The notes: generated from the sequence alone by a model not told the origin. A stretch of DNA of 64,000 nucleotides from Eubacteriales bacterium (GCA_045536125.1 JAZSMX010000050.1:1953-65952), one strand, 5' to 3'; shown: positions 1 through 64,000, numbered from the stretch's first letter. Translations and numbers: made by a program.

Positions 1-665
1 CCGGGTTCACCGACAAGGCAAGGGTTGTTTTTCGTTCGGCGAGAAAGAATTTGAATCAAACGCTCCGTTTCGGTGTCTCTCCCGATGATGGGATCGATTC
101 TTCCGCTCTTTGCCATTTCGCAAAGGTCTCTTCCAAAGCTTTTGAGTGTCTGGGTTTTTGAAAGCGCGTCGCTCGTCCCCTCATTTCCGGCATGTGTGAA
201 GGAGGCATTGCCGGGACGTTCATTCGCGGATGCGGAGGAAAGGTATGCTGCAAGCTCGTTTTTTAATTCGGAAAGTGAGATTCCAATGCCTTCCAACAGT
301 TTGACAGCGACACAGTCTTCTTCCGCAAGAAGCGCCGCGAGGAGATGCTCGGTTCCAATATATTCACGGTGATATCTCTGCGCCTCGGAGAGCGAATTTT
401 GAATAATATTTTTGGTACGCGGTGTCATATCCGCCGCTGAAACGGAGGAGGGAGATCCCGCGCCCGCAATGCGGATGATGGCGTTTTTTACTTTTTCCGT
501 TTCCGCACCGCGTTGACGGAGGTAGTGTGCGGCGACGCCGCCGCTTTCCTTGCAAAGTCCCAAGAGCAGATGCTCGGAACCGATATACGTGTGTCCGAGC
601 TCCGATGCGCTTTGCAAGGAAAGGTTCAGTACGTTCTGTGCTTTTTGTGTGAATCTGTTTTGCAT
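1..665 (-). CDS. clpC: ATP-dependent Clp protease ATP-binding subunit ClpC, N-terminal part (runs off window)
   Basis: Absent from the ORF track because it is edge-truncated. The reverse-strand ATG at 665 gives [37 protein letters not shown], a second Clp_N repeat ([12 protein letters not shown]), then [28 protein letters not shown]. It lies directly downstream of ctsR-mcsA-mcsB. Confidence 0.9.
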
Positions 666-688
666 AACTTCAGATCCTTTCCGTTATT

Positions 689-1714
689 TTATGCGTTCTT
701 TTCCGTTGCGTCCAAAATCTTTTTTATTTTATGTGCGCGAAGCTTGTCCCGCGCGCTTTCTCCCTTGGGGGTGTTCTCGGAGGAAAGAGTAAGGGTGGCG
801 GGCATGGTTTCCGCGAGAAGTGTTCCAAGCTGCTCATAGGTGATGTCCTTGACGATGCCGAGAGCAATACCGAATCTTACGTCGGCAAAAAGCTTGATCA
901 TTTCCGAGGAGGAGATCATATGTGCATATCGAAGAATGCCTTCGCTTCTTAAAATTTTATCCGTCAGACGGTCTAAGGAATCTCCTGTGATATTCTTTCT
1001 CGCTTTTTCCTCACTTTCCGAAATTTGACGAACCGCATCTCCGAGCTTCCGAAGCGTTTCTTCTTCGCTGATTCCTAATGTGACCTGATTTGATATTTGG
1101 TACATGCATCCCGCCGAACCGCTGCCTTCACCAAACAGCCCCCGCATGGTAAGTCCAAGCTTGGAGAGCTGGGAAGAGAGGGAATTCATATACCCACCAC
1201 GCGTAAGGGCAGGGAGAAACATCATCACGGAAGCTCTCATGCCTGTTCCGAGATTGCTGGGGCACTGCGTCAAGTACCCTAACTGCTCGCTGTAGGAAAA
1301 ATCAAAATCCTCATCCAACCGTTTTTCGGTGTTCAACGCGTGCTTATATGCTTCTTCTAAGGCAAGTCCCGGAAGAATGGACTGTATACGAAGATGATCC
1401 TCTTCACACACCATTACGGCAATCCCCGGCTGTTCCATCAAAAAGAGTGCACGGGGAGAGTTCTTTGTAGCAAATTCGGGGCTGACGTAATGGCGTTCTA
1501 CGTAAGACGTTGCCATGACGGGAGAAATATCCGAAAAATTGATTTTGCGAAACCCGGAGGCTTCTAAGGGAATGCTGACCTTTTGAATGATTTCATTTGC
1601 CGAATTGGCATCAAGGCGCGATGAAAAAGGGTAGGTGTTGATGTTTCTTGCAAGACGGACACGTGTACTGATCACCGTGTCGGCAGATGCTCCCGAAAGA
1701 TGATACCAAGACAT
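689..1714 (-). CDS. mcsB: protein arginine kinase McsB
   Basis: Guanido-kinase-like sequence (STRVRLARN, CEEDHLRIQS). The track start at 1819 is trimmed to the ATG at 1714 (MSWYHLSG), which abuts the mcsA stop. Confidence 0.9.
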   Translation of the reverse strand: MSWYHLSGASADTVISTRVRLARNINTYPFSSRLDANSANEIIQKVSIPLEASGFRKINFSDISPVMATSYVERHYVSPEFATKNSPRALFLMEQPGIAVMVCEEDHLRIQSILPGLALEEAYKHALNTEKRLDEDFDFSYSEQLGYLTQCPSNLGTGMRASVMMFLPALTRGGYMNSLSSQLSKLGLTMRGLFGEGSGSAGCMYQISNQVTLGISEEETLRKLGDAVRQISESEEKARKNITGDSLDRLTDKILRSEGILRYAHMISSSEMIKLFADVRFGIALGIVKDITYEQLGTLLAETMPATLTLSSENTPKGESARDKLRAHKIKKILDATEKNA

Positions 1715-1715
1715 A

Positions 1716-2255
1716 TTATTCTGCCTCCTTTCCATTTTCTTCTGCTTTTTTGATTTCGTCGCGTAAGCGTGCCGCGCTTTCAAAGTCTTCCTTTTTGATG
1801 GCTTCCTGCATTTCCGCACGAAGCTTCTTGATTTGATTTTCGCGCTCCTGCTTTGCGCGATGACGGGCGGGAAGTGCTCCCGTATGAACGGTCGTTCCGT
1901 GGATTGAGCGAATCATTGGGGAAAGCTCGCTTGAAAATACGGAATAGCATTCGGGGCATCCTACCTTTCCTTCCTTCAAAATTTCCGCATAGGTCGAATG
2001 GCAATTCGGACAAGCCTTTTCACTGTGGAGTGATTGAGGCTTGGAAATTCCGAAAAAGCCGCCGAACAGGTTGTCCTGAAGCTCGGAAAAAGGATCGGCA
2101 AAGCTCCCCATCATCGAGGTGACGTCCTGTAAATCGCCTTTTTCACGCAATGCTGCGGCACATTCACTGCAAAGAGACAGTGAACGTGTTTTTCCGTTGA
2201 TATTTTCATTATAAAAGACGGCGGCTGTTCTTTTTTTGCATTTTTCGCACAACAT
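1716..2255 (-). CDS. mcsA: McsA, activator of McsB (four CxxC zinc fingers plus UVR-like C-terminus)
   Basis: CEKC, CSEC, CPNC and CPECYSVF motifs plus EDFESAARLRDEIK. Start trimmed to MLCEKCKKR, which has an AAAGGA RBS. Confidence 0.85.
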   Translation of the reverse strand: MLCEKCKKRTAAVFYNENINGKTRSLSLCSECAAALREKGDLQDVTSMMGSFADPFSELQDNLFGGFFGISKPQSLHSEKACPNCHSTYAEILKEGKVGCPECYSVFSSELSPMIRSIHGTTVHTGALPARHRAKQERENQIKKLRAEMQEAIKKEDFESAARLRDEIKKAEENGKEAE

Positions 2256-2366
2256 ATGATCAATCCTTTCTGTCAGAGGTGCTTTTTGCCCCTCTTTTGT
2301 TATATTATAGTACTGCTTGTCCGCAGATTCTGTCACAATTTCTGCCGATTCAAAAAATAATACGCT

Positions 2367-2813
2367 TTACATCAAAGAGAGAACGATTTGCTTGAGAACG
2401 TCTGCTCTGACGACGGAGCGCAGAGCAGGGGGGACGGAGGAAAAGGCTGCCCCCGATATGGATGCATAGGCGATTTTAAATTCTTTTTCCGTAATGAAAT
2501 CGTTTCCGTAAAGATTTTTCAGATATGCAACCGCTTCCGCTTCGTCGATGGAAGCTCCGATGGCACAAAGAAAATGCATCAGATATTCGTCGCGCCCCAT
2601 TTGCTTTCGGATGATACGGATACAACCGCCGCCTCCGCGACGTGATTCGATGATATAACCTCGCTCGGGGGTGAACCGGGAGGAGATGACGTAGCTGATC
2701 TGGCTGGGAACACATCCGAGGCGATTTGCCATTTCGTTGCGTTGAAGCTCAAGCGTTCCGCCTTCCTCGTTAAGCATTTCTTCAATTATTTGAGCAATGT
2801 AATCTGCAAGCAT
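2367..2813 (-). CDS. ctsR: class III heat-shock repressor CtsR
   Basis: 148 aa, MLADYIAQIIEEML...RLGCVPSQISYV (HTH). First gene of the ctsR-mcsAB-clpC operon, with an AAAAGGAGAG RBS. Confidence 0.9.
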   Translation of the reverse strand: MLADYIAQIIEEMLNEEGGTLELQRNEMANRLGCVPSQISYVISSRFTPERGYIIESRRGGGGCIRIIRKQMGRDEYLMHFLCAIGASIDEAEAVAYLKNLYGNDFITEKEFKIAYASISGAAFSSVPPALRSVVRADVLKQIVLSLM

Positions 2814-2827
2814 CTTTTCTCTCCTTT

Positions 2828-2900
2828 TTTGACCTTCTTTGAGTTTCTGAGCTTATTATATCCGAAAAGTCAAAGAAAGTCAAAGTCAAAGAAAGTCAAA
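2828..2900 (-). promoter_or_regulatory. ctsR operon promoter overlapped by three CtsR heptad-repeat operators
   Basis: Minus-strand TTGACT (2878-2883), 17-nt spacer, TATAAT (2855-2860). Two abutting copies of AGTCAAAGAAAGTCAAA sit at 2868-2884 and 2884-2900. ACTCAAAGAAGGTCAAA in gene orientation sits at 2828-2844. All match the CtsR consensus RGTCAAANANRGTCAAA. Confidence 0.7.
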
Positions 2901-3010
2901 TTTGGACTGATAAGAACGGTTTTTTTAAAAAAATCAAATGATTTCGCTGTTTTTCTCATTTTTTCTTTCTTTTTTACTTTTTTGATTTTCAAAAACGAAG
3001 GAGCCCGATA

Positions 3011-3039
3011 TTGACAAATGATTTTTTTTATGCTATACT
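3011..3039 (+). promoter_or_regulatory. sigma-A-type promoter of dxs
   Basis: TTGACA (3011-3016), 17-nt T-rich spacer, TATACT (3034-3039), about 35 nt before the dxs RBS. Confidence 0.6.
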
Positions 3040-3073
3040 CTAAAAAATAAAGTAAGATGAGAGGAGGGAACAC

Positions 3074-4972
3074 ATGACGGAAGAAAATAATGCGGAGCTT
3101 TTAAAGCTTGAGACATTGGATGAAATTCAATCACCGACGGATCTGAAGGCACTTCCTGCTGAAAAAATTCCGCAACTCGCCGAAGAAATTCGCCAATTTT
3201 TGATCCACCGTGTCAGAGAAAACGGCGGACATCTGGCTTCCAATCTCGGTGTGGTAGAAATGACAATTGCCATTCACCGTGTGTTCGACTCTCCGAACGA
3301 TCATATTATATTTGACGTAGGACATCAAAGCTACGTCCACAAGCTTTTGACAGGAAGAAAGGAACTTTTTGATTCGTTACGTGTCGCGGGAGGACTCAGC
3401 GGTTTTCCAAAACGCTCGGAGAGCGATCACGATGCATTTGGAACCGGACACAGCTCTACGTCTCTCTCCGCCTCTCTCGGCTTTGCGGAAGCGGATAAGC
3501 TCAAAGGAAGCGATGCCTACACGGTCTGCGTTTTCGGTGACGGAGCTTATACCGGTGGGATGATCCACGAGGCGCTCAACAATTGTCGCAAAAATTTGCG
3601 ATTGATCATTATTCTTAATGAAAACGAGATGTCCATCTCAAAAAATATCGGACGGTTCGCAAAATCTCTTTCCAAGCTGCGTACCTCTCGCGGATATTTT
3701 AAGACCAAAAATGTAACCGCTTCGATTCTTCAAAAGATCCCCTTGATCGGAAAACCGATCTTTTCCTTACTTCTTCGCACCAAGATGTCCTTGAAGGCGT
3801 CTCTTTACGGAAGTAACTATTTTGAAAATCTTGGACTTTATTATCTGGGGCCTGCGGACGGAAACGACGAAGAGGTTGTTGAAAAGCTTTTGCGCGAAGC
3901 AAAGAAAACGGGACAGAGCTGTGTGGTTCATCTGAAAACCAAAAAAGGAAAGGGCTACGCCCCTGCCGAGGCAACCCCCGACAAGTTCCACGGAATGTCT
4001 CCTGCGGCAAAGCCTTCTTTGGAGGAGGCAACCTTTTCCGAGGAAATGGGAGTTTTTCTTTGTGATATGGCACAGAAGAATCAAAAAATCTGTGCAATCA
4101 CGGCTGCAATGGCTGACGGAACAGGGCTTTCACAGTTCAGGTCCTCATGCCCCGAGCGCTTTTTTGACGTGGGGATTGCCGAGGCACATGCTGTGACCTT
4201 TGCCGCGGGACTTGCAGCAAACGGAATGCGTCCCGTGGTAGCGGTCTATTCTACGTTCCTTCAACGCGCCTATGACAGTATCGTTCACGATGTCGCTCTT
4301 CAGGATCTCCCCGTTGTTTTTTGCATCGACCGCGCGGGGCTCAATGCAGGTGACGGTCCTACACATCACGGTACGTTTGACGTTGCGTTCCTGTCGGAAA
4401 TCCCGAATCTTGAGATTTATACTCCCATTACGAGATTGGCACTTCGCAATGCGCTCTACCATGCTCTGCATGCAAGTCATCCCGTGGCAATTCGCTATCC
4501 GAACGGATGCGAGAACCCAAAGGTCGTCGATGCGTTTTATAAAAAAGGAACGGTTCGCGACGTGGGCGTGCGGTGCGATTTTGAAGACGGAGCGCTGTGT
4601 GACGGAATTCTGATCACACACGGGCGCATCGTTTCGGAGGCCTTGAAGGCAAAGTCTATGTTGAAGGAAAGAGGATTTGTGCTCGGTATCCTTCTCTTGG
4701 AGCATCTGAAACCCTATGAAGCCGTTGCAAAGGAGATTCTTCCGTATCTTCCGGAAAAGGAAATGAAAATTGTTTTTCTGGAGGAAGAGATCCGTTCGGG
4801 CGGGATGGGGATGATGCTTCGTGACGCGCTTTCCGCGTACGAAGTCATGAACAATAAAAACACCGAAATTTTGGCACTTGACGACGGTTTTGCCGCTCCC
4901 ACGGAGGACGTGGGGGTGCTTTCTGCACAAGGACTTGATGCCGACGGCATCAAGCGCGCCTTTCTTTCATAA
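3074..4972 (+). CDS. dxs: 1-deoxy-D-xylulose-5-phosphate synthase
   Basis: 632 aa with GHSSTSLSA and the GDGAYTGGM TPP motif; full-length transketolase-like layout. Confidence 0.95.
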   Translation: MTEENNAELLKLETLDEIQSPTDLKALPAEKIPQLAEEIRQFLIHRVRENGGHLASNLGVVEMTIAIHRVFDSPNDHIIFDVGHQSYVHKLLTGRKELFDSLRVAGGLSGFPKRSESDHDAFGTGHSSTSLSASLGFAEADKLKGSDAYTVCVFGDGAYTGGMIHEALNNCRKNLRLIIILNENEMSISKNIGRFAKSLSKLRTSRGYFKTKNVTASILQKIPLIGKPIFSLLLRTKMSLKASLYGSNYFENLGLYYLGPADGNDEEVVEKLLREAKKTGQSCVVHLKTKKGKGYAPAEATPDKFHGMSPAAKPSLEEATFSEEMGVFLCDMAQKNQKICAITAAMADGTGLSQFRSSCPERFFDVGIAEAHAVTFAAGLAANGMRPVVAVYSTFLQRAYDSIVHDVALQDLPVVFCIDRAGLNAGDGPTHHGTFDVAFLSEIPNLEIYTPITRLALRNALYHALHASHPVAIRYPNGCENPKVVDAFYKKGTVRDVGVRCDFEDGALCDGILITHGRIVSEALKAKSMLKERGFVLGILLLEHLKPYEAVAKEILPYLPEKEMKIVFLEEEIRSGGMGMMLRDALSAYEVMNNKNTEILALDDGFAAPTEDVGVLSAQGLDADGIKRAFLS

Positions 4973-4976
4973 AAAA

Positions 4977-5012
4977 TCAAGACCTTTCTGCATCAAAGCA
5001 GAAAGGTCTTGA
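4977..5012. terminator. bidirectional intrinsic terminator between convergent dxs and truB
   Basis: 15-bp perfect stem TCAAGACCTTTCTGC/GCAGAAAGGTCTTGA with a 6-nt loop. A-run upstream and TTGCTTTT downstream. Confidence 0.7.
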
Positions 5013-5904
5013 TTGCTTTTACGGCAATTCCGTCTTTGTATTCTCCCACCTCACCGAGCGCGAAAAAGCGTTCTTTTTCATCATAGAGACGCACGCGCGT
5101 TCCGAGTGGAAGAGATGCGCCTATTTTTTTGAGGTAGATCTCGCAGCCGCCTCGGCAAAGCTTTTCATAAAAGGCGGAGAGGCGAAGAGAGGGAAGTGAG
5201 GAGAAGAGGGATTCGGTGGGAAGAAGTATGGTGACACGTTCTTCGTCGCTCATTTCCTCCAATTCCTTTACGGAATACGATTGTTCGATCGGAAAGCCTC
5301 CGGTTTCCAACCGTTCCAAGGATGCCATCGCTCCTCCGCATCCCAATGCAGCGCCGATGTCGGCGCAAAGTGTACGAATGTAAGTACCGCCCGAGCAGAT
5401 GACGTCCAGCACGTATTCCGAGGGGGTATCCGTTGGGGTGGATTTTAGGTAGAATATTTCGATCCGGCGAGGTTTTCGTTCCACGACAATGCCTTGCCTT
5501 GCAAGATCGACCAGCTTCTGTCCGTCTACCTTGAGTGCGCTGTACATCGGAGGAATCTGTTCAACGATTCCCGTAAAACGCGGAAGGATCTCTTCAAATT
5601 CCGTTTGTGTCGGAAGAGTGTCAGATCTGGAAAGCACCGTTCCCGTAGTGTCTTCGGTATCGGTTGTGATTCCGAGCTTGATTGTTGCGCGGTAACGCTT
5701 ACGGTCGGTAACAAGATATTCAGAGGCCTTGGCGGCACGACCGATCAGCACGACGAGGACGCCGGTTGCCATGGGATCAAGTGTCCCCGTATGTCCTACG
5801 CGGCGAGTGTGATAGAAACGTCGAACCTTTCCCACAATATCGTGTGAGGTCACACCGGCATGCTTGTTGACGATCAGTACGCCGCTGATTTCTTCTTCTG
5901 ACAT
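4993..5904 (-). CDS. truB: tRNA pseudouridine(55) synthase TruB
   Basis: GVLIVNKHAGVTSHDIV and HTGTLDPMATGVL (catalytic Asp motif). The ATG at 5904 is preferred (AAGGGTG RBS); the alternative is 5922. Confidence 0.9.
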   Translation of the reverse strand: MSEEEISGVLIVNKHAGVTSHDIVGKVRRFYHTRRVGHTGTLDPMATGVLVVLIGRAAKASEYLVTDRKRYRATIKLGITTDTEDTTGTVLSRSDTLPTQTEFEEILPRFTGIVEQIPPMYSALKVDGQKLVDLARQGIVVERKPRRIEIFYLKSTPTDTPSEYVLDVICSGGTYIRTLCADIGAALGCGGAMASLERLETGGFPIEQSYSVKELEEMSDEERVTILLPTESLFSSLPSLRLSAFYEKLCRGGCEIYLKKIGASLPLGTRVRLYDEKERFFALGEVGEYKDGIAVKAIKTFLL

Positions 5905-5918
5905 AATTTCACCCTTCT

Positions 5919-6494
5919 TCATTTGATGATCAAGTGCTCAAGAGAGCGCTTTTGTACGTAATGAATCCCGTTTTCACGGTAATAAGTAACGCTTCCGTCG
6001 GGGGATTCATCGGTTATACATACCGTTTCATCGGGCTTGCCGAGTCCTAAGACCAAGGCGGGTGTGATTCCGTTGGGAAGGGAGAGGAGAGATACGAGCT
6101 CCGTCGGTGAAAATGATCCGATCATGCATCCGCCAAATCCGCTTTCCGTAGCGGCAAGCATCAGAGTTTGTGCCGCGATTCCAACGTCCTTTTGGAATTT
6201 TTCGGCATTGGCAATCACTGTGTCATCCGTGCAAATCACGATATATGCCACGGGAGCATGTCCTACGGGGGGGAGCTTTGTGTCCTTCAGTTTTCCCGCC
6301 CAACGGGTAAGAGATAAGACTGCGTCGCATTCTTCTTTTCTTGTAACCGTGCGAAATTTCAGCATTTGAAGATTGATCGAGGAGGGGGTGTAGCGTGTAT
6401 GGTCAATCCAATCCGCCAAAAGCTCCTCGGAGATGGGGAGGGTGGGATCGAAGCTTCGGTAGCTTCTGGATGCCTTTAAAAGATCCTTTAACAT
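5919..6494 (-). CDS. nitroreductase family protein
   Basis: 191 aa with the SYRSFDP opening typical of NAD(P)H-flavin nitroreductases. Confidence 0.8.
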   Translation of the reverse strand: MLKDLLKASRSYRSFDPTLPISEELLADWIDHTRYTPSSINLQMLKFRTVTRKEECDAVLSLTRWAGKLKDTKLPPVGHAPVAYIVICTDDTVIANAEKFQKDVGIAAQTLMLAATESGFGGCMIGSFSPTELVSLLSLPNGITPALVLGLGKPDETVCITDESPDGSVTYYRENGIHYVQKRSLEHLIIK

Positions 6495-6507
6495 ATCGTT
6501 CTCCTTT

Positions 6508-7155
6508 TTAAAAACTTACCCAAGCAGAGTAGATGACCTGTCCCATGCTTGAAAAATTACGTTCGTATTCGGTCATCACGTTGTCCGATGCCTTTTCGGA
6601 ACGGTGCAGATCACGTGTCATCCATTCGACCTTGAGTCCGCAACGGCGGAATTCTTCAAGACTGAAGTCAAAAAGTCCTTCGTTGTCGGTTTTGAGCTTC
6701 AGCATACCGCCCTCACGAAGGACGCGTCTGTAAAGCGAGAGAAATCCCTCGTGCGTCAGTCTGCGCTTGGCATAGCCCTTTTTTGGCCAGGGATCGCTGA
6801 AATTGAGGTAGATGCAATCGACTGATTTTTCGGGGAACCATTCGGCGACGTTTCTGGCATCTCCGATGAGAAACCGAAGATTATCGGGGCGCTCATCCTT
6901 GGCTTTCATTGCTTTTTCAAGAGCAATGCAGGCGACGTCGGAGATACGCTCCATCGCGATCCAGTTGCACGTAGGATATTTGGATGCCATCCCCGTGGCA
7001 AAGTCTCCTTTTCCGCAACCGATTTCAAGCTGCAAGGGGCGTTCGGTTTCAAAAAAAGCTTGCGGGTCAGGGGTGGGGAGTGCTGCGGGATCGATCAGAA
7101 TTTCATGACATGCAGCGATGCGTTCCGCACCGTGCTTCTTTTTTCTCATTCTCAT
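6508..7155 (-). CDS. trmB: tRNA (guanine46-N7)-methyltransferase TrmB
   Basis: LEIGCGKGDF SAM motif and FSDPWPKK motif. Confidence 0.9.
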   Translation of the reverse strand: MRMRKKKHGAERIAACHEILIDPAALPTPDPQAFFETERPLQLEIGCGKGDFATGMASKYPTCNWIAMERISDVACIALEKAMKAKDERPDNLRFLIGDARNVAEWFPEKSVDCIYLNFSDPWPKKGYAKRRLTHEGFLSLYRRVLREGGMLKLKTDNEGLFDFSLEEFRRCGLKVEWMTRDLHRSEKASDNVMTEYERNFSSMGQVIYSAWVSF

Positions 7156-7201
7156 AATTGTATTCCTCGTAAGTATATTTCGTTTTGAACGTCGTAATCT
7201 G

Positions 7202-7230
7202 TTGACAAAAGTCGAATGACTATGTATAAT
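7202..7230 (+). promoter_or_regulatory. orphan perfect consensus promoter pointing at the acp terminator
   Basis: TTGACA (7202-7207), exactly 17 nt, TATAAT (7225-7230). No plus-strand gene lies downstream. Confidence 0.45.
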
Positions 7231-7253
7231 AGAACGGAGACTGATAAGAAAAG

Positions 7254-7285
7254 GGCACCAACTTTCAGGTCGGTGCCGTTTTGGT
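7254..7285. terminator. hairpin terminator usable on both strands
   Basis: GGCACC (7254-7259)/GGTGCC (7272-7277). GTTTTGGTT follows on the plus strand and CTTTTCTT on the minus strand, just after the acp stop. Confidence 0.55.
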
Positions 7286-7292
7286 TGCTTGA

Positions 7293-7517
7293 TTATGCGT
7301 TTTCTTCCAAGAATTTGACAACGTCGCCGACAGTTGCGAATTTGTAGATGTCCTCATCCTTGAATTCAACATCGAATTTCTCTTCGCAGATCATGACCAG
7401 GTCGGCAAGCTCAATAGAATTGATTCCGAGATCGTTTGAGAGATTGGATTCCAAAGTGATTTCGCTTGTGTCCAGCTGAAGCTCTTCTTCGAGAATCTTT
7501 TTTAAGGTGTCAAACAT
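7293..7517 (-). CDS. stand-alone acyl carrier protein
   Basis: 74 aa from MFDTLKKILEEE, with the phosphopantetheine-site motif LGINSIELADL. The track start at 7604 is trimmed. Confidence 0.8.
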   Translation of the reverse strand: MFDTLKKILEEELQLDTSEITLESNLSNDLGINSIELADLVMICEEKFDVEFKDEDIYKFATVGDVVKFLEENA

Positions 7518-7575
7518 AACAGTCCTCCAATATGTTTTCTTTTCGCTTACGCTTTGATTTCTTAACACAAGATAT

Positions 7576-7604
7576 ATTATAAATGACAAATATCCGTTTG
7601 TCAA
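7576..7604 (-). promoter_or_regulatory. consensus promoter of the acp gene
   Basis: Minus strand: TTGACA (7599-7604), 17 nt, TATAAT (7576-7581). Confidence 0.55.
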
Positions 7605-7679
7605 GCATTTTTTGGAAATGAAGATGTTTTTTTTCTAAAACCGCCAATTACGGAAAAAACGAAGAAAGGAGTCGAAAAT

Positions 7680-9935
7680 ATGTGCATTTTCAAGAACCGA
7701 CCTTGGGCACTTGCCTCCTTGTGCTTTGCACTTGTAGGCATTCTCGCCTACAGCCTTTCTCTCGTTCTTTGCATTGTTCTATGCTTCCTTTTTCTGATGC
7801 TTGCGTGTGTCTGTGCGATTTTCTATTTCAAAAAGAAAGAACGAGCTTTCTTTTTGTCCTTCCTTTGTATCGGTGCGGTGACTCTTTCGCTGTTTTCCTC
7901 CGTCTTGTTTTTTCATACACCACGCACCCGCCTTGAAGCAACCGTCGGAAAGCAGGTTGTGTTGGACGGATACGTTTTACGCACGGTTTCTCTTGGGAGC
8001 AATTCCTCCGTCTATGACGTTGTTGTAAGAAGCCTTGACGGAAAGGAAGAAGGTCAGACGGTTCGAGTGAATTTTGAATTTGCCGCAGGGCTTTCATTAG
8101 GCGATTGCTTTGTGGCACGAATGACGGGCGAGGAGATGACCGAAAACGGATATGGAAGTAACCGCGATTCTTTGTTTTCGGACGGTATTTTTGCGATTTT
8201 TGTGTGTAAAGATGGGGATGAGCTTTCCGCAACAGGAGAGACGGCAGATACGCTCCCGATTCGTTTTTTGCGTTGGAGACAGGAGCTTTCGTTGCGCTTG
8301 GAGTATCTGATCGGAGGTGAGGAGGGAGCTCTTGCATCGGCACTTCTTTTGGGCGACCGTTCTTTCCTTTCTGATGATACCGTGCTTGCATTCCGCCGTT
8401 GCGGAATTTCTCATCTTTTGGCTTTGAGCGGACTACACATTTCCATTCTCATCGGATTTTTGGAGATGATTCTTACGCGCATCCGCGCAAGACGGTCAGT
8501 GAGAGCGGTTTGCATTATACTTCTTTCTGTTTTCTACCTTTTCTTGACGGGATGTGCTCCTTCGACCGTGCGCGCCGTCATCATGGTAACGGTTATTTCC
8601 TTGGGATTCGTATTCCGCGGAGATTACGATTCCTTCACTTCGCTCATGACGGCGCTGGTTCTGATACTCTTCTACTCCCCTTATGCCGCAAGGGATCTCT
8701 CCCTCTGGATGTCCTTTTTGGCGGCGGGAAGTATCATTCTTTTTTTGCCGCCGATTCACCGATGGATGCGTGAATTCTTTTCGAAGCACAACCTGCCGTC
8801 GCTCCTTTCCAAGGGAATCAGCTCGGTGCTGCTTGCCGTTTTTGTCGGCGCGACTGCCAATCTCGGATTGCTTCTCGTGCAAGCGGCTTTCTTCGGGGAA
8901 TATTCGCTTCTGTCTATCCCTGTTACAATCCTGCTTTCTTTTCCCTTGTCCCTTGTGCTGGTGCTTTCCATTCTGTGCGGTTTTTGCCCTCCCATCGGAT
9001 TTTTGTGTCGCGGTGTTGCATCCTTGATGCTCTTCGTTGCTTCGGAACTGTCCGCATTGCAAGGAATTCTCTTGCCGATCGGAGACGCTGCCTCTCTTTC
9101 CTTAATCCTTCTTTTGACGCTTCTTTTGATTTTGATAGCCGTTTTGCGTCTCCCGTTTGTGCACCGTTGGATTTTTGCAGTGATGGTGTCCTCTTTACTT
9201 TTGCTGCCGTGCTCCTATATGACGACGGAGATTGTTTGCACACCGATAAAGGTTTCCTATCTGTGTGACATCGAAGAGGAAGCATTGATCCTCAATTTTC
9301 GCGGGGAATGCACCGTGATTGATCTTTCGGCGAGTGATGCCGCGAATCCTTACAGCGTTGTAGCTACCGTACAAGAAGAACGGTGTACGGAGATCGGTGA
9401 GCTTGTTTTGACACACTATCAAAACTCACATGCTTCTTACGTTCGCATTCTTTCGGGAAGAGTCCGTGTCAGAAGGTTGATATTGCCTACACCGTGCGAT
9501 GCGCGTGAGGCTGCGATTGCCAAGAGAATTGCAGACGAGGCGGCGCTACATAACGTTTCGGTATCCTATGGCTTTGAAAGCATCGGGACACCGATGCGGA
9601 GTGCCGAGCTTCTGTGCTATGAACCCGATGAAGTCGGAGATCGGTTGTCACGATTTTTCAGCATTTCTGTCGGCAAACAACGTTTGACCTATTTCAATGT
9701 CGCGTTTTTTGAAAGCAATCAACGCTCAACCGAGTATCGCAAGCTGTTAGAACAAAGTGATGCTCTGATCATTGATGCGGAAGGTGCTTCGTCTATGTCA
9801 TCAAAAATACTTCCAAAAGAGATTTTGTCTGCCGAGCGGTTGATCCTTTCGAAAAAATCAATGCGTTCTCTTATTCCGACAAATGTGTCACGGTCGGTTG
9901 TGAGCTTTGGAAGCGCAGATTATCTATTTGAATAA
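7680..9935 (+). CDS. comEC: DNA internalization competence protein ComEC/Rec2 family
   Basis: 751 aa, polytopic, with the competence-domain motif FRRCGISHLLALSGLHISIL. The C-terminal MBL-like region has a degenerate metal motif. Confidence 0.85.
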   Translation: MCIFKNRPWALASLCFALVGILAYSLSLVLCIVLCFLFLMLACVCAIFYFKKKERAFFLSFLCIGAVTLSLFSSVLFFHTPRTRLEATVGKQVVLDGYVLRTVSLGSNSSVYDVVVRSLDGKEEGQTVRVNFEFAAGLSLGDCFVARMTGEEMTENGYGSNRDSLFSDGIFAIFVCKDGDELSATGETADTLPIRFLRWRQELSLRLEYLIGGEEGALASALLLGDRSFLSDDTVLAFRRCGISHLLALSGLHISILIGFLEMILTRIRARRSVRAVCIILLSVFYLFLTGCAPSTVRAVIMVTVISLGFVFRGDYDSFTSLMTALVLILFYSPYAARDLSLWMSFLAAGSIILFLPPIHRWMREFFSKHNLPSLLSKGISSVLLAVFVGATANLGLLLVQAAFFGEYSLLSIPVTILLSFPLSLVLVLSILCGFCPPIGFLCRGVASLMLFVASELSALQGILLPIGDAASLSLILLLTLLLILIAVLRLPFVHRWIFAVMVSSLLLLPCSYMTTEIVCTPIKVSYLCDIEEEALILNFRGECTVIDLSASDAANPYSVVATVQEERCTEIGELVLTHYQNSHASYVRILSGRVRVRRLILPTPCDAREAAIAKRIADEAALHNVSVSYGFESIGTPMRSAELLCYEPDEVGDRLSRFFSISVGKQRLTYFNVAFFESNQRSTEYRKLLEQSDALIIDAEGASSMSSKILPKEILSAERLILSKKSMRSLIPTNVSRSVVSFGSADYLFE

Positions 9936-9937
9936 AA

Positions 9938-9969
9938 GCCCTTTTCAGTGTCGAAAAGAGGCTTTTTTT
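9938..9969 (+). terminator. intrinsic terminator after comEC
   Basis: GCC-CTTTTC/GAAAAG-GGC stem followed by T7. Confidence 0.65.
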
Positions 9970-10022
9970 CATATTCTGTTATTGATTCGGTTGCGTAATA
10001 CAGAAGAAAGGTTGGAGAAATT

Positions 10023-10928
10023 ATGACATCAAAGAATCATCTTTCGCGCATCTCGGTACTCGGTGGGGACAAAAGGCAGATCACGGCGGCGCAGATTCTT
10101 GCCGATAAAGGATTTTCGGTATCGGTTTACGGTATTGGAACGGGTAAGGATTTCCGACCGAACGTGATCCGCTGTGCGAATTGGAACGAAGCACTGCGTT
10201 CTTCCGATGTACTTTTATTGCCTCTTCCGATCAGTCTAGACGGTGTTCGGCTTCACATGCCGCTTTCCGCAGAGGAGTCGGATGTGAGGCTTGACGTTCT
10301 GTTGGATGCGGCAGAAGGAAAAACGGTATTGGGAGGTCGGCTTTCCGATCCGTTTGTTCGCCGCGCGGAAGAGAGTGGGGTGCGTTGCATTGATTATTTT
10401 TCATCTGAATTTTTACAACAGAGAAATGCTTTGCCGACCGTAGAAGGGGCGATTGAGATTGCAATGCGCAATTTGCCTGTCACCATTGCGGGATCTAAAA
10501 TAGCCGTGGTGGGATTTGGTAGGCTCGGTGAGCTGTTGGCTTATAAGCTTAGTCTTCTCGGTGCTTTTGTAACGGTGTACGCACGGCGCGAGGAAGCTCT
10601 CGCCAAAGCAATGCTTTACGGATGCTCTGCGGTAAAGATTGGCGAAGGGGAGAAAGGTCTTTTAAGAATAGATCCGTCCACACGCGCTGTGTTCCAAACT
10701 GTTCCTGTCTGTCTTTTGAATGAAGACGTGCTGAAAAATCTTCCTTTGCATGCCTGCTTGATTGATCTTGCTTCAGCTCCCGGAGGAATCGATCACGTTG
10801 CGGCGGAACGGCTTGGAATCCACACCGTGTGGGCAACGTCACTTCCCGGAAAATACGCACCCGAAACCGCAGGAGAAATCATTGCGGATACCATAGAGAC
10901 GATCCTTCTTAAAGATCATCCGCTTTAA
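10023..10928 (+). CDS. dpaA: dipicolinate synthase subunit A
   Basis: 301 aa with ISVLGGDKRQ and a VVGFGRLG Rossmann motif, followed by dpaB. Confidence 0.85.
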   Translation: MTSKNHLSRISVLGGDKRQITAAQILADKGFSVSVYGIGTGKDFRPNVIRCANWNEALRSSDVLLLPLPISLDGVRLHMPLSAEESDVRLDVLLDAAEGKTVLGGRLSDPFVRRAEESGVRCIDYFSSEFLQQRNALPTVEGAIEIAMRNLPVTIAGSKIAVVGFGRLGELLAYKLSLLGAFVTVYARREEALAKAMLYGCSAVKIGEGEKGLLRIDPSTRAVFQTVPVCLLNEDVLKNLPLHACLIDLASAPGGIDHVAAERLGIHTVWATSLPGKYAPETAGEIIADTIETILLKDHPL

Positions 10929-10956
10929 GAGGGGCGAAGATATGAGGTGACACAAT

Positions 10957-11517
10957 ATGTTAGGTTATGCTTTTTGCGGCTCCTTCTGCACGCATGCGCG
11001 TGCTCTGGGGGAGCTGCGTGAATTGATCAAAGAGGGATACGAGATTCAACCGATCGTGAGTGAAACGGTTCGTACGACGGATACGCGATTTGGAAGAGCG
11101 GATGTGTTTTGCCGCACGGTAGAGGAGCTTTGCGGTCGGAAGCTGATCGACACGCTGACGGAGGCTGAGCCTTTGGGGCCGCGAATCTCGCTGGACGCGT
11201 TGGTGATTGCTCCCTGCACAGGCAACACATTGGCGAAGCTTGCCAACGGCATTACGGATACCGCCGTTTGCATGGCGGCAAAGGCGCATTTGCGTTGTGA
11301 CCGCCCCTTGATCCTGGCGCTTGCCTCCAACGATGCACTTTCCGCAAATTTAAAGAATATTGCCACCATGCTTTCCAAAAAATGTGTCTATTTTGTTCCG
11401 ATGCTTCAGGATGATCCCGAAAAGAAACCGCATTCTTTGGTTGCCGATTTTTCATTGATCCGTCATACCCTCCACGCGGCACAGGAGGGAAGACAGTTCA
11501 GAAAGCTGTTTTTGTAA
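10957..11517 (+). CDS. dpaB: dipicolinate synthase subunit B (flavoprotein)
   Basis: 186 aa, MLGYAFCGSFCTH...APCTGNTLAKLANGITD. Confidence 0.9.
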   Translation: MLGYAFCGSFCTHARALGELRELIKEGYEIQPIVSETVRTTDTRFGRADVFCRTVEELCGRKLIDTLTEAEPLGPRISLDALVIAPCTGNTLAKLANGITDTAVCMAAKAHLRCDRPLILALASNDALSANLKNIATMLSKKCVYFVPMLQDDPEKKPHSLVADFSLIRHTLHAAQEGRQFRKLFL

Positions 11518-11613
11518 AAAACGTTTTCAAAATACAGGATGCTTTTTCATGCGGTTTCCTTCTTGTGTGCGTTTGATCTGCATATTCTATTGCAGTAAAC
11601 CAAGAGAGGTGGC

Positions 11614-12222
11614 ATGATGAAAAAAGGACACGTTCGCATACGTCCCATCACTTTTATAATGCTTTTGTGGATGATTCTTACAGATCGCGCGGGAATCGGA
11701 GCCGTTACACTTATTGCAGCCCTCCTTCACGAGGGCGGACATATGGTTGCGGCGAAGCTGATGCATGTTCCGATCTCGATGCTTCGCATGGATTTTTTGG
11801 GTGCGCGACTTGACGTATCCGGACGTGTTCTTTCTTACGGAGAAGAGTGGCTTTTGTGCGCGGCGGGACCCATCGCGAGCTTTTTGTCATCCGCGCTGGC
11901 ATCCTTTTTTTGGAACGTGAGTACGTATGCCGTTGCGTTTTCCTGCGCCTCCTTTGTGTTGGGCTTTTTGAATCTTTTGCCGATTCGGACCTTTGACGGA
12001 GGGCGGATGCTGGAAAGCATGCTGCTCTTTTTCGTTGGGGAAAGAAGTGCCTTGTGCATTATGCGCGGATGTACCTTTTTCTTTTTGTTTTTGCTTTGGG
12101 CTGCGGCGGTCTATCTTCTTTTGCGGGCAGGGGACGGAATCTCTTTACTCTTCTTTTCCATGAGCCTTTTTTCTCGTTTTTTTGAAGGGGAGACGGATCA
12201 CCGATTTATTTTTTCCAAATGA
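11614..12222 (+). CDS. site-2 (M50) metalloprotease, SpoIVFB-like, no CBS domain
   Basis: HEGGH zinc motif in a TM helix and NLLPIRTFDGGR. About 6 TM segments. The start may be the second ATG at 11617. Confidence 0.75.
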   Translation: MMKKGHVRIRPITFIMLLWMILTDRAGIGAVTLIAALLHEGGHMVAAKLMHVPISMLRMDFLGARLDVSGRVLSYGEEWLLCAAGPIASFLSSALASFFWNVSTYAVAFSCASFVLGFLNLLPIRTFDGGRMLESMLLFFVGERSALCIMRGCTFFFLFLLWAAAVYLLLRAGDGISLLFFSMSLFSRFFEGETDHRFIFSK

Positions 12223-12232
12223 GGATTTTGAA

Positions 12233-12261
12233 TTGATTTTTTAGGAGATGTGTGGTACAAT
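12233..12261 (+). promoter_or_regulatory. extended -10 promoter preceding a ~210-nt leader
   Basis: TTGATT (12233-12238), 17 nt, TGgTACAAT (12253-12261). Confidence 0.45.
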
Positions 12262-12476
12262 ATGATGCGATAAGAGTGCGGAGGTGTCAAATAAATATTC
12301 CTGCGAGGTACTCAGAAACGACGCTACGACGGATAACGGCGGAAGCTGTTATAAAAAGACGAGGGCACAGTGACGGAAAACGTCATTGACGTTGTGATTC
12401 CGAACCGTGATCACGGAGACGTGTTCTGTGTCCGTTACGGAGTGGGTAAGGACCGTGCTTTTTACAGGAGGGAAAA

Positions 12477-13526
12477 ATGATTGCTGCGATTGTGTGTACT
12501 TTGATTGCTTTGATTCTGATAGCTTTTCTTCTGATCACGCACCGCGTAGTGAAAAAGAGCTTTCCGCGTGTCCGTTATCCCGACGGTCCTACACCGGAAA
12601 AGAGATACTTGGATTATTCCCAACAATATCGGCGTATACCGTGCTCCTTTAATTCCGGAAAAAACCGCCTTCAAGGATACGTTTATGGGGACGAGAACGG
12701 AAAAGGGTTGATTGTCTTTGCTCACGGAATCGGCACGGGGCACGAAAACTATCTCCGCGAGCTTCTTTGGATGGTGGATCACGGGTGGCGCGTTCTGGCT
12801 TACGATGCCACGGGCTCGTGCGAAAGTGAAGGAGAGGGAACGAAGAGTCTTGTGCAATCGGCGCTGGATCTTGATGCGGCGCTTTGCTTTGTTGAGTCCG
12901 ACGCTTCCTTGAGAGAGCTTCCCGTGTGCCTCTTGGGGCATAGCTGGGGCGGATACGCAGTGACTGCGGGGCTTCGGTTTTCACATCGCGTTACGGCATC
13001 TGCATCGATAGCGGGATATGCGTATCCACAGGAAATGATGGTGGAATTCGCCAAAAACTATATGGGACGCGGAGTTGCAATGCTTGCTCCCTTTGTTTGG
13101 ATCGAACAAAAATTCTCGGTCGGCAGGTATGCCTCTCTTTCTGCTATCGACGGGATCAATCAAAAGGACGTTCCCGTGCTTTTGATTCACGGAACGGAGG
13201 ATGAAGTGATCTCTTTTGGAGGTGCTTCCATTGTTGCTCACTCAGATCGGATCAAAAATAAAAACGTAAAGATTCTGGTTCTTTCCGATGAAGGACAAGC
13301 AGGGCATGGCTCTATCTTCTATCACAAGGACAGTGTGATGTATATTCGAAAAACGGATGACGCATGGAAGAGCCTTTGCAAAATCTACAAAGACGTGTCT
13401 TCCTGTGAAGCAAAGGAGCAATTTCTTTCGGGGGTTGATAGGGAAATTTATAACCGTCCGAACGAGGCGTTGCTTTCCAAAATCGAAGCATTTTTCTCTG
13501 CTTCCATCGAAAAACGGGAGAATTGA
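12477..13526 (+). CDS. membrane-anchored alpha/beta hydrolase
   Basis: N-terminal TM (IAAIVCTLIALILIAFLLI), nucleophile elbow GHSWGG, and HG at the acid/His region. RBS GGAGGG. Confidence 0.75.
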   Translation: MIAAIVCTLIALILIAFLLITHRVVKKSFPRVRYPDGPTPEKRYLDYSQQYRRIPCSFNSGKNRLQGYVYGDENGKGLIVFAHGIGTGHENYLRELLWMVDHGWRVLAYDATGSCESEGEGTKSLVQSALDLDAALCFVESDASLRELPVCLLGHSWGGYAVTAGLRFSHRVTASASIAGYAYPQEMMVEFAKNYMGRGVAMLAPFVWIEQKFSVGRYASLSAIDGINQKDVPVLLIHGTEDEVISFGGASIVAHSDRIKNKNVKILVLSDEGQAGHGSIFYHKDSVMYIRKTDDAWKSLCKIYKDVSSCEAKEQFLSGVDREIYNRPNEALLSKIEAFFSASIEKREN

Positions 13527-13775
13527 TTTCAGATTGAAAAAACGTATATCGCATATAAAAAAGACAAGCGTATGGGTGCTTTTTTTGCGGTATGCGTTTT
13601 TTGCATTACTTTTCTTGTCCCACGGATGAAAAAAAGGAGGATATCGGAGAGATCGGTAGGAAACGTGCGGATTCTTGAGATTTTGACACGATAATCCCGA
13701 GTTTTTCGGGGTGATTGCGTTTTTTTGCGGATAACAAAGAATTTTGAAATATTTTGAATTATTTTTGCAAACCTA

Positions 13776-13804
13776 TTGCATTTTTGTCGCCTATCTGCTA
13801 CAAT
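13776..13804 (+). promoter_or_regulatory. promoter of potABCD
   Basis: TTGCAT (13776-13781), 17 nt, TACAAT (13799-13804). Confidence 0.5.
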
Positions 13805-13830
13805 ATACGTTGTAGGTTTATGGTCAGAGT

Positions 13831-13907
13831 GCCGGAGATACGTTATTTTCAAAAAATCAGCCGTTTGAGAATTGCGTTCCGGCAGCGGACAGGGTGTCCG
13901 TTTTGTT
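13831..13907 (+). promoter_or_regulatory. structured leader ending in a terminator-like hairpin upstream of potA
   Basis: Long hairpin closed by GCCGGA (13831-13836)/TCCGGC (13878-13883). Then CGGACA-GGG-TGTCCG (13886-13900) followed by TTTTGTT. Confidence 0.4.
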
Positions 13908-13953
13908 CCATGAATATTTTTTTATTTTTTTCTTAAAGGAGTATTTATGCGGA

Positions 13954-15081
13954 ATGAACAAAAATGTGCTAATCCGGCTGAACGGTATTTCAAAGGCGTA
14001 TGACGGAGAAACCGTTCTCGACCACATTGACTTGGAAATTCACGATAAGGAATTTATTACACTTCTCGGACCTTCGGGTTGCGGAAAAACCACCACGCTT
14101 CGTATGATCGGCGGCTTTGAAACGCCGGATGAGGGAGACGTGTTTTTTGACGGTAAACGCTTTAATGACGTCCCCCCCTACAAGCGTCAGGTCAATACTG
14201 TCTTCCAGCGCTATGCCTTGTTCCCTCATTTGAACGTTTTTGATAATATCGCCTTCGGCTTGCGCATCCAGAAAATAGAGGATCGCGTGATCAAGGAAAA
14301 GGTGAAGGAAATGCTCTCCCTTGTGAACCTCAAGGGGTTTGAACGTCGCAAGGTCGGAACTCTTTCCGGCGGACAGCAGCAACGCGTTGCCATTGCGCGC
14401 GCGCTGATCAATCAGCCGAAGGTGCTTCTTTTGGATGAGCCTTTGGCAGCACTGGATCTCAAGCTCCGCAAGGATATGCAGAACGAGCTGAAAAATATCC
14501 AGCACCAAACGGGAATCACCTTTATCTACGTAACGCACGACCAGGAAGAGGCACTTTCCATGTCAGATACCGTTGTCGTTATGGCACACGGACGGATTCA
14601 GCAGATCGGAACTCCTACCGACATTTACAACGAGCCCGTCAATGCGTTTGTTGCGGATTTCATCGGGGAGTCCAATATCGTTGACGGTGTGATGCCCGAA
14701 GATTACCGTGTGAAGCTTGCGGGATACATCTTTCCTTGTGTGGACGGCGGCTTTGATAAAAATGAGCCGGTAGACGTTGTTATCCGTCCTGAGGACGTGG
14801 ACGTGGTAGCGCCCGAAAAGGGAATGCTGTGCGGTCTTGTAACGGCGGTGACCTTCAAGGGCGTTCACTATGAGATCATCGTGGATGTGAAGGGCTTTAA
14901 GTGGATGATCCAAACAACGGATTTTGTGGCAGAGGGAGAAACGATTGGACTTTCCATCGATCCCGACGCCTTCCACATCATGAAGAAGTCTGAGTTTTCG
15001 GGAATGTTCGGAGATTATTCCTCGTTCAGTGATGAATTGGAAAAGCTTTCCGATGTGACGGAGGAGCTTGAGGCGGAATGA
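13954..15081 (+). CDS. potA: spermidine/putrescine ABC transporter ATPase
   Basis: Walker [25 protein letters not shown], and a C-terminal TOBE-like domain. Start trimmed to [11 protein letters not shown]. Confidence 0.9.
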
Positions 15082-15899
15082 AAAAGAAATCTTTTTTTGA
15101 ACGGTTTACCGCAGCGCCTTACGTTCTGTGGTCCTTGATGTTCATCATCGGTCCGTTGCTCTTCGTTCTCTTTTTTGCTCTGACCGATGCTTCCGGGAAC
15201 TTTACCTTCGAAAACATACTGGCGCTTCCGTCTTATTCTCATACCTTCGGGATTTCTCTTGGCTTTTCTTTGATTGCGACGGTGGTTTGCTTTTTGATCG
15301 GATATCCCTTGGCATACTGTATGTCGCGTATGTCGGAGCGTGCGCGCAGTATCCTGACCATTCTTCTGATGCTTCCGATGTGGATCAGTCTTTTGATTCG
15401 CACCTATTCCTTGATGGCACTTCTGGATAACGGTGGGCTTGTCAACTCGCTTCTTGACGGAGTCGGCATCGGAAGAATTACGTTTATCGGAACGGAGGGA
15501 GCTGTCATCCTCGGTATGATCTACGACTTTCTCCCGTACATGGTGCTTCCGATCTATACCTCCATGACAAAACTTGACAGACGTTATCTTGAGGCGGCGG
15601 CAGATCTTGGCTGTAACAGTGTCCAAACGCTTTTCAAGGTCATCTTGCCCTTGACCTTCCCGGGTGTTGTTTCCGGAATCACGATGGTATTCGTTCCTTC
15701 AATCAGCACCTTCTATATTTCTCAAAAGCTCGGTGGCGGTGTCTTTGATCTTTTGGGTGATACCATTGAGCGCCAATTCCAGCTTGATACGACCTATTAC
15801 ATCGGTGCGGCGATTTCGCTTGTCATGATGATTTTGATTCTGATCTCTCTTGCGGTCATGAATAAGTTTTCGGACGGAGGGGAGGAGATCATCGTATGA
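15078..15899 (+). CDS. potB: spermidine/putrescine ABC permease
   Basis: 273 aa, 6 TM, EAA-loop (YLEAAADLG). ATGA overlap with potA. Confidence 0.9.
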
Positions 15900-16726
15900 A
15901 ATTCTTGTCAAGATTTTACATCGCCATTATCTTTCTGCTCCTTTATGCACCGATTCTCGTGGTGATCCTGTTTTCCTTCAACGATTCGGGAAGCCTGAGC
16001 AATTTCAGCGGCTTTTCGGTGAAGTGGTATGCTGACCTCTTTCGTAATGACGAGGCTTTGACCGCATTGAAGAACTCTTTGGTGCTTGCAGTGATCTCCT
16101 CCTTGCTGGCTACGGCGATCGGGACCTTTGCGGCATTCAGTATCTCGCGTTCCAAAAACAAGTATTACAAAAAGACGATGGAGACCGTATCCAATATCCC
16201 GATGATGAATCCCGATATTGTGACGGGTGTTTCCATGATGCTTCTTTTTGTCGGTGTCGCACGGCTTTTGAACGGTGGAAGCTACCTTGGCTTTTGGACC
16301 ATGCTGATCGCGCATACGACCTTCAATCTTCCGTATGTGATCCTGTCCGTGCTTCCGAAATTCAGACAGATGGATAAAAGTCTTACCGAGGCGGCATTGG
16401 ATCTCGGATGCACGCCTGTGCAGACCTTTTTCCGTGTAGAGCTTCCGTACATTATGCCGGGTATTCTTTCCGGATTGATGATGAGCTTCACGCTGTCTTT
16501 GGATGACTTTGTAATCAGTCACTTTGTAAGCTCTCCCGATTTCAAAACGCTTCCGCTGTACATTTATACGCAGACGGCGCACGAGGTCAAATTCAGTATG
16601 TATGCGCTTTGTACGCTCTTGATCTTTGCGATTCTCCTTCTTCTGATTGCTGTGAACGTTGCAGGCTCGATCGGCGAAAGAAGAGCAAGGAAAAAGGCGG
16701 GAACACGTGGAATGGGAGGGAAGTAA
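15896..16726 (+). CDS. potC: spermidine/putrescine ABC permease
   Basis: 276 aa with LTEAALDLG EAA-loop. ATGA overlap with potB. Confidence 0.9.
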   Translation: MKFLSRFYIAIIFLLLYAPILVVILFSFNDSGSLSNFSGFSVKWYADLFRNDEALTALKNSLVLAVISSLLATAIGTFAAFSISRSKNKYYKKTMETVSNIPMMNPDIVTGVSMMLLFVGVARLLNGGSYLGFWTMLIAHTTFNLPYVILSVLPKFRQMDKSLTEAALDLGCTPVQTFFRVELPYIMPGILSGLMMSFTLSLDDFVISHFVSSPDFKTLPLYIYTQTAHEVKFSMYALCTLLIFAILLLLIAVNVAGSIGERRARKKAGTRGMGGK

Positions 16727-16727
16727 G

Positions 16728-17978
16728 ATGAAAAAACGAATTTGCTTGCTTCTTTCCGTCTTTCTTTGTCTGATTGCTTCTGTGCTTTTGTTTGCATCTT
16801 GCACACAGGAAGAAACGTCAAAAAACGTAACATTGTACGTTTACAACTGGGGAGAATATATTTCCGACGGCTCTGAGGGAAGCCTTGACGTCAATAAGGC
16901 GTTTGAGGAATACTGCCGTGAGGAGCTTGGACTCAATGTTACCGTAAACTATTCCACCTTTTCCAGCAATGAAAGCATGTATGCCAAGATCAAGAGCGGA
17001 TCGACCTCTTATGACGTCATTATCCCTTCAGATTATATGATCGAACGCATGATCGGTGACGGGCTTCTGTCTCCCATTGACGTGACAAAGCTTGAAAATT
17101 ACAAGTATATTGACGATGCTTTCAAGGGGGAAAACGTCTATTACGAAAAGAATTCCGGGCAGACCTATTCCGTGCCGTATTTTTACGGAATGGTCGGCGT
17201 GATCTACAACACGGAAATGGTGGATGAAAATGACGAGCAGCTTGGAAGCTGGGATCTGATGTGGGACGAGGAATACAAAGGAAATATTCTTCAGTTCAAC
17301 AATAGCCGCGACGCCTTTGGTACGGCGCTATACAGGCTTGGTTACGACGTCAACGATTATGACGAGGAGCGATGGAGAGAGGCGCTTGACGATCTTCTTT
17401 CCCAAAAGGAGATTGTTCAGGGCTACGTCATGGATGAAATCTTCAACAAAATGAAGAGCAATTCCGCAGCGATCGCCGCTTACTATGCAGGGGATTATCT
17501 TTCCATGTACGAGGAAAACGATCAGCTCGCTTTCTACTATCCAAAGGAAGGAACCAACAGCTATATCGATGCGATGTGCATTCCGAAAAGCTCACAGAAT
17601 TATGAGCTTGCCATGGAGTATATTGATTTCATGTGCAGAAAGGATATCGCCATTGAAAATGCGCTCTATACCTATTACGCATCTCCCTTGACCACAGTGG
17701 TTTCCGATCCCGAGTATCAGGAGGGAATGGCAGAGGTCCATGAGGATGCCATGGATATCCTTTACGGTGAGACCGCGAGGAACGTTAAAACCCAGGCATA
17801 CCTCGATCTTTCCGAGGAGGGAATCCGCGGACTCAACGTTCTTTGGGAGGAGCTGAAGGCGAAAAGCAGCATTGGAAACGGGATCTACATCGGATGCGGT
17901 GTGATCCTTGGAGTGCTGATCGTCCTGGCGGTGCTTCACGTTTTGAAAAAACGCCGTTGGGCAAAGCTCTATGACTGA
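16728..17978 (+). CDS. potD: polyamine-binding lipoprotein PotD with extra C-terminal TM anchor
   Basis: Lipobox signal MKKRICLLLSVFLCLIASVLLFASC, PotD-like body (YNWGEYI), and C-terminus GIYIGCGVILGVLIVLAVLHVLKKRRWAKLYD. Start trimmed to 16728 (GGGAGGG RBS). Confidence 0.85.
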   Translation: MKKRICLLLSVFLCLIASVLLFASCTQEETSKNVTLYVYNWGEYISDGSEGSLDVNKAFEEYCREELGLNVTVNYSTFSSNESMYAKIKSGSTSYDVIIPSDYMIERMIGDGLLSPIDVTKLENYKYIDDAFKGENVYYEKNSGQTYSVPYFYGMVGVIYNTEMVDENDEQLGSWDLMWDEEYKGNILQFNNSRDAFGTALYRLGYDVNDYDEERWREALDDLLSQKEIVQGYVMDEIFNKMKSNSAAIAAYYAGDYLSMYEENDQLAFYYPKEGTNSYIDAMCIPKSSQNYELAMEYIDFMCRKDIAIENALYTYYASPLTTVVSDPEYQEGMAEVHEDAMDILYGETARNVKTQAYLDLSEEGIRGLNVLWEELKAKSSIGNGIYIGCGVILGVLIVLAVLHVLKKRRWAKLYD

Positions 17979-18000
17979 TGTGCTGTAAATGAAACAAAAT

Positions 18001-18051
18001 CACCGATGCGGTCACATAGAAACATGAGACCGTATCGGTGAGGCTTTTTTT
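18001..18051 (+). terminator. terminator after potD
   Basis: 13-bp stem CACCGATGCGGTC/GACCGTATCGGTG (one G-U pair), then T7. Confidence 0.65.
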
Positions 18052-18071
18052 GTCGAGAATTTTGAAAAAAT

Positions 18072-18116
18072 ATTCTAAGGGGCACACGTGCATTCTCCAC
18101 GTGTGCCCCTTAGAAT
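18072..18116 (-). terminator. terminator after coaW
   Basis: 19-bp perfect inverted repeat ATTCTAAGGGGCACACGTG/CACGTGTGCCCCTTAGAAT with a 7-nt loop. T-run on the minus strand. Confidence 0.65.
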
Positions 18117-18132
18117 ATAGGTTCCTCGAAAA

Positions 18133-18984
18133 TCACGCTTCTGTCAGTGCCGCTCCGATGACCGTTCCGAACTGTGCGTTTTCGGGAATGATAAAGTGAA
18201 CGCCGAAGCTGTCACCGAGACTTTCGAAAACCGCGCGGATCGGCTCTATGGTGGTCAGATTTCCGATCAGAACGATATCCTTCGTAGCGTGTGCGCGAGC
18301 TGCAAAAATGGAAAGCATGGCAACGGTTTCCGCGACCATATTGGAAATTCCGAGCGCAAGATCGGCAGGGGTTGCCATATCGGAGACCTTGCCGAAATTT
18401 GCCGCGGTCAAGTTTTCGTTGATGCCGTGATAATTGTGGTTTCTGGAAATGTCTTTGATGCGAAGGTCAACGTTGTCGAGATTTCCGTCCTTTGCCAATT
18501 GTTCGATGTGCTCCACCGAATCAAGTCCGAGCATTTTTCGAGACAGACCGACGAGTGTTCCTCCGCCGACGCCCGTACCTCCGAGATACTTGATTTCATA
18601 TTTGTCGGCAGCGATTCGTTTGGCATGGTTGATCGCCGTTCCGGTTCCCATGCTGACGACAATGGCTTCTTCGAGACCGGAGAGGTAGAGCCCTCCGATT
18701 CCACTTCCCGAAAACTCCGGAACAGAGATGCATTTGAGGTTGTAAATGCCGTTGGTGATGACGGAAGAGCCGGCTCCCGTCATGAGAATGCGATCGATGT
18801 CACAAAGCTCAAGCTGATTCTCGGATGTGAATTTTCCAAACGCACCGTAAATAGAGGTGAGTGGATCGGTGGCGCGCACAAATTGGGGAGCGATGAGAAT
18901 CCGCTCACCGTTTTCTTTGGTCTGAAATCCAACGATTTTTGTCGTGGTTCCACCTACATCGATTCCGATTACCGTTCTGTTCAT
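18133..18984 (-). CDS. coaW: type II pantothenate kinase
   Basis: ASKHA fold: IGIDVGGTTTKIV, VSMGTGTA, LGGTGVGGGTLVGL, DLTAANFG. The motif order parallels staphylococcal type II CoaA as I recall it. Confidence 0.8.
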   Translation of the reverse strand: MNRTVIGIDVGGTTTKIVGFQTKENGERILIAPQFVRATDPLTSIYGAFGKFTSENQLELCDIDRILMTGAGSSVITNGIYNLKCISVPEFSGSGIGGLYLSGLEEAIVVSMGTGTAINHAKRIAADKYEIKYLGGTGVGGGTLVGLSRKMLGLDSVEHIEQLAKDGNLDNVDLRIKDISRNHNYHGINENLTAANFGKVSDMATPADLALGISNMVAETVAMLSIFAARAHATKDIVLIGNLTTIEPIRAVFESLGDSFGVHFIIPENAQFGTVIGAALTEA

Positions 18985-19106
18985 AGAAATACCTCCGTCG
19001 TTTTGAGGACTTTAGAATCTTTTGCAAAATTATTATACCATTTACTTGTAAAAATTGCAAGGTTATGCTATAATATTTTTTGAAACTTTCGGAAAGGAGA
19101 GGGAAT

Positions 19107-20873
19107 ATGGCTTTTGATGCGGGAATGCTTGCGTGTACCGTGGCGGAAATCAGAGAAAAAGCACTGGGAGCAAGAATTGAAAAGGTGTTTCAGCCGGAGC
19201 GGGATGAGATCGTTTTACAAATGAGAAGCCTTGAGGGCGGAAAGCGCCTTTTGATCAATGCGGGCTCTAATAACCCTCGCCTTGGTTTTACGGGGGAGCA
19301 GAAGGAGAATCCGATGACACCTCCCATGCTTTGCATGCTTTTGCGAAAGCATCTGCAAGGGGCAAAGCTGATAGACATCCGTCAAGAGGAATTTGAGCGT
19401 GTTGCTTGCCTTGAATTTGAAACGCGGGACGAAATGGGATTTGATTGCCGTCGCTATCTGATTGCGGAGATCATGGGGAAGTACAGCAATCTTGTGTTTG
19501 CAAACGATGAAAAAAAGATTCTTGCCGTGATGCATCCCGTTGATTTTTCCACCTCCGCGCTCCGCCAGGTATTGCCGGGAATGATTTATGAACTTCCCCC
19601 AAAGCAAGAAAAGGAAAATCCGCTGGAGTATGACCGTGACCGCTTTTTGAAGCTTCTTTCCGCAGCTCCGAAAGACAGGTCTTCCGATAAATGGATCATG
19701 TCCTCCTTCCTCGGCATTTCGGCAGCCGTTGCGCGCGAGATCGTTTACCGCGCCAGCGGAGAATGTGACACGCTGGTTTCCCTGTGCGACCATGTAAGGC
19801 TTTGTGATTCTTTTTTTGAAATTTTTGAAAACGTGCAAAAAGGTAGCTTCTCTCCCACGATGGTTTTACAAAACGAAAAGCCCGTGGAATATGCGTTTTG
19901 TGAACTAAAGCACTACGGCGCGGAGTTTGAAAGCCGTTCCTATGAGAGTGCGGGAGGGTTGCTCGACGAGTTTTTCCATACGAGAGACCGTGAGCATCAT
20001 ATCCGTCAGCGTGCTGCGGATATTTTGCGGATTCTCACAAATGCCGACGCGCGCATCCGAAGGAAGCTTGAAGCACAACGCGGTGAGCTTGCAGACTGTG
20101 AAAAGGGCGAGGAATACAAAAAATATGCCGATCTGATTACGGCAAATCTTTTCAGACTCAAGCGCGGAGATACCCGTGCAGAGCTTGTCGATTATGAGGA
20201 TTACCGCGAGGACGGAAGCTTTGGAAGTGTTGTGGTTGCACTGGATTCCAGACTTTCTCCCTCGGCAAACGCACAGGTTTACTATAAAAAATACAACAAG
20301 TCCAAAAATGCAAGGATTGAGCTTGCCAAACAGATTGAGCTCGGCGAAAGTGAGCTTGTGTATATTGATTCCGTGTTCGACGCGCTGACACATGCGGAAA
20401 CGGCACTCGATCTGACGGAGATCCGGGATGAGCTTTACCGTTCCGGATATGCTTCAAGGATGAAAAATTACGCGCTTTCCAAAAAAAGCGCGCATCCGAC
20501 AGTTGCCGAATTTCGCACCTCGGGCGGATATCGGGTTTTGTGCGGAAAAAACAACGTGCAAAACGAATACATTACGCATAAACTGGCGGGGAAAAATGAC
20601 TATTGGTTTCACGTAAAAAATCTTCCGGGATCACACGCGGTCATGCTTTGTGACGGTGAAGAGCCGGATGCTGTCAATTTTACGGAAGCGGCAGAGATTG
20701 CGGCATATTTTTCAAAAGGTGCTGACGGAGAGAACGTAGAGGTGGATTATACGTTGGTCAGAAACGTCAAAAAGCCCGCAGGTGGAAAACCGGGACTTGT
20801 GATTTATCATACCAATTGGTCCTGCATCGTTACACCCAGTGCCGCCAAAATTGCGAACATGAGAGTAAAATAA
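19107..20873 (+). CDS. rqcH: ribosome quality control protein RqcH (NFACT / FbpA family)
   Basis: MAFDAGMLACTVAEI...IEKVFQPERDEIVL N-terminus and C-terminal NFACT-R (WFHVKNLPGSHAV). Start trimmed to 19107 (GGAGAGGG RBS). Confidence 0.85.
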   Translation: MAFDAGMLACTVAEIREKALGARIEKVFQPERDEIVLQMRSLEGGKRLLINAGSNNPRLGFTGEQKENPMTPPMLCMLLRKHLQGAKLIDIRQEEFERVACLEFETRDEMGFDCRRYLIAEIMGKYSNLVFANDEKKILAVMHPVDFSTSALRQVLPGMIYELPPKQEKENPLEYDRDRFLKLLSAAPKDRSSDKWIMSSFLGISAAVAREIVYRASGECDTLVSLCDHVRLCDSFFEIFENVQKGSFSPTMVLQNEKPVEYAFCELKHYGAEFESRSYESAGGLLDEFFHTRDREHHIRQRAADILRILTNADARIRRKLEAQRGELADCEKGEEYKKYADLITANLFRLKRGDTRAELVDYEDYREDGSFGSVVVALDSRLSPSANAQVYYKKYNKSKNARIELAKQIELGESELVYIDSVFDALTHAETALDLTEIRDELYRSGYASRMKNYALSKKSAHPTVAEFRTSGGYRVLCGKNNVQNEYITHKLAGKNDYWFHVKNLPGSHAVMLCDGEEPDAVNFTEAAEIAAYFSKGADGENVEVDYTLVRNVKKPAGGKPGLVIYHTNWSCIVTPSAAKIANMRVK

Positions 20874-20894
20874 TGAAATAATGTGAGTGAGTGT

Positions 20895-21827
20895 ATGAAA
20901 TACGATTTGATTATAGTTGGTGCAGGACCTGCGGGAATGACGGCGGCACTTTACGCTGCCCGTGCTTCCAAAAAGGTATTGCTTCTTGAAAAAGCCTTTC
21001 CGGGAGGGCAGATTCTTTCCTCCGAGAAAATAGAAAATTATCCCGCGCTTCCATCGGTTGACGGATATACCTTCGCGCAAAATCTGCATACGCAGGTTCT
21101 TGATGCGGGTGTTACCGTGGAAAACGGAGAGGTCGATTCCGTCAGGAGAAACGGTGACGGTTTTTCCGTGCATGCAGGGGACACGGAGTATTTCTCGCTT
21201 TCTGTGATTCTTGCAACGGGATTGCAGCACAGAAGGCTCGGCGTTGCAGGAGAAGACGCTTTGATTGGAAAAGGCGTTTCCTTTTGCGCGACGTGCGACG
21301 GTATGTTTTTTAAAAACAAACGTGTTGCCGTGGTTGGCGGCGGTAATACGGCGGTGCAGGATGCGCTCGTTTTATCGGATCTTTGCGAGCGTGTATACCT
21401 CATTCATCGTAGAGATGCTCTCAGAGCCGAGGGGGAGCTTGCCTTACGTGTGCTTGGCAGAGAAAACGTGGAATTCATGGGATCGTGTACCGTTGAGGAA
21501 ATTTGCGGTGAGGGGCACGTAGAAGCTCTTCGCGTTCGGAATCTTGCAAGCAATGAGGAAACAAGGCTGGAGGTTTCGGGGATCTTTGAGGCGATCGGTC
21601 AGATTCCTCAGAGCGAAGCATTTCGCTCTCTTCTGGAATTGGACGAAGATGGATATTTGATGACCGACTTTGCCTGCGCGACGAGCGAACAGGGGATTTT
21701 TGCAGCGGGGGATGCCTGCCGTAAATCGGTACGGCAGCTGACAACTGCCGTTGCCGACGGAACAGTGGCGGCACTTTCCGCCGTTGCCTATATCGATAGG
21801 TTAAAGGAAAGGGGAGTACAACCATGA
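20895..21827 (+). CDS. trxB: thioredoxin-disulfide reductase
   Basis: GAGPAG FAD motif, redox CATCDG, GGGNTA NADPH motif. Confidence 0.9.
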   Translation: MKYDLIIVGAGPAGMTAALYAARASKKVLLLEKAFPGGQILSSEKIENYPALPSVDGYTFAQNLHTQVLDAGVTVENGEVDSVRRNGDGFSVHAGDTEYFSLSVILATGLQHRRLGVAGEDALIGKGVSFCATCDGMFFKNKRVAVVGGGNTAVQDALVLSDLCERVYLIHRRDALRAEGELALRVLGRENVEFMGSCTVEEICGEGHVEALRVRNLASNEETRLEVSGIFEAIGQIPQSEAFRSLLELDEDGYLMTDFACATSEQGIFAAGDACRKSVRQLTTAVADGTVAALSAVAYIDRLKERGVQP

Positions 21828-23179
21828 AGATTTTGATTGCCGGTTGCGGTGAGGTTGGAGAAACGTTGGCGCGTGAGCTTTCTGCGGAAGGATATGATCT
21901 GACGTTGATGGATTCTGATCCGCACGTGCTCGAAACAGGCTTTGAGCGGTTTGACGTGATGTCATTACAGGGAAATTGCGCGTCTGTCAAGTCGCTTTTG
22001 CGCGCGGATATCAAGAAAAGCAATCTGCTGATTGCATGTACGGGAAGTGACGAATTGAACTTGCTTTGTTGTCTGACAGCGCGAAATCTCAATCCCAAGC
22101 TTCACACCATTGCGCGCATCAGAAACCCCGAATACATGGAGCAGGTCTACAATATGGGCGACTCGTTTGGTATTTCCATGACCTTTAATCCCGAGCGCGA
22201 CGCTGCTACCGAGATCGAACGCTTGATCAAATATCCGGGATTTCTGTCCCGTGAAACCTTTATGGGCGGACGCGCAGAGGTTGCCGAGCTTCGCCTTGAA
22301 GAAGGAAATCCCTTGTGTGGCACGGCGCTTTCTTCTATGGATTCCATTTTGAAATGCCGCGTCCTGGTTTGCGCTGTTTTGCGTGACGGAAACGCGGTAA
22401 TCCCCGACGGTAAATTTGTTTTGGAGGAAGGCGATCGCATTTTTGTGACCGCTTCCTCGGATAATCTTTCGATAATGCTCAAAAGCCTTGGAATCGTTAC
22501 CAAAAAAGCCCGTCGTGTGGTTATTGCGGGCGGTGGCCCCATGTCTTATTACCTTGCAAAAAAATTAAAAAACAGCGAGGTCATGATCATAGAGCGTGAT
22601 CTTGAGCGTTGTCGTGAGCTTTCCGAACTTTTACCGCGGGTGACGGTGGTAAACGGAACTGTGAGAAACCACAGTTTTCTTGAAAGCGAGGGGGTTACCA
22701 AGGCAGATGCTCTGATTTCCTTGACCGAGCTGGATGAGTTGAACGTAATTACTTCTCTTTTTGCAACCAGACATAAGCTGCCGATTATCGTTACAAAAAT
22801 CGGAAAGCCCGAAAATGCGGGATTTATCGAAAATCTTTCGCTGGGAAGCGTGATTTCCCCGGGACGCTTTTCTTGTAACGCCATCGTAGGCTACGTCCGT
22901 GCGATGCGAAACCGCGACGGTGCCGCGACCGCCGTTCATACCATTGCCGACGATCAGGTTGAGGCGATGCAGTTTACGGTAACTCCGGATACACTTTACT
23001 GCAATACTCCGCTTAAACAACTCAAATTGAAGAAAAACGTTCGTCTGACCTGTATCGCACGTGGTAACGAGATCGTAGCCCCCAACGGTGATTCCTTTTA
23101 TCAAGAAGGGGACAGTGTGATTGTCGCATCCGTAAAAGACGATGTGAAGATTTTTGATCTAAACGATATTTTTGCTTAA
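21824..23179 (+). CDS. trkA: Trk potassium uptake protein TrkA (double RCK)
   Basis: 451 aa with two TrkA-N/TrkA-C units (MKILIAGCGEVG; VVIAGGGPMSYYLA). ATGA overlap with trxB. Confidence 0.9.
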   Translation: MKILIAGCGEVGETLARELSAEGYDLTLMDSDPHVLETGFERFDVMSLQGNCASVKSLLRADIKKSNLLIACTGSDELNLLCCLTARNLNPKLHTIARIRNPEYMEQVYNMGDSFGISMTFNPERDAATEIERLIKYPGFLSRETFMGGRAEVAELRLEEGNPLCGTALSSMDSILKCRVLVCAVLRDGNAVIPDGKFVLEEGDRIFVTASSDNLSIMLKSLGIVTKKARRVVIAGGGPMSYYLAKKLKNSEVMIIERDLERCRELSELLPRVTVVNGTVRNHSFLESEGVTKADALISLTELDELNVITSLFATRHKLPIIVTKIGKPENAGFIENLSLGSVISPGRFSCNAIVGYVRAMRNRDGAATAVHTIADDQVEAMQFTVTPDTLYCNTPLKQLKLKKNVRLTCIARGNEIVAPNGDSFYQEGDSVIVASVKDDVKIFDLNDIFA

Positions 23180-23238
23180 AGGAACGGAGTCGGACGGGCT
23201 TTCGGTCTTTTGCACGTTTTAAGAAAGGCTTTCAAATT

Positions 23239-24702
23239 ATGAATTATAAAATGATGTGCCGCTTTTTTTCCTGGGTATGTCTTTTACAAGCCGTGTTTTT
23301 GATCCCTCCCATTGCGATCAGTATTGTAGATAACACACAACTGTCTACACTCGGTTTTTTGATTACAGCAGTTATTTCCTTGGGACTTTATATTATTTTT
23401 AAATTGCTCTCCAAGAATACAAGCGGAATTCTTTATGCCAAAGAGGGTTTTGTTTGTGTTTCAGCAAGCTGGATCCTTTTGAGCATTGTCGGGTGCTTGC
23501 CCTTTGTTATCTCGGGGGCGATTCCTCATTTTATCGATGCGCTTTTTGAAATTGTCTCCGGCTTTACAACGACAGGAGCTTCCATCCTTTCCGATGTGGA
23601 AAGTCTCCCACGCGCTATCCTTTATTGGAGAAGCTTTAGTCATTGGGTGGGCGGTATGGGCGTCCTCGTCTTCCTTCTGGCGATCACCCCCGGAGAAAAA
23701 AAGACGGCAGGCTTTACCATGCATTTGTTCCGCGCAGAAAGCCCGGGACCCGAGGTTGGAAAACTGGTGCCCAAAATGCGGCAAACGGCAATCTTCCTTT
23801 ACGCAACGTACATTGTCCTGACTGCCTTGAATTTTCTGTTTTTGGTTTTGGGCGAAATGGATGTGTTTGAGGCGATCTGTACGGCGTTTGGCACTGCGGG
23901 GACGGGAGGATTTGGAGTTAAAAACGACAGCCTTGCAGGCTACGGTCCCTATATACAATACGTAACGACGGTGTTTATGCTTTTGTTTGGTGTCAATTTC
24001 AGTTGTTATTATTTATTGCTCTTGGGACAGATAAGGGCGGTGCTTAAAGATGAAGAGCTTCGCTTTTATTCGGCGATCGTTGTTTCAAGTATTGCCTTTA
24101 TCACCTTGCAGATCTTCTTCAGCGTGCGTATTTACCCCACCTTTGAAGAAACCTTCAGGCATGCCTCTTTCCAGGTGGCAAGTATTATTTCCACGACAGG
24201 GTATTCAACTGCCGATTTCGATTTGTGGCCAAGCGCTTCCAAGGCAATCCTGATGCTTTTGATGTTTACGGGAGCTTGCGCAGGCAGTACCTGCGGAGGT
24301 ATGAAGGTGACAAGAATTTTGCTTTTGTTTAAAAGCTTACGCCGTAACATTCACCGAATGCTTCATCCCCAGCAGATCCAGACGATCCGTGTCAACGGAA
24401 ATGCGATGGATGAACGCGTCATTGCCAATACCAATGCCTATCTTTCGGCATATATGATCATCTTTTTTATCAGCTTTATCCTTATTTCGCTTGATGGGTT
24501 TTCGCTGATGACCAATTTTTCGGCAGTGCTTGCCTGCTTTAACAATGTCGGTCCCGGATTTGAGGCTGTGGGACCCACGCAAAATTTTGAAAGCTTTGGT
24601 GTGCTTTCCAAAATCGTTTTAATTTTTGATATGCTTGCGGGAAGACTTGAAATATTTCCCATGCTTTTAACATTTTCCAGAAGTGTTTGGAAAAGAAATT
24701 GA
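23239..24702 (+). CDS. trkH: Trk-type potassium transporter membrane subunit TrkH
   Basis: 487 aa, polytopic, with repeated selectivity-filter-like GFTTTG / GTAGTGGF / TTGYS / NNVGPG. Confidence 0.9.
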   Translation: MNYKMMCRFFSWVCLLQAVFLIPPIAISIVDNTQLSTLGFLITAVISLGLYIIFKLLSKNTSGILYAKEGFVCVSASWILLSIVGCLPFVISGAIPHFIDALFEIVSGFTTTGASILSDVESLPRAILYWRSFSHWVGGMGVLVFLLAITPGEKKTAGFTMHLFRAESPGPEVGKLVPKMRQTAIFLYATYIVLTALNFLFLVLGEMDVFEAICTAFGTAGTGGFGVKNDSLAGYGPYIQYVTTVFMLLFGVNFSCYYLLLLGQIRAVLKDEELRFYSAIVVSSIAFITLQIFFSVRIYPTFEETFRHASFQVASIISTTGYSTADFDLWPSASKAILMLLMFTGACAGSTCGGMKVTRILLLFKSLRRNIHRMLHPQQIQTIRVNGNAMDERVIANTNAYLSAYMIIFFISFILISLDGFSLMTNFSAVLACFNNVGPGFEAVGPTQNFESFGVLSKIVLIFDMLAGRLEIFPMLLTFSRSVWKRN

Positions 24703-24723
24703 TTTTGACAGATAGGAGCTTGC

Positions 24724-27390
24724 ATGAAGCATAGACTTTATTTACCGATCGTTTTGGTTGTAAGCCTTTTGTTACTCCTTTCCTCATGCATCGTGATCGG
24801 GAATCCGTTTCCTGACTTGGAGCGAGTTCCCGATACAAAGGACACCGATTTCGATGACGTCTCTTCTTTTGTTGAATCCAACACAGAAGATCCCGAGGAA
24901 TCAAGCGGTGCAGAGGATCAACCGTCACCGTCTCCCGATAGGGAGGAGGGCACCTCTCTTCCCGAAGAAGAGGACTCACCGTCTCTCGTTCCGAACCCGG
25001 AACCTTCTCCCGATTTGCCTCCTTTATCCGGCGGAAACGATTCAAACGAAGAGCAAAAGCCAAATCCTCCCACGGATTTTTATGAGCGTTTGATCTATGA
25101 AAATCTTGTTTCCAACGTGTTGTCATCTCAAACCAATTTTTTGATGAAGCTTGAAACCGAAAGCGCCGAGAAGGAAAGCTATTGGTATTATTCTGTGGTG
25201 AACGGCGTGCTTTGGATAGATGCCTCGCGTTATGATGAAGCTGCCGCCAGGAGCACGGTCTACAGTGTTAGAGGAGACGCATATTACTCCAAAAAGGGAA
25301 ACGCGCTTTCCTTTTTCGTGATTCCCGATGACGCTCCCGATGATGTCGCCGCGCTTTTTGGACCGGGTATCTTTGCCTCGGGGGCAGAATATCTTGACAA
25401 ACACGAACTTGAGGGCGGACTTTTGCAGTGTACGTCAAAATTGAATGCTTCCTCTTCATCGATCTATGATTACGTTCTTTATACGTACGTTGCGGATGCT
25501 GAAACGTTGCTTTTAAAAAGTGCCAAAGCAAATTGGATCAAAGGAGATCTGACGGTTCATTCCACGCTCGTTACCTTTTCTTACAGTCTTGAAAATTTTG
25601 AAGCCGATCTCTCTGCTTACAATGCGCATCTGCAAGCGACCGATCAAATAACGCTTTCCCTATATGATGAAGAGGGGGCAAGTTCCGTTTATACGCTTGC
25701 GGCAGACAGTAAGATCGGAGCTGCTTCTTCCATTGACGGCACGGAATACGCCCTTTATAAAAACGAGGGGCGCACGAAGGACGTAAACGATCTTTCATTC
25801 TCCAATAATAAAGCGGCAACGGTTTATCTTGGCAAGTGGACCGGGGACGTATCCTTTGAGTTTGCCTTGGGAAACGAAGACGTCGAACGCTTTGACACCT
25901 TGCTTTCCGAGTTTGAAGAGCTTGCCAAGCAGCAGAGCAGCGATACGCGGGAGGCATTCAAGGCACATGATAAGGTGTATGAAATGTTCGAATATATTCG
26001 AACGGAATCGAACGTAGCATACGTCAATTATTATTCCGATCTTGCGAGCGAGACCTATTGGGAGCAATATTCTTACGCCGAGGAAATCTATTCCAATGTG
26101 TATTCGAAATATTACTCTGCGCTTCTCAGAATCAAAGCCTCCGATTCTCCCTTCAAAGCGGAATTCTTTGCTGATTGGAGCGCGGAGGAGCTTGAGGAAT
26201 TGGAGCGGGATTATTCGGGCGTTTCCGATCTTCAAAGCGCAAATAACGAATTGCTTGATTCCTATTTTGATTTAAACGCGGCCGATGTTGGATGGGGCGA
26301 TGCCGTCAATCACATCTATGAGCAGTTCATTCAAAACTCCAATGAAATTGCCGATGTTTTTGGATATGAAAATTACTATGAATATGCATCGGTGAAGCGT
26401 TATCGCCGCGATTACTCCAAGGAGCAAAGAGGAAATTTCAGAGCCTACGTGAAGCAGTATATCGTTCCTCTTTACATGGATTGCTATGATCGCTACAATT
26501 CTCGCTTTCATGATTTGAGCATCAGTCAATTCAATGCATTCAATGAGTTGATTTCCAATGATTATCGGACGGTCCCCCTTGCCGAAACCTACGTCAACGG
26601 ATATTTTGAAATTTTTGATGATGAATTGCAGAAGAAGCTTTCCTCGATGCTCACGAAGAACAGCACGGTCATTTCCGATGCGGCGGGAGCGTATGAAGGG
26701 GCATTTACCACGTATTTCGATTACTATGAAGAGCCGGTTGCCTATTTTCATGAGGACTTCATGGATCTTTTGACCGTGATCCATGAAAACGGTCATTATG
26801 CCGCTTACTACGGAATTGGTGGTGCGGCACTTCCGGGGTTGGATCTTTGCGAGACACATTCCCAGGGAAACGAATGGCTCTTTATGGCATATCTGGAGGA
26901 TGCTCCCGGAGTGGACCGAGACGTTTATGAGGTGTTCCTTCTCAGACGCCTTTTGACCGGATTGCAGGGAATCGTTCTTTCAACGCTGGTGGATGAATGT
27001 GAAGAAAGCTTTTACAGTGCCGAAACCCCGTTTGCGTCGGATGAGTTTGATGCGGAGATCGAAAGAATCGAGAATACCTACGGAGAGTTTGCGGGACTGT
27101 TTGACGTGAACGGATATTTCAAGCGTGTGGTGCTGAGCTCTCCCGTGTATTATATCAGCTATGCAACCTCCGAGCTTGCTTCGATTGCTCTGTACGTCAA
27201 AGCTATCAATAATTTTGACGAGACAAGAGACGATTTCTCAAGGCTCTTGAACGAGGCAGATTCCTCGGATACCTTCTTAGCATCTCTTGAAGCCGCGGGA
27301 CTTCCGTCGCCCTTTGAGCTTTCGACCTTTGAGAATTTTGAAGGAACCATCGGAATGATTGTTTCTTCAACCCAATCTCTGGCGGCTTAA
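24724..27390 (+). CDS. lipoprotein with acidic/Pro-rich linker and C-terminal M3B (PepF-like) peptidase domain
   Basis: Lipobox MKHRLYLPIVLVVSLLLLLSSC, a ~100-aa D/E/P/S-rich linker, and the zinc motif VIHENGHYAAYY in a helical PepF-like region. Confidence 0.6.
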   Translation: MKHRLYLPIVLVVSLLLLLSSCIVIGNPFPDLERVPDTKDTDFDDVSSFVESNTEDPEESSGAEDQPSPSPDREEGTSLPEEEDSPSLVPNPEPSPDLPPLSGGNDSNEEQKPNPPTDFYERLIYENLVSNVLSSQTNFLMKLETESAEKESYWYYSVVNGVLWIDASRYDEAAARSTVYSVRGDAYYSKKGNALSFFVIPDDAPDDVAALFGPGIFASGAEYLDKHELEGGLLQCTSKLNASSSSIYDYVLYTYVADAETLLLKSAKANWIKGDLTVHSTLVTFSYSLENFEADLSAYNAHLQATDQITLSLYDEEGASSVYTLAADSKIGAASSIDGTEYALYKNEGRTKDVNDLSFSNNKAATVYLGKWTGDVSFEFALGNEDVERFDTLLSEFEELAKQQSSDTREAFKAHDKVYEMFEYIRTESNVAYVNYYSDLASETYWEQYSYAEEIYSNVYSKYYSALLRIKASDSPFKAEFFADWSAEELEELERDYSGVSDLQSANNELLDSYFDLNAADVGWGDAVNHIYEQFIQNSNEIADVFGYENYYEYASVKRYRRDYSKEQRGNFRAYVKQYIVPLYMDCYDRYNSRFHDLSISQFNAFNELISNDYRTVPLAETYVNGYFEIFDDELQKKLSSMLTKNSTVISDAAGAYEGAFTTYFDYYEEPVAYFHEDFMDLLTVIHENGHYAAYYGIGGAALPGLDLCETHSQGNEWLFMAYLEDAPGVDRDVYEVFLLRRLLTGLQGIVLSTLVDECEESFYSAETPFASDEFDAEIERIENTYGEFAGLFDVNGYFKRVVLSSPVYYISYATSELASIALYVKAINNFDETRDDFSRLLNEADSSDTFLASLEAAGLPSPFELSTFENFEGTIGMIVSSTQSLAA

Positions 27391-27439
27391 TGCTTTATTT
27401 GGATGCAAACATTCATTTTTATCTTCGAAGGAGTGGAAT

Positions 27440-28618
27440 ATGAGAATTTTACTTGATAATTTAACAAAAAAATATCCTCCGAGAAGCAAACGGAGTGGAA
27501 GTGAGGTCGTAGCGGTTGATCATGCTTCCTTTGAGATTCCCGACGGAAAGCTGATCGGACTTCTTGGCCCCTCCGGCTGCGGTAAAAGCACTACGCTGGG
27601 GTTGATCAGCGGATTGATCAAGCCAACGGAGGGAAGTATCTTTTTCGGAGATGAGGATGTGACAAGGGTTGCGCCTGAGCATCGCGGAGTCGGTCTTGTC
27701 TTCCAGAATTATGCTCTCTATCCCCATTTGACGGTAATGGAGAATATCACGTTTCCCCTTGAAAATTTGAAGGGGCGTGCGAAATTAAAGCGCGAGGAAC
27801 GTCAAAGACGCGCCCGTGAGATTGCGCGCTTGGTTCAGATCGATGATCTCCTTGACAGAAAGCCGTCGGAGCTTTCGGGCGGTCAGCAGCAGCGAGTTGC
27901 CATCGCACGAGCACTGGTAAAAATGCCAAGCGTCCTTCTTCTGGACGAGCCTCTTTCCAATCTGGACGCCAGACTTCGTCTGCAAACCAGAGAGGAGATC
28001 AAGCGAATTCAGAAGGAAACGGGAATCACCACAGTCTTTGTGACGCACGACCAGGATGAGGCAATGAGCATTTCGGATCTGATTGTTGTAATGAAGGACG
28101 GTGTTGTTCAGCAAATCGGTGCACCGCAGACGGTGTATGACGATCCCGCCAATCTTTTTGTCGCGCGCTTTCTGGGAATTCCTCCTATCAACGTCTTTAA
28201 GGGATGTGTGAAGAAGGGGCGGCTTTACATCGGCGGTGCCCGTGTGATGGACGTCGCAGATGCTCGCGACGGTGAGGTCTTTGCAGCGGTGCGTCCCGAA
28301 GGGTTTGTTCCGAATGAAAAGGGAAGCCTTGTTTGTACCCTTTCGGGCATTGAGGTTATGGGACGCGATGTCAGTATTCTTTCTTCTCACGAGGCATCCG
28401 TGAATCCCACGGTACGTACCATCATTCCCTCCGATCTGTGCGTGAATACCTCGGAGAGAGAGATCGCCTTTGATTTGAAGCCCTCGAAGGTGTTTTTATT
28501 TGATCCGGAAACCGAGGCTCGCATTTCCTTTCAAGGAAACACTTTGACAGCGGCGACTGCCGATACGAAAAAGGATTCTAAGCTGTTGCGCGTTTTCTCA
28601 CGCCTTTTTAAGAAATGA
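27440..28618 (+). CDS. carbohydrate-type ABC transporter ATPase (MsmX/UgpC/MalK-like)
   Basis: [24 protein letters not shown], and a C-terminal regulatory/TOBE-like domain. Start trimmed to MRILLDNL (AAGGAG RBS). Confidence 0.9.
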   Translation: MRILLDNLTKKYPPRSKRSGSEVVAVDHASFEIPDGKLIGLLGPSGCGKSTTLGLISGLIKPTEGSIFFGDEDVTRVAPEHRGVGLVFQNYALYPHLTVMENITFPLENLKGRAKLKREERQRRAREIARLVQIDDLLDRKPSELSGGQQQRVAIARALVKMPSVLLLDEPLSNLDARLRLQTREEIKRIQKETGITTVFVTHDQDEAMSISDLIVVMKDGVVQQIGAPQTVYDDPANLFVARFLGIPPINVFKGCVKKGRLYIGGARVMDVADARDGEVFAAVRPEGFVPNEKGSLVCTLSGIEVMGRDVSILSSHEASVNPTVRTIIPSDLCVNTSEREIAFDLKPSKVFLFDPETEARISFQGNTLTAATADTKKDSKLLRVFSRLFKK

Positions 28619-28658
28619 AGCAAAGAAAAAATGTGTTTCAAATCAGAAAGGGAGGAAA

Positions 28659-29552
28659 ATGATGGAAAAAAAGAATCTCAAAGCATGGCTTTACCTCTTG
28701 CCCGCAATTTTGTTTCTCGGCCTTTTCATGATATATCCTTTGATCGACGTTCTGATCTATTCCTTTGAAGAAGGGTATAATTCCACCTCTGAAACAGCTC
28801 ATGGGATAGGATTTTACAATTATGCTTACGTTTTAAACGATCCGTATTTTTTACAGGCGATCAAAAACACCTTGATTTTGGTCGGTATTACCGTGCCTCT
28901 TTCTACGGTGATCGCCCTTGCCGTTTCGGTTTGCTTGGCTTCAATCAAGAAGCTTCGCAATCTGTTTCAAACCGTATATTTTTTGCCCTATGTCACCAAT
29001 ACGCTGGCGGTGGGACTTGTCTTTATGCTATTGTTCAAGCCGACCGATTACAGTCCCGGACTTGTGAATCTTTTGCTGGGTGTGTTCGGCATATCGCCAA
29101 TCGATTTTATTGAAGGCCCATATGCGGCAAAGATGTTTGTCCTTTGCTTCTATACCGTTTGGGCGGTTCTTCCTTTCAAAATTCTGGTACTCACAGGTGC
29201 GCTTGCTTCTGTAAAGGAGGATTACTACAGTGCCGCGCGTCTTGACGGTACGTCTTCCTTCCGTATTTTCAGAAAGATTACGCTTCCCATGATTTCTCCA
29301 ACGGTATTCTATCTGATCATCACGGGATTCATCGGTGCATTCAAGGCGTATAACGATGCGGTGGCACTTTTTGGAACGGAGCTCAACGTTGCGGAAATGA
29401 ATACGATTGTAGGGTATATTTACGACCGCCTGTACGGAGAGGGCGGTGGGTATCCTTCGTTTGCTTCTGCCGCCGCGATCATTCTGTTTGTCATTGTTCT
29501 CACCATCACGTGCATCAATCTCTTGGTCAGCAAAAAGCACGTGCATTATTAA
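28659..29552 (+). CDS. sugar ABC permease (MalF/UgpA-like)
   Basis: 297 aa, 6 TM, EAA-loop YYSAARLDGTSSFRIFRKITLP. Confidence 0.9.
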   Translation: MMEKKNLKAWLYLLPAILFLGLFMIYPLIDVLIYSFEEGYNSTSETAHGIGFYNYAYVLNDPYFLQAIKNTLILVGITVPLSTVIALAVSVCLASIKKLRNLFQTVYFLPYVTNTLAVGLVFMLLFKPTDYSPGLVNLLLGVFGISPIDFIEGPYAAKMFVLCFYTVWAVLPFKILVLTGALASVKEDYYSAARLDGTSSFRIFRKITLPMISPTVFYLIITGFIGAFKAYNDAVALFGTELNVAEMNTIVGYIYDRLYGEGGGYPSFASAAAIILFVIVLTITCINLLVSKKHVHY

Positions 29553-29567
29553 AAAGGGGGGAATAGA

Positions 29568-30434
29568 ATGAATAAGCTTGATCAAAAAGAACAAAAGACG
29601 AAAAGCCGTCGTCGCACCCAAACTGCGGTTTCTTATACGGTGCTGGGGCTTTGGGGTGTGTTGGTTTTGTTTCCCTTTTACTGGATGCTTTTGACCGCAT
29701 TCAAATCCTATAAGGAATACAATGGGGAAAGTGTTCCGAAGCTTTTTTCCGAGCATCCGACGTTTCAGAATTTTGTGACCGCGTTTACAGAGGTTCCTCT
29801 GGCAACCTATTTTCTCAATACGTTGATTTTTACCTTGGCAACCACGGCATTGATGCTTGCGGTGGTAATTCCTGCGGCATATGCCTTTGCAAGATTGGAG
29901 TTCAAAGGAAAAAATCTTGTGTTTACCATCTTTCTTTCCCTGATGATGATTCCAAACGAGCTTGTGATCATCACCAATTTTACAACGGTTACCAATCTGG
30001 ATCTCCGGAATACCTTTTTGGGGTTGATTCTGCCTTCCGTAATGTCGGTGTTTTATATTTACCTTCTGAAGGAGAATTTTTCTCAAGTTCCGGAGGAGTT
30101 GTATCTTGCCGCGAAGGTGGACGGGACGTCCGATTTTAAATACATGTGGAAGGTCATGCTTCCCATTTGCCGCCCGACTGTGATCACCGTTACGATTCTG
30201 AAGGTGATCGAATGCTGGAATTCTTATATCTGGCCGAGACTGATCACCGATGAAGAGGCTTATTATCTTGTTTCCAACGGAATTCAGGAGCTGCGAGAGA
30301 ATGGCTTCGGACGTCAGAATATTCCCGCGATGATGGCGGCAGTCGTTGCCATCTCTCTGCCGCTTGTGATTTTGTTCCTTGTCTTCCGTAAAAAGATCAT
30401 GGCGGGTGTTGCGAGAGGAGGAACAAAGGGATGA
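29568..30434 (+). CDS. sugar ABC permease (MalG/UgpE-like)
   Basis: 288 aa with EAA-loop LYLAAKVDGTSDFKYMWKVMLP. Confidence 0.9.
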   Translation: MNKLDQKEQKTKSRRRTQTAVSYTVLGLWGVLVLFPFYWMLLTAFKSYKEYNGESVPKLFSEHPTFQNFVTAFTEVPLATYFLNTLIFTLATTALMLAVVIPAAYAFARLEFKGKNLVFTIFLSLMMIPNELVIITNFTTVTNLDLRNTFLGLILPSVMSVFYIYLLKENFSQVPEELYLAAKVDGTSDFKYMWKVMLPICRPTVITVTILKVIECWNSYIWPRLITDEEAYYLVSNGIQELRENGFGRQNIPAMMAAVVAISLPLVILFLVFRKKIMAGVARGGTKG

Positions 30435-32023
30435 GAATAATGCGAAAAGTACTTTGTTTGCTTCTCCTTCTTGCCCTGATGCTTCCCATACTGCTTTCCT
30501 GTCACGGAAGGAAGGAGGAAGCTGATGTCTTTATCACTCCCGATCATTTTGACCTTTCTCAAAAGCACGAGATCGTATTTTGGGCAAAGAACGACACCAA
30601 CAAAACGCAGATTTCGGTTTACAAAAAGGCAATTGAGGATTTTGAAGAAGTGTATCCCAACGTGACCGTTAAAATGAAGCCCTTTACCAACTACAACGAC
30701 ATCTATAAAGAGGTGATCACCAATATTCCGACCGACACCACTCCCAACGTTTGCATTACGTACCCCGACCATATCGCAACCTATAAAACGGGTAAGAACA
30801 CCGTAGTTCCTTTGGATGATCTGGTAACGGATGAACAATACGGTCTTGGTGGGAGCGAGGTGGCGTTTGACGCACCCACGGAAGAAGAGATGGTTTCCAA
30901 ATTTATGGAGGAAGGGAAGATCGGTGGCGTCCAATACGCGCTTCCGTTCATGCGTTCCACCGAAGCCTGCTATATCAATCGCGATTTTGTGGAAAAACTC
31001 GGCTACGAGATTCCCGACGTACTGACGTGGGATTTTGTTTTCGAGGTAAGCTCTAAGGCGATGGAGAAGGATGCGGAGGGAAACTTCAAGGTCAACGGAC
31101 AAAAGGTGCTCCTTCCGTTCATCTATAAGTCCACCGACAATATGATGATTCAGATGCTTCGTCAGAAGGGCGCGGGATATTCTACCGAGGCGGGGCAGAT
31201 CGAGATCTTCAACGATACGACCGAGGAGCTTCTTTATATGGTGGCGGATGCCGCAAACGAGAAGAGCTTTACCACATTTAAAATTAAGGGCTATCCCGGT
31301 AACTACTTCAACGTGGGACAGTGCATTTTCGCAATCGATTCCACGGCGGGTGCGACCTGGATGGGAACGAATGCGCCGCAATCCGAGGTGAGCGAGGAAG
31401 AGATTGTCGAATTCGAGACGGTTGTCCGTCCCATTCCTCAGTTTGACACAAAGCACCCGCAAATGATCTCTCAAGGACCGTCTGTCTGTCTTTTCAATAA
31501 GGAAGATCCGCAAGAGGTGCTCGCGTCCTGGCTCTTTATGCAGTTCCTTCTTACCGATGACGTTCAGATTTCCTATGCGCAAACCGAGGGGTATCTTCCC
31601 GTGACCGAAAAAGCGCATCAAACAGATCGCTACGTCGATTACCTTGAAAGGCGCGGTGAGGACAACGATCTTTACTACAGTGTCAAGCTGGATGCTACCA
31701 CGCTGCTTCTGGATCATATCGACGACACCTTCATCACCCCCGTGTTCAATGGCTCTGCCGATTTGAGAAACGCGGCGGGGCAGATGATTGAGGAGGTCGT
31801 CAAAGGAATCAACCGAAAGAAAACGGTGGATGAAAAATTCCTTCAAGATCTATATGATGAAATGACCTCTCTTTACAGCTTACACGGATTTAAAAAGGAA
31901 TTTGATTCGTTACCGTCGGAAAGCGTGGTGCTTTTGTCGGTGATCGGAGTCGCTTGGTGCGGTATTGCCGCCTACGTTGTCTTCGGAACTGTAAAAAATA
32001 GGCGACTCGGGAAGAAAAAATGA
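30431..32023 (+). CDS. large extracellular solute-binding lipoprotein with C-terminal TM anchor
   Basis: Lipobox MRIMRKVLCLLLLLALMLPILLSC, family-1 SBP-like body of ~480 aa, and C-terminus VVLLSVIGVAWCGIAAYVVFGTVKNRRLGKKK. Confidence 0.8.
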   Translation: MRIMRKVLCLLLLLALMLPILLSCHGRKEEADVFITPDHFDLSQKHEIVFWAKNDTNKTQISVYKKAIEDFEEVYPNVTVKMKPFTNYNDIYKEVITNIPTDTTPNVCITYPDHIATYKTGKNTVVPLDDLVTDEQYGLGGSEVAFDAPTEEEMVSKFMEEGKIGGVQYALPFMRSTEACYINRDFVEKLGYEIPDVLTWDFVFEVSSKAMEKDAEGNFKVNGQKVLLPFIYKSTDNMMIQMLRQKGAGYSTEAGQIEIFNDTTEELLYMVADAANEKSFTTFKIKGYPGNYFNVGQCIFAIDSTAGATWMGTNAPQSEVSEEEIVEFETVVRPIPQFDTKHPQMISQGPSVCLFNKEDPQEVLASWLFMQFLLTDDVQISYAQTEGYLPVTEKAHQTDRYVDYLERRGEDNDLYYSVKLDATTLLLDHIDDTFITPVFNGSADLRNAAGQMIEEVVKGINRKKTVDEKFLQDLYDEMTSLYSLHGFKKEFDSLPSESVVLLSVIGVAWCGIAAYVVFGTVKNRRLGKKK

Positions 32024-32033
32024 CGTTTTCCTA

Positions 32034-32061
32034 TTGACAGAATTCTATTTTGGATTATAAT
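32034..32061 (+). promoter_or_regulatory. promoter of the 236-aa lipoprotein gene
   Basis: TTGACA (32034-32039), 16 nt, TATAAT (32056-32061). Confidence 0.5.
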
Positions 32062-32106
32062 ATTACTGTACGTTAAAGTACAGAGTAAAAACAAAGGAGA
32101 GAAAAA

Positions 32107-32817
32107 ATGAAAAAATTACTGGCTGTACTCATGGTTTTGGCGATGGTGGTTGCTGTTTTCGTTGCTTGTGAAGCAGAAGACGCAACTCCCGAGTTTGATC
32201 CCAATGCAAAGTCTGAAGGCTCTATGACCTATGCTCAGTATTCCGAGGCAAAGGTTGACGACGAGGTCGTGATTGAGGGCTTTGTTCAGGCGAAGCAGTC
32301 CTGGTGGGACAACAAGGCAAACGTTTATTTGCAGGATGGAGACGGTGCTTACTTCGTGTATGAATTGGCATGCACTGAGGATGAGTACAAAACGCTGACC
32401 ATCGGAACCAAGATCAAGGTAAAGGGTAGCAAGGGAGAATGGGACGGTGAGGTCGAAGTTATGGACGCAACCTTTGAATTGCTTGAAAGCGATCCTTACG
32501 TTGCAGAGGCACTTGACGTGACCGACCTTCTCGGAAAGGACGATTTGATCAAGCACCAGAATATGTTCGTTACCTTCAAGGATATGACCGTCGAAAAGGT
32601 TTCCTTCAAGAATGACGAGCCCGGTGACGATATCTACGTAACACTGAAAAAAGGCGATGCTTCCTACAGCTTCTGTGTAGAAATGTATCTGACCGGTCCC
32701 GATACGCAGGTTTATAAGGATGTCAGCGCGCTCAAAGAGGGCGATGTGATCGACGTTGAGGGCTTCCTTTACTGGTGGAACGGTCCCAATACCCACATCA
32801 CTTCCGTAGCAAAGTGA
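32107..32817 (+). CDS. lipoprotein with two OB-fold-like halves (function unknown)
   Basis: Lipobox MKKLLAVLMVLAMVVAVFVAC. Two similar beta-rich halves (VVIEGFVQAK...GTKIKVKGSKGEWDG and FVTFKDMTV...GDVIDVEGFLYWWNG). Confidence 0.6.
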   Translation: MKKLLAVLMVLAMVVAVFVACEAEDATPEFDPNAKSEGSMTYAQYSEAKVDDEVVIEGFVQAKQSWWDNKANVYLQDGDGAYFVYELACTEDEYKTLTIGTKIKVKGSKGEWDGEVEVMDATFELLESDPYVAEALDVTDLLGKDDLIKHQNMFVTFKDMTVEKVSFKNDEPGDDIYVTLKKGDASYSFCVEMYLTGPDTQVYKDVSALKEGDVIDVEGFLYWWNGPNTHITSVAK

Positions 32818-32835
32818 TTTTATAAAATCATCAAA

Positions 32836-32880
32836 AGCAGGATAGGCTTCACTTCTTTTGGAGCTGATCCTGCTTTTTTT
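32836..32880 (+). terminator. terminator after the 236-aa lipoprotein gene
   Basis: AGCAGGAT/ATCCTGCT stem followed by T7. Confidence 0.6.
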
Positions 32881-32889
32881 ACTTTTTTC

Positions 32890-32918
32890 TTGACAAATGC
32901 AGGAATTCATTGTAAAAT
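32890..32918 (+). promoter_or_regulatory. promoter of the small lipoprotein / LamG-SGNH genes
   Basis: TTGACA (32890-32895), 17 nt, TAAAAT (32913-32918). Confidence 0.5.
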
Positions 32919-32976
32919 ATAGATATCGGGTGGACAAATAAGATGTCTGCCTAAATGATCTTTTGGGAGATTGATT

Positions 32977-33243
32977 ATGAAAAGCTTAAAGACCTATTTT
33001 TTGCTTCTTCTTGCGTGCTGTCTTGTCTTTGCGTTTGCGGCTTGCGGTACGGAGGGAGGGGATGCATCCTCCGATTCTTCAACGCAGGATGCCGCAACGT
33101 CAGAGCCGAATGGGGAAGACGAAAGCACGACTCCACAGGAAAGCGAATCCTCGGGAACGAATGAGACCATGCCTGACGGTGATCCTGTCAAGGATCCTTG
33201 GGTGGACGATATCGGGGATGAGCTTTGGACAGAGATGTCTTAA
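32977..33243 (+). CDS. small, highly acidic lipoprotein
   Basis: 88 aa, MKSLKTYFLLLLACCLVFAFAAC lipobox followed by a D/E/S/T-rich low-complexity tail. GGGAGA RBS 6 nt upstream of the ATG at 32977. Confidence 0.55.
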   Translation: MKSLKTYFLLLLACCLVFAFAACGTEGGDASSDSSTQDAATSEPNGEDESTTPQESESSGTNETMPDGDPVKDPWVDDIGDELWTEMS

Positions 33244-33294
33244 TGAACGGCTTGCTTGATCAAGCATTGCTATCTTGCTTTTAAGGAGATTTTT

Positions 33295-35559
33295 ATGAGA
33301 AGCACAAAACGAATTTTAGCGGTCGTGTTGGCGATCACGATGCTTCCGTTGATTGCTTTTTCTGCATCGGCAGAGCTTGCAACTTACGGAGAACAGGATT
33401 TTGAATCGATCGAAGTAGGAAAAACACTGGCGGTGGAGGACGGGTTGGGTGGCGTTCCCACAATTTCTTCCGTAATGGAAGAGACCGACGGAAATCGCTA
33501 TGCGCGCATTCCGTTTGTCGGTGAGGAAGAATTTTCCGATACTTCAAACTGGGATAAATCGCTGACTGCGAAGCATGAGGCGTTGAACAGCGGTGATAGC
33601 TTTACCTTCGAGGTAAGCTACCGTCCGCATTTTAACGGTGCCGAAGGGGCGACTCCGACGGTGGAAGCTCAGTTTCTTTCGTATAGCTTCCGAAATCCGA
33701 GCGGGAACGCGGAAAATGGCATCTATATGAATCTGTATACGATCGATCTTTCTACGGGAAGAATTACCGGATGCGGTGAGATTGTCGAAGGGGCGGAGAA
33801 TCTTGTCCTTGATGAATGGAACACCGTAAAAATGGTGTTTTATCCGGCTACCAGCGCTTTCAAGCTTTATGTGAACGGTGCGCTGTATTCCGTACAGACA
33901 GCGCAAAGTCACGTCACCAAATCCTTTGCTAACACTTATCATGGGGATTGCACCGATGTCAAGATCACCGCAAATCAGCTCATTCTTGCAAAATGCAACA
34001 AGAATCAAGGTGCGTACGTAGCTTCCTCGCAACAAGAGAATGCCACGTACATCGACGTGGATAATATCCGTGTGTATGAAACCGAAAAGATAAAATATAC
34101 GTTGAACGGCGAGGAAGTCTCTATAGGAGAAGGCAGTGTTCTTAACTTGGCAGCAGGGAACAAGAAGCTTCTTTGGGCGAACGTTGAACTGCCAAACGGA
34201 GACAAATACACAACGGAGAATCCGTTGATTCAGATTGAAGAGGGAATGAAGATCGATTCCGCTGCTATCGAATTCCACAGCTTGCGTACCGAAGCGCGTC
34301 TTTGTAAACCGACAGGGATTCGTTTCATTACCCAAATCAAGCTCGCGGAGCTGGAAGCGTTGCGCGCAAGGGAGAACGTAAAGGACGTAGAGCTTGGAAC
34401 GGCAATTGTTCCGACGCTTTTCATCAAAGGCATTGGAGAAGTTTCCTACGAGATCATGAAAAATGTGGAGCACGTGATGATCCCAATGCAGGACTGGTAC
34501 AGCCTTGATGAACGGTCGGGGGACGCACTTTTTGTGGGATCGATTGCGAATATAAAGGAAGAGAACTATAACCGTGAGTATTCCGGTGTTGGGTATATGA
34601 AAATTACTTTTGAAGACGGTACGGAATCGTTTGTATACGCTTCAAGCGAAGTCGATTATACGAATACCGTATCGCTGACTCAGGCAGCAAAAAAGCAGTT
34701 GCTAACAGGAAGAATCAAAGGAGAAGCAGAGGTCGTTATGAAGGAATTGAAGGAAAAGTACAGCAAAGAAAATTTGGAGCTTTATGCCGAGGATTTGAAG
34801 GGGCTGAACGTACTTGCTCTCGGAGATAGTCTGTTTTCGGGAACGATCGGATATCCGCAATCGTCACAATGGGTTAATAAGATCGGTAGAGATTGTGATT
34901 GGAATTTGACCAATTTGGGAATCGGAAGTATGACGGTATCCTTCACCGATCGAAACAATAAGAGCGATCACGGAAACAAGAATTCAATGTACGATTGGAT
35001 GTTCAACGGCAAAAACGATTTCCGTTGGGGCTCCGAATCAAAAAATACAAACCCCAATCCCTTTTTCACTGCGGGAAATCCCGACCGTGAAAAACCGGAA
35101 AACGTGGATCTGATCATTCTTGAAGGCGGATGCAACGACTACGGAACTGCGATCGCAGCACCCTTGGGAACGTTGGATTCCAAGGATCCCGCTACCTTCC
35201 TCGGTGCTTGGAATTGCATTACCGAAAGACTTCTTACTGACTATCCGAATGCAACCATCGTGTTTTTGACCACGTGGAGATTGGGACCGCAGAAGCGTGA
35301 CGGGGATACGCTGACTTCTATCGAATTTTCTGAAAGCGTGATTGATCTTTACAAAGAAAAGTATGCTGATAACGGACGCATTGCTTTGATCGATGCGGGA
35401 AATCCCATGATTTCCGGCGTAAATATGCAGGATGACGCGTGGAGAAGCGAATACTCCACCGATTCCTATCACCTCAAGGATAGTGGAATGACGGTCATTG
35501 CGAATAACATGCTTCCTCTGTTGTGGCAGATTATGAAGAATACGGGAAAGATTGATTGA
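33295..35559 (+). CDS. secreted LamG-like lectin module + shared middle domain + SGNH/GDSL hydrolase
   Basis: Signal peptide MRSTKRILAVVLAITMLPLIAFSASA. Module YGEQDFESIEVG...YIDVDNIRVYE. GDS motif LGDSLFSG (Ser codon 34828-34830), GGCNDYG block, and DSYH catalytic pair near the C-terminus. Confidence 0.7.
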   Translation: MRSTKRILAVVLAITMLPLIAFSASAELATYGEQDFESIEVGKTLAVEDGLGGVPTISSVMEETDGNRYARIPFVGEEEFSDTSNWDKSLTAKHEALNSGDSFTFEVSYRPHFNGAEGATPTVEAQFLSYSFRNPSGNAENGIYMNLYTIDLSTGRITGCGEIVEGAENLVLDEWNTVKMVFYPATSAFKLYVNGALYSVQTAQSHVTKSFANTYHGDCTDVKITANQLILAKCNKNQGAYVASSQQENATYIDVDNIRVYETEKIKYTLNGEEVSIGEGSVLNLAAGNKKLLWANVELPNGDKYTTENPLIQIEEGMKIDSAAIEFHSLRTEARLCKPTGIRFITQIKLAELEALRARENVKDVELGTAIVPTLFIKGIGEVSYEIMKNVEHVMIPMQDWYSLDERSGDALFVGSIANIKEENYNREYSGVGYMKITFEDGTESFVYASSEVDYTNTVSLTQAAKKQLLTGRIKGEAEVVMKELKEKYSKENLELYAEDLKGLNVLALGDSLFSGTIGYPQSSQWVNKIGRDCDWNLTNLGIGSMTVSFTDRNNKSDHGNKNSMYDWMFNGKNDFRWGSESKNTNPNPFFTAGNPDREKPENVDLIILEGGCNDYGTAIAAPLGTLDSKDPATFLGAWNCITERLLTDYPNATIVFLTTWRLGPQKRDGDTLTSIEFSESVIDLYKEKYADNGRIALIDAGNPMISGVNMQDDAWRSEYSTDSYHLKDSGMTVIANNMLPLLWQIMKNTGKID

Positions 35560-35584
35560 TCTGAGAAAGCGTATCAATAATAAA

Positions 35585-35636
35585 ACGGGGGTGAGTCCGA
35601 TGCAAACATGCGTTTGGTACTCATCCCCGTTGCTTT
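35585..35636 (+). terminator. terminator after the LamG-SGNH gene
   Basis: 12-bp stem ACGGGGGTGAGT/ACTCATCCCCGT (one G-U pair), then TGCTTTG. Confidence 0.55.
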
Positions 35637-35742
35637 GATATAAAAAATCTGTACTGCATTTTCACGTTTTGGATTGGTGCATTTTCCGGGATATTCAAGA
35701 ATATTTTGGGATGTTACCAAAGAAAATAAAGGAGAAGAAAAT

Positions 35743-36915
35743 ATGAATTGGTCTACGGGATGCGTAAGACTGGCTTGCGATGCATTGAAAATGCATGTGA
35801 AGGGAAAGCGGATCGCGCTGATGATGAATACCACCGCGTTGGATAACGAAGGGCGTTTTTTGATCGACCGTATCGTCGATGAAAAGTGGGCTGACGTTGC
35901 CTTCCTTCTCGGTATGGAGCACGGTGTGCGCGGCAACCTGTTTGCGGGAGAGGCAAATCTGGAAATGAAGGATGACCGTACGGGACTTCCCATTGTCAAT
36001 CTCTATGATTATCCAAAGCATCAGCCACCTGCGGACCGTCTTCACGAGGTGGATGCCGTCGTTTTTTGCGCGCAGGATGTGGGCGTTCGCCACTGGACCT
36101 ATACACCGTGGTTGATGCTTCTGATGGATTCTTGTGCGGTTGCCGGGTGTGAGGTCGTTGTTCTTGACCGTCCCAATCCCATTCGAGGCGACGTTGTAGA
36201 GGGCGCGCCCGCATGTTCTCCCTATGCGGGGACACATTTGCTTTCGGGTTTTGAATATCCCTTGCGTCACGGAATGACCATTGGGGAGCTTGCTTTGATG
36301 TATAACGAAGTCAAGCATGTCGGTGCTAAACTGACTGTGCTGACAATGGATGGTTGGACGCGCGGAATGTGGTTTTTTGAAACAGGACTTCCCTGGGTGC
36401 CCGCAAGTCCGAATATGCCAACGGTGGATACGGCACTTTATTTTGCTACAACAGGACTTTTACAAGGATCGAATCTTTCTCTCGGTATTGGAAGCACAAC
36501 GCCGTTTCAATACGTTGGTTTTACCGATTGTGACGGAGAGCAATTGGCGAATGTTCTCAATGCACTTAATTTGAAGGGAATCTATTTTTTGCAAAAGTAT
36601 TATATGACCGTGCCTTATGATAAGCTTTATCGCGGCGACCGAACGCCCGTTTTGACCGACGGTGTATTGTTGCTGATCGAAGATCGAAACGTTTTGCGTG
36701 CCGTAGATGCCCAACTTGCAATTATGGAAACGCTTCGGGATCTGTTTGGCGATCGGATCAATTTCGAATATCACGAGATATCGCACGATCGTATGGGGAC
36801 GGATGAAATCTGCAATGCTCTTAAAAAAAGGGAAAGTCTTTCTTCGCTTGCCGAAAAATGGAGGGAAGAGGCAGAGGATTTCAAGCGCGCACGCGCTCCG
36901 TATCTGTTGTATTGA
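35743..36915 (+). CDS. DUF1343 family protein (NamZ/YbbC-like exo-beta-N-acetylmuramidase), no signal peptide
   Basis: 390 aa, GKRIALMMNTTALDNEG...DAVVFCAQDVGVRHWTY...VVLDRPNP, typical DUF1343 blocks. Start trimmed to 35743 (AAAGGAG RBS). Confidence 0.8.
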   Translation: MNWSTGCVRLACDALKMHVKGKRIALMMNTTALDNEGRFLIDRIVDEKWADVAFLLGMEHGVRGNLFAGEANLEMKDDRTGLPIVNLYDYPKHQPPADRLHEVDAVVFCAQDVGVRHWTYTPWLMLLMDSCAVAGCEVVVLDRPNPIRGDVVEGAPACSPYAGTHLLSGFEYPLRHGMTIGELALMYNEVKHVGAKLTVLTMDGWTRGMWFFETGLPWVPASPNMPTVDTALYFATTGLLQGSNLSLGIGSTTPFQYVGFTDCDGEQLANVLNALNLKGIYFLQKYYMTVPYDKLYRGDRTPVLTDGVLLLIEDRNVLRAVDAQLAIMETLRDLFGDRINFEYHEISHDRMGTDEICNALKKRESLSSLAEKWREEAEDFKRARAPYLLY

Positions 36916-36959
36916 TTGTTCGACTCACTCTGTTTTTAGCACAAAAGAATGAAATCATG

Positions 36960-37020
36960 CAAAATCGCACTTTTGTAACGTTGCTTTTTCGCGCGACAGG
37001 TTTACAAAAGTGCGATTTTG
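36960..37020. terminator. long inverted repeat between convergent namZ-like gene and spoVT
   Basis: 19-bp perfect arms CAAAATCGCACTTTTGTAA (36960-36978)/TTACAAAAGTGCGATTTTG (37002-37020) with a 23-nt loop. Confidence 0.55.
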
Positions 37021-37034
37021 TTGATATGCGTGTG

Positions 37035-37592
37035 TTAACTTTCCAATTGACGGCCGAGAAATCCTGCAGCGGTCAGAATCAGCTTGGTTTCCACGGATTC
37101 GGTCGGTGCTTCACGTCTGTTTTCAAAGGGGAGCTCGGAGACGGCGGCAACACATCCCGCAATATCTCCCTCGCTGATGATGGGCATCGCGCATTTTACA
37201 TAGTGAGCACTTCCTTCGGCAAGTACGGCAATCGGCTCTTCACCTTCATGAGCAACGTACAGAGAACGTCCCTCAATGATTTCTTCCAATTCGCGCGAGA
37301 GACGCTTGTCGGTATATTCCTTTTTGGGAACCCCCGCACAGGCAATGATGGCATCTCTGTCACTGATGATGACGGAAAGGGAACAGGTTTTATGAAGCGT
37401 TTCCGCGTACTGGGCGGCAAAGGCTGCAAGCTCTCCGATGGGGGAATACTTTTTGAAAATGACCTCGCCTTCACGGTCTGTATAAATTTCAAGAGGATCG
37501 CCCTCGCGAATGCGCATGGTTCTTCTGATTTCCTTGGGGATAACCACACGGCCGAGGTCGTCGATTCTACGGACTATTCCGGTTGCTTTCAT
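37035..37592 (-). CDS. spoVT: stage V sporulation transcription factor SpoVT (AbrB-type N-domain + GAF-like)
   Basis: MKATGIVRRIDDLGRVVIPKEIRRTMRIREGDPLEI. Start trimmed to 37592 (AAAAGGAG RBS). Confidence 0.9.
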   Translation of the reverse strand: MKATGIVRRIDDLGRVVIPKEIRRTMRIREGDPLEIYTDREGEVIFKKYSPIGELAAFAAQYAETLHKTCSLSVIISDRDAIIACAGVPKKEYTDKRLSRELEEIIEGRSLYVAHEGEEPIAVLAEGSAHYVKCAMPIISEGDIAGCVAAVSELPFENRREAPTESVETKLILTAAGFLGRQLES

Positions 37593-37890
37593 TTGTATAA
37601 ATCTCCTTTTCGTAACGGCACGGTGCGTGGCATCGTGCGGCGTGAAAAAACTGTATGATGGGTATCGCAAGCGATACTTTCACGCCTGATCTCACTTGAT
37701 TTACAGTTTTGTACTGTTAGTATCTGCAAAGTAAGGAGAATTATTCGGTATGATTTTTTAAAGCGGAAAAAATACTCTTTTTTGGCGTAAGACAACCTTT
37801 GTTTTTTATATCAAGCACGCGGGGTGTCCCGCATTAGAGACACCCCTTGATCTTTTCTTTACATCTTGATAACGCTATTTTTGATTTCTT

Positions 37891-40749
37891 TTAACGTTTT
37901 TTCTTACGGATCACTACCCAAGAAACCGCGGCGCCTCCACCTCCAAGAAGCGTCGTGCCAAGTGCGATCAGGACGACCGTGGTCGTAGAATTTTCATTCC
38001 CGTTCTGCTCGTCACTGCCTTTTTGATCTTCCTTGGCGTCCGACTTGTCATCGGCGCTTTCCTCGGCATCGTTTGAGAGTGCAGAAAGCTTTGAACCAAC
38101 CTCTGTTACCGTGTGAGTCTCTTCGCAACGGAGGCATTGGGCGGTTTTTGTTCCATCCTGCTCGGTTGTAGCGTTGTTGTCCGAGTGATATTCTCCGAAA
38201 CTGTGAATTCCGTTACTTGCCGCAACAATCTTGAAGGATAGTGCGTATTCACTTTCCTCGCTTTCTTGCCACGTATAGTTCTGCGGATCTGTCAGCTTGA
38301 GAAGAACCTCATAGCTTCCGGCAGCCACTCCACCGTCGTTCTTTTCAACGGAATAGAGCTCGCTTTGCGCGACGTCAGCCTTTTGTTGGATACAAAGCTC
38401 GGTCTTGTCCGCGATCGTCGGCGGTGTCACGCTCTGCTTTGCGATCTGTACTGTAAAGCTTCCGCACGCGGTTTGATGATGTTCGGCACTTGCCCGATAC
38501 CACACGGTATAGCTACCCGCGTTTTTCAAAGGGGGAAGTGCACCGTATTCTCCATCCTCACTCAAGCTATAAACGAAGGTTACCGTTTGTCCACCCTGTG
38601 CCGATGCGACAGCGGTAAGTGTCACCGTCTGCTCCTTGCCGTTGTAGGTCAACGTATCCTTCTGAGATACCGATACTGCGGAGAGAGATGCGGGAGAGAT
38701 TGACGCACTTGCCGTCGTGGGGATCGTGATCCGATAATTCGAAAGATCTGTACGGGTTGCCAGATATTCCGCGTTGGATGCATCGATCGTCACCGGGATC
38801 GGTTGCTCGGATGCGAGCGCGCTTTCAAAGTGTCCCGTTACACCTGTGACCGTCACAAGCTCTCCTTCAATGCCCGTATCCACGCTCACGCTGACCGTTG
38901 CAGCGGTGCTTCCGTCGTAGAACTTGTCACTGAGCGCGACCGTTGCCGTGACTTCTTTGGGATGAATGACGTAGGTTCCGCTTGCCGAATATCCTTCTAC
39001 TGTCACACGTACGGTATAGCTTCCTGCGTTCTGAGGAAGACCGTCAACAAAGCTCGTTCCGTCATAAGAATATGCGTATTCCACGTCGAAGGGGAAATTT
39101 TCACATGCACCGTTCACAAATGACCACGTGTTCGTTGTTTTGTCTTTCACACTCACCGAGAAGGAAGGCGCACCTGTTTTTCCGTCATAGGTTTTGCTTC
39201 CCGTCACTGAACTTACCCCTGTCACGCGCAGAGTGCTTTTGCCACGGATCGTCAAGGGGATATAGTCGGACGTAGAGAGCGAAGAAAGAAATTTTCCTTC
39301 GTTCAGCGTCACTCTGACGTAATAACTTCCCGGTTCGATCGGTGCGGAGTTCAGGCGAGTCTTGTTACTATCGTAATAAGTGAAGCTCCAGATTTCAGCA
39401 TCCGCAGAGGAAGAAGTAAAGAAAACGTCGACTTGATTTTGTGTTGAAATCGAAACCCGCTTTCCTGTATAATCCTTCACAATCGGAGTCAAGGTGAAGT
39501 TGGGATTGATCAGAGCGATTACACTCTCTGCCGAGCGGTTATTTCCCGCCGCCAGACGAACCCTGATCGAGTTCTGACCCTTGACGTAGTCCAAATGATT
39601 TTTATTGTTTCCGGAGGTATACTCTTCTAAGGTGCGGAACTCGGAGGTACCCAATATGAGATCGGTTCCAAACACTTGCACACGCAAGGGCTTGCCATCA
39701 CCGACGGTAGAATGTAAATCGGATTTTTGATAATTGCTGTTTGAAGAAAGGTAAATCGCGTCGTAGATGGCTTCGACCACTTTTTGGGTGCTCCAGGAAT
39801 AGTCGTAGGCCATCGTTCCGCTGGGTTTGACCTCAATGACAACGGATTCGGTGGTCGCTGCAATCGTATGCGTTGCGTTTTTCGCACCTGCCGTTGAAGA
39901 AAAGCTGATTGATGCGCCCGAGAGCCCTTTGGGGGCACCGTCGACCGAAACGTTGGAAATCGCATACCCGTTCGACGCGTTCAGTGTTACCGTATAGGGA
40001 AGACCGCTGATAACCTGCACGGGGCTGGTCGTTTTTCCGTTGACTGCAATTGTAGCGCCTGTGGGTTGATTGAAGCTGACTGTCGCAAAGTCTACTGCTT
40101 CATAATTCACTGAAAAAAGAAAGCTTGCGTTGACGTTGCGGAAGGTGTAAACGTTTCCGCTCACGCTGCACGTAGCACCTGCATAGCTGACGGTTGCGCG
40201 GTGTCCGGGGACGTCGACCACCTCAAGGGAGAAGGTGTCAGTCGACTTGAATTCCACAGAGCTTACATCCTGCCCGCTGTGTTTGACACCGCCGTAGCCG
40301 GCGGGTGCGCCCGAAATCGAAACGGACGCAATATGACGGATGCGAAGATCGATGACCACCTCTCTCATAACCCATATACCTGTATTCAGATTGGGACATT
40401 CGAAGAGATAGACGTAGTAGTCACCGTCCGAATATTCATGCGTTTTTCCGTCTGTGCTCCAAAACCAACCGGAATTTGAGCTATAGGCATGTGGATGATC
40501 GGTAATATAGGTTTTGGATTGTTCATCGGGGGCATAGTTCGCATGGAGCTCGCTCACACGGTCGTAAAACTGTTGCCCGATGTCCTCATTGGGGTCCAAC
40601 ACCCAGGTGAAGGTTTGATTGCTGAATGAGGACAAATCGTAGTACGGCATTTCAGCTGCCGATGTCTCAAGGGGGAGTATACCGACTGTTAGCGTCAGCA
40701 CTATCGCAAGTGTAAATGTAAAACTCAAGAATTTCGCAATTTTTTTCAT
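37891..40749 (-). CDS. large surface protein with YDG/MBG-type Ig-like repeats and C-terminal TM anchor
   Basis: Signal peptide MKKIAKFLSFTFTLAIVLTLTVGILPLETSAA. Repeats with KTYDGKTGAP, DKFYDGSTAA, LTYNGKEQTV. Acidic stalk, then TTVVLIALGTTLLGGGGAAVSWVVIRKKKR. No LPXTG. Confidence 0.7.
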   Translation of the reverse strand: MKKIAKFLSFTFTLAIVLTLTVGILPLETSAAEMPYYDLSSFSNQTFTWVLDPNEDIGQQFYDRVSELHANYAPDEQSKTYITDHPHAYSSNSGWFWSTDGKTHEYSDGDYYVYLFECPNLNTGIWVMREVVIDLRIRHIASVSISGAPAGYGGVKHSGQDVSSVEFKSTDTFSLEVVDVPGHRATVSYAGATCSVSGNVYTFRNVNASFLFSVNYEAVDFATVSFNQPTGATIAVNGKTTSPVQVISGLPYTVTLNASNGYAISNVSVDGAPKGLSGASISFSSTAGAKNATHTIAATTESVVIEVKPSGTMAYDYSWSTQKVVEAIYDAIYLSSNSNYQKSDLHSTVGDGKPLRVQVFGTDLILGTSEFRTLEEYTSGNNKNHLDYVKGQNSIRVRLAAGNNRSAESVIALINPNFTLTPIVKDYTGKRVSISTQNQVDVFFTSSSADAEIWSFTYYDSNKTRLNSAPIEPGSYYVRVTLNEGKFLSSLSTSDYIPLTIRGKSTLRVTGVSSVTGSKTYDGKTGAPSFSVSVKDKTTNTWSFVNGACENFPFDVEYAYSYDGTSFVDGLPQNAGSYTVRVTVEGYSASGTYVIHPKEVTATVALSDKFYDGSTAATVSVSVDTGIEGELVTVTGVTGHFESALASEQPIPVTIDASNAEYLATRTDLSNYRITIPTTASASISPASLSAVSVSQKDTLTYNGKEQTVTLTAVASAQGGQTVTFVYSLSEDGEYGALPPLKNAGSYTVWYRASAEHHQTACGSFTVQIAKQSVTPPTIADKTELCIQQKADVAQSELYSVEKNDGGVAAGSYEVLLKLTDPQNYTWQESEESEYALSFKIVAASNGIHSFGEYHSDNNATTEQDGTKTAQCLRCEETHTVTEVGSKLSALSNDAEESADDKSDAKEDQKGSDEQNGNENSTTTVVLIALGTTLLGGGGAAVSWVVIRKKKR

Positions 40750-40770
40750 ATGGATTCCTCCCAAATAAAT

Positions 40771-41115
40771 TCAAGTCTCGCTTTGGTTGCACGCTCTTTG
40801 GCGTGCTTTGCAAACACAAATGCCCAAAAATTCGTCACCGTGACGGTAATGCTCGCAATCGTAGCAAAGGTCTCCCTTCTGCCGAGGCAGAAAGTGCTCG
40901 CAAGCATCCTGCATTTCGGTCACAAAGGGACAGCCGTCCTCGGTGTAAATTGGCTGCTCACAGAAATCGGGGTAGATGGGGATCGGATCAACCAACGGAT
41001 GCCGGCGGTCACATTCCTCGTAATATCCGTAATAAATCGGAAAGTGTTTGCCGAATGCTTTCAATTCCTTGTAAAACGTTCCCTCGGTGTTTGTCGACTT
41101 CTTACTCGTTTTCAC
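40771..41115 (-). CDS. cytoplasmic Cys/His-rich 114-aa protein of unknown function
   Basis: GTG start 9 nt after GAAAGGAGG. 9 Cys including CYDCEHY and GICVC. No signal peptide. The stop is 21 nt before the adhesin ATG. Confidence 0.55.
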   Translation of the reverse strand: MKTSKKSTNTEGTFYKELKAFGKHFPIYYGYYEECDRRHPLVDPIPIYPDFCEQPIYTEDGCPFVTEMQDACEHFLPRQKGDLCYDCEHYRHGDEFLGICVCKARQRACNQSET

Positions 41116-41144
41116 GGAACAGGTCCTCCTTTCTACACAAAAAT

Positions 41145-41183
41145 AGGATCTGCGATACTTCCATAAAAAGTATAGCAGATCCT
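41145..41183 (-). promoter_or_regulatory. 16-bp hairpin plus T-run in the leader of the Cys-rich/adhesin operon (terminator, attenuator or operator)
   Basis: Minus strand AGGATCTGCTATACTT-7 nt-AAGTATCGCAGATCCT (one mismatch), followed by ATTTTTGTGT and then the RBS. Confidence 0.4.
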
Positions 41184-41273
41184 TCATTTTTTGTTTATTA
41201 CCCGAATGCGTTTTTTTCGGTCTTTTTTTTGAGAGAGTAGCATATCCGAATTTGTGGAAAACGGATATATGTT

Positions 41274-42515
41274 TTAGAGAATCGCGGCAAATTCATCACG
41301 TCGTACACCTGTCTTTTCGGATGTGATGCGGATCGCCTGCTTGACGACGGATAGAGACATATTCAGCTTTTTGGCAATTTCAGGATTGCTCATTCCAAAT
41401 GCTGCCAGCTTGGCGACCTCACGCTCCTTGAGCGTCAGTGTGGTCGTGATTTCCTTTCCGCGAACCGAGCTTGAAAGTCTCGACCAACCCGCGTTGTAGA
41501 TCTTGTAGAGGCTCTTGACTTCGGCATACACCTGTGTGTCGATGCTCATCAGTCGCTGTTCAAGTAAGGTATCCAACGGACGGCCGTACTCGGCAAGCAA
41601 ACCGTATAAGCGATCGGGAAGTGCCAGCGCAACAGCACGGTCGATATGTCGGCTCGCCTCGGCATCTCTGCCGACGTTATGGTAGATGGTTGCACAGGTC
41701 ATACGGAGATAGATCTCGGCAACGATCGATCGGTCAGCGAGTGCTTGAGAAATCATCGGCTCAATGCTGAGCGGAAGCACCGACATCAGAGAAAGTCCTT
41801 GCATTCCATCGATCTGAAGCTGCTTGGTTGCCAATGCATAGCCGGTCGCATAGAGATATTTGGCGTAGTATACCTTCGCGGCAGTCAGTGCCTCGGGGTG
41901 GATTGGCTCAAAATTACCAATTTTGAACCATTCCGGAAAAGAGGTTGTGTCATAGAGCATACTGTCGACCGCCGTAATCGCTAAAGAAATGATGTCGCGA
42001 TCCCGGTCATTACCTATTTTTGCCTCTGCCATATGGATTTTTGCGCGTCGCCACATGGAGAGATCCCCTCGCCAGATGGCACAGAGTGCCAACAACATTC
42101 CCGCAGATTGAATGGCGTAAAATCCAGAATGCTTTCCAAGCAAATAGCTGGCGCTTTCATAAACCTTTTCGATCTCCCCACGCGCATATGCGATTTCGGC
42201 TTCAAAAAGCACCCTGGCTTCGTGGTTATAGGCAAGGCTTTCGCCTACTGCGTCGGCTGTACCCGGTGTGTGGTATAGGTCGGTCATATAAAGGAACGGT
42301 GTTTTTCGCGGAAGTGGCATATCTGTTTCGTTTGTGGCGATACCTCTGGCCTCTTTTGTTCTGCCATCCACGGGCTTCTTTGCGTCTTTGGGGATCATCC
42401 ATGCTCGCCCTAAACGTGTTGCACCCTCGATTCTGCCGCAAGCGCAAAGCCTTTGAACGTTTCTTGGTGTCAAACCCCATTTTTGGGAAATTTCTGTGAT
42501 TCCGATATATTCCAT
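41274..42515 (-). CDS. dual-HTH regulator: N-terminal MerR/excisionase-like HTH, helical-repeat middle, C-terminal LuxR/GerE HTH
   Basis: MEYIGITEISQKWGLTPRNVQRLCACGRIEGA...; C-terminus LKEREVAKLAAFGMSNPEIAKKLNMSLSVVKQAI. Start trimmed to 42515 (GGGAGG RBS). Confidence 0.75.
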   Translation of the reverse strand: MEYIGITEISQKWGLTPRNVQRLCACGRIEGATRLGRAWMIPKDAKKPVDGRTKEARGIATNETDMPLPRKTPFLYMTDLYHTPGTADAVGESLAYNHEARVLFEAEIAYARGEIEKVYESASYLLGKHSGFYAIQSAGMLLALCAIWRGDLSMWRRAKIHMAEAKIGNDRDRDIISLAITAVDSMLYDTTSFPEWFKIGNFEPIHPEALTAAKVYYAKYLYATGYALATKQLQIDGMQGLSLMSVLPLSIEPMISQALADRSIVAEIYLRMTCATIYHNVGRDAEASRHIDRAVALALPDRLYGLLAEYGRPLDTLLEQRLMSIDTQVYAEVKSLYKIYNAGWSRLSSSVRGKEITTTLTLKEREVAKLAAFGMSNPEIAKKLNMSLSVVKQAIRITSEKTGVRRDEFAAIL

Positions 42516-42545
42516 TTTGATCCTCCCGATCACTTACCAATATCC

Positions 42546-42617
42546 TTCGCGTATGCGAACAATAATATACTTCGCATATGCGAAATATATTATACACCTT
42601 TTTGAGAATGATGTCAA
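42546..42617 (-). promoter_or_regulatory. perfect consensus promoter plus two palindromic operator-like sites of the LuxR-type gene
   Basis: Minus strand TTGACA (42612-42617), 17 nt, TATAAT (42589-42594). Then TTCGCATATGCGAA (42571-42584, perfect palindrome) and TTCGCGTATGCGAA (42546-42559), with centres 25 bp apart. Confidence 0.6.
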
Positions 42618-42679
42618 GAGTTTCTTCATTTGAGAATCCTTTTAATATGTAGTGTTACAGATGTTTTTTTCGGTTTTAA

Positions 42680-42709
42680 TTGACAGAACGATCTCTGATA
42701 TGGTATAAT
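42680..42709 (+). promoter_or_regulatory. promoter of the vanY-like gene
   Basis: TTGACA (42680-42685), 18 nt, TGgTATAAT (42701-42709). Confidence 0.55.
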
Positions 42710-42750
42710 AACTTGTCGAAAGATAAACGAAAGCAAAGGGAGGCGGCAAT

Positions 42751-43605
42751 ATGAAAAGACAAAGAAAAGTATTGATCATTTGTTCTTTGACGGTCGTTTG
42801 TATGCTTTCCGTTTTGTTTTTCTTCTATATCCGCGCGGATCTTTGGTTTTACCTGGAAGAAACCTTGCGCCCAAAAGGAGAACCGCGTCTTACGGAAACG
42901 GTGATTGATGAGGGAGTTCTTTACTCTTTTGATGAGCTTGCAACGCTCGAAAACGTAGATTGCAACAATACGTTGATGCTTGTCAATCGCGAGAATCCCT
43001 TGCCTGTGGATTACGAAGCGGATATTGTGGAATATAACGGTGCGCGGATGCATCCGCATATGGTGGATGCTTACATAGCTCTTCGTGACCGTGTGCAAGA
43101 AAGAACACATGTGAGAATCTACGTTGCAAGCGATTATCGGACACGGGAGGAGCAGGCGGAGATTCTTTTGGAAAGTGAAGAGGGGACGGCAGCACCTTTG
43201 GGGTGCAGCGAGCATGAAGCGGGGTTGGCGCTTGACGTGTACGCTCCTTATTTTGCGGGGATGGAGTTTTTGCGTTCACCTGCGGGGCGGGACGTAAACC
43301 GTATTTGCAAGGAGCATGGCTTTATCATCCGATATCCGAGAAATAAGGAGAGCGTGACGTCAATTGCGTACGAGCCGTGGCATCTTCGGTACGTTGGACT
43401 TCCGCATGCGACCGTGATGACGGATGCGGACTTGACACTGGAGGAATACGTTGCGTATCTGACTCCCGAAATATGGTTTCAATGTGAGGAATATCTGATC
43501 CTACGCACCGAAAAAGATTCTGTTCTTTTACCTTACGGATGGGAATCCTGCGAATTTTCTCCCGATAACACAGGCTATCGTATTATCACCGTGAAAATGT
43601 CTTAA
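42751..43605 (+). CDS. membrane-anchored D-alanyl-D-alanine carboxypeptidase, VanY/M15B family
   Basis: N-terminal TM; SDYRTREEQ, SEHEAGLALDV and EPWHLRYVG zinc-ligand blocks. Confidence 0.85.
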   Translation: MKRQRKVLIICSLTVVCMLSVLFFFYIRADLWFYLEETLRPKGEPRLTETVIDEGVLYSFDELATLENVDCNNTLMLVNRENPLPVDYEADIVEYNGARMHPHMVDAYIALRDRVQERTHVRIYVASDYRTREEQAEILLESEEGTAAPLGCSEHEAGLALDVYAPYFAGMEFLRSPAGRDVNRICKEHGFIIRYPRNKESVTSIAYEPWHLRYVGLPHATVMTDADLTLEEYVAYLTPEIWFQCEEYLILRTEKDSVLLPYGWESCEFSPDNTGYRIITVKMS

Positions 43606-43642
43606 AATTTCTAAAAAAACGAAAAAAAATGCCAAAAAAGGC

Positions 43643-43672
43643 TTGACAAACACTATAAGAACATGCTATAAT
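43643..43672 (+). promoter_or_regulatory. promoter of rplU-prp-rpmA
   Basis: TTGACA (43643-43648), 18 nt, TATAAT (43667-43672). Confidence 0.6.
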
Positions 43673-43761
43673 AATATGCCGCTTGAAAAAGGCTTTTTTA
43701 AGTGTGTCCAAAAAACACCGCCTTTATGTCAGCGAGTCTATCAGAAAGAGAGGTGCTTTTC
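43673..43761 (+). promoter_or_regulatory. ~85-nt 5' leader of the L21 operon (possible ribosomal-protein autoregulatory leader)
   Basis: Position matches the L21 leader known in Firmicutes. I could not confirm the consensus structure by eye. Confidence 0.25.
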
Positions 43762-44073
43762 GTGTTTGCAGTTATCGAAACCGGCGGAAAGCAGTACAAA
43801 GTAATCGAGCAGGACATTATTTTTGTTGAAAAGCTCGACGTTAACGAAGGAGACGAAATCGTTTTCGACAGCGTTAAGGCATTGTCCAACGACAACGGCT
43901 TTAAGGTTGGTGCTCCCAACGTAGACGGTGCCAAGGTTACTGCCAAGGTTCTTAAGAACGGTAAGAACAAGAAAATCTACGTGATGAAGTACAAGCCGAA
44001 GAAGAACGAGAAGAAGAAGATCGGTCACAGACAGCCTTTTACGAAGGTTCAGATTGTGAAGATCGAGGGCTGA
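43762..44073 (+). CDS. rplU: 50S ribosomal protein L21
   Basis: GTG start, [25 protein letters not shown]. Track start trimmed. Confidence 0.95.
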
Positions 44074-44092
44074 TTGTAAAATCAGTGCGGAC

Positions 44093-44455
44093 ATGACCAA
44101 AATCGTGTTTTTCAGAAGCGGTGGAGTTTTCTACGGCTTCGAAGAGCAAGGCCACACAGGGTATGGGGAAGCAGGCGACGATATTCTTTGCGCTGCCATT
44201 TCCTCCATGACAATGTTCCTGATCAATACCATTGAGGTTGCATATGCTTCTTCCGTCGATTATACGATTGAAGACGACGATACACGAATTCGTGTATGTG
44301 CCAAAGCGGCACTTCCCGAATTTGAATCGGACGATTATAAGCGCTATGCTGTTTCGGGGATTATGATGGGGTATTACTGTCAGCTCAGTGACATGCTTGA
44401 GGAGTATGCGGATTATCTTGACGTTTCCGTGATAGATAAGCCGTACGAGAAATAA
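44093..44455 (+). CDS. prp: ribosomal-processing cysteine protease Prp
   Basis: [19 protein letters not shown] (His/Cys dyad), located between rplU and rpmA. Confidence 0.9.
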
Positions 44456-44507
44456 AACCGCGCAATCCGAAGATCCGCAAGGGTCAGAAAAATTTAGGAG
44501 GATAAGA

Positions 44508-44789
44508 ATGATGTTAAAGCTCAGTTTACAGTTCTTTGCTCATAAAAAAGGTGTCGGTTCTACCAAGAACGGTCGTGACAGTGAGTCCAAGCGCCTTGGC
44601 GTGAAGAAGGCTGACGGTCAGCCCGTTGTTGCCGGCAACATCATCGTAAGACAGAGAGGAAGCGCAGTTTGCGCCGGCGAAAACGTTGGCGTAGGCAAGG
44701 ACTACACTCTTTATGCTTTGATCGATGGTAAGGTGAAGTTTGAGCACAAGACCAAGGATCAGAAGAAGGTCAGCGTATACGCAGACTGA
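44508..44789 (+). CDS. rpmA: 50S ribosomal protein L27 with Prp-cleaved N-terminal extension
   Basis: [33 protein letters not shown]. Confidence 0.95.
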
Positions 44790-44807
44790 TTCTTTCTGAC
44801 AGAAATA

Positions 44808-44846
44808 TACGGCACAGGCGAGAATGCCTGTGCCGTATATTTTTTT
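44808..44846. terminator. bidirectional terminator between rpmA and the spoVB-like gene
   Basis: 12-bp stem TACGGCACAGGC/GCCTGTGCCGTA followed by TATTTTTTT. Confidence 0.7.
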
Positions 44847-46422
44847 ATGATTCGTTTTTCTTAACAAACAAGCCCTTGATCCAAAAGCGATCCTCGCGGT
44901 CAATGCCCCCCGTAAGAATGAGAAGAGCGATATAGACGGCTAAGGTTGTCAGACAGTGAAGAATGATGGAAAGCACGGCGTTTGATATTTGAAGCGATGG
45001 AAGACTCCAAAGTGCTTTCAAAACGCACGTGGAAGCAACGATCGAAAAGAGTGGCTTGTAGATCCATTTGAAAAGTCTGATCGGTGGATGCGTGATTGAA
45101 AGCAAATGAGTGATGCTGCAAACAGTGTTGAAAAATTCAGAAAAATAAATGGCAAAAATATATCCACCGATTCCGTACCTTGGGATCAGAAGCCATACGA
45201 GAATCACCGAGATCAATGCGTCAGCGATATTGATTTTCATTGAATAGACCTGTTCTCCAAGCCCCTTCATCATCGCATCCGTTGCGGTGTCCACGTACAT
45301 GATCGGAATTAGGGGGGCGATCATGCGAATGTATTTTGCTGCGGAGGTGCCCGGATAAAGAGCCTCTCCCAGTTCTCCCGAAAAACAAATGAGGATTCCT
45401 GCGACACCGATAGAAAAAATAAGTGAAAGTGACCAGACGCGTGAGACGATATATCGGATACGATGCTCCCCCTTCTGAATGCTTGACTCTGCAAGCTCGG
45501 GGACCAGAAGCCCCGAAAACGAAGAGATCAGCGCGGCAGGATAGAGGATGATGGGCATTGCCATGCTGTGAATGCTTCCGTATGCGATCAGCGCGGCGGA
45601 ATGAGACGATCCGCTGTTGCGAAGTCCTTCGGGAATCAAAACGTGCTGAAGTGTGATCAATCCGGAACGAATGTAGGTGGTCAGCGCGATCGGAAGAGTA
45701 ATGGACAAGAGCTTTCGACCTTCTGCTTTGGCGCTGTCCCGATCTTTGGTTTTGAAATTTTTTCTTTGATCCGAGCAGTAAAGAAAAAGAGCGACCAAAA
45801 AAGATAGCAGCTCCGCGGCGACACCGCCCAACACCAAGGCGCAGCAGGTGCTTTCCACTCCAAACGGAAGCAACCAAGCTAAAAGTTGCATGGTCGCAAA
45901 GATTTTGATCCCTTGCTCCATGACCTGGACGATTGCGTTTTTATAGGGGCGTCTGACGGCAGTAAAATATCCGCTCCATGCGGATGAAAGAGAAATGAGG
46001 GGAAGTGTGATGCCCAAAAGACGAAGAGATGAGACCGTTCGTGCATCCTTTAACCATACGTTCCCGATGATCTCCGAAAAGCCGACGAGGAGTAGCGAGG
46101 AAAGAAGTCCGAACAAGAGCGCATAGGCGCTGGCGCGTTTCATTGCGGGGCATACGCGTTCTCTTTTGTTTTCGCCGACAGAGTCCACAACGAGCCGCGT
46201 GACTCCGAGATGAATTCCCGAGGTTGCCAGAGTCAGAGCAAAGCCGTATACCCCCGACATCAAAGAAAACAGTCCCATCGCTTCCGCTCCCGCACGGTTG
46301 GAGACGTAGACTTGAAACGTAACGCCTACTGTGCGAATGCACAAAGAAGCGCAGCTGAGCAACAGCGCATTCCAGAACACTTGCTTTGCGTGTGATCTCA
46401 TTGATTTGAGTACCTCTTCCAT
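44845..46422 (-). CDS. MOP-superfamily flippase, SpoVB-like
   Basis: 525 aa with about 14 TM and an N-terminus similar in style to SpoVB/MurJ family proteins. The start could be 46401 (MRSHAKQ). Confidence 0.7.
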   Translation of the reverse strand: MEEVLKSMRSHAKQVFWNALLLSCASLCIRTVGVTFQVYVSNRAGAEAMGLFSLMSGVYGFALTLATSGIHLGVTRLVVDSVGENKRERVCPAMKRASAYALLFGLLSSLLLVGFSEIIGNVWLKDARTVSSLRLLGITLPLISLSSAWSGYFTAVRRPYKNAIVQVMEQGIKIFATMQLLAWLLPFGVESTCCALVLGGVAAELLSFLVALFLYCSDQRKNFKTKDRDSAKAEGRKLLSITLPIALTTYIRSGLITLQHVLIPEGLRNSGSSHSAALIAYGSIHSMAMPIILYPAALISSFSGLLVPELAESSIQKGEHRIRYIVSRVWSLSLIFSIGVAGILICFSGELGEALYPGTSAAKYIRMIAPLIPIMYVDTATDAMMKGLGEQVYSMKINIADALISVILVWLLIPRYGIGGYIFAIYFSEFFNTVCSITHLLSITHPPIRLFKWIYKPLFSIVASTCVLKALWSLPSLQISNAVLSIILHCLTTLAVYIALLILTGGIDREDRFWIKGLFVKKNES

Positions 46423-46462
46423 TGTTTATAAATTATTGTATGAAGAGGAAGGGGGGAATATT

Positions 46463-47332
46463 TTATTTTTTGAGAACTTCCTGGATAGTTTGCTGTGTAC
46501 GAAATTCTCTGGGGCGGACACCGACGTGTCTCAAAAACAGAGTGGAAAAATAATGCTCGTTTGAAAAACAGAGCTTGGACGAGATTTCCTTGGAGGATAG
46601 CTGTGTATTCAGAAGAAGCATTTTTGCCTTTTCAAGCTTGGCATTGATCAGATATTCGTAAGGGGTGATCCCGTATCTTTTTTTGAAGGAACGGATGATA
46701 GAAGATTTGGAAATGTGCAAAGTTGCGGCGAGCTGATCTAAATTCACCTTTTTGAAAACGGAATTGTCCAGCTCTTCACGAATGGAGTATTCCGTAGAAC
46801 CGAATTCGCGGTTCAACGTTACGGATACCGCTTGAATGATTTTATGAAGACATTCGGAAAGGGTATAATCCGTATCCGAGTCGCTCATTTGATTTTTTGC
46901 GATTTCAAGAGCTGCTTCAAAATATCTTTGCGCGTTGGTACCTGAATATACACCCGATTCAATATTGTAGGTGTCTAAAAAAGAATCGAAATAGTCGGCA
47001 TAGTAGTTAAACCATATTTTTTTCCAAGGGGTTTTCTTGTTGGCTCGGTAATATTGATTTTGAGAGGAACGAACGATAAAAACGTCCCCAGCATGCACGG
47101 GAATCCATTTTTCGTTGATCAGAACCTCTCCATCACCCTCGATGACGTACTCGACCAGATTGACCTTTTCTGCCCCCTTACTGTGCGGTATTTCACGTTT
47201 TATGTCATAACGCTGGCTGGGAAGGGTAATGCCCATTAAAATGTATTTGTAGGGCGTCCGTCCCCTTGGAAGATAAAGATAGCTTTTTTCAAAGCTCGGA
47301 TAAATAGGTCTGCTCGTCATCGTACGTTGCAT
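46463..47332 (-). CDS. AraC family transcriptional regulator (cupin + HTH)
   Basis: C-terminal double HTH (LAATLHISKSSIIRSFKKRYGITPYEYL...FSNEHYFSTLFLRHVGVRPREF). Start trimmed to MQRTM (AAGAGGT RBS). Confidence 0.8.
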   Translation of the reverse strand: MQRTMTSRPIYPSFEKSYLYLPRGRTPYKYILMGITLPSQRYDIKREIPHSKGAEKVNLVEYVIEGDGEVLINEKWIPVHAGDVFIVRSSQNQYYRANKKTPWKKIWFNYYADYFDSFLDTYNIESGVYSGTNAQRYFEAALEIAKNQMSDSDTDYTLSECLHKIIQAVSVTLNREFGSTEYSIREELDNSVFKKVNLDQLAATLHISKSSIIRSFKKRYGITPYEYLINAKLEKAKMLLLNTQLSSKEISSKLCFSNEHYFSTLFLRHVGVRPREFRTQQTIQEVLKK

Positions 47333-47515
47333 TTTATACCTCTTTTCGAAATCTGACATCCAAATTCATTTCTTATCATGGTATTATTTATTATAGCATA
47401 CAGATTTTTAAAAAACAATACGTTTCGTCCTTTTTCGTGATTTTTTGAAATATTGAAATGATCATATAATATATGTTTTTGATTATTTTATGTAAATTTA
47501 TGTTTCTAAAGTGTA

Positions 47516-47544
47516 TTGAACTTTGCAAGGAGAAATGATACAAT
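47516..47544 (+). promoter_or_regulatory. promoter of the 1952-aa gene
   Basis: TTGAAC (47516-47521), 17 nt, TACAAT (47539-47544), in an AT-rich divergent region. Confidence 0.5.
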
Positions 47545-47598
47545 TAAAATACGGATTATTGTTGATCCACATCAAAAAAGAAAAAAGGAGAAGTACCC

Positions 47599-50500
47599 AT
47601 GAAAATCAAACGGATAAGCAGGGCGATGTCATTCTTGCTGGTCATTGCGATGTGTATTCCCATGATTGTGATTCCTTCCTTTGCGGCGGAATCATCTGTG
47701 TCTGAGGAAGAAGACGTATACCTTTATGAAAACACCTTTGAAACCTATACAGAGGGGCATACTTGGACAGCAGCTGACAATTATTTTGAAATCAATCCCA
47801 ACAATAAGCTCTCCGGTGCTACTTCTAAACATACGGTGATCAAAAACCCTGAGGATACCTCCGATTTGGTTTGGAGCTTTCCCATGGAATCTGCCAATAA
47901 TCAAAATCATCTTTATTTGGCAACAAACGGTTTTTCTTATACCATTACCCCCAAAATTATTTTTGAATTGGATTTTTATGTCCCTGAAGATGCGTACGGC
48001 TCCTTTTTCTTGGAATTCCGCAGTGCTAAATATACCGGCGGAAGCGGAAATCCCTCTGCTCTTGCAATTAAAATGGGAACCTCGTCAAGCACTGCCGATA
48101 CGGTGGTTTTGGAGGATCGCCAAAACAGTTCGAATTACAAGCAGCACACGATTCATCGTGGGGAATGGTATCACCTAAGCTATGCATGGAATATGGTGAA
48201 CGGAACTTACCGCACCTGCTTGAACGAGGAACTTGTTTTTTCGGGAAAGAGATATACTAACGTTGATTTTACCAACGCATCTTTCGCGGACGTTAACCTG
48301 TATAGCTATAACACGTACTGTGGCGCCTGGGGCGGCAATCTTCTCATAGATGATATCAGAATCTCCGATAACAGTGCAAAATATTTTCCTGTATATGAAA
48401 ACACCTTTGAAAGCTACACGGTTGGCAACGCAATGAGTGATACCTCCTCGGGAAAGGGATTTTCGAGTGATCTGTCTTCTCTTGGTTATACCGTTGCAGC
48501 AGATCCAAAAAACACCGATAATAAGGTGTTGGGCGTTCCCGTGAGCGATGCGGCAGCGGATAACTATAAGGCTGCAACAACGGAGTATACCTCGCCTTCC
48601 GACTATAAGGATGCAGTGGATTTTACATTCACAGAGGATATCTATATTCCTTCGGATGCGGTCGGAAGTGCTAAAATTCAGGGGTGGGAACGGTATAGTG
48701 CCGATTCCAACGTGTGGCATGACTTCTTCTATATCAATTTTACAACCGCTTCCTCTGCGGCGACTGTCGAATTCCCGAGCAACTTTGCTTACAGTGTTAA
48801 GGGAAGCAATCTCAAGCTGAACCGTGACACATGGTATCACTTGACTGTTTCCTTGAAGCAGACGACGGGAGACATGACGGTTTTGATAGACGGTGAGATT
48901 GTCTTTGTCGGTAATTTGGGTGCACCGATCAACATTGCTCAATTCTTCATTGCGAGAATGAGAACGGCATCCGCATGCGGTGCTACTCTGAACGGCACTA
49001 TTTACTTGGACAATATTCGAATTTATAAGGAGTATTTCAAGAACGGAGAAATGACCGAAACCCGTACTTATAAGTGGAGCAACGATTTTGAAAAATACAC
49101 TGTTGATGCATTGATCACCGACACCTCGTCGGGAAGTGGATTCAGCTCAAGCCTTGCCCAAACTTATAAGTGTACCACAACCTATGATCCTTTGAATGCT
49201 GAAAATAAGGTCATGAACGTTCCCACTGAGAACGGAAACAACTATGTCGGACAAACCTATGACTGGAGAAACCAGGGTGATTCTTATACAAAAATGACAC
49301 ATCTGGTGTTCGAGCAGGATATTTATATTCCCGGTGCGACAACAGGCAAGACGAGGGTACAGGGATGGCAAAAGATCCCCAGCGAGGGCTTCCGCTCCTT
49401 CTATGATATCGATTTCAGTACGGCGAATGAGGATGCGATGATCATTCCGATTGGGACGACGTCCTACGTAGGAGCATTGGCGCTTTCTAGAGATACGTGG
49501 CACAAGACAACCTTTTCTCTGGTTCAAAGCACGGGAGAATATTATATTTTGATCGACGGCAACGTAGCCGCAGTCGGAATACTCGGCAATACGTCGATGC
49601 AGCTCTGCACGTATTTCTTCTTCCGCGCGTATGCGGGTGCTTCGGGATCCGTTTATCTTGATAATATGCATATCTACGAGGGCTTCGATAAAGGTGTTAT
49701 GCACGATTCTGCTCTTTACAGAAATACCTTTGAATCCTACACAAAGGATTTTGAATGGAGCTCTGCCGACAGCTATTTTGATGCCAATGTCAATGCGCCT
49801 ATCACAGACGCATCGTTGAAGCATAAGGTCGTTTCCGATCCGACCAATGCCGATAATCTTGTATGGCAGATTCCCTTAACGGAGGCAAATCTGAATAACA
49901 ATAAGGCTTATCTCAGCTCCGCATCTTCGGTCGATTATCAAAAGACTTCTATCGTTACCTTGAGCATGAAGGTTTACGTACCCGCGGGAGCAAAGGGCGA
50001 CGTAAAGATGCAGGGACATTCGGATGCGGAAGGCTTCAACGATCTTTATCATATTTTGATGAAGGGAACGTCCGCTTCCGTGTGGGTGGACGATAGCGTG
50101 GCATATACGGGAGATCTGAATCTGACTCTCGATCAATGGCACAATATCGACTATGCCTTGAACCTTGTCAGCGGTGAATTCAAGCTCATGATCGACGGAG
50201 TCATCGCTTATTCTGGCAATATAGGTCTTAAAAATCGTGTTTGGGACGGCTGGATCATCGCCAAGCTTCAAAGCACGGATCGTGTATCCGAGCATAACGG
50301 TACAATGCTTGTGGATGATATTGTTATCGAAGCCGCTCTTGCGGACGGAGAAATGGCAACAACCTCTTATCTGTATGAAAATACGATGGAGCAATACTGG
50401 AGCGAATATGTCTTGGAAGGAGATGCGTGGTTTAGCTCCAACATCAATGACGGAAATCACGGTCACATGATCGTAACCGATCCCACGAATGCTGCGAACA

Positions 50501-53457
50501 AGGTATGGAAGGTTCCCATGGGGGCAGAAAATGCCGACAATGTCAATTCGGCATTGAAAATTGGCAATAATGCGATTTCTTACAGCAATACGCCGCACAT
50601 TGTTTTTGAGATCGACATGTACGTTCCAACGGGCGCTACAGGCTCTTTCCAGATGGAAGCATGGTCGAGAGATCGCTCGGATAGCTTCCAGTACTTCTAT
50701 ACGGTGAACGTCACCTCTGTCGGTGCAAAGATTGCCCCTTACGGAACCTATTCCTATGCAGGTGAGAACCTGGAGCTTGCAAGAGATACCTGGTACAAAA
50801 TCGCCTTTGCTTTGGATATGGTGACGGGCGGATATACGATTTACGTGGACGGTGACGTCGCCGCTACGGGTATTACGGGGCAGACCAATCTTTTGGTATC
50901 GAACGATTCCTTTATGATAGCAAAGGTAGAAAGCTCTCGCGCGGGCACGGGATATGTTCTTTTTGATGATCTCCTCATCTACAAGGGCGAGAAGCCCATG
51001 AACGTGGTTCTTGGTGATGAAACAAGTGAAGATTTTTCTGACCTTGACGGCGGTGTGTATATTCCGACGGTCAATGACGCTGCACAAATGAAGCATTCCG
51101 TGTATTCCTATACGGTTTACGATCAAATTGTTCTGCAGGCAGATTATTTCATTGACGGAGATGCGGAGGGTGTACTTGAAAGTAAATTCAATTCCTACCG
51201 TTACCTGGTTTCAAACATCTGGGGAATCGGTAAGGAGCTTTCCCTTTATTCCATAGATCTTTCAAGCGGAAAGATCTATCAGAAGCAACAGCCCACGATC
51301 TATGGAAATCTCAATGTCGGAGAGAAAAATACCGTCACCGCGGTTCTTGATCTGAATACGGGCGCATACAGCGTTTACGTCAACGGATTCGGGGCGTTCA
51401 ATGCAAAGGTCGGACACACCAATCTCACACTTGGAGCTGACGAATCGCAGTACTGGCAGATCGTAAGCGTTGCAAGCAATACGCTTACGGGAACCGTTTA
51501 TGCGGACAATGCTTCCATTCGTCTTTTGGGGGATGATGAGTTGATCCTTATCAATACCGATTCCGACAAGACGCTCAAGTATATCGACGTGACCGTAGGT
51601 GGAAAAACCGTTCGCACGGGTGTCTCCTCGCTCTTTATGCCCGCCGACACCTCCTATACAGCGGAAGCGGCATATTTTAACACAAGTGATTACAGCGGAA
51701 TTATTACCACAGAGCAAAAGATCTCCATTCGTCTCAAGCAGGACAGCGGCTTGCGTTTTGCGACGCTCATCAATGATAAGGAGTCCTTTGACGAACTCTT
51801 TTCCATGGCTGGTGAGGAAATCGCGGACGTTTACTTCAGCACGCTGATTACTCCCGTTGATTATTTGAATGCCGTAGATCAGGTCTTTACCAAAGAGGCG
51901 CTCAAGACGCTTGTAGGTGTCAATTCCGGTATCACCTATCTCGATGTTAAGGGGACGCACGGATATTATATCTCGGAGGCGCTTCTTGATAACGATCCTT
52001 CGACCACTCATTTTGTCGGATCGATCGTTAATATCAAGCAACAAAATTATGATCGTTCCTTTGCAGCGATCGGCTACGTTGAAGTTTTGCTGTTGACGGG
52101 CGAGGTGATCACCCTTTATTCCTCACAATGGCATTCTTCAAATATCAAGTCAGCTGCCTTGCTCGTCAGAAATGCCGGGGACGGTTATTATGACAGCCTG
52201 GATGAAAAGAACAAAGCGTTGATTGATTCCTTCGCCGACTACATGGCACCCGTGACCGAAATTGTTGCGGATTCCATTCCCACGCTTTCTACCGAAGGAT
52301 CTCTCACAGCAACTACGTTTACCGAAGAAAATGGAACCTACTACGTCTATAAAAACGTAACCGTGAATGAAATCGCAGCCTATAAGGATGCGCTGCTCAA
52401 TGCCGGTTTTACGCTCTATACCTCTCATAATCTGGACTCTGCAGAGTTTGCTACATACACGGGAAACACAAAATCTGTCCGCCTGTTCTGCTATCCCGCC
52501 GAAAGCGAATTCCGCATTTTGGTCACCGACCTTGCATACCTTCCCGAACGTGAGAAGCCTACGTACGAGGCGATTGAGGGATTGGTGCCTACCGACACAA
52601 TGATCAAATCCAACGGAGTCGACAAGATTGGAGCAATGTCTCATGTTCTGCAATTCGTTGACGGAAGCTTTGCTGTCGTGGATGGTGGTTGCGAGGACGC
52701 AGAGGATGCATATAACCTGCTTACGTACCTTTGGGAGAACAAGCCGGCAAGTGATGCAAAGCCTCGCGTTACCTGGTTCCTTACACACGCGCATAACGAT
52801 CACGTGGATCTGCCCAACAGCTTTTTGGAGGCATACCATGAGTTCATCAATCTGGAAATGGTGGTTTATAACTATCCGGATTACGATACCTTCACTGTCA
52901 CCTACAAAGAAGCTGAGCATTCCCGTGTACGTCAGGAAAGAATAGAGCGCATTCTTTCGGAATATTATCCCAACACAGTTAAATATATCTGCCACACCGG
53001 AGACAAGCTGTATCTCCCCGGTTGCACCGTAGATATTCTGATGACCTATCTGGATTTCTATCCGGATACCTTTGCGGGGATCAACGAGACCTGTGCTGTG
53101 TTCAAGTTTACCTTTGATAGTGGCTATGAGCTTTTGATCACAGGCGATATCTATCCCAATAACTGTAGCTTCCTGACGACCAACTATCCCACCGTCCTCA
53201 AAAGTGACGTAGTTCAAACGCCTCACCATGGACGCGACGGTGCGGATGCAGCCTTCTATAATGCGATTGTGGATGAATTGAAGATCCTCATGTGGAGCAA
53301 CTCCGCCACATTCTTTGAGGAGCGCGCGGGAAGCGCGAACGACGCCTACGATTGGAGCTTTAACAGTATCGTGCTTGATGCTGCCGGTGTTTCGCACTAT
53401 AACGCAAGCCAAACGGTCACCGTCAACATGAACGATCTTTCTGTCACCGTAAAGTAA
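47599..53457 (+). CDS. giant secreted protein: six LamG-like modules, shared middle domain, ComEC-type MBL hydrolase domain
   Basis: Signal peptide ...IPSFA/AESS. Six modules each bounded by YENTFE.YT-like and (Y/L)xD(D/N)xxI motifs. LTHAHNDHVD (His1 codon 52786) and TPHHGRDG. AAAGGAG RBS. Confidence 0.8.
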   Translation: MKIKRISRAMSFLLVIAMCIPMIVIPSFAAESSVSEEEDVYLYENTFETYTEGHTWTAADNYFEINPNNKLSGATSKHTVIKNPEDTSDLVWSFPMESANNQNHLYLATNGFSYTITPKIIFELDFYVPEDAYGSFFLEFRSAKYTGGSGNPSALAIKMGTSSSTADTVVLEDRQNSSNYKQHTIHRGEWYHLSYAWNMVNGTYRTCLNEELVFSGKRYTNVDFTNASFADVNLYSYNTYCGAWGGNLLIDDIRISDNSAKYFPVYENTFESYTVGNAMSDTSSGKGFSSDLSSLGYTVAADPKNTDNKVLGVPVSDAAADNYKAATTEYTSPSDYKDAVDFTFTEDIYIPSDAVGSAKIQGWERYSADSNVWHDFFYINFTTASSAATVEFPSNFAYSVKGSNLKLNRDTWYHLTVSLKQTTGDMTVLIDGEIVFVGNLGAPINIAQFFIARMRTASACGATLNGTIYLDNIRIYKEYFKNGEMTETRTYKWSNDFEKYTVDALITDTSSGSGFSSSLAQTYKCTTTYDPLNAENKVMNVPTENGNNYVGQTYDWRNQGDSYTKMTHLVFEQDIYIPGATTGKTRVQGWQKIPSEGFRSFYDIDFSTANEDAMIIPIGTTSYVGALALSRDTWHKTTFSLVQSTGEYYILIDGNVAAVGILGNTSMQLCTYFFFRAYAGASGSVYLDNMHIYEGFDKGVMHDSALYRNTFESYTKDFEWSSADSYFDANVNAPITDASLKHKVVSDPTNADNLVWQIPLTEANLNNNKAYLSSASSVDYQKTSIVTLSMKVYVPAGAKGDVKMQGHSDAEGFNDLYHILMKGTSASVWVDDSVAYTGDLNLTLDQWHNIDYALNLVSGEFKLMIDGVIAYSGNIGLKNRVWDGWIIAKLQSTDRVSEHNGTMLVDDIVIEAALADGEMATTSYLYENTMEQYWSEYVLEGDAWFSSNINDGNHGHMIVTDPTNAANKVWKVPMGAENADNVNSALKIGNNAISYSNTPHIVFEIDMYVPTGATGSFQMEAWSRDRSDSFQYFYTVNVTSVGAKIAPYGTYSYAGENLELARDTWYKIAFALDMVTGGYTIYVDGDVAATGITGQTNLLVSNDSFMIAKVESSRAGTGYVLFDDLLIYKGEKPMNVVLGDETSEDFSDLDGGVYIPTVNDAAQMKHSVYSYTVYDQIVLQADYFIDGDAEGVLESKFNSYRYLVSNIWGIGKELSLYSIDLSSGKIYQKQQPTIYGNLNVGEKNTVTAVLDLNTGAYSVYVNGFGAFNAKVGHTNLTLGADESQYWQIVSVASNTLTGTVYADNASIRLLGDDELILINTDSDKTLKYIDVTVGGKTVRTGVSSLFMPADTSYTAEAAYFNTSDYSGIITTEQKISIRLKQDSGLRFATLINDKESFDELFSMAGEEIADVYFSTLITPVDYLNAVDQVFTKEALKTLVGVNSGITYLDVKGTHGYYISEALLDNDPSTTHFVGSIVNIKQQNYDRSFAAIGYVEVLLLTGEVITLYSSQWHSSNIKSAALLVRNAGDGYYDSLDEKNKALIDSFADYMAPVTEIVADSIPTLSTEGSLTATTFTEENGTYYVYKNVTVNEIAAYKDALLNAGFTLYTSHNLDSAEFATYTGNTKSVRLFCYPAESEFRILVTDLAYLPEREKPTYEAIEGLVPTDTMIKSNGVDKIGAMSHVLQFVDGSFAVVDGGCEDAEDAYNLLTYLWENKPASDAKPRVTWFLTHAHNDHVDLPNSFLEAYHEFINLEMVVYNYPDYDTFTVTYKEAEHSRVRQERIERILSEYYPNTVKYICHTGDKLYLPGCTVDILMTYLDFYPDTFAGINETCAVFKFTFDSGYELLITGDIYPNNCSFLTTNYPTVLKSDVVQTPHHGRDGADAAFYNAIVDELKILMWSNSATFFEERAGSANDAYDWSFNSIVLDAAGVSHYNASQTVTVNMNDLSVTVK

Positions 53458-53482
53458 CGTTAAAGAAAGGATGGGACAGTTT

Positions 53483-53599
53483 ATGAAGCACTATGAACAA
53501 CCCTTGATCGATCTGTTCTATATGGAAAGCACGGATATTTTTACTCTTTCCTCGGATTTGAACGATCCGTACGGTGATGATATCTTTCATGGAATTTAA
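53483..53599 (+). CDS. unannotated 38-codon acidic small ORF
   Basis: MKHYEQPLIDLFYMESTDIFTLSSDLNDPYGDDIFHGI. It lies between the giant gene stop and a 17-bp-stem terminator. The RBS is weak, and an in-frame ATG also occurs at 53471. Confidence 0.3.
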   Translation: MKHYEQPLIDLFYMESTDIFTLSSDLNDPYGDDIFHGI

Positions 53600-53617
53600 T
53601 GACATAAGATCAAAAAA

Positions 53618-53660
53618 ACAAGGGATCCCATCGCAATCAGCGATGGGATCCCTTGTTTTG
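53618..53660. terminator. strong bidirectional terminator
   Basis: 17-bp perfect stem ACAAGGGATCCCATCGC/GCGATGGGATCCCTTGT with a 5-nt loop. A7 upstream and TTTTG downstream. Confidence 0.75.
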
Positions 53661-53666
53661 TGACGG

Positions 53667-54503
53667 TTATTGAGAGCGCTTTTCGGCTGTGTATTTTGAG
53701 GGGGAGATGCCCGTGTTTTTCTTGAAAAAGACGGATAAATAAGCAGGAGAGGAAAATCCCATCATTGATGAAATTTCGGAAATTCTGTATCCGTCGTTCA
53801 GCAGTCTGCGGATCTCTTTCACACGCAAAGAAGCGAAATACGTCATCGGTCCTTCTCCCGTATAGGTGTGAAATAGCTTTTTGACGTAGCTGATGCTGAC
53901 ATGATGGAGTGACGCAAGCTTGTCAAGCGTCAAGGGCTCATGGATGTGTTCGTTCATCGTTTTTACAAGATGGCGGTATTCCTCAGCCCCTGTGTTTTTG
54001 TTCAGACTTTTTTGTGAAGCGGAGTGGAGAGAGAGGGAAAGTAAGAAGCTTTCCAATCGATGCCTTGCGGCGGATGCCTCACATCTCATGTTCTCGTCCA
54101 AGGCTCTTTCTTCGGGATGATCGTAAAAATAAAGTAAGGGGGAAAAGAGTGTGCGGTACTCTGTCATCTGTTCTTCTGAAAGTGAAAAGACACCTTTTTT
54201 CAGTGACTCGGGGAGAGTTCCTTCGTGTGCAAAGGAAAGAATGATCACGTGAGGAGAAGTCCCACCGGTGCTTTTGATACGGTGGAATTCATTCGGGGCG
54301 TGGAGGATCATTTCACTGTCGCGCAAAATATACGAACGGTCATCCTCTACTACCTCAACAGCACCTTCAAGAACGGTGACGATCTCCCAAAAATTGTGAA
54401 GCTCGCCCTTGAATATAAAATCACTGTCCCAGTTGTAGTTGATGGCAGAATAAAGTGCCGTGATACGAAAAGGAGTATCGATTTCGTGAGTTTTGTGTGG
54501 CAT
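53667..54503 (-). CDS. AraC family transcriptional regulator (cupin + HTH)
   Basis: 278 aa with HTH region LASLHHVSISYVKKLFHTYTGEGPMTYF...GFSSPAYLSVFFKKNTGISPSKY. Confidence 0.85.
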   Translation of the reverse strand: MPHKTHEIDTPFRITALYSAINYNWDSDFIFKGELHNFWEIVTVLEGAVEVVEDDRSYILRDSEMILHAPNEFHRIKSTGGTSPHVIILSFAHEGTLPESLKKGVFSLSEEQMTEYRTLFSPLLYFYDHPEERALDENMRCEASAARHRLESFLLSLSLHSASQKSLNKNTGAEEYRHLVKTMNEHIHEPLTLDKLASLHHVSISYVKKLFHTYTGEGPMTYFASLRVKEIRRLLNDGYRISEISSMMGFSSPAYLSVFFKKNTGISPSKYTAEKRSQ

Positions 54504-54549
54504 GTTCTTTTCAGTGTCCTTTTTTAAAAAAAATATGTCTTATTGTGTA

Positions 54550-54578
54550 TTTACATATAAAATAAGATCTTGTATAAT
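54550..54578 (+). promoter_or_regulatory. promoter of the GH109-like oxidoreductase gene
   Basis: TTTACA (54550-54555), 17 nt, TATAAT (54573-54578), flanked by ATTGTGT/ACACAAT inverted repeats. Confidence 0.45.
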
Positions 54579-54633
54579 GATAATAACACAATGAAAGACA
54601 AATGTCAATATGTTTTTTGAAAGGACTTGAATA

Positions 54634-55926
54634 ATGATACAAAGAGAAAAGAAAACCAAAGTAAGAATCGGTTACATAGGTCTTGGAAGACGCGGAACCT
54701 TTGTGATGCAGGACTGCTTCGCACAAATGGCGGACGTTGAGGTCGCATGGATTTGCGACTATTCCGAAAAAAAGATTGAGAAGATGCTTAAGCTTCTTGA
54801 AGAAATGGGACGTCCGACTCCGAAGACGACGACGGATTATCATGACATTCTTGCGGATGAAGGTGTGGATGCCGTTGTCATTGTGACCGGATGGAACACT
54901 CACGTGCAATGCTCTCTTGATTCTGTCAAGGCAGGAAAGTATACCGCCGTGGAGGTTGGGTGTGCCTATGCGCTTTCCGAATGTTTTGACCTTGTCAATG
55001 CCTATGAAGAAACAGGTGCTCCTCTGATGATGCTGGAGAACTGCTGTTATGGGAGACGTGAGATGATGGCATTGAATATGGTGAAGAAAGGCTTATTCGG
55101 TGAGATCGTGCACTGTGACGGTGGATATCTGCATTATCTCAACGAAGCGGAGCTTACAAAGCCGGACAACGGCATTGGAGATACGGAGCATTACCGCATT
55201 TATGATTATCAGAATCGCAATTGCGAGCAGTATCCGACACATGAGTTCGGTCCGATCTCCAAGGTTCTTGGTATCAACCGTGGAAACAGAGTGATGACAC
55301 TCTCATCGTTTGCAAGCAAGAGCCGCGCGCTCGAGGTCTTTATGAAGGATCACGTTGATCCCTCCCATCCTTTGAGCGGAAAGTCTTTCCGCCAGGGAGA
55401 TGTGATCACCACCGTGTTGACCTGTGCAAACGGAGAAACCGTCCGTCTTACCTTGGATACAACGCTTCCTCGTCCTTACTACAGCCGTAATTTCACAATA
55501 CGCGGTACAAAGGGTTGCTGTATTGAGGAAGGCGGCTTCGGCACGTTCTTCTTAGAGGGAATGAAGGAGCCCACTTACAATAACGAAAAGGATTTCTACG
55601 AGAAGTATGATCATCCGTTGTACGAAGAATATACAGATGTTGGTGTCCGTGGAGGTCACGAAGGTCTTGACTGGCTGGTTTGCCGTGCCTTTATCGAAAG
55701 TGTAAAGGCGGGGACAGATACTCCGATCGATGCATACGATACGGCAACCTGGATGGCGATTGCTTCTTTGTCCGAAGCTTCCATTGCAAGAGGCGGTGCG
55801 CCTGTCGATTTCCCCGATTTTACAAAGGGGAAATGGATACGCCGTGAGCCTGTTGTGGAGTGCAAATATTGCCTTGATGCGATCTGCTCCGATCCCGATA
55901 CTCCGATCGTTCCCGAAGAAGCTTGA
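54634..55926 (+). CDS. Gfo/Idh/MocA family NAD-dependent oxidoreductase, GH109-like
   Basis: IGYIGLGRRG Rossmann motif, LENCCYGRRE and HCDGGYLHYL blocks resembling NAD-dependent glycosidases. No signal peptide. Confidence 0.7.
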   Translation: MIQREKKTKVRIGYIGLGRRGTFVMQDCFAQMADVEVAWICDYSEKKIEKMLKLLEEMGRPTPKTTTDYHDILADEGVDAVVIVTGWNTHVQCSLDSVKAGKYTAVEVGCAYALSECFDLVNAYEETGAPLMMLENCCYGRREMMALNMVKKGLFGEIVHCDGGYLHYLNEAELTKPDNGIGDTEHYRIYDYQNRNCEQYPTHEFGPISKVLGINRGNRVMTLSSFASKSRALEVFMKDHVDPSHPLSGKSFRQGDVITTVLTCANGETVRLTLDTTLPRPYYSRNFTIRGTKGCCIEEGGFGTFFLEGMKEPTYNNEKDFYEKYDHPLYEEYTDVGVRGGHEGLDWLVCRAFIESVKAGTDTPIDAYDTATWMAIASLSEASIARGGAPVDFPDFTKGKWIRREPVVECKYCLDAICSDPDTPIVPEEA

Positions 55927-55953
55927 TCAAAAACAGTGTTTTGAAGTTAAAAA

Positions 55954-55985
55954 AGGCGATGGTCATTGCGATCATCGCCTTTTTG
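55954..55985 (+). terminator. terminator after the oxidoreductase gene
   Basis: AGGCGATG/CATCGCCT stem followed by TTTT. Confidence 0.6.
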
Positions 55986-55996
55986 GATTTGAATTG

Positions 55997-56025
55997 TTGA
56001 ATTATTCACAAATTTGTGTTATAAT
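55997..56025 (+). promoter_or_regulatory. ferritin promoter with palindrome in the spacer
   Basis: TTGAAT (55997-56002), 17 nt, TGtTATAAT (56017-56025). Perfect palindrome CACAAATTTGTG at 56007-56018. Confidence 0.5.
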
Positions 56026-56102
56026 TCTTATGAAGGGAAGCGCAAATATTCTTTTCTTCACGGATTGCGGAATGCAAACATTTAAAAAAAGGAGAAAATA
56101 CG

Positions 56103-56612
56103 ATGAATGCAAAAGTACATGAGCTGTTGAATCAACAGATCAATAAGGAGTTTTACTCCGCATATCTTTATCTCGACTTCTCAAATTATTTTGAGGATGC
56201 AGGACTTGACGGATTTGCAAACTGGTATAAAATTCAAGCGCAGGAGGAGCGCGATCATGCGATGCTCTTCTATCAATACCTTCAGAACGAAAATCAAAAG
56301 GTGACGCTTGAGGCGATTCCGAAGCCCGATAAGGTATTCAGCTGTCATATGGACGTTCTCAAGGCAGGTCTTGAGCATGAAGAATATGTAACTTCGCTGA
56401 TTAACGATATTTATGCAGCAGCTTATGAGGTAAAGGATTTTCGCACGATGCAGTTCCTTGATTGGTTTGTAAAGGAGCAGGGCGAGGAAGAAACCAATGC
56501 CAATGATATGATTACGAAAATGGAGCTGTTCGGTTCTGATCCCAAGAGTCTCTACATGCTCAATCAGGAGCTTGCGGCAAGAATTTATACCGCTCCCTCC
56601 TTGGTTCTTTGA
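56103..56612 (+). CDS. ftnA: non-heme ferritin
   Basis: LLNQQINKEFYSAYLYLDFSNYF...AQEERDHAMLFYQYL ferroxidase-centre residues. Confidence 0.9.
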   Translation: MNAKVHELLNQQINKEFYSAYLYLDFSNYFEDAGLDGFANWYKIQAQEERDHAMLFYQYLQNENQKVTLEAIPKPDKVFSCHMDVLKAGLEHEEYVTSLINDIYAAAYEVKDFRTMQFLDWFVKEQGEEETNANDMITKMELFGSDPKSLYMLNQELAARIYTAPSLVL

Positions 56613-56667
56613 TTCAGAAACGAACAACGGGCTGAGCCGAATGCAGATGCATTTGATTGGCTCCGTT

Positions 56668-56727
56668 AGAATAAGCAACAAGGACTCGAACCAACGAGGT
56701 TTGAGTCCTTGTTGCTTATTCTTTTTT
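56668..56727. terminator. bidirectional terminator between ferritin and dinB
   Basis: 20-bp perfect stem AGAATAAGCAACAAGGACTC/GAGTCCTTGTTGCTTATTCT followed by T6. It overlaps the dinB stop codon. Confidence 0.7.
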
Positions 56728-57957
56728 GAAATCTCTGGCAGCCTTGTGCTTTTTGGCAACGTCTTCGGAATATCGCATCGTAGAGCCTCGCAGAATGGTG
56801 TCCGAGCCGAATTTTTCGCGGATGTCATCGATCAAACGGTCAATTTCCTGTTCACGCTCGTTTTTCGGTTCGTCAAACATAGAAAGCTGCCTCTCCTCGC
56901 TATCCGAAAGATCGGTAAGCGCAACTCCCAACAGGCGCAAAGGTGTTCGCTTATCCCAAAGCTCTGAGAAAAGACTTTTGGCACAAGTGAAAATTTCAGA
57001 GGTGACGTCGGTTGGAGACATCAGCTTCTTTTGATGGGAATGATCCTTGAAATCGTTCCCTCGGATCGTAACGGAAATACAGAATGCGCGACAGCGGTCA
57101 CGTCTCATGCGAGATGCGACGCTGTCACAAAGTGATAAAAGAACGCGGTGCGCTTCCTCGGATGTGATGATGTCCTCGGCAAGGGTTGTGGAATTGCTGT
57201 ATCCCTTGGCATCCTCCGCTTCGGACAGGACGGGAGAATCGTCCAGAGCATTGGCATATCTCCATAGATGCTCTGAGAGCTTATTGCCAAACATGGAATA
57301 GAGACGGGAACGATCCGTCTGTGCAAGATCTCCGATGGTCAAGATGCCGGCAGCACACAGCTTTTCTGCGGTTGCGCCTCCCACCGTGAAAAGATCGCCC
57401 ACGGGGAGGGGGGCAAATTTTTGTGTAAGCTCGTTTTGAAAAAGCGTATGAACACGGTCCGGTTTTTCGAAGTCACTTGCCATTTTGGCAAGGAGCTTGT
57501 TGTGAGAGATCCCGATGTTGACGGTGAATCCGAGAGTGTCACGGATTTCATCTTTGATTTTATGCGCGATGGCAATCGGATCGGGGTAGAGACGTGCCGT
57601 CCCGCTCATGTCGAGAAAGCATTCGTCAATTGAAAACTGTTCGACGACAGGGGCATATTTTTTACAAATGGCAATGAATGCGAGAGAAGAGGCGTGATAG
57701 AGCTCAAAATTAGGTTTGGCAAGAAAAAGGTTGGGACATTTTCTTAATGCCATGGCAATGGGTTCTCCCGTTTTGACTCCCATCTTTTTTGCGGGAATCG
57801 ATTTGGCAAGAATGACTCCGCGACGGCTTTCTCGATCTCCTCCGATTGCCGAGGGGATCAATCGAAGATCGTTTTCTCCGCTTTTTAACCGTTTGACAGC
57901 TTCCCAGGAGAGAAACGCGCTATTGACGTCTACGTGAAAAATCAGACGCGGTGACAT
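56716..57957 (-). CDS. dinB: DNA polymerase IV (Y-family)
   Basis: IFHVDVNSAFLSWEA, SIDECFLDM, little-finger domain. Confidence 0.9.
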   Translation of the reverse strand: MSPRLIFHVDVNSAFLSWEAVKRLKSGENDLRLIPSAIGGDRESRRGVILAKSIPAKKMGVKTGEPIAMALRKCPNLFLAKPNFELYHASSLAFIAICKKYAPVVEQFSIDECFLDMSGTARLYPDPIAIAHKIKDEIRDTLGFTVNIGISHNKLLAKMASDFEKPDRVHTLFQNELTQKFAPLPVGDLFTVGGATAEKLCAAGILTIGDLAQTDRSRLYSMFGNKLSEHLWRYANALDDSPVLSEAEDAKGYSNSTTLAEDIITSEEAHRVLLSLCDSVASRMRRDRCRAFCISVTIRGNDFKDHSHQKKLMSPTDVTSEIFTCAKSLFSELWDKRTPLRLLGVALTDLSDSEERQLSMFDEPKNEREQEIDRLIDDIREKFGSDTILRGSTMRYSEDVAKKHKAARDFKKE

Positions 57958-57984
57958 GTTTTCTCCTTTCTTGATGCATTGAAA

Positions 57985-59463
57985 TCAATTGGTGGAAAGT
58001 GTGGAGGTTTCGATTACAGTAGCGAGAATTTTTCGCTCGTCAAACGGGATTTTTTCGTTGCCGATCAATTGATAGGTTTCATGCCCTTTGCCTGCTAAAA
58101 GAAGAATATCGCCTTTTTTGGAAAGCTTGATTGCATGAAGAATGGCATCGTGTCGATCGGTAATTTTGCAATAGCTTGCTTGACGATCGAAGGCGGTAGC
58201 AATTTCATCGATGATCTTTTCGGGCGATTCCTTGCCGGGATTGTCCGAGGTAAGGATCGAAAAATCGGCAAGAGAAGCTGCGATGGAGCCAAGTGAAGTC
58301 CGTCTCATTTGAGAACGTTCTCCGACCGATCCGAACAAACAGATCAAACGATTGGGGTGATAGGCACGCAAGGCGGTGAGAATACTGCGAAGGCTTTCTT
58401 CGTTGTGCGCATAATCGATCACTGCCATCGCCCCCGTCGGAAGAGGATAGCATTCCGATCTTCCGTCTGCACGAAGCGAAGAGAGAACACGGGTTGCGTC
58501 GGAAAGCGGAATTTCAAATACGTCGTGCGCTACGGCGACCGACAAAAGTGCGTTAAAAGCGTTACACTCTCCGACCAAAGGAAGGATTGTTGGATAAGCA
58601 TTATTTCCGTGCAGAATGGAAAAGGAGATCCCCAAGAGGGTATCCGTTTTGATTGATTGGATATCCTGTACCCGATAATCGGCATCCTTTTTTGTAAGAG
58701 AGCAGAAAGTTTCTTTTTTGGCTGTGGTGTTGCAACGCATGTCCGCATGTGCGGGATCGTCTGCGTTCCAGATTGCATGTTCCGCTCCGAAATCTGTGAA
58801 CAATCGATGCTTGCAGGACTTGTAGTCCTCAAAGCTTGCGTGCTCAGATGGACCGACGTGATCCGGTGAGAGATTGGTGAAGATCACTGTTTTGAATCTG
58901 ACACCGTCGGCACGAGCTTGCATCAACGCTTGAGAGGAAACCTCAAGCACCGCGACGTGTGTACCTTGCGAATGCATATCCGCAAGTGTTTTTTGAAGAG
59001 TGAGGGCATCGGGGGTAGTGTTTTGCGTTTGAAGGCGCACGTTTTTGTAAAAAATCCCATTGGTGCCGATATATCCACAGGAAATTCCACATTCTTCTAA
59101 AATTCCGCGAATGAGGTGCGCGGTTGTGGTTTTGCCCTTGGTCCCCGTGATTCCGATAACGTGCATTTTTTCGGAGGGAAATCCGTAAAAGGTCGCGGCA
59201 AGGGTGGAAAGTGTCCGTCTTGTATCTTTGACGAAAATCACAAAGGCATCCGCAGGGAGGGAGAGCGACTCTTGCGCCACAAAAAAACGGCATCCATTCT
59301 TGTACGCGAGATGAGCGAGCGCATGACCGTCAAAACGAGTGCCGCGAATACACACAAACAATGAATTTGGATCAGCGCGTCGTGTATCCTCTGTAATGTT
59401 AGAGATTTCAAAAATGGGAAGCGGTTGGGAGGTGACGGAAGAAAGAAGCTTTTGAATCAGCAT
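57985..59463 (-). CDS. murE: UDP-MurNAc-L-Ala-D-Glu:diamino-acid ligase MurE (DNPG variant)
   Basis: GITGTKGKTTT P-loop. C-terminal LTSDNPGKESP (nt 58234-58245) in place of the mDAP-type DNPR. ATG at 59463 after GGGAGG. Confidence 0.85.
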   Translation of the reverse strand: MLIQKLLSSVTSQPLPIFEISNITEDTRRADPNSLFVCIRGTRFDGHALAHLAYKNGCRFFVAQESLSLPADAFVIFVKDTRRTLSTLAATFYGFPSEKMHVIGITGTKGKTTTAHLIRGILEECGISCGYIGTNGIFYKNVRLQTQNTTPDALTLQKTLADMHSQGTHVAVLEVSSQALMQARADGVRFKTVIFTNLSPDHVGPSEHASFEDYKSCKHRLFTDFGAEHAIWNADDPAHADMRCNTTAKKETFCSLTKKDADYRVQDIQSIKTDTLLGISFSILHGNNAYPTILPLVGECNAFNALLSVAVAHDVFEIPLSDATRVLSSLRADGRSECYPLPTGAMAVIDYAHNEESLRSILTALRAYHPNRLICLFGSVGERSQMRRTSLGSIAASLADFSILTSDNPGKESPEKIIDEIATAFDRQASYCKITDRHDAILHAIKLSKKGDILLLAGKGHETYQLIGNEKIPFDERKILATVIETSTLSTN

Positions 59464-59467
59464 CACG

Positions 59468-60199
59468 TTACCTCCCTAAAAAATCGTCGGAAAAACCGAC
59501 GGGCATTTTTTTACAGGCGAGAATGGTGCGGTATGCCAGAACCTCCAGAGAATCCGTGAAGGGAAGCGATTGTGGAAGCTGAGCCTTCAAAAGAGAAAGC
59601 TCTGTACAGCCAAGCACGAGCCTTTCACAACCGTTTTCAAGCATGCGATTGGCGATTTGAAGAAATTCGGAGACGTCGACGGTTTTGTTTTGTTTAATGG
59701 AATCATATATAATGGAGGATATGATCGCTTGATCACGTTCTTCGGGGGTAATGCATTCAATTTCGGAATCCTTGCAGAGGCGGTGATAAGCTCCTGAAAA
59801 AACCGTTCCATCGGTTGCAAGAAGTCCGAAACGGCGAACGCCGAGTGAGGTAAGGTGGTGAATTGTTTCCTTGATGATGTTCAACACGGGAACGTGACAT
59901 TCCTGTGTCAGACCGTCGTAAAAATAATGCGCGGTATTACAGGGGATGACAATCAGATCAACTCCCGCACCTTCAAGACGGTGCGCCTCTTCGATCATCA
60001 CGGGAAGCGGATCGAGAGAAGACTTTCCCAAAATATATGCGGTTCGGTCGGGGGTAGTTGCGCGGCTGGAGATCATCATATCAATGTGATCGGCATCGCG
60101 CTGTGCTTTTGTATGTCGGTTGAGAAGCTCGCAAAAATAAATGGTTGACATCGGACCGAGTCCACCGAGGATTCCTAAAAGTATACGATCGTCAGACAT
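59468..60199 (-). CDS. aspartate/glutamate racemase family protein (aspartate racemase-like)
   Basis: LGILGGLGPMST. The two catalytic Cys contexts are PCNTAHYF and LGCTELSLL. AAGGAGG RBS. Confidence 0.8.
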   Translation of the reverse strand: MSDDRILLGILGGLGPMSTIYFCELLNRHTKAQRDADHIDMMISSRATTPDRTAYILGKSSLDPLPVMIEEAHRLEGAGVDLIVIPCNTAHYFYDGLTQECHVPVLNIIKETIHHLTSLGVRRFGLLATDGTVFSGAYHRLCKDSEIECITPEERDQAIISSIIYDSIKQNKTVDVSEFLQIANRMLENGCERLVLGCTELSLLKAQLPQSLPFTDSLEVLAYRTILACKKMPVGFSDDFLGR

Positions 60200-60614
60200 G
60201 TCTATCCTCCTTTATGCGTGGCTTCCGGGGCATTTCCGAAAACCAGACACGGTACATTTCTTCACGGGATGCGATTACGTATTTTCCCTCCAGCTCTTCA
60301 TGCTTCTCCCAAATCAGATTTGCGTATTCCTCCGTGCAGGGAATGAGGTAAAGAATGACGTCGGCATTTCCCAGCTGATTGGCAAAATCCGACAGCGCAT
60401 CGATCATCAGTCTTTCGCCGTTCGTATGACTGATGATATGAAATTTCATACAAAGAGAGAGCCGCATGGGAAGGGGGATTTTTTCACAAAAGACGTGAGA
60501 AACGACACCGTATTCACGGTACATGCGATGTGCGGTTTCGTTGACCTCGGTGGAAACTCCGAGAAGCACAGGGATGATTTCACCGGCAAGTGTATCCTTT
60601 ACGATATAATCCAT
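60192..60614 (-). CDS. 140-aa protein resembling only the N-terminal pre-ATP-grasp subdomain of carboxylate-amine ligases
   Basis: IIPVLLGVSTEVNETAHRMYREYGVVSHVF...ILYLIPCTEEYANLI pattern. Strong AAAGGAG RBS. 8-nt overlap with the racemase start. No ATP-grasp core. Confidence 0.45.
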   Translation of the reverse strand: MDYIVKDTLAGEIIPVLLGVSTEVNETAHRMYREYGVVSHVFCEKIPLPMRLSLCMKFHIISHTNGERLMIDALSDFANQLGNADVILYLIPCTEEYANLIWEKHEELEGKYVIASREEMYRVWFSEMPRKPRIKEDRHV

Positions 60615-60643
60615 GATGACTCCTTTCTTTGATTTTTATTCGC

Positions 60644-61381
60644 TTACGGTTCTTTTGAAAGGAGGGCGCGAAGCTCCTTTTCAGCATGAAGCACATCTTC
60701 CTTGGTTGCTTCTCTGATGTCGGAAAAACGGAAGGGGATTCCCATTTTTTCATATTTGACAGAACATATCTTTTTGAAAGGAAGAAGCTCAAAGTGATCG
60801 ACGCATTTGTTCTCACGAATCAAGTCGGAAAGAAATTCAAGATCCTTCCTTGTATCGTTCAATCCGGGAATGATCACTTGTCGAAGTGTGGTTGGAATTT
60901 TGGATTGATTTAAGTAATGAAGAAAGGAAAGCGGCGTGTTGATGGGGCAACCCACGTAATTTCGGTAGTCTTCATCCGTGGAATATTTGACGTCGAGCAA
61001 TACTCTGTCGGTGTAAGAAAGCAGCTCCTTGACCGCATCATTCAAAATACAACCGGAGGTATCAAGGCAAGTATGCAAATGTCGGGACCTACATTCCTTA
61101 AAAAGCTCCGTGGCAAAGCACGGTTGCATCAGCGGTTCTCCTCCGGAGAGCGTGATACCTCCGTTTTGACCGAAATATTCACGGTAGCGCAACGCGCGAG
61201 AGGTCAATTCCTTTGCGGAGATTTCAATCCCGCCTCGGCAATCCCAGGTGTCGGGGTTGTGGCAGCATCCGCAACGCAAGGGACAGCCTTGCGCGAATAT
61301 GACAAACCGAACGCCCGGACCGTCAAGGGTTCCGAGCGTTTGGATGGAATGAACATGCCCCATAATCGGGGTTTCTTTCAT
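60644..61381 (-). CDS. pflA: pyruvate formate-lyase activating enzyme (radical SAM)
   Basis: GTLDGPGVRFVIFAQGCPLRCGCCHNPDTW (CxxxCxxC). Confidence 0.9.
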   Translation of the reverse strand: MKETPIMGHVHSIQTLGTLDGPGVRFVIFAQGCPLRCGCCHNPDTWDCRGGIEISAKELTSRALRYREYFGQNGGITLSGGEPLMQPCFATELFKECRSRHLHTCLDTSGCILNDAVKELLSYTDRVLLDVKYSTDEDYRNYVGCPINTPLSFLHYLNQSKIPTTLRQVIIPGLNDTRKDLEFLSDLIRENKCVDHFELLPFKKICSVKYEKMGIPFRFSDIREATKEDVLHAEKELRALLSKEP

Positions 61382-61382
61382 A

Positions 61383-63611
61383 TCAGAGCACCTCGTGGAA
61401 GGTACGGCTGATCACTTCTCTTTGCTGTTCCTTGGAAAGCTTGTGGAAGTTCACAGCATAGCCTGACACACGAATGGTGAGGTTCGGGAACGCCTCGGGA
61501 TCTTCATAAGCCTTCTGTAGGGTTTCGCGGTTGAGAACGTTGATGTTGATATGGTGAGCACGCTTTGAGAAGTAGCCGTCAAGAATGGAAACAAGGTTGT
61601 CCACACGCTCCTTATCGGTTCTTCCAAGTGCATCGGGCGTGATGGAGAAGGTGTTGGAGATTCCGTCACGGCAATCCTCATATCTCAATTTTGCTACGGA
61701 GTTGAGAGATGCCAGTGCGCCGTTTTCTTCACGGTTGTGCATGGGATTCGCTCCGGGGGCGAATGCCTCTCCCGCACCTCTACCGTCGGGAGTGGCACCC
61801 GTATGCTTTCCGTACATGACGTTGGAGGTGATGGTGAGGACGGAAAGCGTGTGAATGGCATCACGGTAGGTGGGTGTTTTTCTCAGCTCATTGATGGTCT
61901 TGTGCGTCAGTTCACGTGCGATCAGATCCACCCGGTCGTCGTCATTGCCGTATTTCGGGAAGGTTCCCACCGTGATAAAATCGGTGATAAAACCGTTTTC
62001 ATCCTTGACAGGACGCACCTTTGCATATTTGATGGCGCTGAAGGAATCCGCAACCACGGAGAGTCCCGCAATACCGAATGCCATAAAACGGCTGACTGCG
62101 GTATCATGAAGAGCCATTTGGATTTTTTCATATGCGTACTTGTCATGCATGTAATGAATGACGTTCATGGTGTTGACGTAAAGTCTTGCCAACCATTTGA
62201 GATAGATATCAAAACGCTCCATTACCGCGTCAAAGTCGAGAATGTCTCCTTCAAGGGGAGGCATCTGAGGACCGATCTTTGTGCTGCTTGTCGTATCGTA
62301 GCCACCGTTGATCGCGATGAGAAGAAGCTTGGCGAGGTTGCAACGCGCGCCGAAGAATTGCATCTGCTTTCCGATCTTCATTGCGGAAACACAGCACGCG
62401 ATTGCGTAATCGTCACCGTAGCAGGGACGCATGACATCGTCGTTTTCATATTGGATGGAATCGGTATCCACGGATACCTTGGCACAAAATTGCTTAAAGC
62501 CTGCGGGAAGAGAATTTGCCCAAAGAACCGTAAGGTTCGGTTCGGGAGAAGATCCCAGCGTATAGAGTGTATTGAGAATTCGGAAGGAGCTCTTGGTAAC
62601 AAGCGTCCGACCGTCCTCGCCCATACCGCCGACACTTTCGGTGATCCACATGGGATCTCCTCCGAAGAGCTCGTTATATTCGGGAGTACGGAGGTGACGT
62701 GCCATGCGAAGCTTGATCACAAAGTCGTCAATCAGCTCCTGAGCATCCGTTTCTGTCAGAATTCCACGCTCCATATCTCTTTCAATATAGATGTCAAAGA
62801 AGGTGCTGACGCGTCCCAAGGACATTGCGGCACCGTTTTGTTCCTTGATTGCGGCAAGATAGGCAAAGTAGGTCCACTGGATCGCCTCACGTGCGTTGGC
62901 GGCGGGCTCACTGATGTCGTAGCCGTACATAAACGCCATTTCCTTAAGATAACCAAGGAAGCGGATCTGCTGGTGAAGCTCCTCGGTAAGACGGATGTCG
63001 TCCGTATTGAAGTTATTATCGGAAAGCGCGGCTTTGTCCTTTTGCTTTTCCTCAATCAGACGGTCAACTCCGTAAAGAGCGACACGGCGGTAATCACCGA
63101 TGATGCGCCCTCGGCCGTAGGCATCGGGAAGTCCCGTGATGACGTGCGTTTTACGAGCCAATCTCATTTCATCCGTATAAGCGCGGAATACACCGTCGTT
63201 GTGCGTGGTACGGAAGCGGAATTCCTGCTCGATTTTGTCACTCAGATGATAGCCGTATGCCGCGCAGGCATTGCGTACCATGCGGATACCGCCAAAGGGA
63301 TTGACACCTCTTTTCAATGGGGCATCCGTTTGAAGACCGACGATCAAATCCTTGTCTCGGTCGATGTATCCGGGTGCATAGCTTGTCAGCGAGGAAACCG
63401 TTTCGGTATCCACGTCGAGAACTCCTCCGTTTTGTCGTTCTTTCTTGAACAATTCCTCCACGGTGTTCATGATGGCGCGAGTGCGCTCGGTTGCTTTTGA
63501 AAGGAAGGATGCGTCTTCTGTATAGGGCTTGTAATTTGTCTGGATAAAGTCTCTGACATTGATCTCTTTTTCCCAGCTTCCGTTCTTAAATCCTGTCCAA
63601 TTTTCGTGCAT
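61383..63611 (-). CDS. pflB: formate C-acetyltransferase (pyruvate formate-lyase)
   Basis: 742 aa with glycyl-radical motif [11 protein letters not shown] and active-site AIACCVSAM. Confidence 0.95.
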
Positions 63612-63669
63612 ATATAAATCCTCCTTGTCGATGGAATGAAAAATGACAAAAAATGCTTGAGATACTACA

Positions 63670-63698
63670 ATTATACACTATACTCGCTTTCATGTCAA
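63670..63698 (-). promoter_or_regulatory. perfect consensus promoter of pflBA
   Basis: Minus strand TTGACA (63693-63698), 17 nt, TATAAT (63670-63675). The leader is about 55 nt. Confidence 0.55.
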
Positions 63699-63818
63699 GA
63701 TATTGTGGTTGTAAAGAAAAAAATTTATAATATATTTTTCGTTTTTTCTGTTTTCCTATTGCTTTTTTATGGATTTTGGACTATAATGATTGCGAAGAAT
63801 CAATAAAGAGGGGACAGA

Positions 63819-64000
63819 ATGAAAAAGGAAAAGATCTACAGAGTTTTTTCACACCTTCCCGAACTGGCGACACCTCGCCTGACTCTCAGAAGAATGATGA
63901 TTGCGGACACCTCGGATATGTACGAGTATGCTTCCCGTCCCGATGTTACGAAATTCTTGACTTGGAATCCACATCCCGATCGGAATTATACACGCGAATA
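63819..64000 (+). CDS. GNAT family N-acetyltransferase (RimJ/RimL-like), N-terminal part, runs off window
   Basis: ATG at 63819 after AAAGAGGGG. MKKEKIYRVFSHLPELATPRLTLRRMMIADTSDMYEYASRPDVTKFLTWNPH. Confidence 0.7.
   Translation, partial: MKKEKIYRVFSHLPELATPRLTLRRMMIADTSDMYEYASRPDVTKFLTWNPHPDRNYTRE

Follow-up and report, generated by a model that had tools for sequence, protein, structure and literature searches.

The locus and its secreted product

We analyzed a stretch of 64,000 nucleotides from an Eubacteriales bacterium (the window), in which one large gene is flanked by a divergent regulatory gene and a hairpin. The gene, its signal peptide and the flanking elements are as follows, with coordinates counted from the first nucleotide of the window:

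46463-47359, minus strand: AraC-family regulator (cupin sensor plus HTH_18), divergent to the large gene; Pfam HTH_18 1.3e-18, AraC_binding 7e-8
47516-47544, plus strand: putative promoter-like site, TTGAAC-17-TACAAT with TG, in the 239-bp region between the AraC gene and the large gene; consensus scan, a consensus match only
47599-53457, plus strand: the large gene, a single ORF of 1952 aa with an ATG start
47599-47685, plus strand: Sec-type signal peptide, residues 1-29; the sole hydrophobic segment in a Kyte-Doolittle scan, read from the translation
53615-53659, no strand: perfect hairpin with a 20-bp stem and A and T runs on its flanks, between two stop codons; terminator scan

The intergenic sequence also carries a GGAG ribosome-binding site ~9 nt 5' of the large gene's ATG, at about 47587-47590. 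At the other end, the hairpin sequence likely represents a bidirectional terminator for the large gene and a convergent AraC gene (53667-54503). The GC content is 45-48% in the gene and its flanks alike, which rules out a compositional anomaly of the kind that would point to horizontal transfer.

A sequence-only reading of the locus had described one uninterrupted 1952-aa ORF encoding a secreted protein with no anchor, and our results support both points. Intact orthologous ORFs are present in two separate assemblies (P0003, 1958 aa, NCBI MAG; P0002, 2164 aa, JGI metagenome) and a related intact ORF is present in a third (P0012, 2265 aa, Logan), so the 1952-aa ORF is not an assembly artefact. 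In the Kyte-Doolittle scan no part of the protein is hydrophobic apart from the N-terminus, MKIKRISRAMSFLLVIAMCIPMIVIPSFA/AE, and we infer that the signal peptide is cleaved at SFA/AE. Neither an LPXTG motif nor a Pfam anchor domain was found across the 1952 residues, and Pfam and NCBIfam scans of the whole protein returned nothing above threshold. The protein is real and very rare, and its source is a gut-type Clostridia genome.

Six diverged jelly-roll modules

The N-terminal part of the protein consists of a tandem array of modules with a concanavalin-A (ConA)-like fold:

47719-48366, plus strand: module 1, aa 41-256; module HMM E=3.8e-72; Laminin_G_3 sub-threshold, E=0.022, 15.4 bits
48388-49029, plus strand: module 2, aa 264-477; module HMM E=4.5e-80; Laminin_G_3 sub-threshold, E=2.8e-4, 21.5 bits
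49069-49680, plus strand: module 3, aa 491-694; module HMM E=1.8e-76; 35-40% identity to modules 2 and 5
49714-50328, plus strand: module 4, aa 706-910; module HMM E=7.6e-78
50368-50985, plus strand: module 5, aa 924-1129, the module modelled; Laminin_G_3 E=1.2e-5, 26.0 bits; AF2 and Foldseek
51013-51525, plus strand: divergent module 6, aa about 1139-1309, common to the paralogue at 33295; module HMM E=1.9e-8; hhalign

The six tandem modules of ~200 aa were already proposed in the sequence-only reading, with coordinates that match our HMM boundaries and with opening and closing motif strings that are all present in the translation. Modules 1-5 are mutually homologous in pairwise BLASTP comparisons (22-40% identity, E down to 1e-34). 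Module 6 matches the module 1-5 profile with a probability of 97.3% (hhalign, E=2.2e-11) and is, by these sequence comparisons, a true but divergent sixth copy.

Within the array no DNA-level repeat exceeds 37 nt at about 73% identity, in agreement with the absence of such repeats noted earlier. Modules are more similar to their positional counterparts in orthologues (58-78% identity, with module 1 in P0003 at 40%) than to neighbouring modules (22-40%), which argues that the array is old, as had been suggested. The missing DNA repeat and the positional orthology of the modules together rule out a recent repeat expansion. Conservation between positional orthologues (58-78%) is on par with that of the catalytic domain (59-63%).

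To assign a fold we relied on an AF2 model of module 5 (pLDDT 83, pTM 0.83), which is all-beta with 13 strands. Foldseek returned 186 PDB matches at E<=1e-3, and the best 50 of the 186 (E about 6e-6, probability 1.0, TM-score up to 0.61) are all ConA-like lectin, glucanase or lyase-type domains. On the basis of this model, the modules are ConA-like two-sheet beta jelly rolls. The earlier description of them as 'LamG-like' thus holds for the jelly-roll fold and fails for membership of Pfam Laminin_G_3 (PF13385): the best score, 26.0 bits for module 5, lies below the gathering score of 27.6 bits, and neither modules 3, 4 and 6 nor the whole protein gave a match. 'LamG-like' is therefore a statement on the fold level only. 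Across 16 aligned copies of modules 1-5 the invariant positions (N5, P39, P87, G92, W142, G154 and D200) are structural and lie in the first and last strands. No catalytic-type residues are conserved in these copies, including an Arg/Gln/His/Tyr or Glu-x-Asp-x-x-Glu set.

A targeting cassette shared with an SGNH paralogue

Between module 6 and the C-terminal unit lies a domain that recurs in a second protein of the window:

51526-52281, plus strand: middle domain, aa 1310-1561, with conserved GLRF, GTxIxP and FVGSIxNI...NYxR...GY motifs, common to the paralogue and others
33295-35559, plus strand: paralogous secreted protein with a module-6-like ConA domain, the same middle domain and then an SGNH/GDSL hydrolase replacing the MBL (metallo-beta-lactamase) domain; BLASTP, HMMs

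The middle domain has no match in Pfam or in profile searches against the PDB, and its AF2 pLDDT is <50, giving no usable model. In addition to the paralogue, it is found in P0012, in P0011 and in two ORFs of locus L035. The sequence-only reading had noted a ~230-aa domain common to the ORF at 33295. That sharing is real (BLASTP E=5e-14 to residues 1214-1509 of the large protein) and extends further than proposed, covering the C-terminal part of module 6 as well as the middle domain. HMMs for the middle domain (9e-82) and module 6 (4e-64) both match the ORF, though these scores are partly circular as the ORF is among the five sequences that built each HMM. Its hydrolase domain matches Lipase_GDSL_2 at 2.4e-7 (31.9 bits, slightly under the 32.9-bit cut-off), and the gene adjoins an ABC sugar transporter and NamZ. 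Module 6 and the middle domain form a targeting cassette that is also joined to an SGNH esterase in the same genome.

A ComEC-like binuclear hydrolase at the C-terminus

The C-terminus consists of a small alpha/beta domain followed by an MBL domain:

52282-52545, plus strand: small alpha/beta domain, aa about 1562-1649; two strands, a helix and four strands, AF2 pLDDT >90
52546-53457, plus strand: MBL-fold binuclear metallo-hydrolase domain, aa about 1650-1952 plus the stop codon; AF2, Foldseek, profiles, motifs
52681-52683: MBL motif I, D1695
52786-52803: MBL motif II, H1730-x-H1732-x-D1734-H1735 (HAHNDH)
53083-53085: MBL motif III, N1829 (Asn replacing His)
53146-53148: MBL motif IV, D1850 (the TGD Asp)
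53221-53232: MBL motif V, PHHG 1875-1878 (H1876/H1877)

This arrangement, the complete HxHxDH motif with its coordinates, the PHHG motif and the relationship to the ComEC C-terminal domain (CTD) were all put forward in the sequence-only reading and all stand. Both domains are modelled with confidence (residues about 1560-1952, pLDDT >90), the MBL as an alpha-beta/beta-alpha sandwich. Foldseek matches it to MBL enzymes at E=5e-8 to 1e-3; the top match is the MBL-type arylsulfatase 8gyg (E=5e-8, 13-16% identity), UlaG-like and PqqB folds come after it, and RNase J and RNase Z also rank high. By profile, the six best PDB matches are all ComEC CTDs (E=2e-8 to 1e-5). In the profile alignments to 9ic4, 9vcb and other structures, N1829, D1850 and PHHG fall on the ComEC NNxS...D...PHHG segment, and the resemblance is confined mainly to the C-terminal half of the MBL.

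The C-terminal piece scores 13.3 bits (E=0.082) against Pfam Lactamase_B (PF00753), below the gathering score of 22.7 bits. Many relatives pass that threshold. In a motif census of 158 family members, the metal-ligand positions are kept in 153-157, save at residue 1732, where 125 members have His and 31 have Asp, so that the motif reads HxDxDH in ~20% of the family. We predict that the alpha/beta+MBL unit is catalytically competent, a two-metal hydrolase from a clade resembling the ComEC CTD. Every domain of the large protein is acidic, with a net charge of -120 for the mature protein, and none of 157 family MBL units has a pI >7.5.

A large family around a rare architecture

An exhaustive search identified 1593 clusters (defined at 50% identity) that match the alpha/beta+MBL unit at E<=1e-30, most covering both parts. 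Profile positions 2-90, which correspond to the small alpha/beta domain, are covered in most top matches, and the domain accompanies the MBL in most members. The genomes sampled are those of uncultured gut or rumen Clostridia throughout. Family members, which include secreted proteins and lipoproteins, are mostly 290-650 aa and stand alone or with one accessory domain; the large protein differs in this respect, and its C-terminal 390 residues correspond to a full-length member. The family is without a name or Pfam model – MBQ7336149.1, for example, is a 'hypothetical protein' – and a literature search (COG2333; MBL with NPCBM) found no description of it.

NPCBM fusions occur in 6 of 54 family members, and others involve Laminin_G_3, Beta_helix and Pectate_lyase_5. 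In P0011 the family MBL unit is fused to two SGNH domains, and P0012 has a Metallophos domain and combines bona fide Laminin_G_3 domains with the ConA-like modules of the large protein. The proposal that the architecture is new thus needs dividing: no characterised family was found, but the idea of placing a binding array on a ComEC-like MBL has parallels in a 1593-cluster family with NPCBM, Laminin_G_3, SGNH and Metallophos fusions. The combination of ConA-like array, middle domain and MBL appeared in our searches only in the large protein, P0002, P0003 and P0012, and these four are the only proteins in which the module family was found. A word-index homologue search with the module profile returned nothing, and one with the full protein only two orthologues; scans of metagenome contigs with the middle-domain profile and with the module 5-to-middle-domain protein revealed no relatives.

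Family genes also occur as paralogues in tandem, with as many as five in one array. Among 126 neighbouring genes at MAG loci, we counted eight AraC genes, seven sugar ABC permeases and nine extra MBL paralogues, and GH106-like and CBM_4_9 proteins also lie near family members. Most of the 126 genes have no Pfam match, and the AraC and permease enrichment is modest. At loci with the six-module architecture, a divergent AraC gene is upstream in four of four: orthologues of the window's AraC (65-77% identity) hold the same position in L001 and L002, and a different AraC does so in L083. Of the two neighbours for which conservation had been asked, AraC is conserved and the GH109-like gene is not. 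The pair of AraC gene and large gene is placed differently on the backbone of VanY, ribosomal and GH109 genes in the window and in L001, and a functional tie to VanY, ribosomal genes or GH109 is therefore ruled out.

Proposed function

We hold with moderate confidence that the large protein is an AraC-controlled secreted phosphodiesterase-type enzyme whose lectin array holds a polymeric, probably glycan, substrate. The gene would be monocistronic and is probably switched on by the divergent AraC regulator. The six non-catalytic jelly-roll modules would keep the enzyme attached to its substrate, an extracellular polymer for which a glycan or a cell-surface glycopolymer is the most likely candidate, with module 6 and the middle domain acting as the targeting cassette. 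A metal-bridged hydroxide would hydrolyse a phosphodiester or similar ester that is part of the polymer or attached to it. The phosphodiester chemistry is proposed by analogy with the ComEC CTD and Pce/CbpE. Pce/CbpE offers an earlier example of an MBL whose target is a phosphodiester linked to a glycan (PMC8579336, PMC10704324), and gut Clostridia make sugar-specific phosphodiesterases (PMC10704324).

A glycan or glycan-decoration substrate is favoured by the accessory domains fused to the family (NPCBM, Laminin_G_3, Beta_helix, Pectate_lyase_5, SGNH, Metallophos) and by its neighbours (AraC, sugar ABC permeases, MBL paralogues, GH106-like and CBM_4_9 proteins). The tandem arrays, the AraC gene at four of four loci and the cassette on an SGNH esterase beside a sugar transporter and NamZ point the same way. 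Counting against this explanation, the sole characterised close relative, the ComEC CTD, is a nuclease and resembles the MBL mainly in its C-terminal half; the Laminin_G_3 matches are sub-threshold; and the neighbour enrichment is modest (8 and 7 of 126). The acidic domains are a weak argument against a polyanionic nucleic-acid substrate, and equally against polyanionic teichoic acids.

More tentatively, the whole alpha/beta+MBL clade could possibly represent an unrecognised class of 'de-decorating' carbohydrate-active enzymes in gut Clostridia, in which ComEC-derived two-metal phosphodiesterases are partnered with SGNH de-acylases bearing the same targeting cassette. The phosphodiester-linked groups that would be stripped from, or cleaved in, complex glycans may include phosphocholine, phosphoethanolamine, glycerol or ribitol phosphate and sugar-1-phosphate bridges, and the polymers may be teichoic acids, capsules or phosphoglycans. 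The six-module protein may then be multivalent and multi-specific, with a different epitope for each diverged lectin module.

The main rival to a glycan-directed phosphodiesterase, which we consider rather unlikely, is an extracellular nuclease whose MBL breaks down DNA or RNA from the environment, either to scavenge nucleotides or phosphate or to remodel biofilms, the jelly rolls merely tethering it to cells or particles. ComEC CTDs, the closest characterised relatives, are Mn-dependent nucleases (PMC8579336) that have the ComEC-specific motif III Asn in common with the large protein and the HxDxDH motif in common with ~20% of the family. The high Foldseek ranking of RNase J and RNase Z, the Metallophos domain added in P0012 and the secreted thermonuclease-COG2333 MBL fusions of Haloarchaea (PMC3929857) also fit a nuclease. 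However, no OB, HhH, SNase or lamin-tail domain was found in the large protein or the family members scanned; the accessory domains instead belong to carbohydrate-binding types, and SGNH esterases occur as fusion partners or in paralogues. A cupin-AraC partner gene, sugar ABC permeases near family genes, strongly acidic domains and the lack of any basic family MBL unit likewise argue against it, and the tandem paralogue expansions suggest many substrates rather than one.

Other ester chemistry is possible, given that the best structural match is the MBL-type arylsulfatase 8gyg, followed by UlaG-like and PqqB folds. Gut glycans are heavily sulfated, and MBL sulfatase families S3 and S4 are known (PMC5066984). 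That the protein is an S4/S3-like sulfatase acting on sulfated glycans, or else a lactonase or thioesterase, nonetheless seems improbable to us: 8gyg and YjcS give weak profile matches (E=0.04-0.2) that are not significant, the ComEC similarity is significant, and a motif III Asn with PHHG is the ComEC phosphodiesterase signature (PMC8579336). S4 enzymes group with RNase Z (PMC5066984), so the 8gyg fold match may reflect only a generic MBL core. It is very improbable that the jelly rolls are themselves enzymes (PL7, GH16 or Cip1-like) of a multi-catalytic polysaccharidase with an accessory MBL. Foldseek matches do include the PL7 alginate lyases 3gne, 5zqi and 1uai, and Cip1 gives the best TM-score (0.61), but the galactocerebrosidase lectin domain, neurotoxin HcN, CBM40 and galectin match equally well, sequence identity to any enzyme is 8-16%, and the invariant N, P, P, G, W, G and D are structural, with no conserved catalytic set. 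We give scarcely any credence to a non-enzymatic adhesin or surface protein with the MBL as a degenerate binding module; the large size, secretion and lectin-fold repeats of the protein could suit that role, and in S. pneumoniae the ComEC CTD may act as a guide without activity (PMC8579336), yet here the metal-ligand and catalytic motifs are all intact and near-invariant across 158 relatives, the MBL has a pLDDT >90 and there is no anchor domain.

If the glycan-directed reading is correct, gut and rumen Clostridia have put the nuclease domain of a DNA-uptake machine to a new use, as a large, diversified secreted enzyme family (>1,500 clusters) directed at non-DNA polymers. Current carbohydrate-enzyme catalogues have a blind spot for the phosphodiester-linked groups that decorate glycans and cell-wall polymers, and the large protein, with its paired regulator and an SGNH paralogue on the same cassette, would provide a well-defined entry point to the substrate. 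Were the family nucleases, the gut microbiome would still gain an abundant class of DNases or RNases that is new and works outside the cell.

Comparison with known systems

Among solved structures, the best profile match is the ComEC/Rec2 CTD (COG2333; Moorella thermoacetica, Bacillus subtilis; PDB 9ic4, 9vcb), which has a motif III Asn and whose phosphodiesterase and nuclease activities depend on Mn (PMC8579336). Both MBLs face the outside and have the motif III Asn, the TGD Asp at motif IV and PHHG at motif V (PMC8579336). They differ at motif II, which is HxDxDH in ComEC (HPDADH in 9ic4) and in ~20% of the family, whereas the large protein has the canonical HxHxDH. ComEC also has a competence channel and an OB domain. 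The large protein has neither: it gave no match to Pfam Competence or DUF4131 and scored 16 bits against the 190-bit cut-off of TIGR00361. Without the ComEC channel it is not a ComEC; it is instead soluble and secreted, and has six lectin-fold modules, an additional N-terminal alpha/beta domain found only in its own clade, and an AraC regulator, rather than competence genes, as its genomic context.

Pce/CbpE, the teichoic-acid phosphorylcholine esterase of Streptococcus pneumoniae (PDB 1wra/2bib), is likewise a secreted binuclear MBL with a canonical HxHxDH, and its catalytic domain carries an array of repeats for binding a cell-wall glycopolymer; a repeat array is present here as well. The profile match to 1wra is not significant (E=0.16), though the alignment spans the whole domain. 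Pce has choline-binding repeats and keeps His at motif III (PMC8579336), in contrast to the ConA-like modules and Asn of the large protein, in which Pfam scans found neither CW_binding_1 nor another Pfam repeat. For MBL sulfatases, SulfAtlas assignment to S3 or S4 sets a minimum of 30% identity with SdsA1 or AtsA and also requires HxHxDH (PMC5066984); the MBL here has HxHxDH and, in a comparison with 8gyg only, 13-16% identity and a profile E=0.04-0.14.

The modules share their jelly-roll fold with the Laminin_G_3/ConA-like lectin and CBM domains of secreted bacterial enzymes that act on glycans, among them sialidase lectin domains, CBM40 and the galactocerebrosidase lectin domain, and modules 1, 2 and 5 have sub-threshold PF13385 matches. 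Against this background, six tandem diverged copies in one protein are unusual.

A single ORF encodes a secreted protein with intact relatives

Translation of the window gives one unbroken ORF of 1952 aa with an ATG start, a GGAG ribosome-binding site ~9 nt upstream and the same GC content (45-48%) as its flanks. Other assemblies contain intact relatives – P0003 (1958 aa, 61% identity; NCBI MAG GCA_052844955.1), P0002 (2164 aa, 63% identity; JGI metagenome) and P0012 (2265 aa; Logan assembly) – which rules out an assembly artefact. The N-terminus (MKIKRISRAMSFLLVIAMCIPMIVIPSFA/AE) is the sole hydrophobic segment, and we found neither an LPXTG motif nor a Pfam anchor domain in the protein. A sequence-only reading that described one real ORF with a secretion signal and no anchor is borne out. 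The gene appears to be a stand-alone transcription unit: promoter-like sites lie in the 239-bp intergenic region 5' of it, and a palindrome between its stop and that of a convergent AraC gene (arms AAAACAAGGGATCCCATCGC/GCGATGGGATCCCTTGTTTT, with A and T runs on its flanks) is probably a bidirectional terminator.

Features of the gene
47516-47544: one of the promoter-like sites, TTGAAC-17-TACAAT
47599-53457 (+): gene for the 1952-aa protein
53615-53659: hairpin with a perfect 20-bp stem

Domains of the 1952-aa protein, with basis
41-256: module 1 (A2 profile)
264-477: module 2 (A2 profile)
491-694: module 3 (A2 profile)
706-910: module 4 (A2 profile)
924-1129: module 5 (A2 profile)
1159-1307: module 6 (A2 profile, E=1.9e-8)
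1310-1561: middle domain (conserved motifs, recurrence in relatives)
~1562-1649: small alpha/beta domain (model pLDDT >90)
1650-1952: MBL domain (model pLDDT >90)

An old array of concanavalin-A-like modules

With the boundaries of the sequence-only reading, modules 1-5 share 22-40% pairwise identity (BLASTP, E down to 1e-34). A profile of 16 copies of modules 1-5 from three orthologues (A2) detects six domains, and profile-profile comparison identifies module 6 as a divergent member (probability 97.3%, E=2.2e-11), in agreement with the proposed six tandem modules of which the sixth is the most diverged. Modules are 58-78% identical to their positional counterparts in orthologues (module 1 in P0003 only 40%), much closer than neighbouring modules are within the protein; P0002 carries one additional module, inserted after module 1. 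At the DNA level the array contains no repeat beyond a 37-nt motif match. These comparisons uphold the view of an old array, rather than a recent expansion, and show that its modules have been maintained separately.

The modules had been called LamG-like. Pfam Laminin_G_3 stays below threshold in module 5 (26.0 vs 27.6 bits), is weaker in modules 2 and 1, and has no match in modules 3, 4 and 6. AlphaFold2 predicts module 5 with confidence as an all-beta fold (pLDDT 83, pTM 0.83), and the top 50 of the model's 186 Foldseek matches in the PDB (E<=1e-3) are all concanavalin-A-like jelly rolls, including the galactocerebrosidase lectin domain, clostridial neurotoxin HcN, a sialidase lectin, CBM40, galectin, calreticulin, PL7 lyases and Cip1. 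The evidence for a predicted ConA-like fold is thus good, whereas that for Laminin_G_3 membership falls short. Seven positions are invariant in the 16 aligned copies (N5, P39, P87, G92, W142, G154 and D200); most fall in the opening and closing strands, and their role looks structural. Because no catalytic-type residue constellation is conserved across these copies, the modules are likely binding or spacer domains, and a catalytic role for the jelly rolls is less likely.

The MBL domain resembles the ComEC C-terminal domain

Foldseek matches the MBL domain to MBL enzymes, including arylsulfatase 8gyg, 3bv6, UlaG-like 2wym, RNase J, RNase Z and PqqB. From the single sequence, the ComEC signal is weak (TIGR00361, 16 bits; phmmer E ~1e-3). 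Profiles of the family – secreted alpha/beta+MBL proteins like residues ~1562-1952 – searched against all PDB sequences rank six different ComEC C-terminal domains (CTDs) first (E=2e-8 to 1e-5), with no significant match to Pce/CbpE, arylsulfatase or RNase J. In the alignment, N1829-x-x-C/S, TGD1850 and P-H1876-H1877-G fall on the ComEC NNxS...D...PHHG segment. The ComEC CTD is a Mn-dependent phosphodiesterase and nuclease, with Asn instead of His in motif III and Asp for one His in motif II, giving HxDxDH (Silale et al., PMC8579336).

Motif residues kept among 158 family proteins (numbering of the 1952-aa protein)
D1695: 157/158
H1730: 156/158
Position 1732 (motif II, second): His 125/158, Asp 31/158
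D1734: 157/158
H1735: 157/158
N1829: 154/158
D1850: 156/158
H1876: 153/158
H1877: 154/158

Motif III of the clade is therefore of the ComEC-specific kind, and motif II alternates between the canonical and ComEC forms, since Asp at 1732 yields the ComEC-like HxDxDH in 31 of the 158 members; this switch might track metal preference (Mn vs Zn). Consistent with the earlier description of an intact ComEC-type MBL preceded by a small alpha/beta domain, the domain is, judged by its motifs, ComEC-CTD-like and catalytically intact.

A middle domain shared between hydrolases

The middle domain has no match in Pfam or the PDB and is modelled at pLDDT <50. Its conserved motifs (GLRF, GTxIxP and FVGSIxNI...NYxR...GY) and its presence in P0012, in the family protein P0011, in window ORF 33295-35559 and in two ORFs of a Ruminococcus MAG locus (L035) argue for a real conserved domain. 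The L035 ORFs (68-1972 and 3736-5580) encode ~600-aa proteins with the middle domain at the C-terminal end and no domain that Pfam recognises, and adjoin two MBL-family genes. The claim that a domain is shared with the ORF at 33295 is confirmed and extended: that paralogue carries a module-6-like ConA domain as well, with an SGNH/GDSL hydrolase at the place held by the MBL. Module 6 plus the middle domain therefore reads, at the level of sequence, as a cassette carrying different hydrolases.

Features around the paralogue
24724-27390 (+): 888-aa ORF, no Pfam match, overlaps the ABC ATPase gene start
27359-32020: sugar-type ABC transporter (ATPase, two permeases, binding protein), directly followed by the paralogue
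32107-32817 (+): 236-aa ORF, no Pfam match
33295-35559 (+): paralogous secreted protein (module-6-like ConA domain, middle domain, SGNH/GDSL hydrolase)
35674-36915: NamZ exo-beta-N-acetylmuramidase gene, downstream of the paralogue
36858-37658 (+): 266-aa ORF, no Pfam match
37891-40764 (-): 957-aa ORF containing MBG and YDG domains and probably encoding a large surface protein; the NamZ locus lies on one side of it, a gene for a LuxR/GerE-type regulator on the other

The transporter, paralogue and NamZ genes may form a cell-wall-glycan salvage locus.

A rare architecture within a large family

HMMER, run exhaustively over 1.84 billion representatives with an alpha/beta+MBL profile, returned 11761 matches at E<=1e-3 (3287 at E<=1e-10; 1593 at E<=1e-30), most top matches spanning both parts, with lengths of 290-2265 aa. 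The 80 best loci retained from GTDB species genomes all lie in gut or rumen Clostridia (Lachnospiraceae, Oscillospiraceae, Acutalibacteraceae and others), and all are labelled MAGs except Eubacterium sp. CAG:180. Source annotations, where given, read 'hypothetical protein'. Fusion partners of the unit include NPCBM (6/54 scanned), Flg_new, Beta_helix, Pectate_lyase_5, Laminin_G_3 (P0013; four copies in P0012), Metallophos (P0012), two GDSL/SGNH domains (P0011) and two or three tandem MBLs (P0025, P0028). One of the 54 aligned proteins (A7) has strong Pfam ubiquitin (7e-23) and Rad60-SLD matches, an oddity in a secreted enzyme of bacteria that could stem from a eukaryotic or chimeric contig or else represent a true ubiquitin-like fusion.

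Family genes expand locally in tandem: paralogue arrays are frequent, with four genes side by side at locus L013 (1715-10815) and up to five at L036. Among 126 genes beside family members in MAG loci, the commonest Pfam families are additional Lactamase_B copies (9), AraC HTH_18 (8) and sugar-type ABC permeases (7); BNR_2, Polysacc_deac_1, GH106-like and CBM_4_9 proteins also occur.

The six-module architecture is very rare, found by profile, word-index and metagenome-contig searches only in the 1952-aa protein, P0002, P0003 and, partly, P0012. A divergently oriented cupin-AraC gene lies immediately upstream in 4/4 of these, orthologous in the three closest loci (65-77% identity). The pair of AraC and six-module genes precedes VanY-L21-Prp-L27-flippase in locus L001 of a related genome (157-10920) and follows it in the window (42751-47359), where another AraC gene and then a GH109-like gene come next. 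Of the two neighbours named in the sequence-only reading, AraC is thus conserved whereas the GH109-like gene is not. Because no neighbour other than AraC is conserved across these loci, the functional unit is regulator plus enzyme, and the pair seems to move as a two-gene unit. P0012 (locus L083, 10001-16798) has four bona fide Laminin_G_3 domains and a calcineurin-like Metallophos before modules 4-6, the middle domain and the MBL, so that a single secreted polypeptide holds metallo-phosphoesterase-type domains of two kinds; its gene adjoins a xylose-type operon (FGGY kinase, GH3, xylose isomerase) that has an AraC gene of its own.

Proposed mechanism and substrate

The protein combines a secretion signal, six ConA-like modules, a shared targeting cassette and an intact two-metal ComEC-CTD-type MBL, and has a conserved AraC partner. 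In the mechanism we propose, a small molecule sensed by AraC would induce the enzyme, the lectin-fold array would hold it on a polymer, and a metal-bridged hydroxide would cleave a phosphodiester or related ester.

Nucleic acid seems to us a less probable substrate than a glycan or a glycopolymer-linked one because the accessory domains belong to carbohydrate-binding types, some family members have fused SGNH esterases and the paralogous cassette carries another, family genes sit in AraC and ABC-permease contexts, and the expansion of paralogues points to a range of substrates. The chief alternative is an extracellular nuclease: the sole characterised close relative is one, and haloarchaeal COG2333 MBLs are fused to secreted thermonucleases (PMC3929857). 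Against this, no nucleic-acid-binding domain was detected in the protein or in the family members scanned. A weaker argument is that the protein is uniformly acidic (every domain pI 4.3-4.9; mature net charge -120), with 0/157 family MBL units above pI 7.5. Sulfatase or other ester chemistry by the MBL, with arylsulfatase among its structural matches and not its significant profile matches, is less likely, as is a dead adhesin, given the intact motifs. Two precedents for the favoured glycan substrate are Pce/CbpE, an MBL that takes phosphorylcholine off teichoic acid, and the sugar-specific GlcNAc-6-phosphocholine/phosphoethanolamine phosphodiesterases of gut Clostridia (PMC8579336, PMC10704324).

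Comparison with known systems

The components – ConA-like modules and a ComEC-type MBL – are of known kinds. Multi-modular secreted enzymes are common in gut Firmicutes. The protein shares the motif III Asn with ComEC and differs in its canonical motif II (HAHNDH vs HxDxDH); lacking both channel and OB domain, it is not itself a ComEC. The suggested novelty of a binding array on a ComEC-like MBL holds for the six-module form, an extreme version of the architecture, but not for the general theme, which is widespread. What is new is that a ComEC-CTD-like MBL forms the catalytic terminus of a lectin-decorated secreted enzyme, together with the size of the unnamed, biochemically uncharacterised clade behind it – large, functionally blank and, among the genomes sampled, confined to gut and rumen Clostridia.
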